Positions 1-64,000 of a stretch of 64,000 bases of DNA are shown in pieces. The DNA comes from an uncultured Acidobacteriota bacterium (lineage in GTDB: Bacteria; Acidobacteriota; Thermoanaerobaculia; Multivoradales; UBA5704). A model generated the notes under the pieces. It ran no database searches. It had not been told where the DNA came from and saw nothing but the letters and a program-made list of their open reading frames with translations. A program made the position numbers and the translations under genes. How positions within the stretch are numbered: position 1 is the stretch's first letter; every line of letters starts with the position of its first letter. The DNA is taken from positions 5,248,001 to 5,312,000 of the forward strand of contig OY969474.1 in the NCBI GenBank assembly GCA_963700145.1, given 5' to 3'.

Positions 1-875
1 GCGCCGAGCTGGCCTACTACTTCCTCTTCTCGGTCTTCCCGCTCCTCGTCTTCCTGACCACTCTCCTCGGCTACATGGCCGGCGAGAGCGCGGCGCTGCG
101 GATGGAGCTCTTCGGCTACCTGCGGCGGATCGCGCCCTCGGGCGAGGTCTTCGGGCTCCTCATCAACACGCTCAACGAGATCACCCGCGGCAGGACCGGG
201 CTGGCGCTCTACCTCAGCCTCTTCGTGGCCCTCTGGGTCGCCTCGACCGGCATGATCGCCATCGGCCGCACGCTCAACCGCGCCTGCGGCCTGCGCGAGA
301 CCCGCCCCTGGTGGAACCGGCGGCTGACGGCGCTGATCCTGACGGTCATTTTCTCGGCGCTCATCATCTCGGCCCTGGCGCTGATCCTCTACGGGCACGC
401 CCTCGTCCGCCTCATCGCCGGCCAGCTGGCGATCGACCCCTTCCTCGAGGCTTTCTGGAGCTTCATCCAGTGGCCGGTGGTGCTGATCTTCATCCTGGTG
501 TCGTTCGAGATGGTCTACAACTACGCCCCGAACCTGGGCAAGAGCCCGCACCGCGTCTGGGGGACCCCGGGGGCGATCCTCGGAACGACGATGTTCCTCG
601 CCGCCACCTGGGGCCTCAAGAGCTACCTGGCGCAGTTCGGCGCCATCAACAAGGCCTACGGCTCGCTCGGGGCGGTGATCGTGCTGCTGCTCTGGTTCTA
701 CTTCACCGCCCTGGCGATTCTCATGGGCGGCGAAGTCAACTCCGAGCTCGCCCGCGCCCGCGGCGAGCTGCGCGAGCGCCAGGGCCTCCCGGCGATCGAG
801 CCCAGTCCCCCCCGCCGCCCCCGGCGGCTGCCGCGCCTCACCCGGTCCGGCCGGCGGCGCGAGGCGTCGGGCTAG
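1..875 (+). CDS. YihY/virulence factor BrkB family inner-membrane protein (5' end outside window)
   Basis: Frame open from base 3 (AELAYYFLFSVFPLL...); motifs LNRA..ETRPWW and YGSLGAVIVLLLWFY..ILMGGEVN; multiple TM helices. Confidence 0.9.
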   Translation, partial: AELAYYFLFSVFPLLVFLTTLLGYMAGESAALRMELFGYLRRIAPSGEVFGLLINTLNEITRGRTGLALYLSLFVALWVASTGMIAIGRTLNRACGLRETRPWWNRRLTALILTVIFSALIISALALILYGHALVRLIAGQLAIDPFLEAFWSFIQWPVVLIFILVSFEMVYNYAPNLGKSPHRVWGTPGAILGTTMFLAATWGLKSYLAQFGAINKAYGSLGAVIVLLLWFYFTALAILMGGEVNSELARARGELRERQGLPAIEPSPPRRPRRLPRLTRSGRRREASG

Positions 876-927
876 TCAGGCGCCGGCGGTTCCGCCGGCC
901 CCCTCCGCGAAGGCCGCCGGAAGGCCG

Positions 928-1191
928 GGAAGGTCATCCGGAGACCCGGGAAAGCTATCCCGGGTCTCGGGAAAGTTATCCGGACCGCCGGGAAAGCTAT
1001 CCGAGCCATCGGGAAAGCTATCCGGACTGTCAGGAAAGCTATCCGGAACATCGGGAAAGCTATCCGGGCTGTCAGGAAGGCTATCCTGGAGGTCGGGAAA
1101 GCTATCCGGACCGTCAGGAAAGTTATCCGGGACGTCGGGAAAGCTATCCGGACCGTCGGGAAGACGATCCGGAGGGTCGGGACGACTTCCG
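928..1191. repeat. 21-bp tandem repeat array, ~13 units, near-palindromic core GGAAAGCTATCC plus 9-bp variable part
   Basis: Cores at 949, 970, 991, 1012, 1033, 1054, 1075, 1096, 1117, 1138; degenerate cores at 928, 1159, 1180. Confidence 0.95.
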
Positions 1192-1267
1192 AACCGCCCG
1201 GTAGCCTTCCCAGCCTCGTCAGGAGTCCACAGGATACGTGCTACACTGATCCTGTGGAGCATCGGCA

Positions 1268-1498
1268 ATGCGCAACCTGACCCTGGCGATCGAGGACGAG
1301 GTGCTGGAGGGCGCCCGCCGGCTGGCGCTCGAACGTGGAACGACCGTCAATCAGCTCGTCCGCGACCATCTGGCTCATCTGGTGGCCCGCGAAGACCGCC
1401 GCCGCGCCGCCGCCGAGCGTCTGAAGCGCGCCATGCAGGAGGAGCTCACCGAGGTCGGCCCCCGCACCTGGACCCGCGAGGACCTCCATGCGCGGTGA
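1268..1498 (+). CDS. vapB: Ribbon-helix-helix (CopG/DUF6364-like) antitoxin, VapB-type
   Basis: MRNLTLAIEDEVLEGARRLA..GTTVNQLVRDHL..WTREDLH; overlaps the downstream PIN gene. Confidence 0.8.
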   Translation: MRNLTLAIEDEVLEGARRLALERGTTVNQLVRDHLAHLVAREDRRRAAAERLKRAMQEELTEVGPRTWTREDLHAR

Positions 1499-1934
1499 GG
1501 CGCCGGCCTTCGTCGACACCAACATCCTCGTCTACGCCTTCGACAGCAGCGACCCGGCCCGCCACGGGCCCGCGGCGGACCTCCTCTCTCGCCTCATGGA
1601 CGAGGACCGCCTGCGCCTCAGCGTGCAAGTGCTCCAGGAGCTCTACGTCACGATGACGCGCAAGGCCCGCCCCGCGTGGACCCCGGACCGCGCGCTCGCG
1701 GCCCTCGACGACCTCGCCGCCTGGCCGGTCGTCGCCAACGATTTCGCTCTCGTCCGCGAAGCGATCCTCCTCTCACGCGACGCCGCCTTGTCCTTTTGGG
1801 ACGCCCTGATCGTAGCCGCCGCCGCCCGCAGCGGCGCGGCCACCCTCTACACCGAAGACCTCAACGACGGCCAAGTCCTCCGCGGCGTGCGCGTCGTGAA
1901 CCCCTTCACCGCTCAAGCCGTCTCGGGCGCCTAA
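1488..1934 (+). CDS. vapC: PIN-domain toxin, VapC-type
   Basis: FVDTNILVYA, QVLQEL, SFWDALIVAAA, LYTEDL..GQ..VVNPF. Confidence 0.92.
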   Translation: MRGEAPAFVDTNILVYAFDSSDPARHGPAADLLSRLMDEDRLRLSVQVLQELYVTMTRKARPAWTPDRALAALDDLAAWPVVANDFALVREAILLSRDAALSFWDALIVAAAARSGAATLYTEDLNDGQVLRGVRVVNPFTAQAVSGA

Positions 1935-1935
1935 G

Positions 1936-2058
1936 AACTCTTGGTCTTCGACCCCCGACAAACCCGCGCCCGCGAGATCGCTCGGCGATGGTCTGACGGT
2001 GCACCTCGTGTACGGCCGAACGCTTAACCGTCTCCCTCCTCTTGGTTCCCCCGCCTCT
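1936..2058 (+). pseudogene. Decayed 5' fragment of a DUF2442 gene
   Basis: Nucleotide similarity to 6406-6535 (ggtgcacctcgtg.acgg.cg.acgct, tggttccc.cgcct) with indels. Confidence 0.7.
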
Positions 2059-2112
2059 GCCTTCGAATAGAGTACTCTGCAATCAGCCGGCTACGCCCAC
2101 TGGAGGTCACGC

Positions 2113-3027
2113 ATGAAGCATGACAGGCAGCTACGCCTCATTCTGGTGTTTACACTTCTCCTGGGTGTATCGCTGCGCAGCGATGCCGGAGATGAGCTCT
2201 ACCGATATCGTGTCATTGGGAAAGTCAGCACTTCGGATTTAGCCAACATGGCTACCACCACCGCTATTCCTAGCGTGGTCCACAGTATCGAAGTGCTGCT
2301 CGACACCCAGGTAAAGCAACATCCATCGATTGCCAACACCGCCGAGGTCATCGACCTGACGCATTTATTGACTGGCCTTGATGACATGGCCGCTGACATC
2401 AATAGAGATCTGCCGCCGTCTGACGACGACATGAAAGATCTTGAAACTGTTGGTAGGGGTACGTGGGCGGCTGTGGACAGGATCGCGGTGACCGAGAGTC
2501 AGCCGCGCCCGAGCGCGACGCCGCGGCACGTTTCCGAGACCGACTGGGACACAGCCCGCCGCGCTGGAACACGCATTGCGATCGGGACGGTAATCGGCCG
2601 CGGCATGCCGAACCCCCTTGGAGTCTTTGGTGCACTCACTTTCTCGTCGACCCCAACGTCGAAGAAAGCCGATTACCCGGCGGCGCCTTCCACTCCGGGC
2701 GCGTCCTCTGGGGCTCACGAAAGACCTGATCATGAGGTTTTTCGTGGAGATGCTGACAAAGGTCGAATCGAGAGAATGGGAACGCTAGCCTTTATCTACG
2801 TGTCAGAGCCTTCCTCGGACGTGCAAATCGCTGCCCAAATAGCTAAGGCTAAGGCTGTTATCGCCAGGCGGAGTGGGATCCCCCGATCAGGTGCTCTCGT
2901 CGCCAGCATCGCTGACGGTGCTACCGAACCGGAGTTCCTGAGCGGCGCCGCATTCGGTGTGATAGCTGCATTGGTTGCCTTCATGGCAACGAGGGCGTTG
3001 GTGCGCAGAAGAACCTGGCCGGTTTAG
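2113..3027 (+). CDS. Hypothetical protein with signal peptide and C-terminal TM anchor (cassette-like, lower GC)
   Basis: GGAGG RBS upstream; hydrophobic N- and C-termini; GC visibly lower than core genes. Confidence 0.6.
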   Translation: MKHDRQLRLILVFTLLLGVSLRSDAGDELYRYRVIGKVSTSDLANMATTTAIPSVVHSIEVLLDTQVKQHPSIANTAEVIDLTHLLTGLDDMAADINRDLPPSDDDMKDLETVGRGTWAAVDRIAVTESQPRPSATPRHVSETDWDTARRAGTRIAIGTVIGRGMPNPLGVFGALTFSSTPTSKKADYPAAPSTPGASSGAHERPDHEVFRGDADKGRIERMGTLAFIYVSEPSSDVQIAAQIAKAKAVIARRSGIPRSGALVASIADGATEPEFLSGAAFGVIAALVAFMATRALVRRRTWPV

Positions 3028-3059
3028 TGCCACGGCAATTTGGCAAGCCTCGTGCCGGG

Positions 3060-3309
3060 AATGCCTGGCCTGGGTGATGCGGGCGGCGTTGTGCAGAGCC
3101 ATCGCCAAGTCGAGGCTGTAGATGCCGCTGGCCTCCAGGGGCAAGCGCGCGTGCCGGACCTGCTTGGTCAGAGGCCGGACGAGCTGACGGTGCCTGGCGG
3201 CGTCATTCGAGAACTCGAGCCGCTCGCGCTCGCCGCCGGGCGGCTCGACCACGACGGTGAGGGAGCGGGCGCTGACGTCGATGCCGGCGAGCTGGAGGAG
3301 TGGTTTCAC
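3060..3309 (-). pseudogene. IS110 recombinase N-terminal RuvC-like (DEDD) fragment
   Basis: AGIDVSARSL..FSND..LEASGIYS; homology stops after ~80 aa; no C-terminal domain. Confidence 0.85.
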
Positions 3310-3319
3310 CGCGGCCTCC

Positions 3320-3573
3320 TTTTGGCTAACCTGGCTTTCCGGTCCCCCGACCCTGCGCCTTCGCCAACCCAGCTTGTGGATGCAGCTTCCGGGGCCTCAG
3401 AGACTCCACGGCTTGGACGAAGAGGGCGGGGGCCGATCTAACGCACAGGCTCGGTGGCCTCAGGCGTGCCAACGGCCTTCCCCGGAAGGCTGCCGTGATC
3501 CTAAGCTCCGTTCAGAGCGGCTGCGGCGCGCCCAGCGCTGCGGCCAGGTAACTGCAAGGCGGAATATACAAGG
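3320..3573 (-). ncRNA. Putative IS110 bridge RNA
   Basis: Two internal-loop hairpins on the minus strand, each with a guide ending CT and a guide ending AG: GGCCGT-TGGCACGCCT-GAGGC..GCCTG-TGCGTTAG-ATCGGCC and CCGT-GGAGTCTCT-GAGGC..GCTGCA-TCCACAAG-CTGG. Exact RNA ends unknown. Confidence 0.65.
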
Positions 3574-3578
3574 CGACC

Positions 3579-4727
3579 ATGGAAACGCCCTCTCTCCCTG
3601 CGGGTTTTCCGGAAAAGCTTGTCCCGTTGTTCCGCGAGCGCTTCGAGTTCCATCTGACCAACCCACTCGTAAGCCCGCATCAGTACCGACTGTTCAAGGA
3701 TTGCGAGCGGGCTCAGCGCGCTTTGTCGGCCGTCCGTGTCTATCTCGACACAAATCACTGGATACGGCTTCGCCAGGCGCATCGCGGCCTCGAATGCAAC
3801 GAGAACTATGTACGGCTTCTTGAACTCCTTCGGCGGCTGACCAAAGCGCGTACAGTTGTCGTCCCGGTCTCCGATCAGCTCATCACGGAACTCTGCCACC
3901 AAGCTGATCTTGCGACGCGCACAATCACCGCATCGCTCATTGACGAGTTGAGTGATGGCGTCACGATCGTGGGCTTCGATCGCCGCGCCGTACTCGAGGT
4001 GCTTGAATGGGCCCATGCCAGCCTCCACAAAGGAAATCCCCTCCCACTTCTGACGGTTTGGACGACCCTTCCGAACGCCCTTCAATCGCGCGAGTACCAC
4101 CTTGATGGCGCTGACCCGGCACTCTCAGCGGCGTTTACCAAGACCATCGAGGACATCAACACTGCCTTCCGTCTTAGCGACCTCGTCAAGAGTCTCGACA
4201 CTCTCACCTTTCGCGCGACCGACAGTCAAGCATTCGCACTCGCGCTCACCGCTAACAAGGAGAACGAACAGCAGGGCGGGCGACGGTTTGAAGACCTCTT
4301 CCACGAGGAGGCAGATCGCTACCTGACCATGATCGTGCCGAAGATGCCCCCGGAAGTGACTCTAGGGCTCGAGCGGCTTGTTGCCCACTGTAACGCAGCT
4401 GCCGCCGATCTTTCCGACAGCATTAGGATTGTGTTCTGGGCACAGCACCGCGGCGGCTTTCATCCCCGGTCACTCCCTGGCCTTCGCATCATTGCCGGCT
4501 GCGCCAGCAGGATCACGACAGAGCCGAGGCGCAAGTTCAAGCAAGGTGATCAGGGCGACATCTTTCACGCTTACGCGGCTCTTCCTTACTGCAATGTCTT
4601 TCTCACTGATGCCTCAACGCGGCACCTTGTAACCACGCCGCCAACCGATCTGGCCTCGCGATACAATTGCACGGTACTCGACGACCCCACTGAAGCGGCC
4701 GATCACCTTCAGCGGCTGGTCGCCTAG
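3579..4727 (+). CDS. Large PIN-like domain protein (hypothetical nuclease)
   Basis: VYLDTNHWIRL near N-terminus; QGDQGDIFHAYAALPYCNVFLTD near C-terminus. Confidence 0.65.
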   Translation: METPSLPAGFPEKLVPLFRERFEFHLTNPLVSPHQYRLFKDCERAQRALSAVRVYLDTNHWIRLRQAHRGLECNENYVRLLELLRRLTKARTVVVPVSDQLITELCHQADLATRTITASLIDELSDGVTIVGFDRRAVLEVLEWAHASLHKGNPLPLLTVWTTLPNALQSREYHLDGADPALSAAFTKTIEDINTAFRLSDLVKSLDTLTFRATDSQAFALALTANKENEQQGGRRFEDLFHEEADRYLTMIVPKMPPEVTLGLERLVAHCNAAAADLSDSIRIVFWAQHRGGFHPRSLPGLRIIAGCASRITTEPRRKFKQGDQGDIFHAYAALPYCNVFLTDASTRHLVTTPPTDLASRYNCTVLDDPTEAADHLQRLVA

Positions 4728-4744
4728 CTCATACGCCGTTATGC
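4721..4744 (+). other. Truncated attC-like site (right half)
   Basis: GCCTAGCT-CATACGCC-GTTATGC immediately after the stop of 3579..4727 and just before the next ORF. Confidence 0.45.
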
Positions 4745-4747
4745 GAT

Positions 4748-5167
4748 TTGAGGAGTCGGACTATGAGAATCTGCTGCGGCATTGGAGAGGAGCAGGAGAG
4801 GGAAGTGGAGCGCATTGCGCGGCTCATGCTCGATGATTGGGTGCTTTTCTCACTTGACAACACCGACTATGGCTCCCGACAGGAGCACCTGGACCTCAAG
4901 CTCGGCGAATATGGAGCTTCACCCCTCGACGAGGAGGCACTCCCGCAGGTTCGCACTTGTTTGCTCTGGCACCTCGCGCATGTAGACGCGCACCTTGCCG
5001 ATTCGGATAAGGCTAGGCTGAGAGAGCTACGGGACGGGTCCGCCGCAACGACACCGTCTCGCCGGGTCGCGACGACTACTTCAGAAGACTTGAGAGGGAA
5101 GTGGAGAGGAGCTTCTCCGAGAAGCGACTCAGCAGCTTCCGCCGTCGGCGTCTTGCGAGCGAGCTAA
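4748..5167 (+). CDS. Hypothetical protein, possibly frameshifted at its 5' end (ATG at 4741 is in another frame)
   Basis: Open frame between two attC-like sites; no recognisable motif. Confidence 0.4.
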   Translation: MRSRTMRICCGIGEEQEREVERIARLMLDDWVLFSLDNTDYGSRQEHLDLKLGEYGASPLDEEALPQVRTCLLWHLAHVDAHLADSDKARLRELRDGSAATTPSRRVATTTSEDLRGKWRGASPRSDSAASAVGVLRAS

Positions 5168-5200
5168 ATGCTCTTTTACTCGGCTTCCGCCGGTGAGGGC

Positions 5201-5260
5201 GCATAACACACACCTCCACCGGGCGGCTGGCGCCGCCGGTGAGGCGACGATGCGTTATGC
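5201..5260 (+). other. Integron attC recombination site
   Basis: R'' GCATAAC, 5-bp spacer, L'' CCTCCACC (one extra base), hairpin GGCGGC..GCCGCC, L' GGTGAGG, R' GTTATGC; L'-R' spacer is 9 bp, longer than canonical. Confidence 0.75.
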
Positions 5261-5325
5261 GGCGCTCGGACCGACTTTAGAAGGTGGCAGTAAGGGTTTG
5301 TCGAGCAACGAGGTATTCTCAGTCC

Positions 5326-5541
5326 ATGAGCCCTGAACTGCTCGAACAGGCTCTTCGGCTGAGTGCTGACGATCGGTTGGAGCTCATTGAGGCGCTGTGG
5401 GGCACGCTCTCGGAGGAAGGGATACCGGTCACGGCCGAAGAGCGCGCCCTCCTCGATGCCCGGCTTGCTGATCTGGAGGCCAATCCAGACGATCAGAGCC
5501 CCTGGCCAGAGGTCCGCGCGCGCCTCGAGCACCGTCGTTGA
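5326..5541 (+). CDS. Addiction-module antitoxin component (Unstab_antitox/TIGR02574-like)
   Basis: ALRLSADDRLELIEALWGTL..EERALLDARLAD..PWPEVRARL. Confidence 0.85.
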   Translation: MSPELLEQALRLSADDRLELIEALWGTLSEEGIPVTAEERALLDARLADLEANPDDQSPWPEVRARLEHRR

Positions 5542-5572
5542 GCCTTTCCGTCTTGGTCCGTCCAGCCGCGCC
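5538..5572 (+). pseudogene. N-terminal stub of a RelE/ParE-type toxin
   Basis: TTGA overlap with the antitoxin stop; MSLSVLVRPAA resembles ParE starts, then homology ends. Confidence 0.45.
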
Positions 5573-5612
5573 ACGGACCTGCTTTTCTGCGGCTTGCCTG
5601 AGGGAGGTCAGC

Positions 5613-6065
5613 ATGCGATCCGCTTCCCTAGTGGTTATCGCCAGCTTGCTGGCGCCGGTGAGCGCAGCGGCACAAACCACCTCGGTGTCGGCGGGTGACA
5701 CGGTCCGGATCTGGGCCTCACATCCAGAGCTTCGCGGTGCGCGGTCGGCTGTTCACGCCGTCACAGAGGATTCCTTGGACCTTGTGTTGCCCGCTGGCGG
5801 CGCCGCGGTCACTTCAGTGGCATGGGTTGACATCCGCCGACTGGAGGTGCAACGAGGACGGCATTCACGCTGGCGTAAGGCACTCCGGTGGGGCCTTGCG
5901 GTCGGGCTGGGAAGTGCGGTGGCGGCAGGGGGTCTCACGAATAACCCCAGTGATCGCGAATTGACGGTCCCCCTCGCGGGCTGGGCAGGCTTCGGGGTCG
6001 GTGCAACACTTGGCAGCCTTCGTGATCCTACGCGATGGGTTACGGTCCCGCTCCCTCGACCTTGA
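5613..6065 (+). CDS. Hypothetical secreted/membrane protein
   Basis: GGAGG RBS; signal peptide MRSASLVVIASLLAPVSAAAQ; glycine-rich hydrophobic C-terminus. Confidence 0.65.
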   Translation: MRSASLVVIASLLAPVSAAAQTTSVSAGDTVRIWASHPELRGARSAVHAVTEDSLDLVLPAGGAAVTSVAWVDIRRLEVQRGRHSRWRKALRWGLAVGLGSAVAAGGLTNNPSDRELTVPLAGWAGFGVGATLGSLRDPTRWVTVPLPRP

Positions 6066-6084
6066 GCTTGGCACCGGCGTCCTA

Positions 6085-6157
6085 CTACTTCCCCTCCTCC
6101 AACTCCATCTTCAGGCGAAGGACTTGGGGAGGTCCTTGAGGCGCCGGCGGGGACGGT
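6085..6157 (-). repeat. Decayed copy 1 of the 3' end of the site-2 protease gene
   Basis: ctacttcccctcctccaactccatcttca..gaggtc matches 16084-16135; gccggcggggacggt matches ~16234-16248. Confidence 0.85.
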
Positions 6158-6188
6158 CCTCAAGAGCTAACATAGGGCCTGCGGAAGC

Positions 6189-6425
6189 ATGCCTACCGTC
6201 CTGAGAGTCGGTCCCTACCGCCTCTTCTTCGTCTCACAGGACCGTGGGGAGCCTCCGCATGTGCACGTGCGGCGGGAGAACAAGGTGGCGAAGCTCTGGT
6301 TGGATCCGCTCGCCCTGCAGAGCGCGGGCGGCTACAGCCGCTCGGAGCTCAACACGATCGCCGCGATGGTGCAGGAACACCGCGAGGAGCTACTGGAGAG
6401 CTGGTATGAATTCTTTGGTCGTTGA
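6189..6425 (+). CDS. DUF4160 domain protein (putative toxin)
   Basis: MPTVLRVGPYRLFF..EPPHVHV..AKLWLDP..W.EFFG. Confidence 0.9.
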   Translation: MPTVLRVGPYRLFFVSQDRGEPPHVHVRRENKVAKLWLDPLALQSAGGYSRSELNTIAAMVQEHREELLESWYEFFGR

Positions 6426-6723
6426 GGCCCAAGAGCCCCGCGCGAGGGACATCGCCGTCGGCGACGACAGCTTGATGGTGCACCTCGTGGACGGGCGGAC
6501 GCTGATCGTCCCTCTTCTCTGGTTCCCGCGCCTGTGGCACGGCACCGACGCCGAGCGCAAGAACTTCGAGACCTTCGGTGACGGAGCGTTCATCCACTGG
6601 CCGGACTTGGATGAGGACCTGAGCGTCGCCGACCTCGTGGCAGGCGTGCGCAGCGGCGAGACCCCCGAGTCGCTACGGAAGTGGCTCGATCGGCGGGCGG
6701 CTCAGAGCGGGCGAAGCGAGTAG
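6406..6723 (+). CDS. DUF2442 domain protein (putative antitoxin)
   Basis: VHLVDGRTLIVPLLWFPRL..IHWPDLDEDLSV; overlaps DUF4160. Confidence 0.9.
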   Translation: MNSLVVEAQEPRARDIAVGDDSLMVHLVDGRTLIVPLLWFPRLWHGTDAERKNFETFGDGAFIHWPDLDEDLSVADLVAGVRSGETPESLRKWLDRRAAQSGRSE

Positions 6724-6734
6724 TCCAGCGCCCT

Positions 6735-6783
6735 ACGGCCAAGTCTTGCGCGGCGTGCGCATCACGAACCCCTTCACTGCTCA
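6735..6783 (+). repeat. Fragment of a vapC 3' end
   Basis: acggccaagtc..cgcggcgtgcgc..gaaccccttcac.gctca matches 1867-1915. Confidence 0.85.
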
Positions 6784-6809
6784 GCGGCCCGCACCCGGAG
6801 GGCGCCCTG

Positions 6810-8084
6810 ATGTTGCCACTTGACGCGCGAGTCTTGGCCGGAGTGACGTTGCTGGCCGTCGTCGCGATCATCGGTAGCTGCGCCAGGGGCGAGGCCCCGA
6901 CCCCTGCCACGACGCTCGTCGTGGCCGATCGGGTCGATCATCTCGACGTCCTCGCCCGCGAGCCCATGGTGGTCGAGCATCCCGACGGCACGCTGTTCGT
7001 GAGCGGCTACGGGGAATCGGTGCCGACGCTCTGGAAGAGCCGCGACCGTGGCGCCACTTGGACGCGCGTCGACGTCGGCACCGAGGCGAACGGGGCCATC
7101 GGCAACTCCGACGTGGAGCTGGCGGTGGCTCGCGACGGGACCGTCTATTTCGCCACGATGGTTTTCGACCGCGAGAAAGGTGAGGGCAGGAGGATCAGCA
7201 TCGGCGTCAGCAAGGACGTGGGCGCGACGTGGTCGTGGACGCCGCTCTCCGCAACGCGGTTCGACGATCGGCCGTGGGTCGAAGTGTCGGCGGGCGGAAC
7301 GGTCCACGTCATCTGGAACGACGGCGGCGGCGTCTGCCACGCCGTCAGCGAGGACGGCGGCAACACCTGGAAGGAGCGGCCCAGGATTCATCCACAGGGT
7401 GGATCGAGCCACCTCGCCGTGGGCCCGAACCGCGAGCTGGCGGTGCGTGTGACGCCGTTGTCGGCGTCGGGCAACAGGTTCGACGAGGGCGTCGATCTCG
7501 TTGCTGTCAGCGTCGACGGCGGCGCGACATGGCAGAAGCACGTGGCACCAGGGCGGCGCGAGTGGAGCCCGCTGTTCGACACGACGGTTACGCCGCCGCG
7601 TTTCATCGAACCGCTGCTGCCGCGATGGGTGGAGCCGCTGGCGTGGGACGGCCAAGGCGCCCTCTATTCCTTCTGGACGAACCGCGAGGGGCTCTGGCTG
7701 GCGCGCTCGGCCGATCGCGGTTCGACGTGGAAGACTTGGCGCCTCGCCGCGAGCCGCGACGTCCTCTACTTCCCTTATCTCGTGGCGCGCGACCGAGGAG
7801 ATCTGGCCGCGACGTGGTTTTCGGGTCAGAGCGAGGCGCTCCAGGCGCATGTCGCCAGGTTGGAGGTCGGTGACCCGGACGCGCCGCCGCGGATGATCGA
7901 GTCGGCGCCGTTCCGGATCGACACTTGGATCGCCCCTCCGGAAGAGCCGCCCGTTCGAGACACTGGCGGCGAATACCTCGCGATGGCGTTTCTCCGCGAT
8001 GGCGGATTGGCGGTGGTCAGCCCCATCCAGAACAAGGGCGCCCAGCGCTTCGGGTTTTCGTGGCGGAGGATCGAGGCGCGTTGA
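6810..8084 (+). CDS. BNR/Asp-box repeat sialidase-like beta-propeller lipoprotein
   Basis: Repeated S.D.G.TW motifs (SRDRGATW, SKDVGATW, SEDGGNTW, SVDGGATW, SADRGSTW); lipobox-like IIGSC. Confidence 0.85.
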   Translation: MLPLDARVLAGVTLLAVVAIIGSCARGEAPTPATTLVVADRVDHLDVLAREPMVVEHPDGTLFVSGYGESVPTLWKSRDRGATWTRVDVGTEANGAIGNSDVELAVARDGTVYFATMVFDREKGEGRRISIGVSKDVGATWSWTPLSATRFDDRPWVEVSAGGTVHVIWNDGGGVCHAVSEDGGNTWKERPRIHPQGGSSHLAVGPNRELAVRVTPLSASGNRFDEGVDLVAVSVDGGATWQKHVAPGRREWSPLFDTTVTPPRFIEPLLPRWVEPLAWDGQGALYSFWTNREGLWLARSADRGSTWKTWRLAASRDVLYFPYLVARDRGDLAATWFSGQSEALQAHVARLEVGDPDAPPRMIESAPFRIDTWIAPPEEPPVRDTGGEYLAMAFLRDGGLAVVSPIQNKGAQRFGFSWRRIEAR

Positions 8085-8085
8085 C

Positions 8086-9936
8086 TCAGGGCGGGCAGAC
8101 CACGCCCGCCGGCCGGACGAAGCGCACCTCGGACACCTGGTCGCCGTCGAGGCCAAGGGACAGCTCCAGGGGGCCGCGGTCGCAGTCCAGCTTCACGACG
8201 GTCCGGGTGGTTCCGTCGCCCTCCAGCGGCTCATCGGCCCGGCAGGTCCCGTACTGCAGGCGCACATCCGCGAGGAGGGCGCCGAGGGCGGCCCTGTCCA
8301 GGCTCGGCGCCGGACGGAGGTCTTGGCTGCCGCGCACCACGGCCCCCAGCACCGCGTCCACCGCGCGGCTCATCCCCTCTGAGAGGGGCCGGCCGCCGGT
8401 GACGGACAGCGCCTGCACTTTGGGCGGCCGCGTGGGAGCGAGGGTGAGCGTGGCGTCGAGCCACCCCTTGTCACAGCTCATCCGGAAACGGCCGCGCAGA
8501 GCGTTCTCCGCCTTGACATCACCCATGCGGCACGCTCCCAGCCCGTCGCGGAGCTTCGCGATCTCCTCCTTGCGCTCCTGCAGGGACCGATCGAGGAAGA
8601 GGTTCTCGGCGGCCAGCGCCTGCGCCCGGGCGTCGTCCCAGACGTCGAGGAGGCGCGCGGTCTTCTCGATCGCCTGGAGCAGGGCCGGCGCCGGGACGGG
8701 GCGGCGGGGCTCGAGGGCGCCGGTGTCGGCGAGGATGGCCAGCATGTCGCGGGTGAGGAGCCCGGCAGGAGCGTAGGTCGCGTTCGCCATCGCGAACACG
8801 CCGACGCCGTGCTCGGGGAGCCAGCGCATGTCGGAGCCGAATCCGGGCAGGCCGCCGGAGTGGCTGACCGCTTTACGGAAGCGACAGTCTCCGGTGGAGA
8901 TCAGGCCGAACGCGTAGCTCGCGAAACGGACGGTCAGCGGCGCGCCAGGCGCGGTGCGGTTCACGAAGAGCGCGGGAAAGGCGGCGCCCTGCTGCATCTC
9001 CCGCAGGGTGCGGCGTAGGACCGGCGGCCTCTCCGGGTCGTCGCGCGGCGGCCAGGCGGAGAGCATCAGCGCCACCCAGCGGCCCAGGTCGCGGGCCGAG
9101 GTGAGCAAGCCGCCGATGGCGCCGAAGGCCCCGTCGCCGAGCGGTACCTCGGCCGCAAATTCCTTGTCCTGCCGCCGATAGCCGCCGGCAAGGCGCTCGC
9201 GGGGCACCTCCCGAGGATCCCAAAAGGTCGAGGTCATCCCCAGCGGTTTCAGGATCTCGCGATCGACGTAGTCCTGATACCGCATCCCGGAAGCGCGGGA
9301 CACGACGCGGCCCAGGATCGCGAAGCCGTAGTTCGAGTACTCGAAGGCGGTGCCGGGCGCCGTCGAGAACGGGAGCCCCCGGCGCAGCCAGGCGGAGAGC
9401 TCCTCCTCCGAAACGGCGAGCTGCCGGTCGCCCCAGGGGTTGTCCTCGGGAAAGCCGGCGGTGTGGCTCAAGAGCTGGCGGATGGTCACCGGCCCCGAGT
9501 CCTCCGTCGGCGGCGGGGGAGCGGCAAGCTCGGGGACGTGGCGGGCCACCGGGTCGTCGAGGGCGAGCTTGGCCTCGTCGCGCAGCTTGAGGACGGCGAG
9601 CGCGATGAAGCTCTTCGTCATCGAGGCGATGCGGAACACGGTGTCGGCATCGACGGGCGCCTTCGTCCCGATGTCGCGGTGTCCCAGGCCGCCGACCAGC
9701 ACGAGCTCGCCGTCGACGATCACTCCGTAGGCCAGGCCGGGGAGGCGCAGCTCCCGCATCTCCTCCGCCAGCTTCGCCTCGATCACCGGGAAGGCCCGGA
9801 CGAGCTTCTCGCGCCGTGCCGGGTCGGCGAAGCGGGCCGCGGGCACGTCCTCGCCCGCCCGGGTGCCAGCCGCGCTCACCAAGAAGAGGACGGCAAGAGC
9901 GCCGGCGCGCCGGCGGCAGGCACATTCATTTTTCAT
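8086..9936 (-). CDS. Serine hydrolase, beta-lactamase/AmpC-like family, with C-terminal extensions
   Basis: FRIASMTKSF (SxxK), LLSHTAG, FEYSNYGF, HSGGLPGF; signal peptide. Confidence 0.9.
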   Translation of the reverse strand: MKNECACRRRAGALAVLFLVSAAGTRAGEDVPAARFADPARREKLVRAFPVIEAKLAEEMRELRLPGLAYGVIVDGELVLVGGLGHRDIGTKAPVDADTVFRIASMTKSFIALAVLKLRDEAKLALDDPVARHVPELAAPPPPTEDSGPVTIRQLLSHTAGFPEDNPWGDRQLAVSEEELSAWLRRGLPFSTAPGTAFEYSNYGFAILGRVVSRASGMRYQDYVDREILKPLGMTSTFWDPREVPRERLAGGYRRQDKEFAAEVPLGDGAFGAIGGLLTSARDLGRWVALMLSAWPPRDDPERPPVLRRTLREMQQGAAFPALFVNRTAPGAPLTVRFASYAFGLISTGDCRFRKAVSHSGGLPGFGSDMRWLPEHGVGVFAMANATYAPAGLLTRDMLAILADTGALEPRRPVPAPALLQAIEKTARLLDVWDDARAQALAAENLFLDRSLQERKEEIAKLRDGLGACRMGDVKAENALRGRFRMSCDKGWLDATLTLAPTRPPKVQALSVTGGRPLSEGMSRAVDAVLGAVVRGSQDLRPAPSLDRAALGALLADVRLQYGTCRADEPLEGDGTTRTVVKLDCDRGPLELSLGLDGDQVSEVRFVRPAGVVCPP

Positions 9937-10021
9937 TTACGTGCGATCTGCCGCGGAGCGTAGCATGGCGAGTCGGAAGTCCGCGCGCCTCGAACGCCGT
10001 CGCTGAGCTGAGTGGCGCTCC

Positions 10022-10074
10022 CTACTTCCCCTCCCCAACTTCATCTTTAGCGCGAAGAACTTGAGGAGGTCTTT
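10022..10074 (-). repeat. Decayed copy 2 of the 3' end of the site-2 protease gene
   Basis: ctacttcccctcc..catcttt.agcgcgaagaacttgaggaggtcttt matches 16084-16138. Confidence 0.9.
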
Positions 10075-10345
10075 CTCGTCCGCGAGGCGATCCTCCTCTC
10101 ACGCGTCGCCGTGCTCTCTTCTGGGAAGCCCTCACCGTCGCCGTCGCCCGCAGCGGCGCGGACCCTCTACGCCGAAGAACTCAACGACGGCCAAGTCCTC
10201 CGCGGCGTGCGCATCACGAACCCCTTCACCGCTATCTCGGGCGCCTAAGAACTCTTCGTTCTCGACCCCCGACAACCTGCGCCCGCGAGATCGCCTCGGT
10301 GGCGCGGTCTGACGGTGCACCTCCGTAGACGGCCGAACGCTAACC
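10075..10345 (+). pseudogene. Decayed duplicate of vapC 3' half plus the DUF2442 fragment
   Basis: Colinear match to 1749-2029 including the junction tctcgggcgcctaagaactctt. Confidence 0.88.
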
Positions 10346-10529
10346 TGTCGACTACGATGCTACAAAATCTCTGGGCTAGCCATGGATCTGTTTGAGGCCG
10401 AGCAACATTACCACTGTACCACGGAATGGCTCGGACTACCGACACCCTGCACCTCAAGTAAAGGCAATAGGGGGCGCGTCGTCTCCTCCGCGCTTCATAC
10501 CATCGGTCACCTCGCCCGCCCCAGACTGC

Positions 10530-13277
10530 TCAGAGTATTACTCCGCGCGCCATGAAGACGCCTACCATGCCAGGCATGTACTCCTCGACTTCACCGATCT
10601 TCTTAAACCCAATGTCTTCGAAGTAGCCCCGCAAGCCTCCTTGAGTCACGATTTGCAACTGCCGAATTCCTTGGGTCTCGGACCAGTTTACGACCTCCGA
10701 TATAAGACGTCTACCGATACCCCTTCCGCGAAACGCTGGTAGAACTCCAAGGAACCAAATAAAAGCAGATCGTCCATCGACCTCGTGCTGAGCCTCGATA
10801 GGTGAAATGTCGCGGAAACCGAGCACGCGGTCACGACTCCATCGGATAAACTCAACATACCCTACGACCTCCCCTCCAATACGGGCGACGCGGACTCCTT
10901 CAGGAAAAACGGCCAAACGGCTCCTTAAGTCCTCCAATTTGGCCGCAACTCGGACACTAAGGAGCGATTCCATGCCTGCCATCCCTAAAAGATCCTCGTC
11001 TCTCGCCGGATCCACAACGACCATGTCACGTAGCCGCCTCCGCTCAGTTGCGGCTGGATCTACCGAAAACCTAAGCCCTAGGGCCTCGTCCTCCTCATCA
11101 ACCTCGCGTTCGACAGAATAGAGATATCGTCGCTCGAGAGGTTCCTCAGTCCGTCCTTCGCTCATCATCGCTAGAGCTCCGGCCCTCACTATAAAGGGGT
11201 CGAGTGCAAACGCCCGTCCTGGCAGCGCAACGGTGATTGTCACAAGCGCCCCGGCGGACAGTACGGGATTGAGGCGAAACAACTCGAAGCCGCGCAGTAA
11301 GTCGATACAATTTTGCCTTCGAAAGCTCAAGCGAAGTTTGACTTCCTCCCCTGTTGCTCGTCGTGAACCTAGGCTGAGCCGGCATAACCAGCAATTCTGA
11401 CCCATGTCCGCAAGGTCGGCCGGCAGCGCGGACTTTCGCACTTCATCGTAGCAGCGAAGCGCGAGCTCGCCGATACTAAGGGGTTGACCAGGAGCGCCGA
11501 CGTGAAAATAGAGGTGATCAATTCCGTCAGGTGCTACAACTACTCCATCTAATGCATAGAGTCCGTAATATGTGCCTTCAGAGTCGATTATACTTGTAAA
11601 CTTCCCGCGCGTGACAGAGACATTTTCTGTCCGCAGGCGGGTTAAGTGATCGCAACCCTCGAACAGCACAGCACTCATTGCTCCCGTGTCGAGGTCCCGA
11701 AATCTCTCGGCAATCGCCGAACCTATCGGTCCCAGCGAGCGGGGTTTGCGCGCCCTTGGCGCCTCGGCACTAAGTCGGCTCTCTGCTCTTTGTGCAATCG
11801 CAAAAAACCCAGCGAACCTATTCAAATAGAGCACGAGACCATAATCACTAGACCATGGCTTAACAAAGAATGTAGGGGCAACAGAGCGCCCAACTTCTCT
11901 CTCTAGATCCGTCCAATAAGCGTCCCATTGCTGCGGGCGTTCTCGGTTCAGTTCATATAGTTTTTCCAGTCGCTCCTTGAAAAGTTCTCTAACGAACACT
12001 CCCGGCAGAGTCGCACGCTCAAACGATTGTTCGTCGCGCAGGGAGCCGATCAAGTGAGCGCTCGAAAGGTCCGCTTCATTTGCAAATACAAAGAGCCCAC
12101 TTGCATTGAGCTGTTCTGTGGCGAGAAGGCTACGCCCCACAGCTCTTGCGAGCGCCACTGCGCGCGGCGTCGCGGACAGCATGCGGCGATACACACGCGC
12201 TAGCTCTTGGGTGTCGAAGAATACAAGCCCTAGCCCATGGAAAGCTGGCGCGCGTATCTTCTGGCCGTGAAAGGCGGCGAATTGCACAAGTTCTCCTGCC
12301 ACAGAGTCACGGCTGCCGTATATAAAGGTCAAGCCGGGAATAAGGACTTCGCCGTCGCGGGAGCTTCCGACCGGTGGGACGACTTCCAAAGCGTCGCGCA
12401 GCGTCTCCTGCAGAAGTCGTGAGTGCCGTCCAAGCATTCGCGACCATGCCCATGGAAACAGGGTTTTCGCCCAGCCCGAGCCGAGCAGAGGAGCGCCCAC
12501 AATCCCGACGTGATGGAGGCCATGGTTAACACTACTGAGATGCTGCTTGAGCAGTTCGGGCAGGATTTTGAGCGCGATAATTCCTCCAAGACTATGGCCA
12601 ATTAAGATCGTGGTGCCGGGGAAATCCGCAATAAGAGAGCCGATTTTGCTCGCGATGTCGCGCGCGATCTGGTCAAACTCGCCGCGCGACGTCAAAAGGC
12701 CATGGCCATAAGTTAGGCTGCGAATACAACTGACGTTGGGCTCGCGAAGCAATACGACCGGTAGAAAGCCCCAAGCGGCAGCACCGTTGCTGAACAGGCC
12801 GTGGAGTAGGATGACTTGCTGTTGCGGTTGCGGCAATCGCGCCGCTGCGTCTCGGGTTCTAATCGAAAGCAACTCGACGCCCGGTAGGGTAGCATCAGAG
12901 CCTTCTACAGAAATAATGTAGTCTTGTCTGAGTTCGCTGCGGTTTGGCCAGCTGATTCGGAACCGAAGCTTCGCTACGACAGCATAGGCGCAGGCTTGCC
13001 AAGCCAGCAAAAGCAGGAGCAAGAACAACAGGCGCACAGGCAGCAGTTGTACTTCTGAAGCTCCCCCTGCTCGAAGGAAGGCGATAGCGCAGGAATAAAA
13101 CCCCGCGAGCACGAGAACGGTAAGCGTCGCGAGCGCGCCACCGATCATGAGCTGCTGGATACCACGTAGGGTAGCGCGGCTCTGGAGGCGCTTCGCGAGA
13201 CGCGCAAGTGCTTCCGCCGTGATTGCTTCTTTCTCAACAGGTTGTCTGTGGGCATATGCCCAAGCGAGCGCCGCTAG
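10530..13277 (-). pseudogene. 3' part of an IS5-interrupted membrane protein: TM helices, alpha/beta hydrolase, C-terminal GNAT
   Basis: VILLHGLFS, LIGHSLGGII (GxSxG), LGVLPAFRGRGIGRRLI; frame is open up to the IS junction; an internal ATG at 13148 could restart it. Confidence 0.8.
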
Positions 13278-14547
13278 CAGGCTGCTGAAAAACCCCGGTT
13301 CGCGCTACCCTTGCAGGCCATGCGAGGGAAAGCGCGCGAGCAGAGGACGTTGTTGATGGTGGGGTCGTTGGAGGAGCGGATTCCGGCGGCGCATCCGATC
13401 CGGCGGATCAAGGGGCTGGCCGACCGGGCTCTCGGGCAGTTGAGTGAGGTGTTTGCGGTGATGTACGCCGAGACGGGGCGGCCGTCGGTGCCGCCGGAGC
13501 GGCTGCTCAAGGCGCAGCTGCTGATCGCGCTGTTTTCGGTGCGGAGCGACCGGCAGTTTTGCGAGCAGCTCGAGTACAACCTGCTGTTTCGCTGGTTTTT
13601 GGATCTGGAGCTCGACGAGCCGTCGTTTGACGCGAGCACGTTTTCACGCAACCGGGAGCGGCTGATCCGGCACGAGGTGGCCGAGCGGTTTTTGGCGGCG
13701 ATCGTGGCTGAGGCGAGCGTGCAGCGGCTGCTGTCGAGCGAGCACTTCTCGGTGGATGGGACGCTGATCGAGGCCTGGGCGTCGATGAAGAGCTTCCGGC
13801 CCAAGGACGGGCCGCCGGGCGGAGACGCCAACGGCTGGAGCGATTTCACGGGGACGAAGCGGAGCAACGAGACGCACGCCTCGACGACCGACCCGGAAGC
13901 GCGCCTGGCCCGCAAGGGGGATGGGCACGAGGCGAAGCTCTCGTTTTCCGGCCACGCTCTGATGGAGAACCGCAACGGATTGTTGGTGGACTTCGTGGTG
14001 GCCCAGGCCGATGGGTTCGCCGAGCGCCGCGAAGCTCTGGGTCTGCTCGCGCGGCTCGAAGGCTCGCGGCGCAAGACGGTGGGCGCCGATAAGAGCTACG
14101 ACACCAAGGGCTTCGTGGCTGCCTGCCGAGAGCTCGGCGTCACCCCCCACGTCACCCAGAATGCCCACCGGCGCAGGCGCTCGGCAATCGACCGGCGAAC
14201 AACGCGCCGTCCCGGCTACCGGATCAGTCAGGTCGTACGGCGGCGAATCGAGACGATCTTCGGCTGGCTCAAGACCTGCGCAGGGCTGCACCGGACCAGG
14301 GTCCGAGGCGTGGCGAGGACGCAGCTGGCCGCCCGCCTCGCCGCCGCAGCGTACAACCTGCTCCGATTAAGTCGCCTGCTTGTGCCGGCATAGCCCAAAA
14401 AGGTCCTGCCCAGCAAAACCAGCGGCGCTCAAACGCGCCCACAAGGCGCCTGTTGCCCTCCCCTTCCACCCGCGCACGCGACATCGCCCGCTCCCAGATC
14501 GCTGTCAGCCTCGCACCCGCCGTTGAAGGCCGTTTCTCAGCGGCCTG
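13278..14547 (+). mobile_element. Complete IS5-family insertion sequence, 1270 bp
   Basis: Terminal IRs CAGGCTGCTGAAAAAC and (reverse complement) CAGGCCGCTGAGAAAC; flanked by CTAG at 13274-13277 and 14548-14551. Confidence 0.93.
13320..14393 (+). CDS. IS5-family DDE transposase
   Basis: GRPSVPPERLLKA..YNLLFRWF, VDGTLIEAWAS, GADKSYD, RRRIETIFGWLK. Confidence 0.95.
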   Translation: MRGKAREQRTLLMVGSLEERIPAAHPIRRIKGLADRALGQLSEVFAVMYAETGRPSVPPERLLKAQLLIALFSVRSDRQFCEQLEYNLLFRWFLDLELDEPSFDASTFSRNRERLIRHEVAERFLAAIVAEASVQRLLSSEHFSVDGTLIEAWASMKSFRPKDGPPGGDANGWSDFTGTKRSNETHASTTDPEARLARKGDGHEAKLSFSGHALMENRNGLLVDFVVAQADGFAERREALGLLARLEGSRRKTVGADKSYDTKGFVAACRELGVTPHVTQNAHRRRRSAIDRRTTRRPGYRISQVVRRRIETIFGWLKTCAGLHRTRVRGVARTQLAARLAAAAYNLLRLSRLLVPA

Positions 14548-15265
14548 CTAGAGAGAGCCCATGAGCAGCTTTAAGCAAACCGAGGGGCAGCTCGTAGCCA
14601 TAGAGAGTAGACGTGCCGCTGGGTGCTAGGAATCCATAGGGCAATTGTACGATGGCATATCCTAACGATAGAGCGAAGAGCGAGCGCGACTGCAAGACAC
14701 TTCGATATGCGAAGGCCAGGCGTACAAACAGCAGGGAGGTCACCGCCAATTGGAAGGAATAGGCGATTGATAGCATGGCCCGTGAGTAAGCTAACGTGGG
14801 GATAAATGCGAGGGGAAGAAGAGCGGCAAGGAAGCCGTAGAGGATTCCTTTTTCAGTCGACCATTTCAAGAATCGCTGCCACGTCGAAGTTAGCGACTCG
14901 AGTGGCAATATGAGGCGATCTCTATTCTGCGGCAGTTCTGAAATCTCCAGCTCCAAGCTGGCGCGACGCAACCATATATTTGCAAAGCCGAGGATCAGAG
15001 TTACACCGAAGTGCCATACGAATGTGGTGGGTAGGTACCGAGTGAGACAAGTGGCAGAGGTCTGAGCGCCTGGGTCTGACAGAGGCGCGGCAATAGGCTG
15101 GACGACGTAGTAGACTGAGAGCGCAATCCAAACTCGCATGAACTCAATGAGGTGATTGCGAATCGCCCGATGCTCACCGACGAGACTTCGCTGCTCAGAA
15201 ACGTGCCACAATAGGAAGCTAATGGCCAAACTGAGACCTGCGAGAAGAAAGTATCCCGTCATCAA
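14548..15265 (-). pseudogene. 5' part (multi-TM) of the IS5-interrupted gene
   Basis: Removing the IS and one CTAG joins ..AAHGLSL to AALAWAYAHRQ.. in frame. Confidence 0.85.
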
Positions 15266-15720
15266 TAGCTCCCAGTGCAGTGGTGCGCGTCGCCGTGCGG
15301 CTCAGCTCAGATGAAGCTATGCTACCATGCATAGCTGCGATGCTAAAGTAGCTCGTCATCGCATGTATGGGCGGTGAGGTGGTGGCGCCTTTGGTTGGCC
15401 CGCGAAGGCTTGAGTCTTGAACGAGAGCGCTAGGAGATAAGGCGACCCTCCTCGGCGCGCTTCGCGTGGACCTCCGACCGCGGGATATTCTCGGGTTCGC
15501 CTACAGATCCGAAGGCTGGCCGCGAGGAGGTAGATGCTCCCGTACCTGGGAGGTCTCTTCACGACTCTGTGTCCCGATCGCGCTGAGCCGAAGAGGTTGG
15601 CGTAGTGAAGTTCAGCCCATCTTCGGCGCCTTTCCCCACGCCGTCAGTGCAGAGCGAAGAGCATCCCGTCCATGCAGCTTGCGCGACACGCCCCTCGATC
15701 TCCCTCGCCGGTGCATCGTC

Positions 15721-15809
15721 TCGCCTTGCTGATCTGGAGCCCGACTTCGACGATCAGAGCTCCTGGCCGCAGTCCACACGCGGCGCGCGCGGCTCGAGCG
15801 CCGCCGGTG
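15721..15809 (+). pseudogene. Decayed fragment of the addiction-module antitoxin
   Basis: RLADLEPDFDDQSSWP versus RLADLEANPDDQSPWP at 5461-5510. Confidence 0.7.
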
Positions 15810-16083
15810 GGCGGTCTTCGAGCCTGCGGAACTCGACCTGGAGGTATCAGCGCAAGTTTGGCTGAGTGGAGCTTTCCGTCGGCAGTCGATTAGGCTCTCA
15901 CGTGACGTCCGACGCGCGCACTGAAGAGATGCTTGGCCCAGGTTTCCGATCACCGATTTCCATACTTTGTCCGGTATCGGGGTGCTCAGAGACTCCGTGG
16001 TGGTGCTGGCCTGTGTCCACGGCAGGCGCGGATTCTCGTCGGGTCCGGGCCCGCTTGCGGCAGGCCAGTAGCGCGGTCCTCGG

Positions 16084-17226
16084 CTACTTCCCCTCCTCCA
16101 GCTCCATCTTCAGCGCGAAGAACTTGAGGAGGTCTTTTAGGGAGAGGATCCCGAGCAGCCTGTCGCCGTCCACAACGAGCAGGCGCGAAGCGCCGGTGCG
16201 GCTCATGCGGGAGAGGGCGCGGATGGCGTCGGTGCCGGCGGGGACGGTGTTCTCGGCGTCGCAGCGGTCGGCGATGGCGCCGACGGTCTGGCGCTGCCAC
16301 TCCTCGCGCGGCAGCTCCTTGATCCGCCGCGTCGTGATGCACCCGGTCAGCCGCCCCGCCTCGTCGACCACCGGGTAGAACTTGAAGTGGTGGCGGTAGA
16401 CGTAGTCGTCCACCAGCTCCTGCACCGAGATCTGGCGCGGCACCGTCACCGGGTCGGGGTGCATGAAGCGCTCGACCGGCTCGCCTTCGAGCGCCCGGCG
16501 CAGGAGGAGCTGCTGGTAGGACATGCGCGCCGCGTTGCGCAGGAACATGCCGATCAGGAACGACCAGACGCCGCCGAAGATCTCGCCCTGGAGGACCTGC
16601 CAGACGCCCCAGGCGATGAGTGCGAAGCCGAAGGCCGAGCCGATCGCCGAGGAGATCCGCGTCGCCTGCCGCAGGCTGCCCTTCCAAGCCCAGAGGGCCG
16701 AGCGCAGCACCCGGCCGCCGTCGAGCGGGAAGGCGGGGATCAGGTTGAAGGCGACCAGGACGCCGTTGATCAGGCCGAGGTAGCCGACGACAGCGACGAC
16801 GGGCGCCGGCCAGCCGGCGGCGCGGCCGAGGAGCGCCACGCCGCCGCCCGCGAGCGCCAGCGCCACCGACACCACCGGCCCCGCGATCGCCACCAGGAAC
16901 TCCACCTTCGGCGTGCGCGGCTCCTCCGCCATCTCGGCGACGCCGCCGAAGAGGAAGAGGGTGATGCCGCGCATCCGCACGCCGAGCCGCTGCGCGGTCA
17001 CCGCGTGCCCGAGCTCGTGGAGGAGGACCGAGGCGAAGAGGCCGAGCGCTCCCGCTGCCCCCATCGTCCAGGCGAGCACCGGCGACAGGCCGGGGACGAG
17101 CGTCGGGAAGGCGCGGGTCGCCAGCGACCAGGTGACGAGCAGAAAGACGACGAACCAGGAGAGGTCGAGCCGGATCGGGATGCCGAAGGCCCGGAAGAGC
17201 TCCAGCCGGCGGGTGAAGAGGCTCAC
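16084..17226 (-). CDS. Site-2 protease (M50) with tandem CBS domains
   Basis: LLHELGH, FNLIPAFPLDGGR; C-terminal CBS pair. Confidence 0.95.
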   Translation of the reverse strand: MSLFTRRLELFRAFGIPIRLDLSWFVVFLLVTWSLATRAFPTLVPGLSPVLAWTMGAAGALGLFASVLLHELGHAVTAQRLGVRMRGITLFLFGGVAEMAEEPRTPKVEFLVAIAGPVVSVALALAGGGVALLGRAAGWPAPVVAVVGYLGLINGVLVAFNLIPAFPLDGGRVLRSALWAWKGSLRQATRISSAIGSAFGFALIAWGVWQVLQGEIFGGVWSFLIGMFLRNAARMSYQQLLLRRALEGEPVERFMHPDPVTVPRQISVQELVDDYVYRHHFKFYPVVDEAGRLTGCITTRRIKELPREEWQRQTVGAIADRCDAENTVPAGTDAIRALSRMSRTGASRLLVVDGDRLLGILSLKDLLKFFALKMELEEGK

Positions 17227-18215
17227 GCCTCTGCCGCCTGCGAGAAGCGTTCCCGCACCCGCAGCCGCCAGACCTCGAAGGCCGGCAGCGCGCCGTCGGG
17301 CGGCAGGTCGCGCCCGGCGGCGGCGACCTCGGCGGCGGCCTCGGCGGCGGTGGCGCGGCAGAAGACGCGGCAGGCGAGGTCGGTCTGCGGCGCCTCCTCG
17401 CCGGAGCGGCGGCGCGACTCGGCGGCGAAGGCGGCGCCCTGGGCGAGGTACGGCGCCTGCTCGCCAGCGAGGCGCGCCAGCTCGCGCAACGCCGCCTCCT
17501 CGCGCCGGCCGGCGTAGGCGCAGGCCAATCCCACGCCGCTCCAGAGGTCCTCGCGGCGCGCCGGCTCGAAGGTGGCGATGCGGCGGGCGATGCGCTCCGG
17601 CTCGGTCGCCTCGACGAACCAGAGGCTCCGCCCCACCCCCTGGTCGAAGGCGCGGCGGGCGTAGCCGGCCAGCCGCCGCGGCACGGCGCGCCCCTCGACG
17701 GTGCGCCGGCTGGCGAAGAGCCCTTCGTGGAAGCCCCAGCCGTCGTAGCCGAGCCAGCGCAGGACGGGGTCGAGGCGGGCGACGATGCGGCCGCCGAGGT
17801 GGGGCAGCCGGGCGATCGCCCAGCCGGCGCCGATGTGGACGATGTAGGCGTGGTCGGCGCCGGGGCCGCGGAGGAAGCGCCCCAGGCGGTCGGCGCGCCA
17901 GGGGGTGATGGCGTCGAGGGCGGCGAGGCCGGTGCCGGCGCCCTCGTAGGCGAAGCTGCGCAGCTCGGGCGGCGCGCGCTCGAGGCGGGCGCGGAGCGCC
18001 GCGCCGTCCTCCTCGATCGCCGCCAGGTACCCCTCGAAGTAGGTCTCGGCGAGGTGCTCGATCCGCTCGCGCAGCGCCGGAGTGGCGTAGCGGAAGGTGT
18101 GCAGGGCGGCTGCGGCCTCCTCGACGGCGAGGCGGAGGAGCCGCCGCATCGCCCAGCCGCGGAGGCCGCCGGCGCGGCTGGTCGCGAGGTGGGGCGCCGG
18201 GAGGACGACGCTCAC
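17223..18215 (-). CDS. DUF1702 family protein
   Basis: FAYEGAG, HIGAGWA, DGWGFH, FDQGVGRSLWF, DLWSGVGLACAYAG, AQGAAFAA; GTG start overlaps upstream stop (alternative ATG 18149). Confidence 0.85.
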   Translation of the reverse strand: MSVVLPAPHLATSRAGGLRGWAMRRLLRLAVEEAAAALHTFRYATPALRERIEHLAETYFEGYLAAIEEDGAALRARLERAPPELRSFAYEGAGTGLAALDAITPWRADRLGRFLRGPGADHAYIVHIGAGWAIARLPHLGGRIVARLDPVLRWLGYDGWGFHEGLFASRRTVEGRAVPRRLAGYARRAFDQGVGRSLWFVEATEPERIARRIATFEPARREDLWSGVGLACAYAGRREEAALRELARLAGEQAPYLAQGAAFAAESRRRSGEEAPQTDLACRVFCRATAAEAAAEVAAAGRDLPPDGALPAFEVWRLRVRERFSQAAEA

Positions 18216-18946
18216 GGCGCCGGCTCGGCGAGCGGCGGGCAGGTCGCGTCGCGCCGCCGCTCCAGGTCCTCGACGACCGCCCGCTTGAAGCCTTCGGGGC
18301 CTGCAGTCTGAATCAGCGCCTCGCGGTAGGTGTCGAGGTCGAGCGCCTCCAGGCGCATGCGGACGGTCTTGAAGAGGCGCGGCCAGCGCTCGCCCGGCGC
18401 CTGGATGTGGTGGAGGCCGCCGCTGTAGGCGAGCACCAGGCGGCCGCCGCCGATCGACTCGAGGATGTCGGCGACGCCGCCGCGCACGGTCATCGGCTGG
18501 CCTTCGACGTCGAGGCCGGTCGAGCGCTTCATGCGCCCCTCGGGGAGGATGATGACCATGGCGTCGGGGTCGATCCTGTCCAGCACCTCGTCCCAGGTCT
18601 CGTCGCGCCGCCGGGTGATCGAGATGACCTGCGCCGCGATCAGCTTGAAGAAGCCGCCGACCAGGAGCCGCCCGGCGGTCTTGTCGGCGATCGGCACCAC
18701 CCCGTGGCGGGCGATCCGCCAGAGGAAGTGGAGCGGGCAGCCGCCGGCGAAGAGCGGCTCGTAGAGGCTGGTGTGGTTGAGCACGGCCGCGAGCCGGATG
18801 TGGCGCCAGGGGTCGGGCGGGACCTCGCCGATCCACTTCATGTCGATGCGGTAGAAGAGGCGCGCGACGAGCTTGACCGTTACGAGCAGCAGGAAGACGA
18901 GGTAGGGGCGCAGCCTGCCGAAGAGGGGGGACCCGGGGCTGGTCAC
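18212..18946 (-). CDS. PlsC-like lysophospholipid acyltransferase
   Basis: NHTSLYE (HX4D/E) and ILPEGRM motifs. Confidence 0.8.
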   Translation of the reverse strand: MTSPGSPLFGRLRPYLVFLLLVTVKLVARLFYRIDMKWIGEVPPDPWRHIRLAAVLNHTSLYEPLFAGGCPLHFLWRIARHGVVPIADKTAGRLLVGGFFKLIAAQVISITRRRDETWDEVLDRIDPDAMVIILPEGRMKRSTGLDVEGQPMTVRGGVADILESIGGGRLVLAYSGGLHHIQAPGERWPRLFKTVRMRLEALDLDTYREALIQTAGPEGFKRAVVEDLERRRDATCPPLAEPAP

Positions 18947-18986
18947 GGAGGGGCGAAGGATATCCTTGATACCATCCCGCCGTCGC

Positions 18987-19886
18987 ATGGCGACCCCCCC
19001 TCAGGCCCCCGGCCCGACCCGCCCCGCCGTCTCCGCGATCGTCACCACCTTCAACGAGGAGCAGCACATCGCGGGGTGCCTGGAGTCGCTCGCCTGGTGC
19101 GACGAGGTGCTGGTCGTCGACTCCTTCTCGACCGACCGCACGCCCGAGATCGTGCGCGGCTTCGCCAACGCCCGCTGCGTTCAGCGCACTTACTTCGGCT
19201 CGGCCTCGCAGAAGAACTGGGCGATGGACCAGGTGGCGCACGCCTGGATCCTGATCTTCGACGCCGACGAGCGCTGCACGCCGGCGCTGCGGCGCGAGAT
19301 CGAGGAGCTCCTCGCCGCCGGCCCCAGCCACCACGCCTACACCATCCGCCGGCGCGTCTACTTCCTGGGCAAGGTGATCCGCTTCTCCGGCTGGCAGCAC
19401 GACCAGGTGGTGCGGCTGGTGCGCCGCGGCACGGCGCGCTACCCCAACCGCCGGGTGCACGCCGACATGATCACCCAGGGCCCCGCGCCGCGGCTGCGCC
19501 ACCCGATGGAGCACTACATGACCGACAGCCTGGACGACTACGTCCGGCGAATCGAGAAGTACAGCTTCTGGGGCGCGGCGCAGAACTGGAAGGAGGGCAA
19601 GCGCTCCGGCGCCGTCGAGGTCTTCGGGCGCTCGGCCTGGCGCTTCCTGCGCACCTACGTCTTCCAGCTCGGGATCCTCGACGGCCTGCACGGCTTGGTC
19701 TTCTGCATGCTCCAGGCGTACGGCAGCTACCTCAAGTGGGCGCTCCTCTGGGGCTGGCACGTCAACGCCCGCCGCGGCCGCCAGCCCGACCTGCCGATCT
19801 TCGACGACGACGAGACCACCTGGCGCGACCTGCCGCCCGAGGCCGCGGGCGCGGCGGCGGCCGCCGCCGATCCCGGACCAGGCTAG
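18987..19886 (+). CDS. Glycosyltransferase family 2 (WaaE/KdtX-like)
   Basis: TFNEE, VVDSFSTDRT, QKNWA, FDADE, GILDG..G. Confidence 0.92.
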   Translation: MATPPQAPGPTRPAVSAIVTTFNEEQHIAGCLESLAWCDEVLVVDSFSTDRTPEIVRGFANARCVQRTYFGSASQKNWAMDQVAHAWILIFDADERCTPALRREIEELLAAGPSHHAYTIRRRVYFLGKVIRFSGWQHDQVVRLVRRGTARYPNRRVHADMITQGPAPRLRHPMEHYMTDSLDDYVRRIEKYSFWGAAQNWKEGKRSGAVEVFGRSAWRFLRTYVFQLGILDGLHGLVFCMLQAYGSYLKWALLWGWHVNARRGRQPDLPIFDDDETTWRDLPPEAAGAAAAAADPGPG

Positions 19887-19903
19887 GCACCCCCGGAGCG
19901 CAC

Positions 19904-21346
19904 GTGCGAGCGATCACCCCCGAGCTGATCGAGACGCTGGTCCGCGGCTTCTCCCACGGCGCCGAGACCCACTACGACCCGCGCCGCGAGATCGGCACCC
20001 AGCGCGAGAGCTTCGACGGCCTCGGGTTCGGCTGGCTCTACATCGCCCTGGCGCAGATCCTGGAGGCGCGGCGGATCCTGGTCATCGGCTCGGGGCGGGG
20101 CTTCGTCGTGGCCTGCTTCGCGCTGGCGGTCGAGGACCGGCCGGAGGCCAGGGTCTGGCTCGTCGACCCCGGGTTCGCGGAGTGGCCGGTCGAGGGGGGT
20201 GTCGTCGACTCGGCGCCCGGCCTGTGGAGCGACCCGGAGCGGGCCCGCGAGCACTTCCGCCGCCACCTCGGTCTCGAGCGGATCGAGCTCGTCCCGCGCC
20301 GCTCGGACGAGGCCTTCGACGAGTTCCGCCGCGACGGGTCGACCTTCGATCTCATCCTGATCGACGGCGACCACGGCTACGAGCAGGTGCTGCGCGACCT
20401 CGAGAACGCCCTGCGCTGCCTGACGCCCGAGGGCGTCGTCCTGATGCACGACACCGCCTGCCCGCAGTGGTCGGGGCCGCCCCTCGCCCTGCGCCAGTGC
20501 CTCGGCGCGCATCCGGAGCTCGAGTCGGTCACGCTGTCGTCCTTCCCCGGCCTGTCGCTGGTCCGGCGCGCCTCCTGGCCGCTCGAGATCCGCCACGCGA
20601 CGGCCGAGGAGAACGAGCGGATCAACGTCTGGCGGGCCGCGGACGACGTCACCGAGCGCCCCCTCCCCGACGGCGACGACCCGCGTCCCGGCGAGGTCTG
20701 CGCCGACCCGCGCGAGGGCCTCTACGCGGTCCTCGAGCAGGGCGAGCTGATCGGCGGCTTCGGCATCCGCCGCCGGCGGTTCGGCGGCGGCGGCCCCGAC
20801 GACTTCTTCCCCTCCTCGCCCGCGCACGCCGCGGGTTTCCTGCGCTACGGCACGGTGCTCCGCCCCGACCTGCGCGGGCGCGGCCGCTGGCATCTGGTGG
20901 CGACCTGGGCGGCGGCGCTCTTCCGCGACGAAGGCATGTACCTGTTGACGAGCCATCCGCGCCGGGAGCGGCGGAGCGCGCCCTACGAGGTCCACGTCGT
21001 CGGGGAGATGGGGCCGTTCACCGCCTACTGGGAGCGCCTGCCGCCGGAGACGCCCTTCGCGCTCGGGCTGGACCGCCAGGTCGAGCGCCTCCGCGCCGAG
21101 CGCGACCGCGCGCGGAGCGAGGCCTCCTCCCAGTCCCGGAGCCTGGCGCTGACGCAGCGGAGCTTGGCGGCCGTGCAGCGCGACCTGGCGGTCACGCAGC
21201 GGGACCGGGAGATCGTGCAGCGGGACCTGGACGCCGCGCGGCGGGACCTCGCCCGCCTCCGCGGCTCGACGAGCTGGCGCCTGACCGCCCCCCTGCGCGC
21301 TGCGATGGATCGGCTCCGCGGGCGCGTTCCGGCCGGGCGGTCATGA
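19904..21346 (+). CDS. Class I SAM methyltransferase (Methyltransf_24-like) with extra domain and C-terminal coiled coil
   Basis: VIGSGRG, FDLILIDGDHGYE, GVVLMHD; C-terminal SWRLTAPLR. Confidence 0.8.
   Translation: MRAITPELIETLVRGFSHGAETHYDPRREIGTQRESFDGLGFGWLYIALAQILEARRILVIGSGRGFVVACFALAVEDRPEARVWLVDPGFAEWPVEGGVVDSAPGLWSDPERAREHFRRHLGLERIELVPRRSDEAFDEFRRDGSTFDLILIDGDHGYEQVLRDLENALRCLTPEGVVLMHDTACPQWSGPPLALRQCLGAHPELESVTLSSFPGLSLVRRASWPLEIRHATAEENERINVWRAADDVTERPLPDGDDPRPGEVCADPREGLYAVLEQGELIGGFGIRRRRFGGGGPDDFFPSSPAHAAGFLRYGTVLRPDLRGRGRWHLVATWAAALFRDEGMYLLTSHPRRERRSAPYEVHVVGEMGPFTAYWERLPPETPFALGLDRQVERLRAERDRARSEASSQSRSLALTQRSLAAVQRDLAVTQRDREIVQRDLDAARRDLARLRGSTSWRLTAPLRAAMDRLRGRVPAGRS
21137..21262 (+). 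repeat. Coding 21-bp (heptad) repeats forming a coiled coil
   Basis: SLALTQR SLAAVQR DLAVTQR DREIVQR DLDAARR DLARLRG. Confidence 0.75.
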
Positions 21347-22533
21347 GCGGCGCGCTCGACCCCGTGGACCTCCTGGCGCGGCTGCGCGCGCGGCAGGGGG
21401 AAATGGTGGAGCTGCTGCGGCGGCTGGCGGCGGCCGAGAGCCCGTCGCACGTGCCGGCGGCGCAGGAGCCGGTCTTCGCTCTCCTCGAGGAGGCGCTGGC
21501 GCCGGCCGGCTACCGCGTGCGGCGCCTCCCCGGGAAGGCCTCGGGCGGCCAGCTCTACGCCTCGCCGGTCCGCCGCCCGCGCGCCCGCCGCGCCCAGCTC
21601 CTCCTCGGCCACTGCGACACCGTCTGGCCGCTCGGCAGCCTCGCCACGATGCCGGTGGCGCTCGCCGACGGCCGCCTCACCGGCCCCGGTGTCTACGACA
21701 TGAAGGCCGGCCTGGTGCAGGGGGTCTTCGCGCTCCGCGCTCTCGCCGAGCAGGGGCTCGAGCCGCCGCTCGCGCCCGTCCTCTTCGTCAGCTCCGACGA
21801 GGAGGTGGGGAGCGAGGAGTCCACCGCCCGCATCGAGCGGCTGGCCCATCGGGTGGCGCGGGTCTTCGTGCTCGAGCCGTCGCTCGAGCCCGGGGGGCGC
21901 CTCAAGACCGAGCGCAAGGGGAACGCCCGCTTCACCGTCACCGCGCACGGCAAAGCCGCCCACGCCGGCCTCGAGCCGGAGAAGGGGGCGAGCGCCGTCC
22001 TCGAGCTGGCGCACCAGGTGATCCGGCTCCACGCCCTCGGCGACCCGGCGAAGGGGACGACCGTGACGGTCGGGATCTTCGAAGGCGGAATCCGCCGCAA
22101 CGTCGTGCCGCCGGAGGCCAAGGCGGTGGTGGACGTGCGGATGCTGCGGCTCGCCGACTTCGCGGCGCTGGAGCGGGCGATCCGCGGGCTCGTGCCGGCG
22201 ATCCCCGGGACGCGGCTGGAGGTCGAAGGCGGGATCGACCGGCCGCCGCTCGAGCGGACGGCCGGGAACCGCGTCCTCTGGCGGCAGGCACAGGCGGTGG
22301 CGGCGCGGCTGGGGCTCGATCTCCAGGAGGGCACCGCCGGCGGCGCCTCGGACGGCAACACGACGAGCGCCTTCGCGCCGACGCTCGACGGCCTCGGCCC
22401 GGTCGGCGACGGCGCCCACGCCGCGCACGAGTTCGTCTGGGTGGACCGCATGCCGGAGCGCGCGGCGCTGCTGGCGGGGCTGATGATGGAGCCGGAGGCG
22501 CCGGCATCCTCAGCGGCGCCTACGTCATCCTGA
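21343..22533 (+). CDS. M20 family metallopeptidase (glutamate carboxypeptidase-like)
   Basis: GHCDTV, GPGVYDMKAG, SDEEVGS, GKAAHAG, GGASDGN, GAHAAHE. Confidence 0.93.
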   Translation: MSGALDPVDLLARLRARQGEMVELLRRLAAAESPSHVPAAQEPVFALLEEALAPAGYRVRRLPGKASGGQLYASPVRRPRARRAQLLLGHCDTVWPLGSLATMPVALADGRLTGPGVYDMKAGLVQGVFALRALAEQGLEPPLAPVLFVSSDEEVGSEESTARIERLAHRVARVFVLEPSLEPGGRLKTERKGNARFTVTAHGKAAHAGLEPEKGASAVLELAHQVIRLHALGDPAKGTTVTVGIFEGGIRRNVVPPEAKAVVDVRMLRLADFAALERAIRGLVPAIPGTRLEVEGGIDRPPLERTAGNRVLWRQAQAVAARLGLDLQEGTAGGASDGNTTSAFAPTLDGLGPVGDGAHAAHEFVWVDRMPERAALLAGLMMEPEAPASSAAPTSS

Positions 22534-22550
22534 GCGTAGCGAAGGATCTG
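22524..22550 (+). repeat. Single arm of a REP-like palindromic element
   Basis: GTCATCCTGAGCGTAGCGAAGGATCTG resembles a dispersed REP-like motif; it supplies the M20 stop codon. Confidence 0.55.
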
Positions 22551-22580
22551 GGTGGGGGCCGGTTGGCATGGGGCGTGCCT

Positions 22581-23288
22581 GTGCGGAACAGCGTGAAAGC
22601 CGCCGTCCTACTGGCCATGACCTTGGCGTGTGCCGCCGGCCCGATAGCCGCCGCCTCGCCCTCGCGCGGCTCGTCCGCGTCGCTCTCGGCGAGCGAGCGG
22701 AAGGCCGCCGAGCGCCGCCTGGTCGAGCTCGGCTACTGGGCCGGCCCGGTCGACGGCGTCTGGGACGAGTCCTCGCGCCAGGCGCTGGTCGCCTTCCAGA
22801 AGCTGGAGGGGCGGACCGCCACCGGGCGCCTCACCCGCGGCGATTGGCAGGCGCTCCAGGCCGCGGTGCCGCCCGTGCCGCGCGACAGCGCCGGCAATCA
22901 CCTGGAGGTGGACCTCGACCGGCAGGTGCTGCTCCTGGTGGACCACGAGGGGCGGGTGGGGAACGTCCTGCCGATCTCCTCGGGCACCGGCAAGCCCTTC
23001 TACGAAAAGCGCTGGGGGCGCGGCGTGGCGGTCACCCCCTGCGGCCGCTTCACCGTCTACCAGAAGCGGACCGGCTGGCACGAGAGCCTGCTCGGCATGA
23101 TGCACAACCCCATGTACCTGGTCGGCGGCATCGCCATCCACGGCAGCCACGACGTCCCGCCCCGCCCCGCGAGCCACGGCTGCATCCGCATCCCGATGTT
23201 CGCCTCCCAGCGGCTGACCCGCATGGTGCCGCTCGACACCCCGGTGTGGGTCTACGGCTGCGCGGACGAGAAGCGCGCGAAAAACTGA
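22581..23288 (+). CDS. L,D-transpeptidase (YkuD) with peptidoglycan-binding domain
   Basis: LGY..GPVDG..AFQK; IAIHGS..ASHGCIR; start codon uncertain. Confidence 0.9.
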   Translation: MRNSVKAAVLLAMTLACAAGPIAAASPSRGSSASLSASERKAAERRLVELGYWAGPVDGVWDESSRQALVAFQKLEGRTATGRLTRGDWQALQAAVPPVPRDSAGNHLEVDLDRQVLLLVDHEGRVGNVLPISSGTGKPFYEKRWGRGVAVTPCGRFTVYQKRTGWHESLLGMMHNPMYLVGGIAIHGSHDVPPRPASHGCIRIPMFASQRLTRMVPLDTPVWVYGCADEKRAKN

Positions 23289-25028
23289 TCAGCCGCGCAG
23301 CGCGGCGGCGAAGATCCCCGGGAGCGCGAGCGGCGAGGGGTGCGCCTCGAAGCGGGTGAGGCGGGGGAAGAGCTCGTGCTGGCGGCGGTGGGTGATGAGC
23401 CAGGGGGGCTTGGGGAAGCCGCGAAAGGGCCCGCGCACGACGCTCTTCTCGACCCGCGAGAACATCAGCGTGTTGTGCACGACGCCGGTGCCGGACTGGA
23501 TGTCGCGCGCGGTGTGGCCGGGGTAGGCGCCCCAGGGGGGCGCGACCAGGGCGTAGCCCACCGCCGCCCAGTGGTTGAGCGAGACGGTGCCGTAGCGCAG
23601 GCCGGCGACCGCCCGGTCGAGCGCGTCGGCCATGCCCGGCTCCCTGAGGGTCGCGGGGTGGACGATGACCGTCGCGTTGAGCGTCCCCCAGAGCCGCTCG
23701 TTGCAGAAGGCGACCGCCCGCTCCAGGAACTCGGCCGCGCCGCCCGCCGGCAGCGCCGTCTCGCCGGCCAGGCCGCAGAAGGCCTCGGTGGTGAAGCAGA
23801 TCTCGTCGCGGCGCTCGGGGTCGAGGCCGGAGATGAGCGCCCAAGGGAGCCGCCCCTCGCCCTCCTTCCCGAACCGCTCGGCCTCCGGGTGCTCGCCGAC
23901 GAAAGTCCGCCAGCGCTCCGCCGCGCCGGGGTACCAGGCGCGGCGCGCCGGGGTGCTGGCGAGGAGGGCGCGCACGGCGTCGAGGAGCCGCCCGCGCCCC
24001 TCCCAATCGGCGTGCTGCACGACGACGCGCAGGGCGTTGCAGTTGAAGCCGGCGTTGGTAGCCAGCATCGTCGCCAGGTACTCGGCCTGGTAGGCGTGGT
24101 CGGCGTCGCTCCAGGGGCCGGGGACGACGATCACCGGGCTGACGTTTCCCAGCTCCGCGGTCACCGGTTTTTCGAGGAGCGGCGCGCCGCGCCGCTTGCG
24201 CTCCTCCCCTTCGGTGCCCGGCCCGAAGACGATCGCCTCGTAGGTGCGGTCCGAGCCGGTGATGTGGATCTCCTCGATCCCGGGGTGCCGGCAGAGGTAG
24301 GCTCCCTCGTCGGCGCCGCCGTGCACCAGCCGGAAGAAGCCGCGCTCGACGAGCGGCCGGAAGCCCTCTTCGAGGAGCGCCCCGAGGTGGGCGTTGGCGG
24401 GGTTGGTCTTGTAGACCACCACCCGGTCCTCGACGAACAGCTTGTAGAGCGCGTCCATCGGTCCGATCGAGGAGACGTTGCCGGCGCCGAGCACCAGGAC
24501 CACGCCCCCCGGCCGCTCCGCCGCGTGGTAGGCGACCGCCTGGGTCTCCGGCACCTCGGCCGCCGTGACGCCGGGCTGCATCCAGACCTCGGCGCGGACG
24601 CCGCCGTAGAGCAGGCGGTCCCAGACGTCGAGCGGGACGATGCCGGCGACGGCGCGGCTGTCGGGCCGGGTCCACACCCCGCCCGGGATGCGCGGCCGGC
24701 CGTGGCGCTCGATCTCCGCCAGCGACCGGGCGAGGAGCCGCAGGTTGCGCAGCACGAGCAGCGGCCCCATGAGCCACTCGACGCCGGTCGGCGGCGAGCC
24801 CGGCGCGAGCCCGGAGGCCGCCGAGGCGGCAGCGGCCCAGCGCTCCGCCACCGGCAGGAAGCTGCGGCGGAGCTCTTCGAGGAGGGCCCGCCGCTCGGCG
24901 ACGCCCACCCGCGGCCAGGCGGCCTTCTGGGCCTGGACGTCGGCGACGGCGCGGTCGAGCGCGGCGCGCGGGGTGGGCGCGGGGATGGGGGGCGCGGTCG
25001 GGGGAACGAGCGGTGTGGCGAGGGTCAT
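23289..25028 (-). CDS. Aldehyde dehydrogenase family protein
   Basis: LGAGN, HITGS, AELGNVSP, NAGFNC, EAFC. Confidence 0.88.
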   Translation of the reverse strand: MTLATPLVPPTAPPIPAPTPRAALDRAVADVQAQKAAWPRVGVAERRALLEELRRSFLPVAERWAAAASAASGLAPGSPPTGVEWLMGPLLVLRNLRLLARSLAEIERHGRPRIPGGVWTRPDSRAVAGIVPLDVWDRLLYGGVRAEVWMQPGVTAAEVPETQAVAYHAAERPGGVVLVLGAGNVSSIGPMDALYKLFVEDRVVVYKTNPANAHLGALLEEGFRPLVERGFFRLVHGGADEGAYLCRHPGIEEIHITGSDRTYEAIVFGPGTEGEERKRRGAPLLEKPVTAELGNVSPVIVVPGPWSDADHAYQAEYLATMLATNAGFNCNALRVVVQHADWEGRGRLLDAVRALLASTPARRAWYPGAAERWRTFVGEHPEAERFGKEGEGRLPWALISGLDPERRDEICFTTEAFCGLAGETALPAGGAAEFLERAVAFCNERLWGTLNATVIVHPATLREPGMADALDRAVAGLRYGTVSLNHWAAVGYALVAPPWGAYPGHTARDIQSGTGVVHNTLMFSRVEKSVVRGPFRGFPKPPWLITHRRQHELFPRLTRFEAHPSPLALPGIFAAALRG

Positions 25029-25071
25029 GACGTGCAGGAGTTGCTGAACCTACCAGAAGACCTTGATCTGA

Positions 25072-26571
25072 TTGATACTCTCTCCCCGCTTGCCCCGCCT
25101 TCTAGCCGCCGCCTGTCTGGCCTTCGCCGCCGTGGCGGGCACCCTCCGCCTCCGCGCCTACGACACCTTCTGGCACCTGGCCGCCGGGCGGTGGATCTTG
25201 GAGCACGGCCGGGTGCCGCGGGTCGATCCCTTCCGGTTCACGTCCGAGAGCACGCCGTGGGTGGACCATGAATGGTTGTTTCAAGTGGGGATCGCGGCGC
25301 TGGAGCGGGTGGGCGGGCTGCCGGCGCTGGTGGTGGCGCGGACGCTCCTGGTCGTCGGGATCGCGGCACTTCTCCTCCGCGAGCTGCGGCGCGCCGGGGC
25401 GCCGCTCGCGGGGGCGGTGCTCGTGGTGGTCGTCGCCGTGCTCGGCGCGCGCGGGCGCTTCTTCCTGCGGCCGGAGCTGGCAAGCCTTGCGGGCGTCGTG
25501 CTGCTGCTGGCGTTCCTCCAGCGGTTGCGCCGGCGGGGGAGCGCCGGCTGGCGCGACGCGCTTCTCCTCGCCGGCCTCGTCGCGGTGTGGGTGAACCTCC
25601 ACCCCGGCGCGCTACTGGCGCCGCCCCTCGTCGCCGTCTACCTCCTCGGCGCGCGCTTCCCCTGGCGGGCCGCGCTCGGGCTGCCGGCGGTTGCCGCCCT
25701 CGCCCTCCTCGCCAACCCCTACGGCGCGAGGGTCTTCTCCGTCCCCTTCGGCATCGCCGCCGGCCTGCGCGGCCTGCCGGCCGTCAACCCGGAGTGGCTG
25801 CCCGTCTGGCGGGCGCCGCTGCCCTACCTGCTCTTTGGCGCGGCGGCGCTCGCCGCCCTCGCGGCGATCACCGCCGCGCGCACGCGCCGGCTCGACGCGG
25901 CGACCGGGCTCGTCACGCTCCTCCTCGCCGCCCTCGCCGCGACCGCCGTCCGCCATCAGGGGCTCTTCTTCCTCGGCGCCGCGTTCTTCGCCGGGGAGTG
26001 CCTCGCCGACCTGCGGCGCGCGGCGCCGTCACCGCGGCGCGCGCGCCCGGTCCTCTGGCAGGCCGCCGCCCTCGCCGCCTGCGTCCTCGCCGCCGCCTGG
26101 TGCGTCCGGCCGCCGGCTTCGGGTCCGCTGCGGCCGCGCCAGGGGCGCCTCGTGCCGGGGCTCGGCCTCGAGCCGGGGCGGTTTCCCGAGAAGGCCGTGG
26201 ACGTCCTCGAGCGCCGCCGCGGCGTCGGCAACCTCTACAACGACGTGGCCTTCGGGGGATACCTGCTCTGGCGGCTCTACCCGCCGCGGAAAGTGTTCAT
26301 CGACGCGCGCAACGAGGTCCGCCCCGACCTGCTGCACGAGGTGGCGCGGGCCCGCGCCGACGAGCGCGCGTGGCAGGAGCTGCTCGACCGCTACGCCATC
26401 GACGCCGCGTTGGTGCGCAACGACCGCCGCCTGCGCCCGCTCGTCACCTTCGACGAGGCCGGCCGGCCGGTGCGCGTCGAGTACCACACCGCCACCGACC
26501 TCCTCTTCCCGCCCGACCGCTTCGCCAAGGTCTACGAGGACGACCTGGCGGTGCTCTTCGAGCGGCGCTGA
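25072..26571 (+). CDS. Multi-TM membrane protein, possible GT-C glycosyltransferase
   Basis: DTFWHLAAGRWI..DPF.FT..PWVDHEWL, RPEL, WVNLH, NPYG, GGYLLW..FIDAR. Confidence 0.7.
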   Translation: MILSPRLPRLLAAACLAFAAVAGTLRLRAYDTFWHLAAGRWILEHGRVPRVDPFRFTSESTPWVDHEWLFQVGIAALERVGGLPALVVARTLLVVGIAALLLRELRRAGAPLAGAVLVVVVAVLGARGRFFLRPELASLAGVVLLLAFLQRLRRRGSAGWRDALLLAGLVAVWVNLHPGALLAPPLVAVYLLGARFPWRAALGLPAVAALALLANPYGARVFSVPFGIAAGLRGLPAVNPEWLPVWRAPLPYLLFGAAALAALAAITAARTRRLDAATGLVTLLLAALAATAVRHQGLFFLGAAFFAGECLADLRRAAPSPRRARPVLWQAAALAACVLAAAWCVRPPASGPLRPRQGRLVPGLGLEPGRFPEKAVDVLERRRGVGNLYNDVAFGGYLLWRLYPPRKVFIDARNEVRPDLLHEVARARADERAWQELLDRYAIDAALVRNDRRLRPLVTFDEAGRPVRVEYHTATDLLFPPDRFAKVYEDDLAVLFERR

Positions 26572-26576
26572 GCCCG

Positions 26577-26607
26577 AAGAGAAAACGCCCGGGACGTGGC
26601 CCGGGCG
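26577..26607 (-). terminator. Intrinsic terminator after pspC
   Basis: Hairpin CGCCCGGG-6nt-CCCGGGCG followed by TTTTCTCTT on the minus strand. Confidence 0.7.
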
Positions 26608-26814
26608 CTACGCCGCCGCGGCCGGTTCTTGCGGCGTCTTGCGCAGGACGATCCAGAGCAGGATGTAGACGATCGTCCCCGGGAACCCCGCCGAGCAGAG
26701 GGAGAGCAGGACGTAGAGGATCCGCACCGTCGTCGGCCTCCAGCCCAGCCAGTCGGCGATCCCGCCGCAGACTCCGCCGAGGATCTTGTGTCGTCGTGAA
26801 CGATGGAGCGGCAT
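26608..26814 (-). CDS. pspC: PspC domain protein
   Basis: LHRSRRHKILGGVCGGIADWLG..VRILYV..YILLWIV. Confidence 0.9.
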   Translation of the reverse strand: MPLHRSRRHKILGGVCGGIADWLGWRPTTVRILYVLLSLCSAGFPGTIVYILLWIVLRKTPQEPAAAA

Positions 26815-26841
26815 CGGAACCTCCTCTCGCTCCCGGCGAGC

Positions 26842-28188
26842 CTAGGCCTCGGCCGGCACGGCCGGGACCTCTTCCTCGCGAATGCGCCGGCGGACGAGCG
26901 GCAGCAGGGCGAGCCCGGGCAGCGCCAGGAGAGCGGTGATCAGGAAGTAGGTGTCGTAGCCGAGCCGCTCGACGCCGATGCCGGAGAACGCCCCCGCCAC
27001 GTCGCGCCCAAGCGAGAAGGTGGCGGTGAGGAGAGCGAACTGCGTCGCCGCGTGCTCGCGGTCGCAGAGGTTCATCAGGAAGGAGAGGAAGGCCGCGGTG
27101 CCCAGCCCCTGGGTGAACGACTCGATGACCGAGGCGCCGTAGATGCTCTGGCGCGGCAGGTCGAAGGCCGCCACCGCCACGTAGCCGAAGTTCGAGACCA
27201 GTTGCGCGACACCGAACCAGAGCAGGGCGCGGAAGATGCCCTTTCGCTTGATGTACCAGCCCCCGAGGAGGGCGCCGGCGATGGTGAGCGCCACGCCGAG
27301 GGTCGAGGAGATCCAGCCGATCTCCTGCGGGCTGAGCCCCTTGTCCACCCAGAAGGGCTCGATCATCCGCCCCATCGAGTTGTCGCCGAGCTTGTAGAGG
27401 AGGCCGAAGAGGAGCACCGGCACCATCTCGGCGCGCAGCGCCCAGCGCAGGACGGTGGCGTCGAGGAAGGAGGCGACGAGGAGGGTCGCGGCGACGACAG
27501 CGAGGGTGATCCAGAGCGCCCCCCAGTCCTTCAGGTAGGCCATGTAGAGCAGCGCGGCGCTGAGCACGAGGAGGACCAGGCGTGCGGTCCAGAACTCGCT
27601 CGCCTGGCGCGCGGTCGGCGCGGGGCGCTCGCGCGGCACCCGCGGCGAGAGGAAGGCGACGACCGCCATCGCCACGAAGAGGACGGCGGCGCCGAGCCAG
27701 AGCAGCCGCCAGGGGAAGTAGTCGGCGAGGATCAGCATCAGCCCGCCGCTCGCCAGGAGGGCGGCGCGGTAGGCGGCCACCCGTGCGCCGTTGATCGGGC
27801 CGCTGTCGGCGGGGGTGGCCACGTCCACGGCGTAGCCGTCGATCGCGATGTCCTGGGTCGCCGAAGCGAGGGTGAAGGCGAGGAGGACGACCCACAGCCG
27901 CCAGTCGGTCTGCGACGGGTCGAGGACGAGCAGCGCCACGGTGATGCCGACGAGGGCCATCTCGGCCGCGGCGATCCAGGTCTGGCGCGTGCCGTAGCGG
28001 TCGACGAACGGCGCCCAGGCCGCCTTGATCGTGTAGGGGAGGAAGAGCAGCGACATCAGGCCGATGTCGCGCAGCTCGACGCCGTGCAGCCGGAAGTAGA
28101 CCGGCCAGACCTTGTAGGCAATGCCGAAGGGGAAGCCTTCGGCGAAGTAGAGCAGCGAGATCCAGTAGAGCTTGCGCCGCAGGTCCAT
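26842..28188 (-). CDS. ampG: AmpG-like MFS transporter
   Basis: LYFAEGFPFG, K..WAPFVD, SATQDIAIDGY, YKLGD, ATQFALLT. Confidence 0.85.
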   Translation of the reverse strand: MDLRRKLYWISLLYFAEGFPFGIAYKVWPVYFRLHGVELRDIGLMSLLFLPYTIKAAWAPFVDRYGTRQTWIAAAEMALVGITVALLVLDPSQTDWRLWVVLLAFTLASATQDIAIDGYAVDVATPADSGPINGARVAAYRAALLASGGLMLILADYFPWRLLWLGAAVLFVAMAVVAFLSPRVPRERPAPTARQASEFWTARLVLLVLSAALLYMAYLKDWGALWITLAVVAATLLVASFLDATVLRWALRAEMVPVLLFGLLYKLGDNSMGRMIEPFWVDKGLSPQEIGWISSTLGVALTIAGALLGGWYIKRKGIFRALLWFGVAQLVSNFGYVAVAAFDLPRQSIYGASVIESFTQGLGTAAFLSFLMNLCDREHAATQFALLTATFSLGRDVAGAFSGIGVERLGYDTYFLITALLALPGLALLPLVRRRIREEEVPAVPAEA

Positions 28189-28257
28189 GCGCGCGGAGTG
28201 TATCGCCGCGCGCCGCGGTGCTACTCTCGGGGGCCGAACCGATCAGGAGGGAGCAGG

Positions 28258-29211
28258 ATGGCCGCCACCCAGAGCATCCCGACCGTCGATCTCAGCGACT
28301 ACGCCTCCGGCGACGCCGCGACCCGCGACCGCTTCGTCCGCACCCTGGGCGACGGGCTGCGCGAGTTCGGCTTCCTCAACGTCGAGGGGCACGGCGTCGA
28401 GCAGCAGCTCATCCGCCGCGTCTACGACCTCTGGCGACAGTTCTTCGAGCTCGACAACGCCACCAAACAGCAGTACGACCAGAAGCGCGGCGGCGCCCGC
28501 GGCTACACCGCCTTCGGCGTCGAGCACGCCAAGGACAACCCGCACCCGGACTTGAAGGAGTTCTGGCACGTCGGCCAGGAGCCGCGCGACGGCAAGCCGC
28601 TCCCGTCCGACTACCCGGCGAACGTCTGGCCGTCCGAGGTGCCCGAGCTGCGCGAGCCGATGGTCCGCCTCTACCGCCGCCTCGAGGACGTGGCCGCCGA
28701 CCTGCTGCGCGCCCTCGCCGACTACTTCGAGCTGCCGCGTGAGACCTTCGCCGGCATGATGGACTTCGGCAACAGCATCCTGCGCGTCATCCACTACCCG
28801 GTGGTGCCGCAGGGGGTGGAGCCCGGCGCCGTGCGCGCCGCCGCGCACGAGGACATCAACCTGATCACGCTGCTCTGCGAGTCGACCGACTCGGGGCTCG
28901 AGATCCTCTCCCGCGAGGGGGAGTGGCTGCCGGTGCAGTCCGGGCCCGGGCAGATCGTGGTCGACGCCGGCGACATGCTGTCGCGCGTCACCAACGAAGT
29001 GGTGCCGGCGACGACGCACCGGGTCGTTAACCCACCGGACGGCTCGGGGCGCGAGCGCTACTCGATGCCCTTCTTCGTCCACCCCTACTCCGACTGCGAC
29101 CTGACGATCCTGCCGCGCTTCGTCTCCGAGGACCGGCCCCCGAAGTACCCGCCGATCACCGCCGGCGCGTTCCTGGAGGAGCGGCTGCGGGAGATCGGGC
29201 TCAAGAAGTAG
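28258..29211 (+). CDS. 2OG-Fe(II) oxygenase, isopenicillin N synthase-like superfamily
   Basis: LRVIHYP, AHEDINLITLL, THRVVN, RYSMPFF. Confidence 0.92.
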   Translation: MAATQSIPTVDLSDYASGDAATRDRFVRTLGDGLREFGFLNVEGHGVEQQLIRRVYDLWRQFFELDNATKQQYDQKRGGARGYTAFGVEHAKDNPHPDLKEFWHVGQEPRDGKPLPSDYPANVWPSEVPELREPMVRLYRRLEDVAADLLRALADYFELPRETFAGMMDFGNSILRVIHYPVVPQGVEPGAVRAAAHEDINLITLLCESTDSGLEILSREGEWLPVQSGPGQIVVDAGDMLSRVTNEVVPATTHRVVNPPDGSGRERYSMPFFVHPYSDCDLTILPRFVSEDRPPKYPPITAGAFLEERLREIGLKK

Positions 29212-29222
29212 CGGGAGGCCGC

Positions 29223-30053
29223 GTGGAGGACCCGGGGCGCCCGCGCATCCGGCCGCCGGCCGTCGCCGGGAGCTTCTACCCCGCGGATCCCGAGACGCTG
29301 CGCGCGACGGTCGAGGAGCTGCTCGACGACGCCGAGCGCGCCGCCCCCGCCGCCCGCTCCGGCCCGCCTCCCAAGGCGGTCATCGCCCCCCACGCCGGCT
29401 ACGTCTACTCGGGCCCCGTCGCCGCGACCGCGTTCCGTGCGCTGGCGGCGCGGCGCGCGCCGCCGCAGAAGATCGTGCTGATCGGCCCCTCTCATCGTGT
29501 GCCGGTGCGCGGCCTGGCGCTGCCGGGATCCGAGATGCTGGCGACGCCGCTCGGCGTGATCCCGATCGACCGCGAAGGGGCGGGCGCGGCGCTGCGGCTG
29601 CCGCAGGTCCTAGTGCAGCCCGAGGCGCACGCCCGCGAGCACTCGCTGGAGGTCGAGCTGCCGTTCCTGCAGCTCCTCTTCCCGGAGGCCGAGGTGCTGC
29701 CCCTGGTCGTCGGCGGGGCGAGCCCCGAGGAAGTGGCGGAGGTCCTGGAGCGGGTGTGGGGCGGGGAGGAGACGGTCGTCGTCGTCAGCTCCGACCTCTC
29801 GCACTACCTGCCGTACGACGAGGCGCGCGAGGTGGACGCGGCGACGGCGCGGCAGGTCGTGGCGCTCGCCGGGCCGCTCGCTCCCGACCAGGCGTGCGGC
29901 GCGCGGGCGATCAACGGCCTGCTGATGGCGGCGCGGCGGCGCGGGTTGGCGGCCGAGCTGCTGGATCTGCGGAGCTCCGGGGACACCGCCGGGCCGCGAG
30001 ACCAGGTGGTGGGGTACGGGGCGTTCGGGTTTTCTTCCTTGGAGGCGGCGTGA
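29223..30053 (+). CDS. amrB: AmmeMemoRadiSam system protein B (MEMO1 family)
   Basis: RPPAVAGSFYP, PHAGYVYSG, EHSLEVELPF, SSDLSHY, VVGYG. Confidence 0.93.
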   Translation: MEDPGRPRIRPPAVAGSFYPADPETLRATVEELLDDAERAAPAARSGPPPKAVIAPHAGYVYSGPVAATAFRALAARRAPPQKIVLIGPSHRVPVRGLALPGSEMLATPLGVIPIDREGAGAALRLPQVLVQPEAHAREHSLEVELPFLQLLFPEAEVLPLVVGGASPEEVAEVLERVWGGEETVVVVSSDLSHYLPYDEAREVDAATARQVVALAGPLAPDQACGARAINGLLMAARRRGLAAELLDLRSSGDTAGPRDQVVGYGAFGFSSLEAA

Positions 30054-30634
30054 GCCGCGTGCGCGAGGTGGTGGAGCCGCTGGCCGCGCCGGACGCCGCG
30101 GCGCGCGGGCGCCTTCTCCTGGCGCTCGCCCGCGCGGCGATCGAGGAGGCGCTCGGCGCCGGCCTCTGCGCGGTCTGCGACGAGCCCTGGTTGCGCGAGC
30201 CCGGCGCCTGCTTCGTCACCCTACGGCTCGACGGCCTGCTGCGCGGCTGCGTCGGCTCGGTGCGCGCCGTCCGCCCGCTCGGCGAGGACGTGCGCGCCAA
30301 CGCCCGTGCCGCCGCGCTCGACGATCCGCGCTTCCCGCCGCTGCGCGCGGCCGAGCTGGCGGGGCTCGCGGTCGAGCTGTCGCTGCTCTCGCCGCTCGAG
30401 CCGCTGCCGGCGGCGACCGAGGAGGCGCTCCTCGCCGCCCTCCGGCCCGGCGCCGACGGCATCGTCCTCGAGCTCGGCAGCTTCCGCGCCACGTTCCTGC
30501 CGCAGGTCTGGGAGCAGGTCCCCGAGCCGCGCCAGTTCCTCGCCGCGCTCAAGCAGAAGGCCGGCGTGCCGCAAGGCTGGTGGGGGAGCGGCGCCCGCGC
30601 CTGGCGCTACGAGGTGACCAAGTGGAGCGAGTGA
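30050..30634 (+). CDS. amrA: AmmeMemoRadiSam system protein A (AMMECR1 family)
   Basis: FVTL..LRGCVG, DPRF.PL, ATFLPQVWEQ, KQKAG. Confidence 0.92.
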   Translation: MSRVREVVEPLAAPDAAARGRLLLALARAAIEEALGAGLCAVCDEPWLREPGACFVTLRLDGLLRGCVGSVRAVRPLGEDVRANARAAALDDPRFPPLRAAELAGLAVELSLLSPLEPLPAATEEALLAALRPGADGIVLELGSFRATFLPQVWEQVPEPRQFLAALKQKAGVPQGWWGSGARAWRYEVTKWSE

Positions 30635-32064
30635 AGCGCCAGCGCGCCGCGGCGGCGCTCCTCCTCGCCGTCGCCGCGCCGCCCCCGCCATCCCCGCCGG
30701 TGTCCCCGATACCGCGCGGCGAGGTGGTGCCGAAGATCGTCTGCGCCGCCGATCCGACGACCTCTTACGCCCTCTACCTCCCCAAGGCCTACACCCCCGA
30801 GCGGAAGTGGCCGGTGATCTACGTCTTCGACTCGCGCGGCATTCCGATGGACCGCGAGATGATCGAGCTCTTCCGCGCCGGCGCCGAGCGCTACGGCTGG
30901 GTGGTGGCGAGCGCCAACGAGTCCACGACTCTGGGGACGATGGACGCCAACATCCAGCGCATGCGCTCGATGTGGGTGGACACCCACGCCCGCCTCGCCC
31001 TCGACGACCGCCGCGTCTACGGCTACGGCTTCTCGGGGCTGAGCCGCACCGTCGTCACCCTCGCCTTGGCCGCGCCCGGCACCTTCCACGGCGTCATCGG
31101 CGCGCAGGGCGGCTTCCCCGGCGCGCGCCCGCCTGCGGCGAAAGAGCAGGCGCTTTCCTTCTTCGGCACCGTCGGCGACCGCGACTTCAACTACTACGAG
31201 ATGCTGGAGCTCGATGCGCGCCTCGAAGAGCTGGGCGTGCCGCACCGCATCGAGGTCTTCGACGGCAGCCACGAGTGGCCGCCGGAGGAGCTGGTGACTT
31301 TGGGGATGGGGTGGCTGGAGCTGCTGGCGATGCGCGACGGGCGGCGCGCGCCCGACGCGGCCGTCGTCGAGCCGCTCTGGAGCGCCGACCTCGCCAAGGC
31401 GCGCGAGCACGAGGCGGCGGGGCGGTTGTGGGCCGCCTGGCGGGCCTACAAGGCGCTCGCCGCCGACTACCGCGGCCTGCGCGACACCGCCGACCCCGAG
31501 CGCAAGGCCGCCGAGCTGGGCAGGAGCGAAGCGCTGCAGCGCGACCTGCGTGAGCGCGCGCGGCGCGACCAGCGCGACCGCGAGGCGCTGGTGCGCGCGC
31601 CGGCCGCCTTCGAGGCGGCGGGTTTGGAGCCGCGGCCCGGCGGCGTCCAGAAGCTCCTCGCCGACCTCGACGTGCCGCAGCTCCAGGCGCGCAAGGCGGC
31701 GAACGACGCGGAGGAGCGCAAGTCCGCCGAGCGCGTCCTCTACGCCCACTACATGCAGGCCGGGATCTACCTCCCGCGGGCGGCGATGGCGGCGGGGCAA
31801 TGGGACCGCGCCATCCTCTTCCTGCAGACCGCCGCTGCGATCAACCCCGAGAGCCCGCGCATCCCTTATCGCCTCGCCACCGCCTGGGCCGGCAAGGGCG
31901 ACCGCGACCAGGCCTTCGCCGCGCTCGCCCAGGCCGTCGCCATGCGCGGCACGACGCCCGCGGAGCTGGAGTCCGACCCCGGCCTCGCCCCGCTGCGCGG
32001 CGACGAGCGCTTCGCCGCGCTCCTCGCCGAGCTGCGGCGGATGCCGCCCGCCGAGCCCCGGTGA
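30631..32064 (+). CDS. Secreted alpha/beta-hydrolase (esterase-like) with C-terminal TPR
   Basis: YALYLP..WPVIYVFD, GFSG nucleophile elbow, FDGSHEW; TPR ending DPGLAPLRGDERF. Confidence 0.8.
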   Translation: MKRQRAAAALLLAVAAPPPPSPPVSPIPRGEVVPKIVCAADPTTSYALYLPKAYTPERKWPVIYVFDSRGIPMDREMIELFRAGAERYGWVVASANESTTLGTMDANIQRMRSMWVDTHARLALDDRRVYGYGFSGLSRTVVTLALAAPGTFHGVIGAQGGFPGARPPAAKEQALSFFGTVGDRDFNYYEMLELDARLEELGVPHRIEVFDGSHEWPPEELVTLGMGWLELLAMRDGRRAPDAAVVEPLWSADLAKAREHEAAGRLWAAWRAYKALAADYRGLRDTADPERKAAELGRSEALQRDLRERARRDQRDREALVRAPAAFEAAGLEPRPGGVQKLLADLDVPQLQARKAANDAEERKSAERVLYAHYMQAGIYLPRAAMAAGQWDRAILFLQTAAAINPESPRIPYRLATAWAGKGDRDQAFAALAQAVAMRGTTPAELESDPGLAPLRGDERFAALLAELRRMPPAEPR

Positions 32065-32951
32065 GCGCGGCCGCACCGGCGATCTCCGTCGTCGTGCGGA
32101 CGCTCGGCTCCAGCCGCGTCGCCGAGGCGCTGGCGAGCCTGGCGCGCCAGACCCGGCGCGACTTCGAGGTCGTCCTCGTCGACATGAGCGGCGGCCGGAT
32201 CGACGCCGCGCTGGAGCCCTTCGCGCCGGAGCTTCCCTCCTGCCGCCGGCTGGCGCCGGGCCGCCGCCTGTCGCGCCCGGCGGCGCTCAACGCCGGCGTC
32301 GCCGCGGCGCGCGCGCCGCGCATCGGCGTCCTCGACGACGACAACCTCTACGACCCCGATCAGCTCGCGCGGCTGGCCGACTTCCTCGATTCGACGGGCG
32401 CCGACTACGTCTATGCCGGCGTCCGGCACGCCACCTATACTGCCCAGGGCGTCCCCCTCGCCTGCCGCGAGGTGTCGGTTCCCTTCCGCCTCGACCTCCT
32501 GCTCCTCGGCAACTACATCTACGCCACCGGCTCGCTCTACCGCAAGGCGGCCTGGGAGCGCGTGGGGGGCTACGACGAGCGCTTCACCGTCTTCGAGGAC
32601 TGGGACTTCATCCTCCGCGTCGCGCAGGCGGGGAGCGTCGCGCACCTGCCGGGCATCGCCGGGGAGTCGAGCAAGTTCACCGGCCGCGACGATCTCGCCA
32701 ACTTCGACCTGGAGCTCGCCGCCGTCCGCCGCTGCCTGGCCGGGGTCTACTGGAAGCACCGCCGCTTCTATCGCGGCGCGCTGCGGCATGAGCTGAAGAT
32801 TGCCGCGGCGGAGCACTGCCGCCGGCGCGTGCCGGCGCGGCGGGGATTGCTGGCGCGGACCGTGGCGGGGTGGCGGCTGGAGCTCGCCCGAGACCTCGCG
32901 GCCTGGTGGTGGGGCAACCTCACGGCGGCCGCCCGGCGGAGCGCCGGGTGA
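32061..32951 (+). CDS. Glycosyltransferase family 2
   Basis: ALNAGV, LDDDN, GGYDE..EDWDF. Confidence 0.88.
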   Translation: MSAAAPAISVVVRTLGSSRVAEALASLARQTRRDFEVVLVDMSGGRIDAALEPFAPELPSCRRLAPGRRLSRPAALNAGVAAARAPRIGVLDDDNLYDPDQLARLADFLDSTGADYVYAGVRHATYTAQGVPLACREVSVPFRLDLLLLGNYIYATGSLYRKAAWERVGGYDERFTVFEDWDFILRVAQAGSVAHLPGIAGESSKFTGRDDLANFDLELAAVRRCLAGVYWKHRRFYRGALRHELKIAAAEHCRRRVPARRGLLARTVAGWRLELARDLAAWWWGNLTAAARRSAG

Positions 32952-33733
32952 CGGCGGCCGTGCTCGCCGACCCGGCGGTCCGGCGTCTCGTCGTCACCGG
33001 CCACCCCAATCACGAGCTGGCGATCCTCGGCCTCGTCCAGCGCCTCCGCCCGCGGCTCCTCTTTCTGACCGACGGCGGCGGCGCGCAGCGGGTCGCCGAG
33101 TCGCGGCAAGTCCTGAGCTGGCTCGGCCTCCTCGACCAGGCGCGCTTCCTGCCGCTGCCCGAAACGGCGCTCTACCGCGCGTTGCTCGACGGCGACCTGC
33201 CCTTCTTCGCCGCGCTCGCCGCCGAGGTGCGGCGGGAGATCGAGGCGCATGCGCCGGCGCAGGTGCTGTGCGAGAGCGTCGAGCACTACAACCCGCTCCA
33301 CGACCTGACGCTGCCGCTCGTCCGGGCGGCCACGCGCGGCATGGCGGGCGTGGACGTCATGGAGTTCCCCCTCATCGCGCAGCTCCCCGGCCCCGGCGAG
33401 CGCTACCGCGTGCAGCGGCTCCCCGTGGCCCGGCAGGGCGAGGCGATCGAGCTGCGGCTGACGGCGGCGGAGCTGGCGGCCAAGCTGGAGGCGCGCGACC
33501 ATCGCTACCCCAGTCTGCGAGGCCAGCTCGGGGGGGTGCTCGAATCGGTCGCCGACGAGGACGCCGGGTTGGAGGTCTTCGCGCCTGCCGCTGTGGCGCT
33601 CGCCGAGCCGGGACCCGCGGACGTCCTGCGCTACGAACAGCGCGGGCGGCTGCTCCAGAAGCGCGGCGAGGTGGAGCAGGTCATCACCTATCGCGAGCAC
33701 TACCTGCCGGTGGCCGCGGCGCTCACGATCTAG
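32948..33733 (+). CDS. Hypothetical protein, LmbE/PIG-L-like N-terminus
   Basis: VVTGHPNHEL..LTDG..EHYNPLHD; translationally coupled to the GT2. Confidence 0.6.
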   Translation: MTAAVLADPAVRRLVVTGHPNHELAILGLVQRLRPRLLFLTDGGGAQRVAESRQVLSWLGLLDQARFLPLPETALYRALLDGDLPFFAALAAEVRREIEAHAPAQVLCESVEHYNPLHDLTLPLVRAATRGMAGVDVMEFPLIAQLPGPGERYRVQRLPVARQGEAIELRLTAAELAAKLEARDHRYPSLRGQLGGVLESVADEDAGLEVFAPAAVALAEPGPADVLRYEQRGRLLQKRGEVEQVITYREHYLPVAAALTI

Positions 33734-34297
33734 TTTGTCTGTGGGGCAGACCGCCTCTCTTCCAGCATCTGCACAAAGTGCTCAAGCAGGAGGTGGTGGA
33801 AGAACTTGTAGCTCCCCTCCGGTCTCTGAAGCAGTCCTCGGTCGGTTGCGTAGCCTAGGAAGGGGATAAATCCGCGAGGGACCCGCCCTCGCAAGCGCAG
33901 GATCGCCCGGATGGTGAAATGTTGCACGAAGTCGAGCCCACCGAACGCGAGGCCCACCCAGAGTATGAGCCAAGCCGACAGGCAGAGCCACAGAGAGGCT
34001 ATTCCAAAGGACTCTCGGCAATTCGGCCATAGGGTTCCACGCGGTGGCAATTAGGACCAAGGTAATCAGAATAATCCCACCTGTACCGCCGCGGAGTGCC
34101 CACCAGCCGGTGTTACGTAACGCTCTCCAGGTCCCTTCGTTGGGCCAGACTGTTTTCTTGAGGGGCTTCCCGGCGAAGCCGCCGATCGTGCCGCCGAGAA
34201 GGACGCCGAGCATGCCGAACAACGGGACGAACAGGAATGCGAGGGAGTGAATTGTGTGAAGCCTAGGGTTGGCGCGGGCGATGAAGCCGAGTGCCAA
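33730..34297 (-). pseudogene. Orphan, frameshifted C-terminal fragment of a NACHT-TM paralog
   Basis: VWPNEGTWRALRN..FGGLDFVQHFTIRAILRLRG..GSYKFFH matches the end of 35323..37920; frameshift near 33975. Confidence 0.85.
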
Positions 34298-35317
34298 GGC
34301 TACGACTTCTCGGGGCTGAGCCGTACCGTCGTCACGCTCGCCCTGGCCGCGCCCGGCACCTTCCACGGCGTCATCGGCGCGCAGGGCGGCTTCCCCGGCG
34401 CGCGCCAGCCGGCGGCGAAGGAGCAGGCGCTGCCCTTCTTCGGCACCGTCGGCGACCGCGACTTCAACTACTACGAGATGCTGGAGCTCGACACGCGCCT
34501 CGAGGAGCTGGGCGTGCCGCACCGCATTGAGGTCTTCGACGGCAGCCATGAGTGGCCGCCGGAGGAGCTGGTGACGCTCGGGATGGGGTGGCTCGAGCTG
34601 CTGGCGATGCGCGACGGGCGGCGCGCCCCGGACGCCGCCCTGGTCGAGCCGCTCTGGAGCGCCGACCTCGCCAAGGCGCGTTAGCACGAGGCGGCGAGCC
34701 GGCTGTGGGCCGCCTGGCGGGCCTACAAGGCGCTCGCCGCCGATTAGCGCGGCCTGCGCGACACGGCCGACCTCGAGCGCAAGGCCGCCGAGCATGGCCG
34801 GAGCGAGGCGCTGCAGCGCGATCTGCGGGAGCGGGCGCGGCACGACCAGCGCGACCGCGAGGCGCTGGTGCGCGCGCCGGCCGCCTTCGAGGCGGCGGGG
34901 TTGGAGCCGCGACCCGGCGGCATCCAGAAGCTCCTCGCCGACCTCGAGGTGCCGATGCTCCAGGCGCGCAAGGAAGCGAGCGACCCGGACGAGCGCAAGT
35001 CCCGCGTCCTCTACGCCCACTACATGCAGGCCGGCATCTACCTGCCGCGGGCGGCGATGGAAGCGAAGCAGTGGGACCGCGCGATCTTCTTCCTCCAGAC
35101 GGCGGCCGAGATCGACCCCGAGAGCGGGCGCATCCCGTACCGGCTGGCGACGGCGTACGCGGGGAAAGGGGACCGGGAGGCGGCGCTCGTTGCGCTCCGC
35201 CGCGCAGTTAAAATGGGTGGCACCACCCGCGCCGAGCTCGAATCGGATCCCGCCCTCGCACCCTTGCGTGACGAAGAAGGCTTCCGCGCTCTGATGGCAG
35301 GCCTGCCGCGGCCCTGA
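34298..35317 (+). pseudogene. 5'-truncated duplicate of the hydrolase-TPR gene 30631..32064
   Basis: Colinear with 31021 onward; in-frame TAG at 34682-34684 and 34745-34747. Confidence 0.92.
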
Positions 35318-35322
35318 CGGAC

Positions 35323-37920
35323 CTATCTGTCCCGCGATCCGTCCTCTGACTCGGCGAAGTAGCGGAGGAGCTGCGGATGGTAGAACTTGTAGCTGCCGCC
35401 GACCTGCTGGAGCAGGCGACGGTCGATCGCGTCGTCCAGGAACCGCACGAGCCCCGGGGGGAAACGGCCCTTCAGGCGCAAGATCGCACGAAGCGTGAAG
35501 TGCTGGGCGAAGTCGAGCCCTCCGAAAAGGAGCCCTATCCAGAAGCCGAACGCCAAGCTCACGCCCATCGCGATCGAGACGTCCTGCCAGTCGACAGGCT
35601 GACCTTGGCTCAGGTCGACGGCAATCAGCAAGGCCAGTGCGAGCGCCATGACGCCGCCGGCGCCGAGCGTCAGCACGGCGGTGTTGCCCAGGCCGCGCCA
35701 AGTGCCCTGGTTGGGCCACACGTTCCGCTCGAGTCGCCGTTTGCCGATGCGGCCAACCATCCCGCCGAGCAGCCCACCGAGGCCGACGAGGTAGGCGATC
35801 AGCTGTGACCACTTCCAGACTCCGAGGGCCCGCAGCGTCGGACTCATCAGAGCGAGCGCGGAGAACACCACGCCGACGAAGCCGCCCCAGAAAGCGCCGA
35901 GCCCGGCGCCACGCCAGGACCATCTCCCCCACTTGAGACTTTCGGCGACGTGCACGTCGTGCCGTGCGTCGCGCCGAGCGCCGCGGGATCCGAAGCCGAT
36001 TCCGACCCACCCGGCGAGCAGAACCGCCGCGATGAGAAATCCGCGATTTGTGGGGCCAAGACCCGTGAGTTGCTCCCCCCCCAGGAATTGGACGAAGAGG
36101 AGCAGCACCGCAACGCCGACGAAGACCAGGAGACCGCGTACGATCGGGTACCCCAAGCCCCATCTGGTGGCGCTGCCCCGCTGCCTCGAATGCCGCAGGG
36201 TGACGGCATCCACCCCGCCGGCGAGCGCTCCCGCCAACAGGCCCAAGAAGAGGATCCAGACGAGAGGGAAAGAGGAATAGAACCAGGCCAGCGGCAGAGC
36301 GATCAGGGCACCACCGATCGCTCGGGAGGCGAGAGCGTAGGCCCAGATCTCCGCGCGGCTGGCGAGCCAGGACGGCTGGAGGCGTTCGATCTGGAACAGC
36401 GATGGGTCGTGCTCGGCCATGCGGCGGGCGAGCCAGGACAGCACGCGCCGCGCCGCGGCCATACGACGACGGCGCTGCCGAATAGGTTCCTCCCGGTCCC
36501 GCCGCTTCCCCCGCCAGCGCCGCGGCAGCAAGCGGTTTGTATGAAGCGGTCGCCTCGTGGGGAGGCGAGGTGGGCGTTGCGGCTCCAGCGCCTTCTTGAC
36601 GTGCGCTGCCAGCACCTCCTCCTTTGTGGGGACGCCGATCTCCTCGCGCTGCATGTCGCGATACGTCCGCTCGAGGAGGTTGAGGAAAAACGGTGAGGCG
36701 GCAATCTCCCGTAGCTCGGCGCTCTCCTTGATCGCCTCACGCAACCCTGCCAGCTGTGGGCCGCCGCCGGCCAAGTAGTTGTGCACTTGAGCCTCCGTCA
36801 GCGGCTTTAGGACCAAGGCTTTCTCCAGACGCAACAGCAGCTTCTCGTACTCGTAGACATCCGTACGGCAGCAGACCGCAAGGCGCGCCTCGCCTCCCCG
36901 AGCGTCCAGGTAGTCGTTGATGGCGCCTACGCAGTCGTCCCGGAAGTCGGCGGCGACCTCGTCGAGTCCGTCGAGAAGCGGCAGGATTGCGTTCTGTCGT
37001 ATCCACTTCTTGGCCCGTTTTCCCGGCTCCCGGTAGTGCGTCCTGAGCTCGCCGACCATCCACTTGTGAAGCTGCGATGGCCACCCCCGCCATGAGCCGA
37101 GGTTGAAAACGACCGGAATGGGTGCTTCGGAGTTCGTCCGGGCCAGTCGACCCAGCTCCCGGGCGAGCTCCAGCAGGGCGATGGTCTTGCCTGCGCCCGA
37201 TTCGCCCATGATGAGCAGGCTTCTGTGCGTGAAAAGGTCGTGGATCGGCTCGGCGACTTGGAGGTCGGGTTCCGGCGGCGCGAGCGGAGAGACTGGAAGG
37301 GGCCGCCCGACCGCCTGCGGACGCTCTTCCCGCATGATCTCGATCCGGCGCCCCTCCGGTAGCGAGGGCAGGAGAACCCCTTCGAGCCAGTCCCCTTGGA
37401 CCTTCTTCCAGATAGCCATGAGCAGCCGGCGCTCTTCCGTTAACGAGGCATTCCTGTCCAGGTGATCTTTGATCGCCGCGTACACCTTCTCCGCGAGGTC
37501 ACTTGGGCTGTAGAAGGTCTTGAGCGTATGTCTGAGCTTTAGACCGTTCTTCATCTCGGCGAGACGATGTGCGGCCACTCCCTCGTCGACGTATTTGGAA
37601 GGCCATGTCGCCTGTAAGGAGTCGTGGGCCAGGAAGGCGAAGATCGGTCGGTCCAAGGTCTCTGCCGTGCGCAACTCGCGCTCGGTGATGGAGAAAGGGG
37701 ATCCAGGCGGCACGTGCCCATACCGCCAGGCGTAAACACCGACGAAGAAATTGGCGTTGACGACGTCCTGGATGCACGCCTCGACCGGTTCCTCACTGCG
37801 GCCGGGCATGGTTTCCATCCACAGCACCTCGAACCCTTTCTCGTCCAGCAGGTGCGCGACGGCTTCGCGGTAGGGCACCAAGTCATTCTGCGTGCTGGAG
37901 ATGAAGACTCTGTTGGCCAT
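35323..37920 (-). CDS. DUF4062-NACHT NTPase with C-terminal multi-TM region (NLR-like)
   Basis: VFISST.DL..YR..RYG..SITE.E (DUF4062); GESGAGKT; LLDGLDEV; glycine-rich TM repeats. Confidence 0.9.
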   Translation of the reverse strand: MANRVFISSTQNDLVPYREAVAHLLDEKGFEVLWMETMPGRSEEPVEACIQDVVNANFFVGVYAWRYGHVPPGSPFSITERELRTAETLDRPIFAFLAHDSLQATWPSKYVDEGVAAHRLAEMKNGLKLRHTLKTFYSPSDLAEKVYAAIKDHLDRNASLTEERRLLMAIWKKVQGDWLEGVLLPSLPEGRRIEIMREERPQAVGRPLPVSPLAPPEPDLQVAEPIHDLFTHRSLLIMGESGAGKTIALLELARELGRLARTNSEAPIPVVFNLGSWRGWPSQLHKWMVGELRTHYREPGKRAKKWIRQNAILPLLDGLDEVAADFRDDCVGAINDYLDARGGEARLAVCCRTDVYEYEKLLLRLEKALVLKPLTEAQVHNYLAGGGPQLAGLREAIKESAELREIAASPFFLNLLERTYRDMQREEIGVPTKEEVLAAHVKKALEPQRPPRLPTRRPLHTNRLLPRRWRGKRRDREEPIRQRRRRMAAARRVLSWLARRMAEHDPSLFQIERLQPSWLASRAEIWAYALASRAIGGALIALPLAWFYSSFPLVWILFLGLLAGALAGGVDAVTLRHSRQRGSATRWGLGYPIVRGLLVFVGVAVLLLFVQFLGGEQLTGLGPTNRGFLIAAVLLAGWVGIGFGSRGARRDARHDVHVAESLKWGRWSWRGAGLGAFWGGFVGVVFSALALMSPTLRALGVWKWSQLIAYLVGLGGLLGGMVGRIGKRRLERNVWPNQGTWRGLGNTAVLTLGAGGVMALALALLIAVDLSQGQPVDWQDVSIAMGVSLAFGFWIGLLFGGLDFAQHFTLRAILRLKGRFPPGLVRFLDDAIDRRLLQQVGGSYKFYHPQLLRYFAESEDGSRDR

Positions 37921-38004
37921 GGCGGGTGACACCGGGGTTCCTCGATTGAGGTAAACCGCGGGTGGAGCGCGTTCCAGAAGTGTGGGAGGATCTTAACAAG
38001 AACG

Positions 38005-39375
38005 ATGCGAAAAGAGGTTCGGCTCGCGCTCCTCGCCTGCCTGCTGGTGGCGGTGAGTGAACCGGCCGCGGCGGCTGGAAGTCGCGTTGCGGCCGAAGTG
38101 GCCTTCTCCCATGGCGTCCTCTCCTTCCTGGAGGAGGACTACGACGAGGCCGTACGCCTCCTGGAGCAGGCGGTCCAGGAGGACCAAACGAACGGAACCT
38201 ACTTGCACTGGTTGGCGGTGGCGTACCTGCGCCTGGGGCGAGGCGTCGACGCGGAGGAGCGGCTCAAGCAGAGTCGAGATGCGACGCAACGGCCGGCCTC
38301 CGGCAGGTGGCGCGTGCGCGCCGATTTGCGGCGGGTGCGGGAGAGCCTCGAGCATGGTACGCCACTGCCCCAGCTTGCGGAACCGAAGATCGAGCTCGCC
38401 CACCGTTTCCCTAGCGGCGCGCCGCGCTGGGCGGGGGAGCTAGGCCTCCAGGCCGCCTACGACTCGAATCCGGGCCTTCTCGCCGAGGAGCTGGGTGTCT
38501 CGGTGCCCGGAGTCGCGTCTGGCGGCGTTCCCGGCGACGCTGCCACGCTCATCGACCTGCGCCTCAGCCATCGGCCGCTGTGGGACCGTCGCGGCTGGAG
38601 CGTGGGCATTGAGGTGGCGGGGCATGGCGTGCTGCACCCGGATCTCGACAACACCGATCTCGTGTCGGGGCGCGGCACGCTTTCCCTCGGCTGGGGGCGG
38701 AATCCTGGAGGCTCGGTCACCGGAGGGCTCGGCGGTGTGCGCATGCCGCTCGGCAACGGTCCCGCGGTGCTCCTCCAGGGTCGCGGCACCTATGCCCGTT
38801 TCGGCGGCGAGGAGCTGCTGCAGGCCCGGGAGGCGGCATTCACCGGTGTCCTCCGTACGACGACGCGAAGCGAGACGACCTTGGCCGCTGCGCTTCGGGA
38901 TCGCGAGTACGCCGCCGGCGCGGGAGCGCTTCGCGAGGGGGACGAGGACGAGATCTCCGTCGCTGTCCAGCAGGCCCGCTTCTTCGGTGGCCGCGAACGC
39001 TCCCTGCGGGTCGGCCTCGAAGCGGGCGAAATTCGCGCCGATCGGCCGTTGGCGGCCAAATTCGGGGAGGCGCGCGTCGAGGCCGGGCTGCCGGTCGCGG
39101 CGCGGTGCCGGCTCTTCCTCCATGCCGCGCTCCGCGCAGACCGCTACGACCATCCGGAATCCAACCTCGGGAGGCCCACTGGCCCGGGGAGAGACGACCG
39201 CATTTGGCGCGCGGGGATCGCGGGCATCTGGCAACCCTCTGCGGCTTCCCGGTTCGACTGGATCGCCCGCGCGGAGCACGTCCGCCGTCAGTCGAACGTC
39301 GAGCTCCCCGCCGGCTCCCCGCTCTTCGACTACGAACGGACCGTTCTGGCGCTGGGGCTGCGCTGGAGGTCTTGA
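38005..39375 (+). CDS. TPR plus outer-membrane beta-barrel protein
   Basis: Signal peptide; TPR helices; YDSNP barrel start; C-terminal YERTVLALGLRW. Confidence 0.75.
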   Translation: MRKEVRLALLACLLVAVSEPAAAAGSRVAAEVAFSHGVLSFLEEDYDEAVRLLEQAVQEDQTNGTYLHWLAVAYLRLGRGVDAEERLKQSRDATQRPASGRWRVRADLRRVRESLEHGTPLPQLAEPKIELAHRFPSGAPRWAGELGLQAAYDSNPGLLAEELGVSVPGVASGGVPGDAATLIDLRLSHRPLWDRRGWSVGIEVAGHGVLHPDLDNTDLVSGRGTLSLGWGRNPGGSVTGGLGGVRMPLGNGPAVLLQGRGTYARFGGEELLQAREAAFTGVLRTTTRSETTLAAALRDREYAAGAGALREGDEDEISVAVQQARFFGGRERSLRVGLEAGEIRADRPLAAKFGEARVEAGLPVAARCRLFLHAALRADRYDHPESNLGRPTGPGRDDRIWRAGIAGIWQPSAASRFDWIARAEHVRRQSNVELPAGSPLFDYERTVLALGLRWRS

Positions 39376-39377
39376 CG

Positions 39378-40079
39378 GTGCGACGCTACACGCTTCCGGT
39401 TCTGCTAGTGCAGTTTCTCCTCGGTATGGCGGGCGAAGCGGCCGCCCAGACCTCCCGCGTGGTAGGCAAAGTCATTGTCCGGAGGCCCGACGTCCGAGGA
39501 GAGATAGCGAGAAAGTCCGAGTTGCTGGAGTCGCGGTCTCCTATCGCGGACCGCATGCAGGTGGCCACCGAACGTTATGGGCGAGCGCGCATCGCGCTCG
39601 GCCAAGGCCAGCAGAGGCGAGGGTCCGTCGAGCTCGGGCCAGAGACCCAGGTCCGGTTTTTTGACTCTACCGTCCAAGGGCAATCGCCGGCGGCCGTGGG
39701 CCTGTTCCTGGGATTTGGCGATCTCAGGGCCATGTTCAGTGGGGGAGAGCCGGAAATCCAGCCGGGCGAGGGAGAGACGTGGATCCTGACCCCCAGCGGG
39801 GAGGTGATTCCCCTCGGCACGGACGTTTCCGTGCGGGTCGACCGGCGTGATGGCAGCACGCTCGTCGCGGTCGCAGAAGGGCGTGCGGTGGTGAGGTCCA
39901 AGATGGGATTCACGGTCGAGCTCGGGCCGGGGGAGTGGACCTATGTCCCGATCGATGGGCCACCGACGCCACCGCGGGTGATCCCTCCCGGCGACGGCGA
40001 GCCGCCACCCGGTTTCCCCGGCGACCCGTTCCCCGTCGATCCGCCGCAGCTCGACCTTCGCTTCGACCTCCCGAGGTAG
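39378..40079 (+). CDS. Secreted FecR-domain protein
   Basis: VELGPETQV, ILTPSGEVIPLGTDVSV, VAVAEGRAVV, LGPGE. Confidence 0.75.
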   Translation: MRRYTLPVLLVQFLLGMAGEAAAQTSRVVGKVIVRRPDVRGEIARKSELLESRSPIADRMQVATERYGRARIALGQGQQRRGSVELGPETQVRFFDSTVQGQSPAAVGLFLGFGDLRAMFSGGEPEIQPGEGETWILTPSGEVIPLGTDVSVRVDRRDGSTLVAVAEGRAVVRSKMGFTVELGPGEWTYVPIDGPPTPPRVIPPGDGEPPPGFPGDPFPVDPPQLDLRFDLPR

Positions 40080-40081
40080 CG

Positions 40082-42463
40082 GTGACCGGCGTGCGCAGGA
40101 TCCTCCCCCTGTCCCTGGCAGCGCTGGTCCTGCTGGCCGCCGCTCCCTTCCCGGCGACCTCGCCGATCGAACGCGCCAACGACATCTTCCCCGTCGAGCC
40201 GGGGGTGAACGCCGAGCGCGGCTTCGGCGTGGCGCTCGACCGCGAGATCCTGGCGGTCGGCGCGCCGCTCGACGACGGGCGCGCCGAGAACGGCGGGGCG
40301 GTCTACCTCTTCCGGCGGGTGGACAGTTTCCTCCCGCAGGTGAACAGCTCCTGGGAGCCCGTGACCAAGCTCCACGGCGATCTCCCCGGCGCGGCGGTAG
40401 TGGCCGCCCGCTTCGGCTCGGCGGTGGCGCTGGAGGACGGCGTCCTCGCCGTCGCCGCGATCGGCGAGGGGGCGGTCTACGTCTTCCGCGAGGTCGGCGG
40501 AGAGTGGACGCGCGAGACAAAGCTCGTGGGACCCGCCGGCCAGTTCGGCCGGGCCGTCGCGCTCGACGGCGGCCGCCTGGCGGTCGGGTCCGTGCACCCG
40601 CACGGCCGCGCCCCCGGTGTCGTCCACCTCTACTCGGGTCCGCAGTGGGCTCTCGATGCGGCGCTCTCGCGGCGGCGTCCCGGAGAGCGGTTCGGCGAGG
40701 CGGTGGCGCTCGCCGGAGACCACCTGGTGGTCGGCGCCCCGGGGCACTCGCGCGCGGCCGGGAGCTTTTCAGGCGCCGCCTATGTCTTCCAGCTCGTGGA
40801 GGGCGTCTGGAGGGAGAGGGAGAAGCTCCTCGCCACGGACGGCCGAGAGGGGGACCAGCTCGGCGCGGCGGTCGGCGCGGCGGTCGGGCCCGACGGGACG
40901 ACGATCGCGCTCGGCGCGCCGACCGCCGACGGCGAGGACGCGAACTCGGGGGCCGTGTACGTCTCCACCTGCGCTGCCGGCGCCTGCGCCGCGCCCGGGC
41001 GGATCGCTTCGGGTGCCGGCCGCGGCGCCCTGCTCGGCTCCGCCGTCGCCGTGCAGGAGGACCTCCTCGCCGCGGGAGCGCCCGGCTCCGCCGCGGCGGA
41101 CGATCCGGGAACCCTGCGCATCTACCGCCGCCTCGGCGGGTCGTGGACCGAGGCCGTGCCGCTCCCCGGCAACGCGGAAGCGCGCGACCTCGTCGGCTTC
41201 GCGGTCGCCCTCGACGGCGGCCGCGCGGTGGCCGCCGGGGTCCTCGGCGACCAGGGGAGCGCGGCGGCGGGCGCGGTCTGGTCGTTCGTTTTCGATGCGG
41301 ACGAAGGCTGGCGCGAGGAGGCCGAGGCGGTGGCGCGCGACTTGGCGCCGTTGCCGCTCAATCCCGCCGATTTCGGCGGCTTCGGCGTCTCGGTCGCCGC
41401 GGAGCGGTACCTCGTGATCGGCTCCCTGCGCACGAACGCGGCGGACTCCCCCGGCGTGGTCTACGTCTATCGGCGGGCGGGGAAAGGGTGGCGGCAGGAA
41501 GCACGCCTGGTCTCGCCGGCGGGCAATGAGGCACCTGACGGCTTCGGCACGGCGGTCGCGACGCACGGCGAGGCGCTCCTCGTCGGCGCGCCGGCCGGGT
41601 TCGAGGCGGACGATGTCTCTCCGCCCGTGGCGTTCCCACCGAGGGCGTACCTGTTCCGGCGGAGTTCCGGCCGCTGGTCTCACGAGGAATCGTTCCAGTC
41701 CGCCGAGCCGCATCCGGGGGAACGATTTGGCGCCGCCGTCGCGATCGAAGGCGCGATCCTGGCGGTCGGGGCCCCTCGGCCAGGTTCCAGGGGAGTCGTT
41801 TTCACCGCCGAGCTCCTGCAAGGAGAGTGGACTCAGACCGACGATCTAAAAGTCCCTGGCGGTCACCCGGGAGACCTCTTCGGGACTGCGCTCGCGCTGC
41901 GGCAGGGGACGCTGGCGATCGGTGCCCCTGCGCTTGTCGGGGGCGCGGTGCATGTCGCGTTGCGCGAGGAGGGGGGGAGCTGGACAGAGCCCGTGCGCCT
42001 GGCGATCACGCCCCTTTCGCAGGCGGACCGGATCGGAGCCGCGGTGGCGCTCACCGTCGGCGTGCTTGCCGTCGGCGCTCCCGGGCGGAACACCGCCGGC
42101 GCGGCGCTCCTGCTCGCAGGCTCGGGCTCCTCTTGGTCTCTCGTCCAAGAGGTCGATCCCGAAGACGAGCTTCCGCACGAGTTCGGGTCGGCGGTGGCGC
42201 TCACGCGAGATCGGCTGGCCGTCGGCGCGCCGGGCCCGCTCCTCGCCGACGACCCCGGTCGCGCCTATCTCTACGTGCGTGAAGACGTCTGGGAGAAAGC
42301 GGAGGAGGTGAACGCGCTCCAGCCGCAGGGCGGAGACAACTTCGGCGCCGCTCTCGCCTTGGTCCCGGACTTCCTGGTGGTCACCAGCCCGGGACCTGTC
42401 GGCGGCGACCGCGCCACCGCGTTCAAGCTGCGTCCGGCGCCGCCGCCTGGAGCGTCGCCATGA
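40082..42463 (+). CDS. FG-GAP repeat (integrin-alpha-like propeller) secreted protein
   Basis: About 14 repeats of FG.AVAL.G..L.VGAP..GAVY. Confidence 0.9.
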   Translation: MTGVRRILPLSLAALVLLAAAPFPATSPIERANDIFPVEPGVNAERGFGVALDREILAVGAPLDDGRAENGGAVYLFRRVDSFLPQVNSSWEPVTKLHGDLPGAAVVAARFGSAVALEDGVLAVAAIGEGAVYVFREVGGEWTRETKLVGPAGQFGRAVALDGGRLAVGSVHPHGRAPGVVHLYSGPQWALDAALSRRRPGERFGEAVALAGDHLVVGAPGHSRAAGSFSGAAYVFQLVEGVWREREKLLATDGREGDQLGAAVGAAVGPDGTTIALGAPTADGEDANSGAVYVSTCAAGACAAPGRIASGAGRGALLGSAVAVQEDLLAAGAPGSAAADDPGTLRIYRRLGGSWTEAVPLPGNAEARDLVGFAVALDGGRAVAAGVLGDQGSAAAGAVWSFVFDADEGWREEAEAVARDLAPLPLNPADFGGFGVSVAAERYLVIGSLRTNAADSPGVVYVYRRAGKGWRQEARLVSPAGNEAPDGFGTAVATHGEALLVGAPAGFEADDVSPPVAFPPRAYLFRRSSGRWSHEESFQSAEPHPGERFGAAVAIEGAILAVGAPRPGSRGVVFTAELLQGEWTQTDDLKVPGGHPGDLFGTALALRQGTLAIGAPALVGGAVHVALREEGGSWTEPVRLAITPLSQADRIGAAVALTVGVLAVGAPGRNTAGAALLLAGSGSSWSLVQEVDPEDELPHEFGSAVALTRDRLAVGAPGPLLADDPGRAYLYVREDVWEKAEEVNALQPQGGDNFGAALALVPDFLVVTSPGPVGGDRATAFKLRPAPPPGASP

Positions 42464-44712
42464 CGTGGCGGCGCGCCGCCGGCGTCCTGCTCCTCGGCCT
42501 CGGCGCGCTGCCGGTGCGCGCCGACCACTGGGCGCCGCCGCCGCCGCTGCCGGCGAGCGGTCTCGAGCGCGGGGACCAGTTCGGCTCCGCCGTGGCGATC
42601 GCGGGAAACGTCGTCGCGGTGGGCGCCTACACGGCGGGGAGGGGCGCGGGCGCGGTCTACCTCTACCGTCAGGTCGGCGGCGCGTGGGCTCCCGTCTCCG
42701 CCCGGCCGCTCGCCGGGCCGGAGGGATCGCGTTCGTTCGGCTTCGACGTGGCGCTCGACCCGGCGGGTCAGAGCCTGCTCGTCGGCGCGCCGGCCACGGG
42801 AGCTTGCGGCGCGGCGTTCCTCTACGATTTGGCGGACCTGTCGTCCCCCACACCTCTCGGCCCCCCCGACGGCGCCTGCCGCCCCGGGGACGAGTTCGGC
42901 TCCGCCGTCGCGCTCGGAGTGGGCCTCCACGCGGTCGGCGCCCGCGGCGCCGACGAGAAGAGAGGGCGGGTGTACGTCGCGCGCCGAGGGGGCGGCTTCC
43001 GGCCGGTCGCGGCGGACGGCCTGGTGGCGGGGAGCGAGCTGGGACAATCCCTGGCGGTCGACGGCCCTTGGCTCGTCATGGGCGCGCCGGCCCCCTATCC
43101 CGGCAGCCGCTCGCCCGGCGCGGCGTACGTCGTCGATCTAGCGGGTGCGGACCCGCTGCGAGCGGTCGCGCTCCCCCTGCCGGCGCTCGCGGCCGGCGCC
43201 GCGTTCGGCTACGCCGTTGCGGTCTCGGGGGAGCGGATCGCGGTGGGAGCGCCGCTCCACGACCGGCAGGCGGGCGCCGTCCTGAGCTACCGCCGGGATG
43301 CCGCCGGAGCCTGGCGGCTGGAGGGCGCAGCGCTCGCCGCCGGGGCCGCAGGCGACCAGCTCGGCGTCGCGGTCGCGCTCGACGGCGCCTACCTCGTGGC
43401 CGGCGCCCGCTACGCCGATCGCGGCGGAGCGCGCGACGCGGGAGCGGCCTACCTCGAGGGCCACGGCGAGCTGGCGAGCCCCCGCCGCCAGAGCGGCGCC
43501 CAGTTCGGCTTCGCGGCGGCGGTGCGCGGTGCGACGGCGGTCGTCGGCGCCTTCCGGCAGGATGGGTCGGGCGCCGCCTACGTCTTCATGCCGCAGGATC
43601 TTCCGCTGCTGCGGCTCAGCGCCCCCGCGACGGTGACCGAAGGAGATCAGGGGCGCGGCTCCTTCACCGTGACGATCGAGGTCGTGGGGGGAGCCCCGCT
43701 CGCGCACGACGTGACGGTCGATCTCTCAACGACTCCCGTCTCGGCGAAGGCGGGCGAGGACTACGCGGCGATCTCCGACGAGATCGAGATCGAGGCAGGT
43801 TCCACCTCGGCGACGGTGAGCCTCGAGATCGTCGGCGACACCGTCTGCGAGCGGCACGAGACCTTCAAGGTGCGCCTCTCGGATCCGACGGGCGCACGGC
43901 TCGGCGCCCCCGACGAGGTCGAGGTCACGATCCGCAACGACGACGCCGGCGACATCGTGCTCAGCCCCGCCGCGGTCCTCACCGCGGAGAACGGCCCTCC
44001 CGTGCCGCTCGAGGTCCGTCTGACCTGCCAGCCCGCCGCGCCGGTCACCGTCTCGCTCAGCGCCTCGCCGCCCCTGGCGACGTTCGTGCCCGCGCAGGTC
44101 CGCTTCGTTCCGGAGCGATGGGAGACGCCCGCGCGCGTGCAGGTCCTCGGCGTCGACGATACGGACTGCGAGCCGGGCATGCCGGTGTCCTACACGATCA
44201 CCGCCTCCAGCACGAGCACCGATCCGGTGTACAGACCGGGTGCCATCGATGCCAGCCATGTCGACGACGACGTCACCTGTGTCTCCGGCACGAAGAAGGT
44301 ATGTCCGGACGACGACGGCACCGTGGTCTACACGGTCGTCCTCTCGAACGACGGCAGCGTGGCGCAGGAGGACGCGGCGAGCCACGAGCTCTTGGACACG
44401 CTGCCGCCGCAGCTCTCCGTGGTCCTCGCCAGCGCCACGAGCGGCGTCGCCACGGTCGATTACGCCGGCGACGCCGTGGCCTGGAACGGCCCGATCCCGC
44501 CCGGCGCGGACGTCGTGACGATCACCATCGTCGCCGCCCTCCACGAGGTCGCCGAGGGCACGGAGGTGAGCAACCATGCACGTCTGACATTCGACAGTGA
44601 GGGCGACGGCAGCCCGGAGATCGCCAGGACCGACGATCCCGCGACCGAGGAACCGGAAGACCCGACGATCTTCGCCGTGGGAGACACCTGCTCGCCGACG
44701 CCGCCGGGGTGA
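42460..44712 (+). CDS. FG-GAP repeats plus Calx-beta and DUF11-like domains, secreted
   Basis: FG-GAP repeats; SAKAGEDY..VGD..E..ETF.V.LS.P..IRNDD; VVYTVVLSN..DTLPPQL. Confidence 0.88.
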   Translation: MTWRRAAGVLLLGLGALPVRADHWAPPPPLPASGLERGDQFGSAVAIAGNVVAVGAYTAGRGAGAVYLYRQVGGAWAPVSARPLAGPEGSRSFGFDVALDPAGQSLLVGAPATGACGAAFLYDLADLSSPTPLGPPDGACRPGDEFGSAVALGVGLHAVGARGADEKRGRVYVARRGGGFRPVAADGLVAGSELGQSLAVDGPWLVMGAPAPYPGSRSPGAAYVVDLAGADPLRAVALPLPALAAGAAFGYAVAVSGERIAVGAPLHDRQAGAVLSYRRDAAGAWRLEGAALAAGAAGDQLGVAVALDGAYLVAGARYADRGGARDAGAAYLEGHGELASPRRQSGAQFGFAAAVRGATAVVGAFRQDGSGAAYVFMPQDLPLLRLSAPATVTEGDQGRGSFTVTIEVVGGAPLAHDVTVDLSTTPVSAKAGEDYAAISDEIEIEAGSTSATVSLEIVGDTVCERHETFKVRLSDPTGARLGAPDEVEVTIRNDDAGDIVLSPAAVLTAENGPPVPLEVRLTCQPAAPVTVSLSASPPLATFVPAQVRFVPERWETPARVQVLGVDDTDCEPGMPVSYTITASSTSTDPVYRPGAIDASHVDDDVTCVSGTKKVCPDDDGTVVYTVVLSNDGSVAQEDAASHELLDTLPPQLSVVLASATSGVATVDYAGDAVAWNGPIPPGADVVTITIVAALHEVAEGTEVSNHARLTFDSEGDGSPEIARTDDPATEEPEDPTIFAVGDTCSPTPPG

Positions 44713-44841
44713 TCGGCCGGCGCGGCCGCCCGCGCCCGCAACGTCAATCCCCAAGCCGCTTTAGCTTGTCCGCGCCCCTGCGATTGCTCTAAGCTGACCG
44801 CGCTTTTTTCGCGTAGTGCCATGCGGGGGGCGTGTGCACGG

Positions 44842-46182
44842 ATGGTGAAGACCTGGTTCGCCCTGGCTTTGGCCCTGCTCGCCTGGGCGCCCGCGGCCTT
44901 GGCGCAGGACGCACCGGCCGACGACGGCTTCGCCTTCGATTTCGGGATCGAGGTCAAGGCCCACCACCGCGACAGCGACGCCAACCGCTTCCCGGTCAAC
45001 TTCCCCTTCCGTCCGATCGAGCTGCCCCCGGGGCAGAGCCGCGCTTTCCTGGAGACGGTGGACGCCGGCAGCCACCTGGAGGTCTCGACCGCCACGCTGT
45101 TCCTCGACGCCGCCTGGCGCGAGAGCTTCGCGGCGCACGCCAAGATCGACTTCGTCGACCGCTACGACCGCAACCCCACCTCGACCGACCGGGAGTGGGA
45201 CGTGGACGAGGCCTGGCTGCGGCTGGGGCGGGAGGCGCCGGTCGCCACCGTCACCGAGCGGCTCGGCGCGTACTTGAAGGCCGGGAAGTTCGGCAAGTTC
45301 GAGCGCCAGGACGACCGGCATCTCGAGAGCTACGGCCTGGTCTCGACCGCCTTCAACCGCTTCGAGGACGCCGGCGTCGAGGTCGGCGTGGACCTGGGCT
45401 ACCTCTACCTCAAGGGCTCGGTGACGCGCGGCAACCCGGTCTTCATGCGCGACCCCAACGCCCTGGCCGGCGACAACGGCACGCCCGTTTTCCGCCGCCC
45501 CAACCCGCAGCCGGACTTGAAGAGCGGCATCGTCATCCCCTACGACGCCGAGATCGAGGACCTCGACCTGGGTGACGAGCTGGAGCTGGGGGCGGGGATC
45601 GGCTTCCGGGCCGGCGACGCGGCCGGCCGCTTCGGCCTCGACGTCCTGGCCTGGAGCTACGGGCGGAAGCTGGCGGAGACGGTCGAGCTGCACGGCACCT
45701 TCTACGGCGGCGATCTCGACCTCCTCGACGGGCCGGTCCACCGCCCTACCCCCTCCCCGGACCTGGCCGGCGACGAGAAGCGGGAGGTGGGCGCCAACCT
45801 CTGGCTCTACGCCGGCGGCCTCACCGTCTTCGCGCAGGTCGTGGACCAGGAGCTGGCCGGCCTCGACCGCACCGGCGTCGAAGCCGAGCTGGCCTGGTCG
45901 TTCGACCTGCCGCTCTGGGGCGCCGTCGCCGGCCGCCAGCTCTTCCCCTTCGTCGCCCCCGCCGTGCGCTGGTCGCGCCTCGACCCCGACTTCCGCAACC
46001 ACCCGCAGACGCCGAGCCCGAGCTTCGCCTGGGAGTGGGAGAAGCTCGACTACGGGGTGCGGCTGGGGGTCCTCGAGGGCATCGAGCTGACGCTCGAGCG
46101 CGCCGACAACTCCTTTATCCTCGGCTCCGGCGCCGAGGCGAGCAACGACGAGACGCTGGCTACGTTAAGGTGGCGGCTGTGA
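44842..46182 (+). CDS. Outer-membrane beta-barrel (porin-like) protein
   Basis: Signal peptide; DVDEAWL, KAGKF; amphipathic strands; C-terminal TLRWRL. Confidence 0.7.
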   Translation: MVKTWFALALALLAWAPAALAQDAPADDGFAFDFGIEVKAHHRDSDANRFPVNFPFRPIELPPGQSRAFLETVDAGSHLEVSTATLFLDAAWRESFAAHAKIDFVDRYDRNPTSTDREWDVDEAWLRLGREAPVATVTERLGAYLKAGKFGKFERQDDRHLESYGLVSTAFNRFEDAGVEVGVDLGYLYLKGSVTRGNPVFMRDPNALAGDNGTPVFRRPNPQPDLKSGIVIPYDAEIEDLDLGDELELGAGIGFRAGDAAGRFGLDVLAWSYGRKLAETVELHGTFYGGDLDLLDGPVHRPTPSPDLAGDEKREVGANLWLYAGGLTVFAQVVDQELAGLDRTGVEAELAWSFDLPLWGAVAGRQLFPFVAPAVRWSRLDPDFRNHPQTPSPSFAWEWEKLDYGVRLGVLEGIELTLERADNSFILGSGAEASNDETLATLRWRL

Positions 46183-46850
46183 AACTCCGCCGTCTCGCCT
46201 GCGCCGCGCTCCTGCTCCTCGCGCACGCCGGCGTCGCCGCGGAGCTGCGCGGCAAGATCCAGCTCCTCGGCAAAGGGGGCAAGCCCGCCCAGGGGAGCGA
46301 CCTGCGGCACGCCGTCGTCTCCTTCCAGCCGGCGGCGGCGCACCGCCCGGCCCCGGCGGCGGCGCCGCTCGAGATGGTGACGCGCAAGAAGCAGTTCGAG
46401 CCGCGCGTCCTGGCGATCACCACCGGCAGCCGGGTGCGCTTCCCCAACCTCGACCCGATCCTCCACAACGTCTTCTCCGTCACCTCCGACCATGCCTTCG
46501 ACCTCGGCCTCTACCAGAAGGGCCCGGGCAAGGAGAAGCGCTTCGACCAGCCGGGGGTGGTGCGCGTCTTCTGCAACGTCCACCACGCGATGGTGGGCTA
46601 CGTCGTGGTGCTCGACACGCCGTTCCGCGTCCACCCGGACGCGCTCGGCAACTTCACCCTCACGGGCCTCCCCGCCGGCGCCGGCAAGCTCACCGTCTGG
46701 CACGAGCAGATCGAGCCCTGGACGCTCGACCTCACGCTGCCGCGCCCGGGGATGATCGCCGCCCGCCTGGAGGTCACCCGCCCGCGCCTCCCCGCCCACC
46801 TCAACAAGCTCGGCAAGCCCTACACCGGCCGTGACCGCTACCGCGACTAG
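46179..46850 (+). CDS. Periplasmic cupredoxin-like protein with carboxypeptidase-regulatory-like domain
   Basis: FPNLDPILHNVFS..FCNVHHAM: His/Cys/His/Met type-1 copper ligands. Confidence 0.85.
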   Translation: MKLRRLACAALLLLAHAGVAAELRGKIQLLGKGGKPAQGSDLRHAVVSFQPAAAHRPAPAAAPLEMVTRKKQFEPRVLAITTGSRVRFPNLDPILHNVFSVTSDHAFDLGLYQKGPGKEKRFDQPGVVRVFCNVHHAMVGYVVVLDTPFRVHPDALGNFTLTGLPAGAGKLTVWHEQIEPWTLDLTLPRPGMIAARLEVTRPRLPAHLNKLGKPYTGRDRYRD

Positions 46851-49470
46851 GCGCGAAGGCGTTCGCGCCGGGCTCAAATCGACTGGCCGCGGCCTGTCAT
46901 TGGCCGCCCGCATCCTGCTGATCACCGGCGTGCTGATCCTGCTCGCCGTCGGCGTGGCGGTGGCGGTCACTGCGCTCCTCGCGCAGCGCGTCGCCGAGGA
47001 CACGGTCGAGGCGGACCTGCGGCGCAGCGTCTCGGTGCAGGAGAGCTTCGAGCGCCAGCGCTACGAGCGGCTGGGGCTCATCTCGCGCGTCTTCCTGAGC
47101 GACGACGACGTGACCGCCTATTTCGCCGAGGCGGACGCGGTCTCGCTCCTCGACCTCCTGGGCGAGCGGCAGGAGGACCTCGGCTTCGACTTCGCCATCC
47201 TCCTCGATCCTGAGGGGCGCGTCCTCGCCCGCAGCGACCGCCCCGACGCGGTGGGGGAGGACCTCTCGCGCCGGCCCTTCATCGCCAAGGCGGTGGCCGA
47301 CTTCGAGGCCGCCGGCGTCTGGCGGGAGGGGGACGGCCTCTTCTACGCTGTCGCGGTGCCGGTGGCCAAGGACTTCACTCTCCTCGGCTACCTGGTCTCC
47401 GGCTTCGCCATCACCGAGGAGGCGGCGAAGGAGCTGGAGGAGGTGAGCCGCACCGACGTGGCGTTCGTCACCGCCGGCGACCGGCCGCGGATCGTCGCCA
47501 CGACCCTGCCGCCGGCGGCGGCGCGGGCGCTCGGGGAGCGGCTGGAGGAGGCGCTCGCCGGCGGCGATGGCGAGCCGGCGGGGGCGCGGCGGCTGGAGCT
47601 GGCGGGCGCGCCCTGGCTGGCGCAGGTCTCGCCGCTCAAGGACGCCGCCGGCCAACCGGTCGGCGCCACCGTCGCCCTGGCCTCGCTCGACCGCGCCCTG
47701 GCGCCCTTCCGCCAGATCGAGATGGCCCTCCTCGGCGCCGGGCTCGCCGCCGTCCTCCTCGCGCTGGCCCTCACCTGGTTCTTCACCCGCCGCGCCCTCC
47801 GCCCGGTCGAGCGGCTGGCCGCCGCCGCCGAGGCGGCGCGCGAGGGGCAGTACGACCAGCGGATCGAGGCCGAGCGCGGCGACGAGGTGGGGCGCCTGGC
47901 GCAGGCCTTCAACGAGCTGATGGCCGAGCTGCGCGAGAAGCGCGACATGGAGCGCTACGTCACCGAGCTGTCGAGGAACCTCCCGGAGCCGGTGCAGGCG
48001 GCGCGCGCCGCGGTCGGCCCGAGCGAGGAGCGGTCGGTGCTGCTGATGGCGGTCGAGTTGCGGCGCTACGCCGCCGCCAAGGCCGACTCCGACCCGCGCA
48101 AGCCGCTGGAGCTGCTGTCGCGCGACCTCCGCCGCCTGGCCAACGCCGCCGCCGCCCGGCGCGGGCGCCTCGAGACCATCGCCGGCCACCGCGCCCTGCT
48201 CTCCTTCGAAGGGCCGTCGCGCGCCTTCGGCGCCCTGGCGGTGGCCGGGGAGCTCCTCGACGGCGCCGCCGGCGGCGAGAGCACTCTCGTCGCCTTGGCC
48301 GCCGGCAAGGTGATCTCCGGCCCGGTGCACTGGCGGGAGCAGCCGGAGCAGGGGCTGGTGGGGCTGCCGGTACAGCAGCTCGAAAGCCTGCTGCGCGAGG
48401 CCTCGCCCGGCGACATCGTGCTGTCGCGCGAGGTCTACCGCGAGCTGCACGAGCAGTTCGCGGCCGCCGGCTACGAGCTGGCCGAGCGGCGCGGCCTGGT
48501 CTCGACCCAGCCGCTCTACGTCCTCGACGGCGCTGTGGCGGCGCGGGTCTCGGGGGTGCAGCCGGTGACCGCCGCGGCCGACGTCGCCGGGCGCGGCGAG
48601 GCCCTGGCCTCGGTGGCGGCCGGCGCGCAGCCCACCCTCTCCGGCATCGCGCCGGGATCGCTCCTCGGCCAGCGCTTCGAGATCCTCTCGGTGCTCGGCG
48701 CCGGCGGCATGGGCATCGTCTACAAGGCGCAGGACCGCGAGCTCGACGACCTGGTGGCGCTCAAGATGCTCAAGCGCGAGCTGTGGGGGGACAAGAGCCA
48801 GCTCGAGCGGCTGAAGAGCGAGATCAAGCTGGCGCGCAAGATCACCCACCCCAACGTCCTGCGCACCTACGACTTCGGCGAGATCGACGGCGTGCCTTAC
48901 ATCTCGATGGAGTACGTGCGCGGTGTCACCCTGCGCTACCTGCTCGACGAGACCGAACGGCTGCCCTACTCGGCCGGCCTGCGGCTGGCCAAGCAGCTCT
49001 GCGCCGGGCTCGCCGCGGCCCACGCGGTTGGCGTGCTGCACCGCGACATCAAGCCGGAGAACCTGATCCTCGAAGCCACCGGCAACGCCAAGCTGATGGA
49101 CTTCGGCATCGCGCGGCCGGCGCAGCGGGAAGGGCCGGGGCAGACGCAGGCGGGGTGGGTCGTGGGGACGCCGCAGTACCTGTCGCCCGAGCAGCTCCAG
49201 GGGCAGGAGTCTGACGCCCGCGCCGACATCTACTCCTGCGGCATCGTGCTCTACGAGCTCTTCACCGGCCGCCTGCCCTTCGCCGGCGCCACTCCGGTGG
49301 AGATCATGTTCCAGGCCCTCAAGGAGGAGCCGGCGCCGCCGCGCGCCGCCTGGCCCGAGGTGCCGCCGCGGCTGGAGGCGGCGATCCTGCGCTGCCTGCA
49401 GAAGGACCCGGCGGCGCGCTACCCGACCGTCGCCGACCTGCTCCACGACTTGGAGGGGCTGTCGGCATGA
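46831..49470 (+). CDS. Receptor Ser/Thr kinase: TM, Cache-like sensor, TM, HAMP, degenerate class III cyclase, Hanks kinase
   Basis: DEVGRLAQAFN (HAMP); LGAGGMG, VALK, HRDIKPEN, DFG, GTPQYLSPE; start may be TTG at 46900. Confidence 0.9.
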   Translation: MTATATRREGVRAGLKSTGRGLSLAARILLITGVLILLAVGVAVAVTALLAQRVAEDTVEADLRRSVSVQESFERQRYERLGLISRVFLSDDDVTAYFAEADAVSLLDLLGERQEDLGFDFAILLDPEGRVLARSDRPDAVGEDLSRRPFIAKAVADFEAAGVWREGDGLFYAVAVPVAKDFTLLGYLVSGFAITEEAAKELEEVSRTDVAFVTAGDRPRIVATTLPPAAARALGERLEEALAGGDGEPAGARRLELAGAPWLAQVSPLKDAAGQPVGATVALASLDRALAPFRQIEMALLGAGLAAVLLALALTWFFTRRALRPVERLAAAAEAAREGQYDQRIEAERGDEVGRLAQAFNELMAELREKRDMERYVTELSRNLPEPVQAARAAVGPSEERSVLLMAVELRRYAAAKADSDPRKPLELLSRDLRRLANAAAARRGRLETIAGHRALLSFEGPSRAFGALAVAGELLDGAAGGESTLVALAAGKVISGPVHWREQPEQGLVGLPVQQLESLLREASPGDIVLSREVYRELHEQFAAAGYELAERRGLVSTQPLYVLDGAVAARVSGVQPVTAAADVAGRGEALASVAAGAQPTLSGIAPGSLLGQRFEILSVLGAGGMGIVYKAQDRELDDLVALKMLKRELWGDKSQLERLKSEIKLARKITHPNVLRTYDFGEIDGVPYISMEYVRGVTLRYLLDETERLPYSAGLRLAKQLCAGLAAAHAVGVLHRDIKPENLILEATGNAKLMDFGIARPAQREGPGQTQAGWVVGTPQYLSPEQLQGQESDARADIYSCGIVLYELFTGRLPFAGATPVEIMFQALKEEPAPPRAAWPEVPPRLEAAILRCLQKDPAARYPTVADLLHDLEGLSA

Positions 49471-50657
49471 TGCCGCTCGACGGTCTCGGCGGCGCGGCCG
49501 GGCTGCCGCTCGACGGCGGCTCCCACCGCCTGGCCGAGGCGGAGAAGATGCTGGAGATCGGCGCCAAGCTGGCGGAGACGCTCCAGCTCGAGCGGGTGCT
49601 CGAGACGGCGCTGGAGGAAGCCGAGCAGCTCTGCCAGGACGAGACCAGCTCGATCTGGGAGCTCGACCCGGAGCGCGGCGAGCTCTTCTTCCGCGTCGTG
49701 CGCGGCCGGGCGGCGGGGGAGATCCGCGGGCTGCGCGTGCCGCTGGGGGAGGGGATCGTCGGCAGCGTCGCGCGCTCCGGCGTCGCCGAGGCGGTCAACG
49801 ACGTCGCCGCCGACCCGCGCTGGCGCGGCGACGCCGGCGAGTCGTTCCACACCCGGGCGCTCCTCGCCGTGCCGCTGGTGGCGCGCGGGGCGGTGATCGG
49901 CGTCCTCCAGCTCCTGAATCCGATCGGCCGCGAGGGCTTCGACGACGAGGACCTCCGCCGTATGGAGCTCTTCGGCGGCCTCCTCGCCAACCCGCTCCAG
50001 AACGCGCGCCTGCACGCGGCGCAGCGCCAGCAGTTCCTCGACACCGTGACGATCCTGGCCGAGTTCGTCGAGAAGCGGGACCCCTACACCGGCGGCCACT
50101 TCCGCCGCGTCGCGGCCTACGCGGTGCTGCTCGGCCGGGAGCTGGGGCTCGACCGCGAGACGCTCGAGGAGCTCAAGTACGCCGCCACCCTGCACGACAT
50201 CGGCAAGATCGCCGTGCCGGACGCGATCCTCGGCAAGCCGGCGCCGCTCGACGAGGTCGAGGCCGAGGTGATGAAGCGGCATCCGGCGGTCGGGTCGGAG
50301 ATCGTCGGCCGGCTGCGCAACCTGCGCCACGTGCTGCCGGGGGTGCGCAGCCACCACGAGCGGGTGGACGGCCAGGGCTACCCGGACGGCCTGGCCGGGG
50401 AGGAGATCCCGCTGGTCGCCAAGATCATCGCCGTCGCCGACACCTTCGACGCCATGACCACCAGCCGCCCCTACCGCGCGGGGATCGCGCCGGCCGAGGC
50501 GGCGGCCGAAATCGCCGCCCAGTCGGGGAGGCAGTTCAGCCCCGCCGTCGTCGAGGCCTTCTCCGCCCTCTTCGCCCGCGGCGAGCTGTCGCTGGCGCGG
50601 GGGAACGAGGTGCTGGAGGCGCTCTCGCCGCCGGCGGGGGAAGGGCCGGCGCGCTAG
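49467..50657 (+). CDS. GAF plus HD-GYP phosphodiesterase
   Basis: RDPYTGGH, LHDIGK, HHERVDGQGYP, VADTFDAMT. Confidence 0.93.
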   Translation: MMPLDGLGGAAGLPLDGGSHRLAEAEKMLEIGAKLAETLQLERVLETALEEAEQLCQDETSSIWELDPERGELFFRVVRGRAAGEIRGLRVPLGEGIVGSVARSGVAEAVNDVAADPRWRGDAGESFHTRALLAVPLVARGAVIGVLQLLNPIGREGFDDEDLRRMELFGGLLANPLQNARLHAAQRQQFLDTVTILAEFVEKRDPYTGGHFRRVAAYAVLLGRELGLDRETLEELKYAATLHDIGKIAVPDAILGKPAPLDEVEAEVMKRHPAVGSEIVGRLRNLRHVLPGVRSHHERVDGQGYPDGLAGEEIPLVAKIIAVADTFDAMTTSRPYRAGIAPAEAAAEIAAQSGRQFSPAVVEAFSALFARGELSLARGNEVLEALSPPAGEGPAR

Positions 50658-50664
50658 GCGCCGC

Positions 50665-51390
50665 TCACTCTAGGACGACGAGCTCGACCCCGTTGCAGCC
50701 GTCCACCGGTACCTCCACCCGCTCCTGAAGGAGCCGGCCGGCGCCGCCGCGAACGTCGGCGGAGACGGTGAGCTCGCCCGAGAGCGGCCCGGCGAGCGCG
50801 AAGAGGCCGTCGGCGCCAGTGGTCGCCGCGCGCCGCTGCCCGCCGGGGCCGGTCACAGTGATCCGCACGCCGGGGAGCCCCGTCCCCGCTTCCCACTCCT
50901 CCTGGTCGCGGGTCTTCCGCACCACCCGGCCGTAGAGCGCCGTCACCGGCTCTCCGGCCAGCCGCCGGCGGGCGTAGCGGAGCTCCTCGCCGGCGACGGA
51001 GGCGCGGGTGGTGCCGCCGCAGAGACCGGCGTAGACCGCGCCGTCGTACTGCCGGTGCCAGGCGTGGACGAAGTAGCTCTCGCCGGGCTTGAACTCGATG
51101 CCGCAGTCGCCGCCGCCCAGGCCGCTCAGGACCTCGACGGTCTTCCCCTCGACGCCCCAGAATGCCTCCTCGACGGCGAAGGTGTAAACCCGCTCCGGCC
51201 AGGGGCCGCGCTGCCGCTCGACGGGCTTCCCGACCGTGTGCCCGAGGAAGACCAGCGCGCCCTCGTGGAACATCTCGCACGGCTGGCTGTTCCCCAGCGA
51301 CCAGACGCAGGAGCAGGCCTCGGCGGGCCTGCCGGACCCCACGACCGACCCCACCAGGACGACGACGAGCGCTATGTTGGAGCCGCGCAT
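50665..51390 (-). CDS. Secreted protein with TIMP/NTR-like N-terminus and carboxypeptidase-regulatory-like domain
   Basis: AEA-CSC..VFLG..DCG..F..GESY.V..LC; TTGADGLF. Confidence 0.7.
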   Translation of the reverse strand: MRGSNIALVVVLVGSVVGSGRPAEACSCVWSLGNSQPCEMFHEGALVFLGHTVGKPVERQRGPWPERVYTFAVEEAFWGVEGKTVEVLSGLGGGDCGIEFKPGESYFVHAWHRQYDGAVYAGLCGGTTRASVAGEELRYARRRLAGEPVTALYGRVVRKTRDQEEWEAGTGLPGVRITVTGPGGQRRAATTGADGLFALAGPLSGELTVSADVRGGAGRLLQERVEVPVDGCNGVELVVLE

Positions 51391-51548
51391 GACGGCCTCC
51401 TTTCTCTCCGGGAGGTTAGACACCGCGGGCGACGTGGAGGCCAACCCGTACTCCGATCAGTGCCCGCTCCGGCGGGCAACCCTGCGGGTAGCAGAGCCCA
51501 TCACCGGGCTCTGCAACCGGCGCCTGCTAACATTTCGCGCGCCCGCCC

Positions 51549-53225
51549 ATGCTGCGTCTCCGTTTCGTCGTCGAGGGCCAAGAGCGCGTCGTGCCGCTGG
51601 TGCGCGACCTGCAGCTCGGGCGCGGCGCCGACAACGACCTCGTCCTCCCCGACAGCTCGGTCTCCCGCCACCACGCCGACGTCCGCCGCGCCGGCGACGG
51701 CTGGGTGGTGGAGGACGCGCGGAGCACCAACGGCGTCCAGGTCAACCGGCTGCCGGTGCAGCGGGCGCCGCTCCACCCCGGGGACCGGCTGACCGTCGGG
51801 GTCTTCGAGTTCGCCGTCGAGCTCTCCGCTCCCGCCCCGTCCCGCCCGCCGCTGCCGCCGCCGGCCGAGGGCCCGACCTCGGTCGCCCCCCTGGCCAACG
51901 CGACGCTCGTTCGGCCGCTCGCCGACTTCGAGAAGCGCCAAGCCCTCGACCAGGCCTACGAGAACCGCATCTTCGGCTTCATGACGCGGCTGGCGCGGCT
52001 CCTCCTCGCCTCCGACGCCGTCGACGAGGTGCTCGACCAGGTCCTCGACCTCGCCTTCGAGGCGCTGCCGGTCGACCGCGGCTTCATTCTGCTGCGCGAC
52101 GAGGAGGCGGGAGGCGAGCTGGTCTGCGAGCTGGCGCGCAGCAAGGGGCGGCGCGAGTTCCGTCCCCAAGGCGCGGTGCCGGTCTCGCGCACCATGCTGC
52201 AGGCGGTGATGAGCGAGCGGGTGGCCCTGGTCACCTACGACGCCCAGGCCGACCAGCGCCTCTCGGGCGGCGAGTCGGTCCGCATCCACCAGATCCGCGC
52301 CGCCATGTGCGCGCCGCTCTGGTCGGAGGAGCGGATCATCGGCGTCGTCCAGGTCGATTCCCCGGTCAAGGCCGGCGCCTTCACCGAGCGCGACCTCGAC
52401 TTCCTGACCGCGCTCGCCAACTACGCGGCGGTGGCGATCGAGCGGCTGCGCTACGCACGGCAGGCGGAGATCGAGCGCGAGGCCCGCGGCCGGCTCGAGC
52501 GCTACCACTCGCCGGCGGTGATCGAGGAGGTGCTGCGCGCCGGCGCCGCGGGGGAGAGCCGCCGGCTGCGGGTGGCGCAGGCGACGGTTCTCTTCGCCGA
52601 CCTGGCCGGCTTCACGCCGTTCGCCGAGCACGCGCCGCCGGAGGAGGTCGCCGAGCTGCTCGACGCCTACTTCAACCGCGCGGTGGACGCCGTCTTCACC
52701 GCCGGCGGCACGCTCGACAAGTTCATCGGCGACTGCGTCATGGCCTTCTTCGGCGCGCCGGTGCCGCAGGAAGACCACGCGGTGCGCGCGGTGCAGGCCG
52801 CGGTGCGCCTGCAGGAGGCGCTGGCGGAGTGGAACGCCGAGCGGGCGGCGCTCGGGCAGCCGCCGCACCTGGCGCGCATCGGCATCAACAGCGGGCCGGT
52901 GGTGGTCGGCGACATCGGCAGCAGCCGGCGGGTCGACTACACGGTGCTCGGCAACACGGTCAACGTCGCCTCCCGCCTCGAGGCCCTGGTCGCCCGCCCC
53001 GGCGACATCGTGCTCGGTCCCGAGACCCACCGCCTGCTGGCCGGCGCCGTCCCCACCGAGCCGCTAGGCGAGCTGCAGCTCAAGGGCCTCCAACAACGGA
53101 TCACCGCCTATCGCGTCCTCGCCGCCGGCCCGGTCCTTGCAAAGCGCGGGGCCGGGGACGGTCCTCCCCAGCAGGGCCCGCGCGGCGGGCCGGCATCGTC
53201 AGCCCGGAACCGGAGGACGCCATGA
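51549..53225 (+). CDS. FHA-GAF-class III adenylate cyclase
   Basis: GRG..VSRHHA..STNG (FHA); FADLAGFT, DKFIGDCVM, DYTVLGNTVNVASRLE. Confidence 0.93.
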   Translation: MLRLRFVVEGQERVVPLVRDLQLGRGADNDLVLPDSSVSRHHADVRRAGDGWVVEDARSTNGVQVNRLPVQRAPLHPGDRLTVGVFEFAVELSAPAPSRPPLPPPAEGPTSVAPLANATLVRPLADFEKRQALDQAYENRIFGFMTRLARLLLASDAVDEVLDQVLDLAFEALPVDRGFILLRDEEAGGELVCELARSKGRREFRPQGAVPVSRTMLQAVMSERVALVTYDAQADQRLSGGESVRIHQIRAAMCAPLWSEERIIGVVQVDSPVKAGAFTERDLDFLTALANYAAVAIERLRYARQAEIEREARGRLERYHSPAVIEEVLRAGAAGESRRLRVAQATVLFADLAGFTPFAEHAPPEEVAELLDAYFNRAVDAVFTAGGTLDKFIGDCVMAFFGAPVPQEDHAVRAVQAAVRLQEALAEWNAERAALGQPPHLARIGINSGPVVVGDIGSSRRVDYTVLGNTVNVASRLEALVARPGDIVLGPETHRLLAGAVPTEPLGELQLKGLQQRITAYRVLAAGPVLAKRGAGDGPPQQGPRGGPASSARNRRTP

Positions 53226-53431
53226 CCGAGATCAACGTGCAGCGCCGGCGGACCAACCCCTGGCCCTGGCTCCTGGGCCTGCTCGCGCTGGCCCTGCTAA
53301 TCTGGGTGCTCGTCGGCTCGATGAGCGACGGCCCCGAGCCGTCGGCCACCGGCGAGGGCACCACCAAGGGCGCCGCCTCCGAAGGCCCCCCGCCCGAGCG
53401 CCCGCCGCTCCCGCCCATGCCGGTCGCCTGA
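53222..53431 (+). CDS. Small single-TM protein
   Basis: GGAGG RBS; MTEINVQRRRTNPWPWLLGLLALALLIW. Confidence 0.7.
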   Translation: MTEINVQRRRTNPWPWLLGLLALALLIWVLVGSMSDGPEPSATGEGTTKGAASEGPPPERPPLPPMPVA

Positions 53432-53571
53432 CCGGCCGCCCCACCTACCGGGCCCCCCTTCCATCCGGTGAGGGAAACGGCGCCCTCTTCTCGTCTAACT
53501 GGTAAGCCGCGAGGCCGGTAACGGCCGCGACGGTCCAGCGCCTAAGCAACAAGATGGGAAGAAGGTGGACT

Positions 53572-55242
53572 ATGACGAACCCTCGGTTCTCCGCGTCGCT
53601 CTCTCTGCTCGCCGTCCTCGGCGCCCTGGCCTCCTCGCCGGCGGCCGCCGAGGCATCGGTCAAGTTCGTCTCGATCGACCAGGACCAGGCGACGGCCGAG
53701 GCCGACGAAGCGCTGCGCCAGCTCCTGGAAGGGAAGCTGGGGCAGGAGCTGAGCCCCAAGGCCTTCAAGTACGGCGAAGCCACCAACCGGCTGGCGGAGT
53801 GGAGCGCCGGCGACGGCGCCTACCTGGCGCGGGTCACACCGTACGTCTACATCGCCGCCGAGATGCTGGGCGCCGACTTCGAGGTCCTCGGCACCTACGT
53901 CAGCAAGGCCACCCGCGGCACCACCTACCACTCCTACTTCGTAGTCAACCGCGAGGCGCTGGCGGCGGTGCTGCCGCAGCTCGGCGGCCAGGCGCCCGAC
54001 CTCGACGACCTGCTGCGCTTCATCCGCGAGCGCGCGGCGCAGAAGCGGCCGGCGCGTTTCGTCTACCACAGCGCCTTCAGCACCTCGAGCTATTTCCTGC
54101 CGGCGCTCTTCTTCCGCCGCAACAGCATCTTCTCGATGCCCGAGTCGCGCGGCAGCCTGATCGCCATCGGCAGCAAGCAGCTCGCCGACGCCGGCAGCAC
54201 CGACCTGGTGAAGGAAGTCGCCGCCGGCGGCGCGGACTTCGCCGCCGTCTGGGACGGCACCAAGGTGAAGTTCGCGGGCGGGCGCGAGCACGCGGGCCTG
54301 GGCGAGAGTGTCCATTTCATCCAGCTCCCCAACGTGCTGCCCAACGACCTCCTGGTCTGCTCCCGCGCGCTGGCGAAGACGGCCGCGCGCAAGGTCTTCC
54401 CGCCCGGCGCGCCCACGCGGCTCGCCGTCGGCCGCGACGACTTCGAGGCCTGGGTGGACATCCACGGCGCCGCCGAGGCCCGCGACGCTCTCGCCGGCCT
54501 GCGCTGGCTGGCGCGCGACCAGCGGCTACCGGTGACGGTGCGCATCCAGCGGGGGACGGAGGGGGGCGACGACAAGATCCCCGACGGCTACCTCGAAGCG
54601 GCCGGCCAGGCGGCGCGGCTGTCGGGCACCGAGCTGGTGCTCTACGACGCCAGCTTCCACCGCATCGTCGACTACGAGTGGACGCTGCACTGGGTGCGCG
54701 AGGGGCACATCCGGCTGCGCAGCGAGATCCCGTCCTTCGGCGTGGCGCAGGAGTTCCGCATCAGCTTCCAGCCGGCGGCGGCGGGCGCCGAGGAGCAGGA
54801 CCTGACGCAGCGCATTGGCAACATCCTGGCCTCGCGGCTGCACCGCATGCGCCAGGTCTGGCCCTACGAGAACGACCGGCCGCTGGTGATCCGCGACGTG
54901 CCCTTCTCGGTGGACGCGACGAAGAGCGTCAGGATTCAGAAGGTCGAGTGGAAGGACCCGCTGCGCAACGACTACGCGGAGGGCCGCTCGAACGAGGTGC
55001 GGGTCGAGAGCGCCGACTTCTACCGCTTCCGGCTCGACCAGAAGGACTTCCGCCTGGCGATGGACGAGGGCGGCGAGGCCGCCCGGCTCGACCCGATGAG
55101 CCCGCTCGCCTACCGCGTCCTGCTGGAGCGCAAGCAGGAGCCGCAGACCGTCTTCCACGTCTTCAACGTCGTCTTCTTCGCCCTGGTCGGGCTGTCGGGC
55201 ACCGGCACGGTCCTGGCGTTCCGGCGCTCGCGGCGGGCTTGA
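53572..55242 (+). CDS. PhnD-like (phosphate/phosphonate-binding fold) protein with extra domains and C-terminal TM anchor
   Basis: TPYVY, TYHSYFVV, STSSYFLP, LPNDLLV; signal peptide; C-terminal hydrophobic helix followed by RRSRR. Confidence 0.7.
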   Translation: MTNPRFSASLSLLAVLGALASSPAAAEASVKFVSIDQDQATAEADEALRQLLEGKLGQELSPKAFKYGEATNRLAEWSAGDGAYLARVTPYVYIAAEMLGADFEVLGTYVSKATRGTTYHSYFVVNREALAAVLPQLGGQAPDLDDLLRFIRERAAQKRPARFVYHSAFSTSSYFLPALFFRRNSIFSMPESRGSLIAIGSKQLADAGSTDLVKEVAAGGADFAAVWDGTKVKFAGGREHAGLGESVHFIQLPNVLPNDLLVCSRALAKTAARKVFPPGAPTRLAVGRDDFEAWVDIHGAAEARDALAGLRWLARDQRLPVTVRIQRGTEGGDDKIPDGYLEAAGQAARLSGTELVLYDASFHRIVDYEWTLHWVREGHIRLRSEIPSFGVAQEFRISFQPAAAGAEEQDLTQRIGNILASRLHRMRQVWPYENDRPLVIRDVPFSVDATKSVRIQKVEWKDPLRNDYAEGRSNEVRVESADFYRFRLDQKDFRLAMDEGGEAARLDPMSPLAYRVLLERKQEPQTVFHVFNVVFFALVGLSGTGTVLAFRRSRRA

Positions 55243-55256
55243 GCGGAGGGACCGCC

Positions 55257-55631
55257 ATGGGCTGCGCGCTCTCGCTGGTATCGAACGACCTCCACCCCGA
55301 GGACCTGCACGATCTGTCGCTCGACCTGCGCGACGACCTCGCGGCGGCCGGCGTCGAGGCCGAGCCGGTCGAGGAGAAGGCGCCGGGGGCGACCCGCGGC
55401 GATCTGATGACGATCGGCAGCCTGGCGCTGACCCTGGTCACCAGCGGCACGGCGGCCGCCCTGCTCAACGTCGTCCGCGCCTACTTCGACCGCAGCGCGT
55501 CGGCGCCGGTCGTCGTCGAGCTGACGCGGCCCGACGGCGCCAAGCTGACGGTCCAGGCCGGCAGCCTGCGCGGCGCCGAGTTCGAGCGCACGCTGTCGCT
55601 CGCCAACCAGTTCCTGGGGACGCCGCCGTGA
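55257..55631 (+). CDS. EACC1 (effector-associated constant component 1)
   Basis: L..DL..GV...APGATRGD..IGSLALTLVTSG..ALLNVVRAYF.R..VELTRPDG.KL; coupled to a caspase gene. Confidence 0.8.
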   Translation: MGCALSLVSNDLHPEDLHDLSLDLRDDLAAAGVEAEPVEEKAPGATRGDLMTIGSLALTLVTSGTAAALLNVVRAYFDRSASAPVVVELTRPDGAKLTVQAGSLRGAEFERTLSLANQFLGTPP

Positions 55632-57577
55632 GCGAGCAGCGCTACGCCGTCCTCATCGGCAACAGCAGCTTCCCCAGCGAGGCAAAGCTGCCGCCGCTGC
55701 GCTTCCCCGAGAACGACGTCGACGCCCTCCACGAGCTGATCACCTCGGAGGAGCACGGAATCTTCACCCAGACCTTCGTGCTCAAGAACCGCTCCAGCCA
55801 GGAGGTGCGCGAGCGCGCCAACGAGGTGCTGAACCTGGCCGAGCGCGACGACCTGGTGCTCCTCTACTACGCCGGGCACGGCAAGCTCAACCGGCGGGGG
55901 AAGCTCCACCTGGCGACGGTCGACACCCGGCTCTCGACGCTCGAGGCCACGTCCTTCCCGGTCAGCAGCCTGCGCGACTTCATGGAGATCTCGCGCTCGA
56001 AGCGGATCGTCGTGATCCTCGACTGCTGCTACAGCGGCGCCGCCGGCGGCGTCTTCACCCGCGGCACCACCGACGACTCGCTGCAGCAGTTCGCCTCGGG
56101 CCGGGGCATCCAGGTGATGACGGCCTCGACCGGCATCGAGGTGGCGGAGGAGCGGGAGCAGGACGGTCACGGCGTCTTCACCAAGCACCTGCTGGCGGGG
56201 ATCCGCGGCGGCGCCGACGAGGACGGCGACGGGCTGGTCTCGGTCGACGAGCTGTACCGCTACGTCCACCGCCACGTGGTCCAGGACAGCGCGCAGGTGC
56301 CGACCATGCTCAACCTGGAGAAGGCCGGCGACCTGATCATCGCCAAGAGCGGCCGCAAGCCGCGCGAGGAGCGCAACCGGCAGATCGCGGAGCGGCTCTT
56401 CCGGCTCGCCCAGGAGGGCGTCGTCACCCATCGCTTCATCGGCGACGTGCTGGCCAGCCTCGAGACCCGCTACGCCGTGCGCACCGCCCGGCAGAAGGAG
56501 CAGCACGACCTCCTCGAGCGCTGGATGGGGGAGAAGCTCGGGATCGGCGAGCTGGTCGAGTGCTGGAACCGCCTGGGTCTCGAGGAGGGGGCGATCGTGG
56601 TCCCGGCCCGTCCTGCCCCGGTCGACGAGGCGCCGGCGCCGATCGCGCCCGCACCTCCCGAGCCCGTACCGCCCGCGCCCGCTCCCGTCGTGGTGGATCG
56701 ACGCGACGAGCCGCGCCGCGCCCCTTGGACTCTGCGGTCGATCCTCGCCGCCCTGCGCGCGGCCCCGGCGCGGGCGCTCGCCAGCGGGCTGGACGGGCGT
56801 CTCGGCCTGAGTCTCCTCCTCGCCGCGGTCTTCACCTTCAACCTGGTCGAGACGAACCTCGAGACCCTGGCCGCCGGCTCGGCTGCGGGGCAGCGGCTCG
56901 CCGAGCTGGGGAACGACTTCGCGCTGGCGAGCCAGAAGCTGGAGGGCGACCTGGGACTCGCCAAGAGTCTGAACTTCGTCGATCACGACGCCGCGCCCCG
57001 CCTCTCGGCGGTCGTCTACAGCGCCTCGTACTTCTTCGTCTTCCCGGCGCTCTGCGTCGCCGTGGCGCTCGGACTGGCGCGCCGGCGGGAGATCGCGCCC
57101 TTCCGCGTCTACACCCTGGCGCTTGCCGCCGACTACGCGGTGAGCCTGCCGTTCTTCCTCCTGCTGCCGATCCCCGAGCGCTGGGCCTTCCCCGGCTCCG
57201 GGGCGATCCTGCTCTCCGACAGCTTGAGCTCGCACCTCATCGACGCCATCCGGCCGATGAGCGGCCTCGACAACTGCTTCCCGAGCTTCCACGTCTCGAT
57301 GACGGTCATCGCCATTCTGGTCTGCTTCCGCTTCAAGGCGCGCTTCCGGGTGGCGGCGCTCGGCCTGGGGGCGACCGTCGTCCTCTCCACCCTGGTCCTC
57401 GGCATCCACTGGGTGGGCGACATGATCGCCGGCACCGCGGTGGCGGCGTTCAGCGTCGCCGTCGCCGCCTGGCTCGACGTCCGGCTCGCCGCGCGGCGGC
57501 CGCGCCCGGCGGCGGAGCCCGCGCCGGAACCTTCGTCGATCTCCGCCGTACATAGGCTCGTACACCTACGGCCGTAA
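55628..57577 (+). CDS. Caspase (C14, EACC1-associated type) fused to a PAP2-family membrane domain
   Basis: YYAGHG and ILDCCYSG dyad; GVFTKHL; Pro-rich linker; NCFPSFH and STLVLGIHWVGD. Confidence 0.88.
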   Translation: MSEQRYAVLIGNSSFPSEAKLPPLRFPENDVDALHELITSEEHGIFTQTFVLKNRSSQEVRERANEVLNLAERDDLVLLYYAGHGKLNRRGKLHLATVDTRLSTLEATSFPVSSLRDFMEISRSKRIVVILDCCYSGAAGGVFTRGTTDDSLQQFASGRGIQVMTASTGIEVAEEREQDGHGVFTKHLLAGIRGGADEDGDGLVSVDELYRYVHRHVVQDSAQVPTMLNLEKAGDLIIAKSGRKPREERNRQIAERLFRLAQEGVVTHRFIGDVLASLETRYAVRTARQKEQHDLLERWMGEKLGIGELVECWNRLGLEEGAIVVPARPAPVDEAPAPIAPAPPEPVPPAPAPVVVDRRDEPRRAPWTLRSILAALRAAPARALASGLDGRLGLSLLLAAVFTFNLVETNLETLAAGSAAGQRLAELGNDFALASQKLEGDLGLAKSLNFVDHDAAPRLSAVVYSASYFFVFPALCVAVALGLARRREIAPFRVYTLALAADYAVSLPFFLLLPIPERWAFPGSGAILLSDSLSSHLIDAIRPMSGLDNCFPSFHVSMTVIAILVCFRFKARFRVAALGLGATVVLSTLVLGIHWVGDMIAGTAVAAFSVAVAAWLDVRLAARRPRPAAEPAPEPSSISAVHRLVHLRP

Positions 57578-57597
57578 GGCCGACGGAGGAGATCGAG

Positions 57598-58731
57598 ATG
57601 TCGCGAGCCGCGCTCGCGGTGGCCGCCCTGCTGGCGGTCGCCGCCGTTCCCGCATCCGCCCAGTCCGCCCTCTCCCTGCCGCCCAGCGGCGACAACCAGC
57701 GCTCGGTCGTCACCCAGTACATGGGGCTCGTCTCGGCGAGCATCGACTATAGCAGCCCCGACGTCACCAGCCCGACCGGCGAGGACCGCCGGGGGAAGAT
57801 CTGGGGCCAGCTCGTGCCTTACGGCATGACCGACCTGGGCTTCAACGGCGGCAAGCCGAGCCCCTGGCGGGCCGGCGCCAACGAGAACACCGTCTTCACC
57901 GTCTCGCACGACGTGCAGGTCGAGGGCCAGCCGCTGCCGGCCGGCCGCTACGGCCTGCACATGATCCCCGGCGCCGAGGAGTGGACGGTCGTCTTCTCGA
58001 AGAACTCCAGCACCTGGGGGAGCTACTGGTACGAGCCGTCCGAGGACGCCCTGCGCGTCACGGTCAAGCCGGTCAAGAACGAGTACCGGCACTGGCTGAC
58101 CTACGAGTTCGACGACCGGCAGCAGGACTCGAGCGTCGCCTCCCTGCAGTGGGAGGAGCTCAAGGTGCCGTTCAAGATCTCGGTGCCCAACGGCAACGAG
58201 CTCTACTTCCGACAGGTCTCGGACGAGCTGCGCGGCGCTCCCGGCTTCGACTTCCAGGCCTACGAGAACGCGGCGCAGTTCGCCCTGCAGCGCGACATCC
58301 ACCTCGACCAGGCCCTGGTCTGGGCCGAGAAGGCGAGCGGCCCGCCGCTGGGGCGCGAGACCATCTCCACCCTGACGACCAAGGCGCAGGTCCTCGACAA
58401 GCTCGGCCGGAGCGAGGAGGCGCACCAGGCGGTCAAGAAGGCGCTCGACCTGCCGTCGGCCTCGGCGGTCGACATCCACATGCTGGGCCGCCAGCTCCAG
58501 GGGCAGGGGAAGGTCAAGGAGGCGGTCGAGGTCTTCAAGCACAACGCCAAGCGCTACCCGGGCGTCTGGCCGACCGAGGTCGGCCTGGCGCGCGCCCACT
58601 CGGCGCTCGGCGAGTACGAGACGGCGCTGGAGCACGCGAAGACGGCGCTGGCCCAGGCCCCCGACCCGCAGAACAAGCAGTCGCTCGAGCGGGCGGTCAA
58701 GATGCTGACGGAAGGGAAGGACTTCAACTAG
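57598..58731 (+). CDS. DUF2911 domain plus TPR protein
   Basis: IDYSSP..KIWG.LVPYG..WRAGANENT; C-terminal TPRs. Confidence 0.9.
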   Translation: MSRAALAVAALLAVAAVPASAQSALSLPPSGDNQRSVVTQYMGLVSASIDYSSPDVTSPTGEDRRGKIWGQLVPYGMTDLGFNGGKPSPWRAGANENTVFTVSHDVQVEGQPLPAGRYGLHMIPGAEEWTVVFSKNSSTWGSYWYEPSEDALRVTVKPVKNEYRHWLTYEFDDRQQDSSVASLQWEELKVPFKISVPNGNELYFRQVSDELRGAPGFDFQAYENAAQFALQRDIHLDQALVWAEKASGPPLGRETISTLTTKAQVLDKLGRSEEAHQAVKKALDLPSASAVDIHMLGRQLQGQGKVKEAVEVFKHNAKRYPGVWPTEVGLARAHSALGEYETALEHAKTALAQAPDPQNKQSLERAVKMLTEGKDFN

Positions 58732-58764
58732 ACGGGTCGGCCGCGGCTGCGGCTACACTCGGGC

Positions 58765-61700
58765 GTGCGCGAAACGCAGGCGAGGCCGGGGCAGCATCGG
58801 GCCGCCCTACTCGCCGTGTGCCTGGCACTGGTTCCCTCCTGCCGCCCGCGAGGCGGTGAGCAGGACCTCGCGGTGCTGGAGGCTGAGGTCCTCGGCGCCG
58901 TCGATGAATTCGCGGCGCCGCTGCCTCGGTTCAGCGGCACCGCAGTCGGCGAATCGGCCTTCAATCCTTTTGTCGCCCGCTCCTGTCCACGCGCACTCGA
59001 TCCTGGGAGCGTTCCCCACAAAGTAAGTGTGGCAGACGTACGTCGTCTCCGCATTCTCGCCCGAGAGCTCGAGCAGCTCAGAACCTCTCCACGCCACGAA
59101 GCGGCGGCGCTCAGAGTGCGAGCTTTGTGGATACTCGTCGCGGATCCGACGCCACGAGGCCGCGATCGACTGATTCAGCTTCTCGAAGCCGCTCTTGCGA
59201 GGGCTCCGAAATCGCCGGAGCTTCTCAACGATCTCGCCGTCGCCCATCTTCTTCGAGCCACTGTGGACGGCGCCACCGGCGAGCTTGCCGCTGCGCTCGA
59301 GGTCCTCGAGCGCGCCGGCGCCAATTCCCGTCTCGGACCCGCCGCTCTCTTCAATCGCGCTTACGCGCTCCAGTGCCTTTCCTTGTGGAGCGATGCCCCG
59401 GAAACATGGCGGCGCCTCCCGGGAAGTCCGGACGCACTTCGGCGCCGACCCAAAGTCGCGCCGCAAACGCAGAGCTCCCCCCTCGCACTGCGGCGCCGAG
59501 GTGAGTGGCTGCTTGGAGAATGGGCCGCTCAGAGGATGCGGGGTGAGTCGCAGAAAGCTGAAGAGCGGCTGGCCGAAGCAGAAAAGATCGGCACACGATT
59601 AAGAGAGCGGAGCAAGGATCGTCTTCTGAGTGACTCCGTGCGGACGATTCGAGAAGCGCTGCAACAGGGCCGACGTGGCCAACTTCTCCAACTCCAACGC
59701 GGGCATAGGACCTTCCACGCGATTCGTGGCACGGCCATCTTCTCCCAGTGCGAAGCAGAGGCTCTGGCGTCAGCCGAACGTTCCCTCAGCGCGACCGGCA
59801 CTCCGTTCGTCGGTTGGGTGCGACTCGACGAGGCCGTCTGCGCGTATTTCGCAAAGGACTTCGTTCGCATCGAGAGCATCCTGCTCCCTCTGCGCAAGGA
59901 AGCGCGGCGCCTCTCAGCGCTAGCCCTCGAGGGGAGGTGCGAGTGGATGCTCGGCCTCGTGCGCATGGTGCAAGCGCGGTTCGTCGAAGCTGACCTGCGC
60001 TACGCCGCGGCGATCGACCGCTTCTCCCGACTCGGAGAAACGGGGCATGTTGTGTACCTGCGCTCACTGCGGGCCAAGAACTATGAGTTCGGCGGCGCAC
60101 GTCGGGAAGCTTGGCGCGAGCGAATGGCAGCGCTGCAAGCGAGGGGCGCTGTAGAAGACCCCGAGAGGCTGTTCACGATTTTCCAGGAAGCGGCCCAGGC
60201 ATTGAGACGCCAAGGTTATCGGGCCGCGGCACTCCGATTCGTGACCGAGCAGATGAGGGCTGCGGAGCGGGCGGCGCGCGCGACTGGTGAGACCGCCCTA
60301 CTCGCTTACACACTCATTGGGCGCGCTGGATTGCTCGACGAAATGGGGGAGACTGCGAAGGCGACAGCAGATCTCGATCGCGCGGAGCAGCTCTGGTCCC
60401 GACTGGAAGCCGACGACGAGAGCAAGCGCGACATTCGGGTCGACATCGATGTCCAACGCTTACTTCTCGCAGCGGCAAGACCCCGGAAGGATCTGGCCGC
60501 AGTCGATCGGGCTCTCGCCTTCTATTCGGGTACCAGCTCGCTCGGCGATCAGATCGAAGTCCTGAAGCTGCATCGGCTGCGCGCCCAGGTGCAGCTCCAG
60601 CTGCGGCGGCCCGCAGCGGCGCGCGCCGACCTGCAACAGGGGGTCGCGGAAATCGAACGCCAGCGCCTCGAGATTGCCTTGCCGGAGGACCGGGCCCGCT
60701 TCGTCGGCGAGGCCCGCGGCCTCTTCGAGGATTTGATCCGCTTGGAGCTCGACGTCTTTCAGGATGCCGCCGCGGCGCTCGACGTCCTCGAGCGGAGCAG
60801 CAATCGGTTGCTGGCGGACGTGGCGGGAGTTGGGATGTCAGCCCTGCATCGCGTTCCGGCCGATGTCCTCGTAGTGCGCTATGGGCACCTGTCGAACAGG
60901 CTGCTCGTTTGGACATTGCAGCACGGCCGATTGGAGCTCGAGCAACACCCTGCCGCCGCCGCAGACCTTGCCCATCAAGCGCAACGCTGCCGCACATCGC
61001 TGATGGCCGGAGACGCGACGCGGGGCTCCGGCACCGGCTGTGAAGCGCTGGCAAGAACGATCTTGCCGAAGCGCCTCCTGACACAACCGGACGAAACCTC
61101 CGTCGTGATCATTCCGGACGAGCTCCTCGTCGCCCTGCCGTTCGCCGCACTGAGAACAGTGCCTGACGCGCCGTATTTTATCGAGCGTTTCACGTTGAGC
61201 TACGCCCCGAGCCTGGCACTCTTGGCAGAAGGCACGGCTGGACCTCTTCCCCACCCTATCTCGGCCCCTCGTGCACTTTTTGTCTCCGACCCCGCGTTCG
61301 ATCGCGAACGTTTCCCCAGGCTATCTCGCTTGGGCAGAGCGCAAGAATTCGTCGCCGCGCACATGGCGCGTTACCCCGAGTCCGAGCTGCTCACCGGCCC
61401 CGACGCGACGGTTCCCGCCGTCATCAGAGCACTCAGCCGCTGCGATCTCCTGCACTTCGACGGGCATGGGATCGTCAATGCCCAGGTCCCGGAGCGCGGG
61501 GGACTCCTCCTTGCGCCCGATGCGCCGCGAGGGGTCGGTGAGGAATCGGGGCTTCTCACCGCAGACGATCTACCGCCGGCCGCGCTGAAAAGACTGCGTT
61601 TGGTGATCCTCGGTGCCTGCTCAACCGGCCTCGCTACCTATCCTGACACGGCGGAAGTCGCGGGCCTCGCGGCCACCTTTCTCGCGCGCGGGGTTCCCGA

Positions 61701-61926
61701 CGTTGTGACCGCGGCCTGGGATGTGCCGGACGAGGGCGCGGCCCTGCTTCTCGACCTGCTGCATCGAGAGCTCGCGGCCGGCCAGCCGACAGATAGGGCG
61801 CTGCGTGCAGCACAACTGGCGCTCCTCCGCTCCGATGCGCGAGGTTCGCGGACTTGGGCAGCATTCCAGCTGTTCCGCGGCGGCGGCGGAAAAGACAAAG
61901 CGCTGTCCGTCCAAACCAAGCGTTGA
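58765..61926 (+). CDS. TPR-CHAT domain protein (caspase/HetF-like)
   Basis: IIPD..L..LPFAAL, LLHFDGHG, LVILGACSTG, FLARG..VV...W.V.D, WAAFQL. Confidence 0.9.
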   Translation: MRETQARPGQHRAALLAVCLALVPSCRPRGGEQDLAVLEAEVLGAVDEFAAPLPRFSGTAVGESAFNPFVARSCPRALDPGSVPHKVSVADVRRLRILARELEQLRTSPRHEAAALRVRALWILVADPTPRGRDRLIQLLEAALARAPKSPELLNDLAVAHLLRATVDGATGELAAALEVLERAGANSRLGPAALFNRAYALQCLSLWSDAPETWRRLPGSPDALRRRPKVAPQTQSSPLALRRRGEWLLGEWAAQRMRGESQKAEERLAEAEKIGTRLRERSKDRLLSDSVRTIREALQQGRRGQLLQLQRGHRTFHAIRGTAIFSQCEAEALASAERSLSATGTPFVGWVRLDEAVCAYFAKDFVRIESILLPLRKEARRLSALALEGRCEWMLGLVRMVQARFVEADLRYAAAIDRFSRLGETGHVVYLRSLRAKNYEFGGARREAWRERMAALQARGAVEDPERLFTIFQEAAQALRRQGYRAAALRFVTEQMRAAERAARATGETALLAYTLIGRAGLLDEMGETAKATADLDRAEQLWSRLEADDESKRDIRVDIDVQRLLLAAARPRKDLAAVDRALAFYSGTSSLGDQIEVLKLHRLRAQVQLQLRRPAAARADLQQGVAEIERQRLEIALPEDRARFVGEARGLFEDLIRLELDVFQDAAAALDVLERSSNRLLADVAGVGMSALHRVPADVLVVRYGHLSNRLLVWTLQHGRLELEQHPAAAADLAHQAQRCRTSLMAGDATRGSGTGCEALARTILPKRLLTQPDETSVVIIPDELLVALPFAALRTVPDAPYFIERFTLSYAPSLALLAEGTAGPLPHPISAPRALFVSDPAFDRERFPRLSRLGRAQEFVAAHMARYPESELLTGPDATVPAVIRALSRCDLLHFDGHGIVNAQVPERGGLLLAPDAPRGVGEESGLLTADDLPPAALKRLRLVILGACSTGLATYPDTAEVAGLAATFLARGVPDVVTAAWDVPDEGAALLLDLLHRELAAGQPTDRALRAAQLALLRSDARGSRTWAAFQLFRGGGGKDKALSVQTKR

Positions 61927-62023
61927 GGTAGGGCTCCGAGGCCAGGGCTGCTTGCGCACTCCGCGCCAGCAGAAACTAGCTTCGTCACAGCTTCGTGACG
62001 AGCGCGACGAGGAGGGATTCCAC

Positions 62024-63052
62024 ATGTCGAGGAAGGCCATTCTCCTACTAGTTCTTTTGCCCGTGTTGGCATGCAGAAGGGATGCGCCGGACCGTGCTAC
62101 GCCATCAGAGGAGTCGGTGGCGACGGCGGAGGCAATCGAACCATACACGTTGAACGTGACGTTCGCGGGACTCATCGCCTTCGCCAAGGCACAGCTCCAA
62201 GGGAGGCCCGTCGTCTGGGCGCTGCTTCCGGACGCCAAGTACATTCCGGGCAGCCACGCCAGCGAGGATCTGCCGCCGTGCATTGGCGACGAAGGCCCTT
62301 CGATCGGACAGCTTAGGGCGCGCGTGCCGCCGCATCACCCAGCGCTTCGGTTTACGGGTGCGACAGTGGACCTGGATGGAGTACCGGTCGACGTCTCCAG
62401 GCCCTTCCTGATCGACGAGAAGGACCTCCGCATCGCAACTGGTGTGCCGGGTCCGGGCACCACAGACGACGTAGCTCTCTCCACGAAAGAGGAGCTCTTC
62501 GACGTTAGGGGAGGGGCCGTTGGTGACTACGCGGCGTTCGATGTGGTTGCGAATAACTACATTGACTCCGATGGTCGAGTGCCGGAGAGAGAACGATTTC
62601 TGATCGCTCGGGTCCTGATCGACTTCGGCACTACGTTCCTTGCGAGCCCTCTGAACTGCGAGGGAGCGACGCTCCAATACGGCTTCAAGACACCGGCCGA
62701 GAACGGTTGCACCAATCCGGTGGCCAGGCTCGCTGAGGAGATTGAGGTCACACAGTCTACAACGCAGCCCGTCACGATCACTCTCCTCCCTGGCAACCAG
62801 GTTCTGAAGGTACGTCCCGCAACGCCGGGAGGGAAGGTCACGGTCGAAGTCCTCAATGTTATGGAGGAGGCACTTGGCCAACACACTGATCCCTGCAGCG
62901 AACTCTCTCGTCAACATCTCGAGGCGTATCGTTGGTTCTACCGGCTGTTGGCCAATGCAGGAAGTTGCGACAGGCACTTTTTCCCTTGCCGTTTTCCTGG
63001 GGGCGAGAGCGACTTCGGCGGCGACAGGTGCCCCGTGAAGGGGTTGGGATGA
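62024..63052 (+). CDS. Hypothetical lipoprotein downstream of the CHAT gene
   Basis: GGAGG RBS; lipobox VLAC; FAGLIAF..H.P.L..WFY.LL; several cysteines. Confidence 0.7.
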   Translation: MSRKAILLLVLLPVLACRRDAPDRATPSEESVATAEAIEPYTLNVTFAGLIAFAKAQLQGRPVVWALLPDAKYIPGSHASEDLPPCIGDEGPSIGQLRARVPPHHPALRFTGATVDLDGVPVDVSRPFLIDEKDLRIATGVPGPGTTDDVALSTKEELFDVRGGAVGDYAAFDVVANNYIDSDGRVPERERFLIARVLIDFGTTFLASPLNCEGATLQYGFKTPAENGCTNPVARLAEEIEVTQSTTQPVTITLLPGNQVLKVRPATPGGKVTVEVLNVMEEALGQHTDPCSELSRQHLEAYRWFYRLLANAGSCDRHFFPCRFPGGESDFGGDRCPVKGLG

Positions 63053-64000
63053 GTCGGCTCGACGGCGGAGAGAAACGGTGGCCTCGCGCCCGGTTCGCAA
63101 GGCTCGGAGCACTCGCTACGCTCGCAATGGCGACCAGCGGGTGGCTGGCTTGCACTAGTTCCCGGACGCCCTCGGCTACGACGAGTCCCGACGACGAAGA
63201 ACAGTTCGAGGTCGTCGCCACTGCCGATAGCAGCCCTGAGGGCGGCATTGTCGTGCACCAGTTCCTGCACGGCGAGAATCCCGGTTGCACCAGCGCCAGC
63301 CTAGCGGGTGCCGCGCCCTGCGCTCGCCAGCCATTCCTCCGGGTTCCAGAAAGCTGGCAAGCACGCCTTGTTCACGAGCAGTGTCCGCAGCCGGATGAGG
63401 ACTGTCGACCCTTCTTCCGTGACGCCCGCTCTGGAGGCGCCGACGAGGACAGATTACAGGGCTTGGAGCACGGGCACCTCGTCTTCTATTCGGGACATGG
63501 AGAACCAAGGAAATGGGATGTGAGAGTGGCCCAGGAAATGGAATCCAGTGAGACCTCTCTTGGGGACGAGCTAACCCGATATTTATGGCTGTTGAGCTGC
63601 CAAGTCATGGCGCACGGGCCATTGCGAAAGATCCCCTCTCTTTCTCCGACGAGCACCGCCACAGACTATCTGGCGCCGCAGGAATTCGATCCGCAGGCCT
63701 TGGATCAGGCGAACGTCTTTCGGGACTTCGCCACGAATTACGGCAGCACTGCAGTGCCGCGCATCCCACTCAACGCGAAGCTCCGCCTCGCCTGCGGTGG
63801 TTCGACGAAGATAGGGGGCGGCGGTTCAAACTTCCCCATGGCACCCAGCTGGCACTACAAGCTCATGGCGGGCTTGCCGGTGGCCGATTCGTTCATCCTC
63901 GGTCTTGCCAACGGTTACCGTGTGCCTCTGTGCATGACTCGCGGAGGTGCTGGACCCGAGCATAGCCCGCTCTACGATGCGGACTTCGTCACCGACCAAA
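63049..64000 (+). CDS. DUF6345-like lipoprotein with caspase-like His/Cys motifs (3' end outside window; missing from ORF track)
   Basis: ATGA overlap with upstream stop; hand translation is open to the window end: ..WLAC..VFYSGHG..LGD..RYLWLLSCQVMAHG..LRLACGGST. Confidence 0.7.
   Translation, partial: MSRLDGGEKRWPRARFARLGALATLAMATSGWLACTSSRTPSATTSPDDEEQFEVVATADSSPEGGIVVHQFLHGENPGCTSASLAGAAPCARQPFLRVPESWQARLVHEQCPQPDEDCRPFFRDARSGGADEDRLQGLEHGHLVFYSGHGEPRKWDVRVAQEMESSETSLGDELTRYLWLLSCQVMAHGPLRKIPSLSPTSTATDYLAPQEFDPQALDQANVFRDFATNYGSTAVPRIPLNAKLRLACGGSTKIGGGGSNFPMAPSWHYKLMAGLPVADSFILGLANGYRVPLCMTRGGAGPEHSPLYDADFVTDQ

Follow-up and report, generated by a model that had tools for sequence, protein, structure and literature searches.

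A relic of an IS110-group insertion sequence in a Thermoanaerobaculia chromosome retains a predicted bridge RNA whose target guides read as an attC R' box

The window, that is, the whole stretch of 64,000 nucleotides that was analysed (C1:5248001-5312000), belongs to a single-contig genome of 5.46 Mb whose assembly is rated 95% complete. On its minus strand, at 3076..3572, lies a relic of an IS110-group insertion sequence (IS), comprising the complete left end and the first ~78 codons of the recombinase gene. We delimited the relic by homology to L002, the only other copy in the genome, which is 91% identical to 3572..3076. The L002 element is 1283 bp long and has a left end of 264 nt and a right end of ~17 nt after the stop codon. 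In a comparison of left ends, the left boundary of the window copy at 3572 (CT-TGTATAT) was found to be common to L002, L016, L034 and L022, and the left end spans 3310-3572, in agreement with the intact left end of about 260 bp reported in the preliminary description. The core dinucleotide CT (AG on the plus strand) occupies the left junction at 3571..3572 on the minus strand, as all left ends in the family start (C/T)T-TGTAT. It adjoins the right-donor bases TGTAT (3566..3570, minus strand), which are complementary to the right donor guide (RDG) considered below. A script located the element end CTTGTATATT at 3572-3563 on the minus strand, and likewise placed every other string that had been quoted with coordinates before.

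The recombinase gene survives as an N-terminal fragment of a DEDD recombinase with a GTG start at 3309 (3076..3309, minus strand). The fragment matches PF01548 through its residues 8-75 (profile positions 1-69 of 155; 22.2 bits, E 1.3e-4) and NF033542 with an E of 1.1e-6; with an intact relative as query, tblastn covered only aa 5-77 of the window copy. The PF01548 score falls below the 29-bit cut-off because only half of the domain remains, and the sister copy L002 scores 99.2 bits. The C-terminal Tnp domain, PF02371, is absent from the window copy, is split across two frames in L002, and is intact in relatives such as L015. Along its whole length, the recombinase of L015 aligns with that of IS621 (PDB 8wt6; E 2.3e-47, 37% identity), and the recombinase of the intact relative scores 185.6 bits against NF033542. 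These matches agree with the earlier reading of a recombinase cut to about 80 aa. Homology ends at 3076. Past this point the DNA is unrelated; the reading frame stays open in it to 2887, and it includes a 304-aa ORF without a family match. The remainder of the recombinase gene and the right end of this copy are lost. Members of the family occur in metagenome-assembled genomes (MAGs) of Thermoanaerobaculia/Acidobacteriota, Myxococcota ('delta proteobacterium') and Latescibacterota.

On the other side of the left junction, the surviving flank reads AG-GCGACC-ATG (3571-3581), and an ORF starts 7 nt on from AG-GC. This 382-aa ORF (ATG at 3579) is directed away from the left end; together with the GCGACC flank it occupies 3573..4727 on the plus strand, and we read it as the next cassette. 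It has no Pfam or NCBIfam match. A 139-aa ORF follows at 4748..5167 on the same strand, also without a match to a Pfam or NCBIfam family, and neither ORF found a match in the 40 relatives searched with this downstream DNA. Beyond them, at 5200..5260 on the plus strand, we found an attC (GCATAAC...GTTATGC) that is antiparallel to the element and has AT at the core position, where the element requires CT. It scores 59.5 bits against our attC covariance model R1, of which it is itself a seed; the model has 7 seeds, and three of these are IS-adjacent and were oriented using the IS itself, which makes their orientation circular. The attC hairpin folds at -31.6 / -39.5 kcal/mol, and the site lies on the matching strand, 1.6 kb from the element. 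The next best R1 match in the window reaches 13.4 bits (E 0.14), the GTTATGC at 4738-4744 is without support, and R1 detected no partial attC left of 3076. GTTATGC occurs four times in the window, against 1.24 expected. The preliminary description had spoken of surviving GTTATGC attC sites without an AG core; the AT core at 5200-5260 bears this out, but the plural does not stand, as 5200-5260 is the only site that the model supports.

The neighbouring genes are of small toxin-antitoxin types (PIN, DUF6364, Unstab_antitox and DUF4160). Two segments that follow a PIN toxin gene, at 1748-2024 and 10074-10275, are 93-95% identical and 8.3 kb apart, and a fragment resembling the DUF4160 partner gene is present at 1983-2024 and again at 6462-6503. 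Duplicated toxin-antitoxin modules make this region a mosaic. Eleven tandem 21-bp repeats at 875-1210 lie at the 3' end of an open frame and encode a heptad-like RESYP(D/G)x repeat.

Across the genome, attC-like sites number 11 and are scattered singly or in pairs; 4 of the 11 have a CT core at R', and all four are unoccupied. The best genome-wide match to the integron integrase IntI (TIGR02249) reached 137 bits against a 265-bit cut-off, covered the C-terminal part only, and lies 1.2 Mb distant. This match is a 125-aa open frame (G000:C1:4031935-4032198, TIGR02249 positions 226-313), which together with two attC-like sites 29 kb away (C1:4002043-4003022) may be a decayed integron. A relaxed hairpin heuristic for attC had marked 204 places genome-wide, mostly GC-rich hairpins in coding DNA, and was replaced by the covariance model.

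The left end of the relic contains a predicted bridge RNA at 3332..3492 on the minus strand, with one loop for target binding and one for donor binding above a closing stem (141.4 bits against our bridge RNA model, R2). We applied RNAalifold to 20 left-end segments from different subfamilies and obtained 36 pairs, 17 of which show compensatory changes on both sides. The consensus fold consists of the closing stem and two modules; in each module an outer stem leads through an internal loop to a 4-bp hairpin. Single-sequence folding did not separate the real RNAs from shuffled ones in this GC-rich DNA (z -0.09 for the window copy and -1.51 for L002), so that support for the fold comes from covariation and not from energy. 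At gathering thresholds no Rfam family was matched over the whole window, and relaxing E up to 10 over 3000-3700 gave two chance-level matches only. The two bridge-RNA-like loops noticed at the outset are thus real at the level of the family, and the region fits the two-internal-loop layout of a bridge RNA.

The strands of the first loop coincide with the variable segments of the RNA alignment. The left target guide (LTG), GGCACGC-CT, is the variable segment immediately 5' of the inner hairpin (GGCACGCCT, 3462..3470, minus strand), and the right target guide (RTG), GCGTT-AG (3438..3444, minus strand), is supported by right-flank matching in cognate pairs and predicts the right target CT-AACGC. 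Together, the two guides of the window copy predict GGCACGC-CT-AACGC, which on the other strand reads GCGTT-AG-GCGTGCC and contains GTTAGGC, just as the preliminary description had read them. In the second loop, the left donor guide (LDG), GGAGTCT-CT (3399..3407, minus strand), agrees with the L002 right end AGAGTAT-CT at 5/7 positions plus the core. The right donor guide ACAAG (3373..3377, minus strand) is invariant in 20/20 aligned RNAs, and its reverse complement, CT-TGT, forms the first five bases of the left end; the proposed pairing of this guide with the element end CTTGT is thereby upheld.

We extracted the first-loop strands and the flanks from all loci. No target loop was matched in 7 loci (L080, L090, L094, L096, L102, L103 and L022); identical guide/flank sets were collapsed, which left 29 entries having both flanks. 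The right flank matched its own guide at a mean of 4.2 of 5 positions and non-cognate guides at 1.6 of 5, the left flank at 4.7 versus 3.2 of 7, and both together at 8.9 versus 4.8 of 12 (29 cognate and 289 non-cognate pairs, among which kin are not independent). In the per-position tally, L045 and L097 are mis-registered by one base. Among non-attC relatives, the left target guide covaries with the left flank at 5-6 of 6-7 positions. Elements with other guides sit at correspondingly different sites: L038 at CCCCATC-CT-GTCC, L088 and L089 at CCCGCCC-CT-ACG, and many Latescibacterota copies at TCCCCT-CT-TACCT. Because the loop strands covary with the flanks and the donor loop matches the element ends, we conclude that the guides had been assigned correctly in the preliminary description, and that guide positions change with their targets across relatives. 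A genome search for the predicted 14-mer target, allowing up to 3 mismatches, returned hundreds of matches and was uninformative.

The Latescibacterota copies belong to a related IS110-group element present in about 50 copies (L044-L101) in one 5.48-Mb chromosome. They sit in CT-rich repeats (TCCCCT-CT-TACCTCT), and some adjoin TTGCCTC / TTACCTC arrays. In two other genomes, copies lie within longer repeated sequences (L018/L035 in G015, L020/L036 in G020); their left ends carry GTGGGAAACGCG...CGTTTTCCAAGG inverted motifs, which L002-type left ends do not have, and in G015 the starts of the left ends are duplicated in tandem.

Target guides that read AAC occur in two groups, the L002 type in Thermoanaerobaculia and the L040 type in Myxococcota MAGs (CT-AACGGA). 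Eight AAC-guide copies have both ends: L002, L037 (= L015), L016, L040, L041, L042, L043 and L100. We found that seven of the eight are inserted at GTT-AG and six at GTT-AG-GC, and that an attC hairpin or model support is present at four of those seven GTT-AG sites (L037/L015, L016, L042 and L040). L016 and L037 occupy GTT-AG-GC where an imperfect attC-type hairpin ends on its 3' side, and the reconstituted site of L042 is a 60-nt GCCTAAC...GTTAGGC. At L040 the site next to the IS was not among the seeds of R1 and reaches 28.8 bits with this model. Further non-seed R1 matches fall on the same strand, at L016:801-857 (38.6 bits), L037:491-552 (29.1 bits) and 3440-3505 (34.6 bits), and L034:545-619 (25 bits). 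In L034 the truncated relic also borders directly on part of an attC (model positions 19-40). In these loci attC sites follow one another on one strand, two in L016 and three in L037; the window has one. At the insertion sites of L041, L043 and L100, R1 gave no match despite their GTT-AG flanks.

Orientation is equally regular. Wherever the model supports attCs at a locus, the element runs antiparallel to their top strand and has its left end toward the next ORF. Of the 11 attC-type flanks examined, 8 have, in cassette orientation, an ORF of 50 aa or more that begins no farther than 60 nt from the AG core; in GC-rich DNA this carries little weight. Insertion at a fixed position and in a fixed orientation in attC, a trait of the IS1111-attC group, is thus also found in these IS110-group copies. 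The exception among the eight is L002, which lies between two convergent genes at CTGACAT-CT-TACGT, where there is no attC hairpin and the guides match 5 of 12 positions; off-target insertion therefore happens. The grounds named in the preliminary description for refuting its proposal mostly fail: the fold fits, guides covary with targets, and most relatives lie in attC-type sites, with L002 as the one full-length copy that does not. Because guides covary with flanks and AAC-guide relatives sit at GTT-AG or in attC, RNA-programmed attC targeting, as proposed in the preliminary description, is supported for the lineage, whose predicted bridge-RNA target loop encodes GC-CT-AAC (GTTAGGC on the cassette strand). 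In a recombinase tree, from which L100 was dropped for length (121 aa) and in which L042 has a very long branch owing to a mis-called protein, the two attC-type groups form an unresolved fork; the tree is for this reason compatible with either a single or a double origin of attC targeting.

Several shortened derivatives accompany these elements. In L016 (G003:C334, about L016:1432-1961, minus strand), a 530-bp MITE-like non-autonomous copy lies within an attC; an internal deletion (query 485 to 1235) has spared its left end, bridge RNA, ~70 codons and right end. We found no intact copy in the 400-contig assembly that contains it. Relics that consist of a left end only are present in L034 (G003:C301), L021 (G048:C24) and L022 (G004:C31). 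The L034 relic stops just past the RNA and adjoins the middle of an attC, and L022 contains two partial tandem left-end pieces.

The two halves of the target contribute unequally at attC-type sites. In nine attC-type insertions, the two core-proximal bases of the left guide, which correspond to the GC of the R' box, match the flank in 8/9, while its five distal positions match at 22-56%; L037 alone matches the left guide at 6 of 7. What is conserved in an attC falls on the side of the right target, and the left target is formed by the start of the next cassette, which varies. For this reason the elements seem to use a half-site, in which recognition of the conserved attC end could rest with the right target guide, the core and another two bases. 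Since the distal left guide is unmatched at most of the natural sites examined, one RNA could target a whole family of cassette junctions. We tentatively suggest, as a possibility that we would not yet favour, that an IS110-group lineage (or two) in Acidobacteriota and Myxococcota has become an attC specialist by half-site recognition, independently of the IS1111-attC group. Right ends always terminate ...AT-CT, so that insertion leaves GTT-AG-AT on the attC side, which still fits GTTRRRY; if so, the element could travel on as part of the downstream cassette. The natural insertions also supply guide-target pairs whose left guide is for the most part mismatched, and bear on the question of how much pairing a bridge recombinase needs.

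At the locus in the window, AG-GC and the ORF start are what remains of the target, which by itself is weak evidence, and the left target guide matches the flank at 4 of 7 positions. Searches of the relatives with the DNA downstream and upstream of the element found no uninterrupted allele. The preliminary description had placed a GTT/AGGC site directly before a cassette ORF. The AG-GCGACC-ATG flank is indeed present, but the attC itself has to be supplied by inference, because its body lay on the deleted side and so cannot be demonstrated at this very locus. From what remains we consider it likely that this copy was inserted into an attC. Alternatively, the relic may be that of a genuine bridge-RNA IS whose AG-GC flank marks a chance or off-target site here and no attC. 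Off-target insertion has the precedent of L002, just 4 bases of the R' box survive at the 3571 junction, and the window has a single model-supported attC in a genome without an IntI above cut-off. Against this, the GC beside the core is kept in 8/9 attC-type flanks and is replaced by AT in L002; the orientation of the relic to the nearby attC and ORFs is the one seen in relatives; and the region is accessory DNA rich in small toxin-antitoxin genes. Weighing these points, we judge a chance site to be unlikely, though it is the strongest competitor of insertion into an attC.

The preliminary description had gone further and suggested that the retained RNA might still act in trans and rearrange cassettes without IntI. 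Our results speak against this. Set against the RNAs of L002, L016 and L037, that of the window copy differs by one T-to-C change in its left target guide, lacks one C at the junction of the two modules, and carries three substitutions in the inner hairpin of the donor loop (GAGGCC-CCGGAA-GCTG, 3383..3398, minus strand) that break 2/4 pairs. At the two affected column pairs of the alignment, 111-121 and 112-120, the window copy has the sole GG and the sole CA among 20 sequences. With R2, L002 scores 160.1 bits, L016 158.5, the window copy 141.4 and the L034 relic 141.5. The genome contains no intact IS110-family recombinase: PF01548 matches number two, one truncated and the other (L002) frameshifted near L002:2496, within PF02371. 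A scan of 3000-3700 found no promoter-like site. Inspection by eye shows TTGAC(A/T) in right ends, 13 nt ahead of the core, and TATAT(T/C) in left ends, following CT-TG; circle formation would, to judge from these motifs, join them into a junction promoter with 17-nt spacing, of which the window copy no longer has the -35 half, this having been in the lost right end.

An orphan bridge RNA that is retained, transcribed and functional, and with which a recombinase rearranges cassettes in trans and independently of IntI, would be in keeping with the conservation of the two genomic copies, which is highest in the RNA segment (156/162 identical positions, compared with 67/80 in the 5' part of the left end and 208/234 in the coding part), with the recurrence of left-end-only relics in L034, L021 and L022, and with the four empty CT-core sites among the 11 attC-like sites of the genome. 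Yet past selection in active parent elements explains the conservation of the RNA equally well, no intact recombinase is encoded in the genome to use such an RNA, the window RNA alone breaks two conserved pairs and has lost a base, its score is 17-19 bits below that of its nearest kin, as is that of the L034 relic, and neither a promoter-like site nor the -35 box of the inferred junction promoter is left. We therefore regard continued action in trans as very unlikely; this copy is probably inactive now, a decaying relic. The guide-target match at 3076-3572 is best seen as a fossil of past activity, and gives no evidence for integrase-independent cassette rearrangement.

Finally, the structure might be no guide RNA but a plain 5' leader, or an element that controls translation of the recombinase gene. 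This would suit its position directly upstream of the start codon, the missing Rfam family and the unexceptional folding energy, but it is hardly credible, given that the internal-loop strands vary among subfamilies in step with flanking DNA and element ends, and that the architecture and CT core are those reported for IS621 (PMC11208160).

Taken together, we think it probable that an IS621-like IS inserted by means of its bridge RNA into an attC R' box and then decayed to the present relic. In this history, an IS110-group element in a Thermoanaerobaculia chromosome would have used the bridge RNA of its left end to enter a small cluster of cassettes that had no integrase, at the R' box (GTT-AG-GC) of an attC. 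Its right target guide would have paired with the conserved attC side (CT-AACGC), and its left guide would have matched little beyond the GC of the box. The inserted element would have run antiparallel to the cassettes and abutted, with its left end, the start codon of the next one. A later deletion presumably took everything 3' of recombinase codon ~78, together with the right end and the attC body, to leave what would be a decaying remnant: a guide that is still legible, a damaged RNA, and no working recombinase in the genome.

How do these elements compare with known systems? In IS621, one loop of the bridge RNA holds both target guides (LTG, RTG) and the other both donor guides (LDG, RDG), and each pairing includes the core (Durrant et al. 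2024, PMC11208160). Our elements resemble IS621 in full-length recombinase homology, in a long non-coding left end and a short right end, in a predicted RNA of ~160 nt that has these same two loops with their guides, in a CT core and in a donor of the form ...TAT-CT-TGTAT. They differ in that recombinase identity is just 37%, and in two further respects: their natural target is an attC R' box, whereas that of IS621 is a REP-type sequence, and attC-type copies match the left guide mainly at two core-proximal bases, whereas IS621 prefers perfect matches.

The closest functional parallel in target choice is the IS1111-attC group. For ISKpn4, ISPst6 and ISPa25, RNA segments that match the attC target are documented by Siddiquee et al. 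(2024, PMC11187229). As described there, that group also has a DEDD recombinase with an RNA guide, a fixed insertion position at one end of attC, and a guide RNA with two short segments that match the two target strands. The placement of the RNA is different: it lies downstream of the gene in the IS1111-attC group, whereas here the conserved structured RNA is upstream and ~17 nt follow the stop codon. The IS1111-attC elements have long subterminal inverted repeats (7-17 bp), unlike the IS110-group copies studied here; among the 25 longest pairs, we found no inverted repeat that links L002:1501-1530 with 2760-2785. Hosts differ as well, being Acidobacteriota and Myxococcota MAGs here and Proteobacteria with class 1 integrons in the IS1111-attC group. 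IS1111-attC elements, among them ISKpn4, ISPst6, ISPa21 and ISPa25, were reportedly treated by Tetu and Holmes in 2008 and by Post and Hall in 2009.

Group IIC-attC introns are retro-elements with a ribozyme and a reverse transcriptase that home to attC in one orientation. They share attC specificity in one orientation with the elements described here, but their mechanism is unrelated. The attC-like sites of this genome resemble CALIN, or single attC sites, that lack an integrase: the 11 sites are scattered singly or in pairs and accompanied by no IntI above cut-off. The window differs in that it holds just one model-supported site, beside a second, occupied one that we infer. Our literature search found no report of an IS110-group element with a left-end-encoded bridge RNA aimed at attC, though supplementary target lists may include such elements; integron papers that mention IS110 mean IS1111-group elements. 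RNA-guided targeting of attC was known before from the sister group, IS1111, and the present comparison indicates that attC sites are targeted by RNA-guided IS110-group elements too, in soil and sediment phyla far from clinical integrons.

Follow-up and report, generated by a model that had tools for sequence, protein, structure and literature searches.

We describe here a three-gene cassette that occupies positions 53505-57581 of the window (the whole 64,000-nucleotide stretch of Acidobacteriota DNA that was analyzed) and consists of a PhnD-like partner gene, EACC1, and a gene for a caspase fused to a PAP2 membrane domain (Table 1). The cassette is a variant of the EACC1-caspase systems. Our analysis favors, with a probability of roughly 60%, a reading in which the caspase is controlled by a sensor facing the periplasm and in turn cleaves EACC1 into a pore.

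In the mechanism that we propose, the 562-residue partner would be held in the periplasm by its C-terminal transmembrane (TM) helix and would form a single membrane complex with the caspase protein through the latter's six-TM PAP2_3 domain. The PhnD/AioX-like cleft of the partner would bind a phosphate- or phosphonate-like oxyanion, or a ligand bearing one, and the catalytic face of PAP2 (the His-His-Asp triad and Arg542) would lie directly beneath the membrane-proximal domains of the partner. Binding or turnover of the ligand in the periplasm would be communicated to the cytoplasmic caspase by way of the TM bundle and helical linker, and would probably alter the oligomeric state of this protease. 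The active caspase would then cut EACC1 inside the G-x-K/R-G-D/E motif at residues 45-49, and the freed C-terminal fragment, which carries the hydrophobic helix, would assemble membrane pores through which the cell is killed or arrested. What we infer are the direction of signaling, the kind of ligand, the cleavage of EACC1 and the role in cell death or defense.

Table 1. Features of the cassette, with nucleotide positions in the window and residue numbers in the respective proteins.
Feature	Position	Strand	Basis
Partner gene P0003, 562 aa	53554..55242	+	directly upstream of EACC1
Partner parts: signal or anchor segment, binding domain, two membrane-proximal domains, C-terminal TM helix, RRSRRA tail			
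Partner binding-protein domain, residues ~35-320, PhnD/PtxB/HtxB/AioX/ArrX fold (predicted)	53656..54513	+	Foldseek
Partner oxyanion motif S-T-S-S, residues 176-179	54079-54090	+	hhalign, conservation
Partner membrane-proximal periplasmic domains (two), residues 322-530	54517..55143	+	predicted structure
Partner C-terminal TM helix, residues 533-551	55150..55206	+	hydropathy
EACC1, 124 aa, predicted latent pore-forming effector	55257..55631	+	PF19953
EACC1 motif G45-A-T-R47-G-D49, predicted cleavage region	55389..55403	+	alignment of 55 EACC1
EACC1 hydrophobic helix, residues 52-70, directly after the conserved motif	55410-55466	+	hydropathy
Caspase-PAP2 fusion gene P0002, 649 aa	55628..57577	+	GTG start overlaps EACC1 stop
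EACC1-type caspase domain, residues 5-228	55640..56311	+	NF047832, PF00656
Caspase H84, putative dyad His	55877-55879	+	
Caspase C133-C134, putative dyad Cys	56024-56029	+	
Helical region 240-330, then Pro-rich indel-prone linker 331-385 (bounds about)	56345..56782	+	comparison of relatives
PAP2_3 membrane domain, six TM helices	56789..57487	+	PF14378, PF01569
PAP2 FPSFH, residues 551-555, periplasmic face (predicted)	57278-57292	+	
PAP2 HWVGD, residues 594-598, periplasmic face (predicted)	57407-57421	+	

The EACC1-caspase pair and the PAP2 fusion

The TGA stop codon of EACC1 overlaps the GTG start codon of the caspase-PAP2 gene in the sequence GTGA at 55628-55631. An initial annotation of this DNA had described this overlap together with an intact His-Cys dyad, a helical region, a Pro-rich linker and the PAP2 motifs, and each of these features is present at the position it gave. 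EACC1, the PAP2 module and the partner occur once each in the 5.46-Mb genome. A scan of 53100-57900 returned neither promoters nor terminators, a result that is uninformative in a genome of 72% GC in which promoters are possibly not of the sigma-70 type.

The domain matches lie well beyond what chance would produce: they pass curated cut-offs, and the domains are conserved among relatives. EACC1 scores 30.5 bits against Pfam PF19953 (cut-off 23.6) and has no NCBIfam match at E ≤ 0.1. The caspase-PAP2 protein scores 178 bits against NCBIfam NF047832, 'caspase, EACC1-associated type' (cut-off 140), and 64.8 bits against PF00656. Residues H84, C133 and C134 are invariant in all six aligned full-length caspase+PAP2 proteins, and from the D-x-C-x-S-G pattern of metacaspases we take C134 to be the nucleophile. 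The pair had initially been recognized as a conflict system with a variable C-terminal domain, an assignment supported by these profile matches and by Kaur et al. 2020 (PMC7159879).

An EACC1 open reading frame, identified with a self-built EACC1 HMM, lies directly upstream of the caspase in 62 of the 80 other EACC1-type caspase loci listed. An alignment of 55 EACC1 sequences drawn from metagenome loci of such caspases has Gly at position 45 in 49 sequences, Lys or Arg at position 47 in 54, and Asp or Glu at position 49 in 38. The PGATR/GD region originally put forward as the site of cleavage is thus the most conserved EACC1 motif in the alignment, cleavage there being a prediction. The accompanying statement that EACC1 is activated by cleavage and disrupts membranes agrees with Evans et al. 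(bioRxiv 10.1101/2025.11.14.688446), according to whom a Ktedonobacter EACC1 is cleaved near Asp49 and the cleaved form makes liposomes leak.

The helical region that follows the caspase domain is common to other EACC1-type caspases, most relatives with other C-termini being alignable from residue 2 to residue ~320-370. Beyond this point the relatives carry FGE-sulfatase, WD40, TPR, CHAT, PLD-like and other domains. Neither PAP2 nor the partner is found in any of the 80 other EACC1-type caspase loci listed in a metagenome scan with full-length alignment, in which caspase patterns had been selected. The caspase-PAP2 fusion is not a one-off, as it recurs in six other diverged proteins of 34-62% identity. 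Misassembly was likewise rejected, as the fusion lies on a single 5.46-Mb contig, recurs in these six diverged proteins, and is present in a second assembly at 95-98% nucleotide identity and in a third at 84%. The adjacency of EACC1 and the partner to caspase-PAP2 is seen in three genomes of one genus.

The PAP2 domain and its periplasmic partner

The PAP2 domain matches PF14378 (PAP2_3; 44.2 bits, cut-off 27) and PF01569 (36.1 bits, cut-off 27.2). From hydropathy it is predicted to have both termini in the cytoplasm, with positive-inside loops RRRE at 485-496 and RFKARFR at 568-574. A profile of the PAP2 module built from a domain-only alignment (a profile of mixed architectures was swamped by kinase matches) has as its best match in the PDB the B. 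subtilis PgpB structure 5jki (E 0.0011), with the RP, PSxH and HxxxD motifs aligned. Across 72 PAP2 modules H594 and D598 are invariant and H555 is kept in 69. R542, which lies in a predicted periplasmic loop, is likewise present in all 72, as is an E-R-W loop, and P543 is kept in 69.

The six predicted TM helices, the predicted outer-face active site, and the RP, PSxH and HxxxD motifs are features shared with the PAP2 lipid phosphatases (PgpB, LpxE, PhoN) and with the PAP2_3 phosphotransferases, which are of the sphingomyelin or inositol-phosphorylceramide synthase type. In canonical PAP2 enzymes phosphate is bound by a lysine of the C1 motif and by the arginine of the C3 'SR'. Unlike these known enzymes, the aligned PAP2 modules have no conserved Lys upstream of R542 (the lysine of the canonical C1 KxxxxxxRP), have Thr at the C3 arginine position in 68 of 72 cases and contain the invariant E-R-W loop; they also differ in being paired with a binding protein and fused to a signaling or death domain. 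On these sequence features the domain resembles the phosphotransferase-type PAP2_3 proteins more closely than the PgpB-type phosphatases. The conservation of the His-His-Asp triad could equally reflect an enzyme whose product is the real output.

The AlphaFold2 model of the partner has a pLDDT of 89.9 and a pTM of 0.83. Its top Foldseek matches in the PDB all belong to the PhnD/PtxB/AioX family (E 1.3e-10 to 1e-8, TMt 0.6-0.7, probability 1.00) and include PtxB (5o37, E 1.3e-10), ArrX (6x8w, TMt 0.71), PhnD (3p7i) and AioX (6esv). In an hhalign comparison FSTSS at residues 175-179 aligns with NSTSG of E. coli PhnD (probability 65%, E 5.9e-5), where the S-T-S motif has an oxyanion-binding role, and S176, T177, S178 and S179 are each kept in 64-66 of 66 members of the partner family. 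The partner itself has no Pfam match at E ≤ 0.1 and scores 26.2 bits against TIGR01098 (cut-off 112); the ten relatives scanned exceed the cut-off of PF12974 (31.6-71.1 bits, cut-off 27). A sequence search of the PDB gave no match at E ≤ 1 for the partner either alone or as a 66-row profile, so the assignment of a PhnD-type fold rests on the predicted structure and on these relatives. Taken together, the N-terminal half of the partner is modeled as an oxyanion-binding fold of the PhnD/PtxB/AioX type that retains the S-T-S motif.

This predicted fold and motif liken the partner to the transport proteins PhnD, PtxB and HtxB and to AioX and ArrX, the last two being sensor binding proteins that signal to membrane histidine kinases and do not feed a transporter. 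The partner differs from all of these in adding ~200 periplasmic residues and a C-terminal TM helix, in being paired with PAP2 with no adjacent ABC transporter (no ABC permease or ATPase genes were found among its scanned neighbors), and in having no detectable sequence similarity to the solved members of the PhnD family. The sub-model of the added membrane-proximal domains has a pLDDT of 91.9 and a pTM of 0.87. Fold matches to these domains are weak and comprise FlgT-like proteins, the TolB N-domain, LptE, PelC and the CadC periplasmic domain; a fold family was not assigned, as the Z scores of 8.6-7.5 fall within the background of the tool and the Foldseek E value is 6e-5 (FlgT).

The suggestion in the initial annotation that the PhnD-like gene is part of the system is now strongly supported by gene fusions, by adjacency, by a predicted complex and by a shared aligned block. 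A relative of the partner adjoins or is fused to the PAP2 gene in 74 of the 80 loci examined, and in the remaining 6 the contig ends within ~470 nt on the side usually occupied by the partner. The partner is fused in frame in three loci (L015, L019 and L080), and the C-terminal halves of kinase-PAP2-X and TIR-PAP2-X fusions align over the whole of P0003 at 39-42% identity (E 2e-105 to 2e-118). One locus (L046) encodes a TIR-TM-partner protein and a stand-alone PAP2, and five others (L004, L014, L016, L053 and L055) encode a stand-alone PAP2 and a partner with ~280 extra C-terminal residues, layouts which indicate that either protein can carry the cytoplasmic domain. A protein-atlas search with the ~280-residue cytoplasmic extension of the L004 partner gave a best score of 0.78, below the useful range.

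The predicted complex of the partner and PAP2 has ipSAE values of 0.78, 0.75 and 0.69 (median 0.75), as against 0.00 for the best of three controls; this score expresses model confidence, and the mark applied to it is attained by 116 of 157 complexes of solved structure and by 2 of 215 mismatched pairs. Contacts agree between runs by at least 79%, with a partner pLDDT of at least 81. The contacts with the lowest predicted error link partner residues 534-548 to residues 75-83 and 195-206 of the PAP2 domain, such that the partner TM helix is predicted to pack on PAP2 TM2 and TM5, and residues 381-428 in the membrane-proximal region are predicted to contact the PAP2 periplasmic loop. Fusion, adjacency and this modeled complex together indicate that the protein is a fixed partner of the PAP2 module.

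It might be argued that PAP2 and the partner are a mere membrane anchor or scaffold near the site of EACC1 action, with activation coming from elsewhere. At least 33% of the caspase proteins of EACC1 systems have TM helices according to Kaur et al. 2020 (PMC7159879), and closeness to the membrane may therefore be under selection in its own right. However, conservation of the catalytic triad in 69-72 of 72 modules, of the E-R-W/RP loop in 72 of 72 and of S-T-S-S in 64-66 of 66 partners, together with a 500-residue periplasmic protein, would not be expected of an anchor, and an anchor would not be common to kinases and SARP regulators. We regard an anchoring role as highly improbable.

Exchange of cytoplasmic domains and distribution of the putative sensor unit

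In the 80 loci examined, the cytoplasmic domain carried by the PAP2+partner unit is a kinase in 43, a TIR domain in 13 (N-terminal in 5 and C-terminal in 8), CHAT in 8, BTAD/SARP in 2 and a caspase in 2. The PAP2 tree (72 rows) contains at least 17 changes of architecture and places the caspase form as sister to a TIR form (SH-aLRT 100). At least 273 loci encoding the unit were found, in Acidobacteriota, Gemmatimonadota, Nitrospinota and others. Since kinase, CHAT, TIR, SARP and caspase outputs are all found on the same unit, PAP2 and the partner are better read as a sensor than as an effector. The layout points the same way, because it places output in the cytoplasm and input in the periplasm with TM segments between them, as in receptor kinases and membrane-bound transcription factors.

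The opposite assignment makes PAP2 the output. EACC1 or another cytoplasmic cue would activate the caspase, which would switch on the PAP2 enzyme by autoproteolysis or conformational change; the binding protein would feed this enzyme, and envelope lipid phosphate (undecaprenyl pyrophosphate, phospholipid or lipid A) would be remodeled or depleted. The near-invariance of the His-His-Asp triad and Arg542 suggests real catalysis, depletion of a lipid carrier would plausibly kill the cell, and Kaur et al. 2020 (PMC7159879) present the variable C-terminal domains as caspase-released effectors and EACC1 as a membrane sensor. Against this reading, the unit is joined mainly to Ser/Thr kinases and in other cases to DNA-binding regulators of the SARP type, both of which are signaling outputs and not regulators of a phosphatase, and a domain whose six TM helices are embedded in the membrane cannot be 'released'. 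Moreover, in the pair described by Evans et al., the toxic effector is EACC1, in its cleaved form, and the Avs12 C-terminal domain is the sensor. Overall, an output role for PAP2 appears distinctly improbable to us, and we retain the sensor reading. Lipid-phosphate status or a phage inhibitor of PAP2 enzymes, as put forward in the initial annotation, would be speculative triggers of this sensor.

Comparison between genomes supports treating the cassette as a unit, since the alignment of two same-genus genomes is confined to 53505-57581 and the flanks differ. Amongst 60 other genomes of the order that were searched, the full module is present in 2 of 4 from the same genus and in 0 of 56 others. 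Within the aligned block the partner ectodomain is only 60-74% identical at the nucleotide level, compared with 89-99% for the TM helix, EACC1, caspase and PAP2. In the same-genus relative the partner TM helix is 100% and the ectodomain 63% identical, and the Pro-rich linker (67-83% nucleotide identity) is the sole low-identity stretch within a block of 91-99%. This mosaic, seen in one genome pair, is the sequence pattern expected if the partner ectodomain sets specificity.

The sensing mechanism could operate outside phage defense. The unit would then respond, as a sensor of general use, to a phosphorus or oxyanion compound in the periplasm or to the state of the envelope, and in the caspase-EACC1 version this cue would lead to lysis or permeabilization under stress or in development. 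Such a role would suit the 43 of 80 units with kinases and the 2 with SARP regulators, the ligands of the fold relatives (phosphite, phosphonate, arsenite and arsenate), and the signaling-rich neighborhood of the cassette in the window, which encodes dCache-HAMP-kinase, GAF-HD-GYP, FHA-GAF-cyclase and TPR-CHAT proteins. Stress roles are also raised for EACC1-DnaK fusions by Evans et al. (bioRxiv 10.1101/2025.11.14.688446). Set against this, 23 of the 80 units have TIR, CHAT or caspase outputs, which typify modules of immunity or cell death. The partner ectodomain is mosaic, and the patchy occurrence within the order, spread over several phyla and differing contexts in two same-genus genomes make up a pattern typical of an accessory, horizontally moved element. 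We consider a purely non-defense role for the cassette rather unlikely. The PAP2+partner family as a whole may nonetheless serve ordinary envelope or nutrient signaling, as most units carry a kinase.

In PADLOC-DB 2.0 (2023 library) the cassette matches only the generic 'caspase' model PDLC02987 (E 4.6e-11), EACC1 and the partner having no match in this database. The idea that the cassette lies in a defense island was rejected, the PADLOC matches in its neighbors being to generic kinase and cyclase domains.

Relationship to known systems

The view that PAP2 is an undescribed partner of EACC1-caspase systems is borne out by the literature searched, in which PAP2 is not named, the searched text of the Kaur and Evans papers included. 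Two supplementary text files to the EACC1-caspase literature likewise contain no match to PAP2, PhnD or EACC1. An architecture mentioned in that literature may be a fused form of the PAP2+partner unit; as a sensor unit, PAP2+partner appears to be undescribed in the literature searched. From this standpoint, and more tentatively, at somewhat less than even odds, we suggest that a PAP2_3 domain and a TM-anchored PhnD-like partner constitute an undescribed, widespread two-protein transmembrane receptor. Its oxyanion-binding cleft and a lipid-phosphate site of enzyme-like character would jointly read a periplasmic phospho-ligand, or the lipid-phosphate state of the envelope, for interchangeable outputs in the cytoplasm (Ser/Thr kinase, SARP, TIR, CHAT and caspase-EACC1).

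Were this receptor reading correct, the caspase form would be the first death switch of the EACC1 type to receive its trigger from outside the cytoplasm. The characterized EACC1 and related protease-effector modules sense phage proteins in the cytoplasm, and a trigger in the periplasm or membrane would represent a different point of surveillance. The unit of PAP2 and binding protein looks like a general input device for phosphorylation, transcription, NAD-consuming TIR domains and two kinds of protease, and would be a case in nature of a PAP2 domain with enzyme-like features that serves signaling. The identity of the ligand would explain hundreds of uncharacterized receptor kinases in soil and marine phyla.

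The closest relatives of the cassette are the two-gene EACC1-caspase systems, namely 'System 4' (Kaur, Burroughs, Iyer & Aravind 2020, PMC7159879) and EACC1-KrAvs12 (Evans et al. 2025, bioRxiv 10.1101/2025.11.14.688446), with which it shares the order of a 5' EACC1 and a 3' caspase with a variable domain, an intact His-Cys dyad and an EACC1 motif preceding a hydrophobic helix. It differs from them in having PAP2_3, a membrane domain, at the C-terminus of the caspase protein and a third gene for an obligate partner, and from EACC1-KrAvs12 in that sensing would be periplasmic, whereas Avs12 senses a cytoplasmic phage protein.

The PAP2+partner unit also resembles the receptor Ser/Thr kinases and membrane-bound one-component regulators, of which PknB-PASTA and the CadC/ToxR type are examples, in combining an extracytoplasmic input, a TM segment and a cytoplasmic output, and in the exchangeability of its outputs. 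In contrast to those proteins, its input is made up of two proteins, one of which contributes an enzyme-like six-TM domain, and its outputs extend to TIR, CHAT and caspase domains.

Obligate pairing of the PAP2 module with a PhnD-like protein

We find that the PAP2 module at the C-terminus of the caspase-PAP2 fusion protein P0002 has an obligate partner, a protein of the type of P0003, whose gene precedes that of the EACC1 protein P0001. This is the main result of the analysis, and it lies outside the stretch that the initial annotation had read as an EACC1 plus caspase-PAP2 candidate death module. In a word-index protein search the C-terminal 250 residues of P0002 share 45-55% identity with the C-terminal ends of a very large number of proteins, the N-termini of which are Ser/Thr kinase, TIR, CHAT or SARP/BTAD domains. 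A few PAP2-module proteins are ~1000-1100 residues long and have an extra Phosphonate-bd domain. Residues about 38-561 of P0003, nearly the full protein, align with the C-terminal halves of natural fusions of the form kinase-PAP2-X (P0043 and P0116) or TIR-PAP2-X (P0104), with identities of 39-42% and E-values of 2e-105 to 2e-118.

A scan for the PAP2 module covering one genome per prokaryotic species gave at least 273 confirmed loci, of which the best 80 were examined. By tblastn with P0003, a relative of this protein adjoins the PAP2 gene or is fused to it in 74 of the 80, and in each of the other six (L012, L029, L030, L043, L071 and L079) the contig ends within ~470 nt on the partner's usual side. 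At most loci the partner is encoded upstream of the PAP2 gene on the same strand. Exceptions are Gemmatimonadota kinase loci, where it follows the PAP2 gene, L067, L070 and L075, where it lies on the opposite strand, and L015, L019 and L080, where the two are fused in frame. At L046 a TIR-TM-partner protein is followed by a stand-alone PAP2, and in L004 (2833-3687), L014, L016, L053 and L055 the partner continues for ~280 residues after its TM helix, the PAP2 protein being separate. This C-terminal extension, predicted to be cytoplasmic, has no Pfam match, and an atlas search with that of L004 returned nothing useful (best score 0.78); it has the appearance of an output domain, as yet without a name, of the PAP2+partner receptor unit. 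Either of the two proteins, PAP2 or partner, can carry the cytoplasmic domain.

Hydropathy divides P0003 into an N-terminal signal/anchor segment (12-30), ~500 periplasmic residues and, near the C-terminus, a TM helix (533-551) followed by the tail RRSRRA. The sequence has no match in the PDB and none in Pfam, and reaches only 26 bits with TIGR01098; relatives of the partner pass PF12974. Using the AlphaFold model (pLDDT 89.9, pTM 0.83), Foldseek matches residues ~35-320 only to oxyanion-binding proteins of the PhnD/PtxB/HtxB/AioX/ArrX/XAC2383 type (E 1.3e-10 to 1e-8, TMt 0.6-0.7). The FSTSS sequence at 175-179 aligns by hhalign with the NSTSG motif of E. coli PhnD, which holds the phosphonate oxygens, and S-T-S-S is retained in 64-66 of the 66 partner family members. 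Residues 322-530 are modelled as two small domains (pLDDT 91.9), for which a fold search gave background-level matches only.

The PAP2 domain of P0002 is predicted, from hydropathy and the positive-inside rule, to have six TM helices with both termini in the cytoplasm. This topology would turn the RRRE (485-496) and RFKARFR (568-574) loops inwards and place the ERW/RP loop, PSFH and HWVGD on the periplasmic side. A domain-only PAP2 profile matches its RP, PSxH and HxxxD motifs to those of B. subtilis PgpB (5jki, E 0.0011). All 72 aligned modules keep E439, E517, R518, W519, D531, R542, N549, P552, S553, H594 and D598, and 69 keep H555; since the motif residues are thus kept in 69-72 of 72 modules, the domain looks catalytically competent. 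The module has no canonical C1 lysine and has Thr in place of the C3 arginine in 68 of 72 cases, and so is closer to the phosphotransferase-like PAP2_3 than to the PgpB type. Three closely related PAP2-TIR proteins from Nitrospinaceae / Nitrospirae (L073, L077 and L078) have P, F or S at the H555 equivalent and Ser at the P543 equivalent, and retain H594 and D598; these may be sensor variants without catalytic activity.

Complex prediction with the PAP2 domain (72-row alignment) and P0003 residues 31-562 (66-row alignment) gave ipSAE values of 0.78, 0.75 and 0.69 (median 0.75; best of three controls 0.00). The 0.75 mark is attained by 116 of 157 solved complexes and 2 of 215 mismatched pairs, a rough calibration since custom alignments were used here. 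The runs share at least 79% of contacts, with a partner pLDDT of at least 81. In the predicted complex the C-terminal TM helix of the partner (528-559) packs on TM2 and TM5 of PAP2 (P0002 447-467 and 572-590), and residues 381-428 of the partner are placed next to the periplasmic loop at P0002 519-542, where the invariant E-R-W and R542 are found. The prediction favours binding of the partner to PAP2 without showing it.

The three-gene cassette and its surroundings

The 14 nt between the partner and EACC1 genes include a GGAGG-like site, and the TGA stop of the EACC1 gene overlaps the GTG start of the caspase-PAP2 gene. P0001 is an EACC1 domain by Pfam (30.5 bits, cut-off 23.6). The N-terminus of P0002 matches the NCBIfam 'caspase, EACC1-associated type' (178 bits, cut-off 140), and its C-terminus is PAP2_3 (PF14378 44.2 bits, cut-off 27; PF01569 36.1 bits). 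H84, C133, C134, F551, P552, S553, H555, H594 and D598 are invariant in six aligned full-length caspase+PAP2 proteins. Because the domain scores pass their cut-offs and these catalytic and motif residues do not vary, the initial annotation's observation of EACC1 overlapping a caspase-PAP2 gene, with intact dyad and PAP2 motifs, is borne out in every detail. The genome, one 5.46-Mb contig, has a single EACC1, a single PAP2 module of the P0002 kind and a single P0003-like gene.

Features of the window in and around the cassette
Feature	Position	Strand	Match or remark
dCache-HAMP-Ser/Thr kinase	46831-49470		
GAF-HD-GYP phosphodiesterase	49467-50657		
FHA-GAF-adenylate/guanylate cyclase	51549-53225		
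Small ORF, 69 aa	53222-53431		
P0003 (partner), 562 aa	53554-55242	+	first of three co-directional genes
P0001 (EACC1), 124 aa	55257-55631	+	PF19953
P0002 (caspase-PAP2), 649 aa	55628-57577	+	NF047832, PF14378, PF01569
DUF2911-TPR protein	57598-58731		starts 20 nt past the caspase-PAP2 stop
TPR-CHAT protein, 1053 aa	58765-61926		PF12770, E 6.7e-50

Among 60 other genomes of the order searched, only two hold the full module (E < 1e-90), and these belong to the same genus; it did not turn up in two further members of the genus, which are 91% and 95% complete, and the remaining 56 gave generic PAP2 motif matches only. The two positive loci are not extra cases beyond L001 and L002, the caspase loci among the best 80. 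With one of these relatives the window shares synteny over 49001-58728, at 95-98% nucleotide identity. With the other the alignment is confined to 53505-57581, and the flanking genes differ, specifying an S1/P1 nuclease, an FG-GAP/DUF11 surface protein, a PDZ-Sel1 protein and a WD40 protein.

It is the cassette that forms the unit, with the partner ectodomain as its variable part. Within the shared block, compared with the same-genus relative L095, the ectodomain is 60-74% identical in nucleotide sequence, and the stretch from ~55100 to 57489, encoding the partner TM helix, EACC1, caspase and PAP2, is 89-99% identical, with a single dip at the Pro-rich linker (67-83%). The corresponding protein identities are 63% for the partner, 97.6% for EACC1 and 90.5% for caspase-PAP2. 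The change in identity is abrupt, like a recombination breakpoint, and falls within the partner gene at ~55100, before the last ~50 codons. Such a mosaic, seen in one genome pair, would be expected of an ectodomain that sets specificity and is exchanged or diversified.

The dCache-HAMP-kinase, GAF-HD-GYP, FHA-GAF-cyclase, DUF2911-TPR and TPR-CHAT proteins of the neighbourhood do not decide the biological role of the cassette. It might work as we propose below and yet serve envelope or nutrient signalling, not phage defence; we consider this unlikely, though it is the least unlikely of the alternatives. The DUF2911-TPR gene is kept beside the cassette in one same-genus genome and the TPR-CHAT gene is not (the alignment stops at 58728); both are absent from the stretch examined in the other. 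They were excluded from the parts of the cassette because they are not consistently kept beside it.

Upstream of the cassette lies a signalling cluster (46831-53225), within which PADLOC matches to PycC and PD-T4-6 were rejected as generic domain matches. The small ORF between the cyclase gene and the cassette encodes one TM helix and a Pro-rich tail; it has no Pfam match and is outside the block common to the second same-genus genome. The TPR-CHAT protein is notable as a second caspase-like protease close to the cassette. From roughly 59 kb (59000-64000) the GC content falls from ~0.72 to 0.58-0.67, and this low-GC stretch, covering most of the TPR-CHAT gene, may be compositionally foreign.

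Exchange of domains on the PAP2+partner unit

The caspase+PAP2 fusion is real and recurrent. Protein searches yield six other such proteins: five from the word-index search (P0005, P0006, P0007, P0009 and P0032; 34-62% identity) and P0124 from an exhaustive search of 1.84 billion cluster representatives, among the best 150 matches of which Pfam places both domains in four (P0006, P0009, P0032 and P0124). With the EACC1-associated caspase model all six score above the cut-off, at 164.7-176.5 bits.

Typing by Pfam of the PAP2-bearing ORFs at the best 80 of the at least 273 loci gave a Ser/Thr kinase at 43, CHAT at 8, N-terminal TIR at 5, C-terminal TIR at 8, BTAD/SARP at 2 and caspase at 2 (only L001 and L002, both with EACC1). 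PAP2 stands alone in the other 12. In six of these the cytoplasmic domain is carried by the partner protein, and four (L030, L062, L071 and L079) are at or near a contig end, any further domain being beyond view. L047 fits none of the groups, and at L057 a TIR ORF overlaps the PAP2 ORF in another frame (5400-6731, 5818-6687), probably a TIR-PAP2 gene with a frameshift, whether a sequencing error or the mark of a pseudogene. The PAP2+partner unit stays constant, and the cytoplasmic domain joined to it is exchanged. On a maximum-likelihood tree built quickly from 72 PAP2 domains, with eight short-match loci excluded and the window substituted for L001, the architectures require at least 17 changes, against a possible minimum of 8 and a shuffled mean of 33.6; the caspase pair is sister to the Thermoanaerobaculia TIR-PAP2 protein of L003 (SH-aLRT 100).

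The closest relative of the caspase half of P0002 in the word-index search is P0010, a metagenome protein of 1040 residues with 69% identity over the first 53% of P0002 (residues 1 to about 340). Its C-terminus is CHAT instead of PAP2, which puts two caspase-fold proteases within one EACC1-type protein. Since the cytoplasmic domain of the PAP2 unit is swapped and the caspase half in P0010 ends in CHAT, the P0002 gene is a junction of two independently mobile modules.

Proposed mechanism and relation to known systems

The most economical reading of the cassette is a chain in which the partner and PAP2 would form a periplasm-facing sensor, the caspase would be the transducer and EACC1 the executioner. 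We read the PAP2+partner unit as a sensor because its layout is receptor-like, because kinase and SARP outputs predominate on the same unit, because the C-terminal domains of EACC1 caspases have experimental sensor precedent, and because the partner ectodomain is mosaic. The PAP2 triad hardly varies, which suggests that sensing may involve catalysis, or at the least a covalent or tight hold on a phosphate ester. The same conservation would suit a PAP2 domain that is itself the enzymatic output of the cassette, which we think improbable given the outputs found on this unit. That the unit is a mere membrane anchor seems very improbable beside the conserved periplasmic motifs.

Of 80 metagenomic loci that encode EACC1-type caspases, 62 have an EACC1 ORF immediately upstream (iterated HMM). 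The best-conserved stretch in 55 aligned EACC1 sequences, P43-x-G45-x-K/R47-G48-D/E49 (G45 in 49, K/R47 in 54 and D/E49 in 38), directly precedes a hydrophobic Gly/Ser/Thr-rich helix (52-70). Evans et al. (bioRxiv 10.1101/2025.11.14.688446) report for a Ktedonobacter pair that EACC1 is cleaved into 5.7- and 7.1-kDa fragments at a site modelled at Asp49, that of the fragments only the C-terminal one is toxic, and that liposomes leak solely after cleavage. The putative P1 residue in the window EACC1 is R47 or D49, between which the sequence cannot choose.

Kaur et al. 2020 (PMC7159879) instead proposed a membrane-sensor role for EACC1 and an effector role for the variable domains. The text of that paper does not name a PAP2 C-terminal domain with an obligate PhnD-like partner, nor do two of its supplementary files, the passages searched in Kaur et al. 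2021 (PMC8195603) or the text of the Evans et al. preprint. A literature search found PAP2 combined neither with Phosphonate-bd nor with caspase, TIR or conflict systems, nor relevantly with PhnD, kinase or sensor. One published passage may describe a fused form of the PAP2+partner unit, and Figure 7C of the paper in question could bear on this. The EACC1-caspase pair is already a known kind of system; the chance that the PAP2+partner unit represents a new receptor class is substantial.
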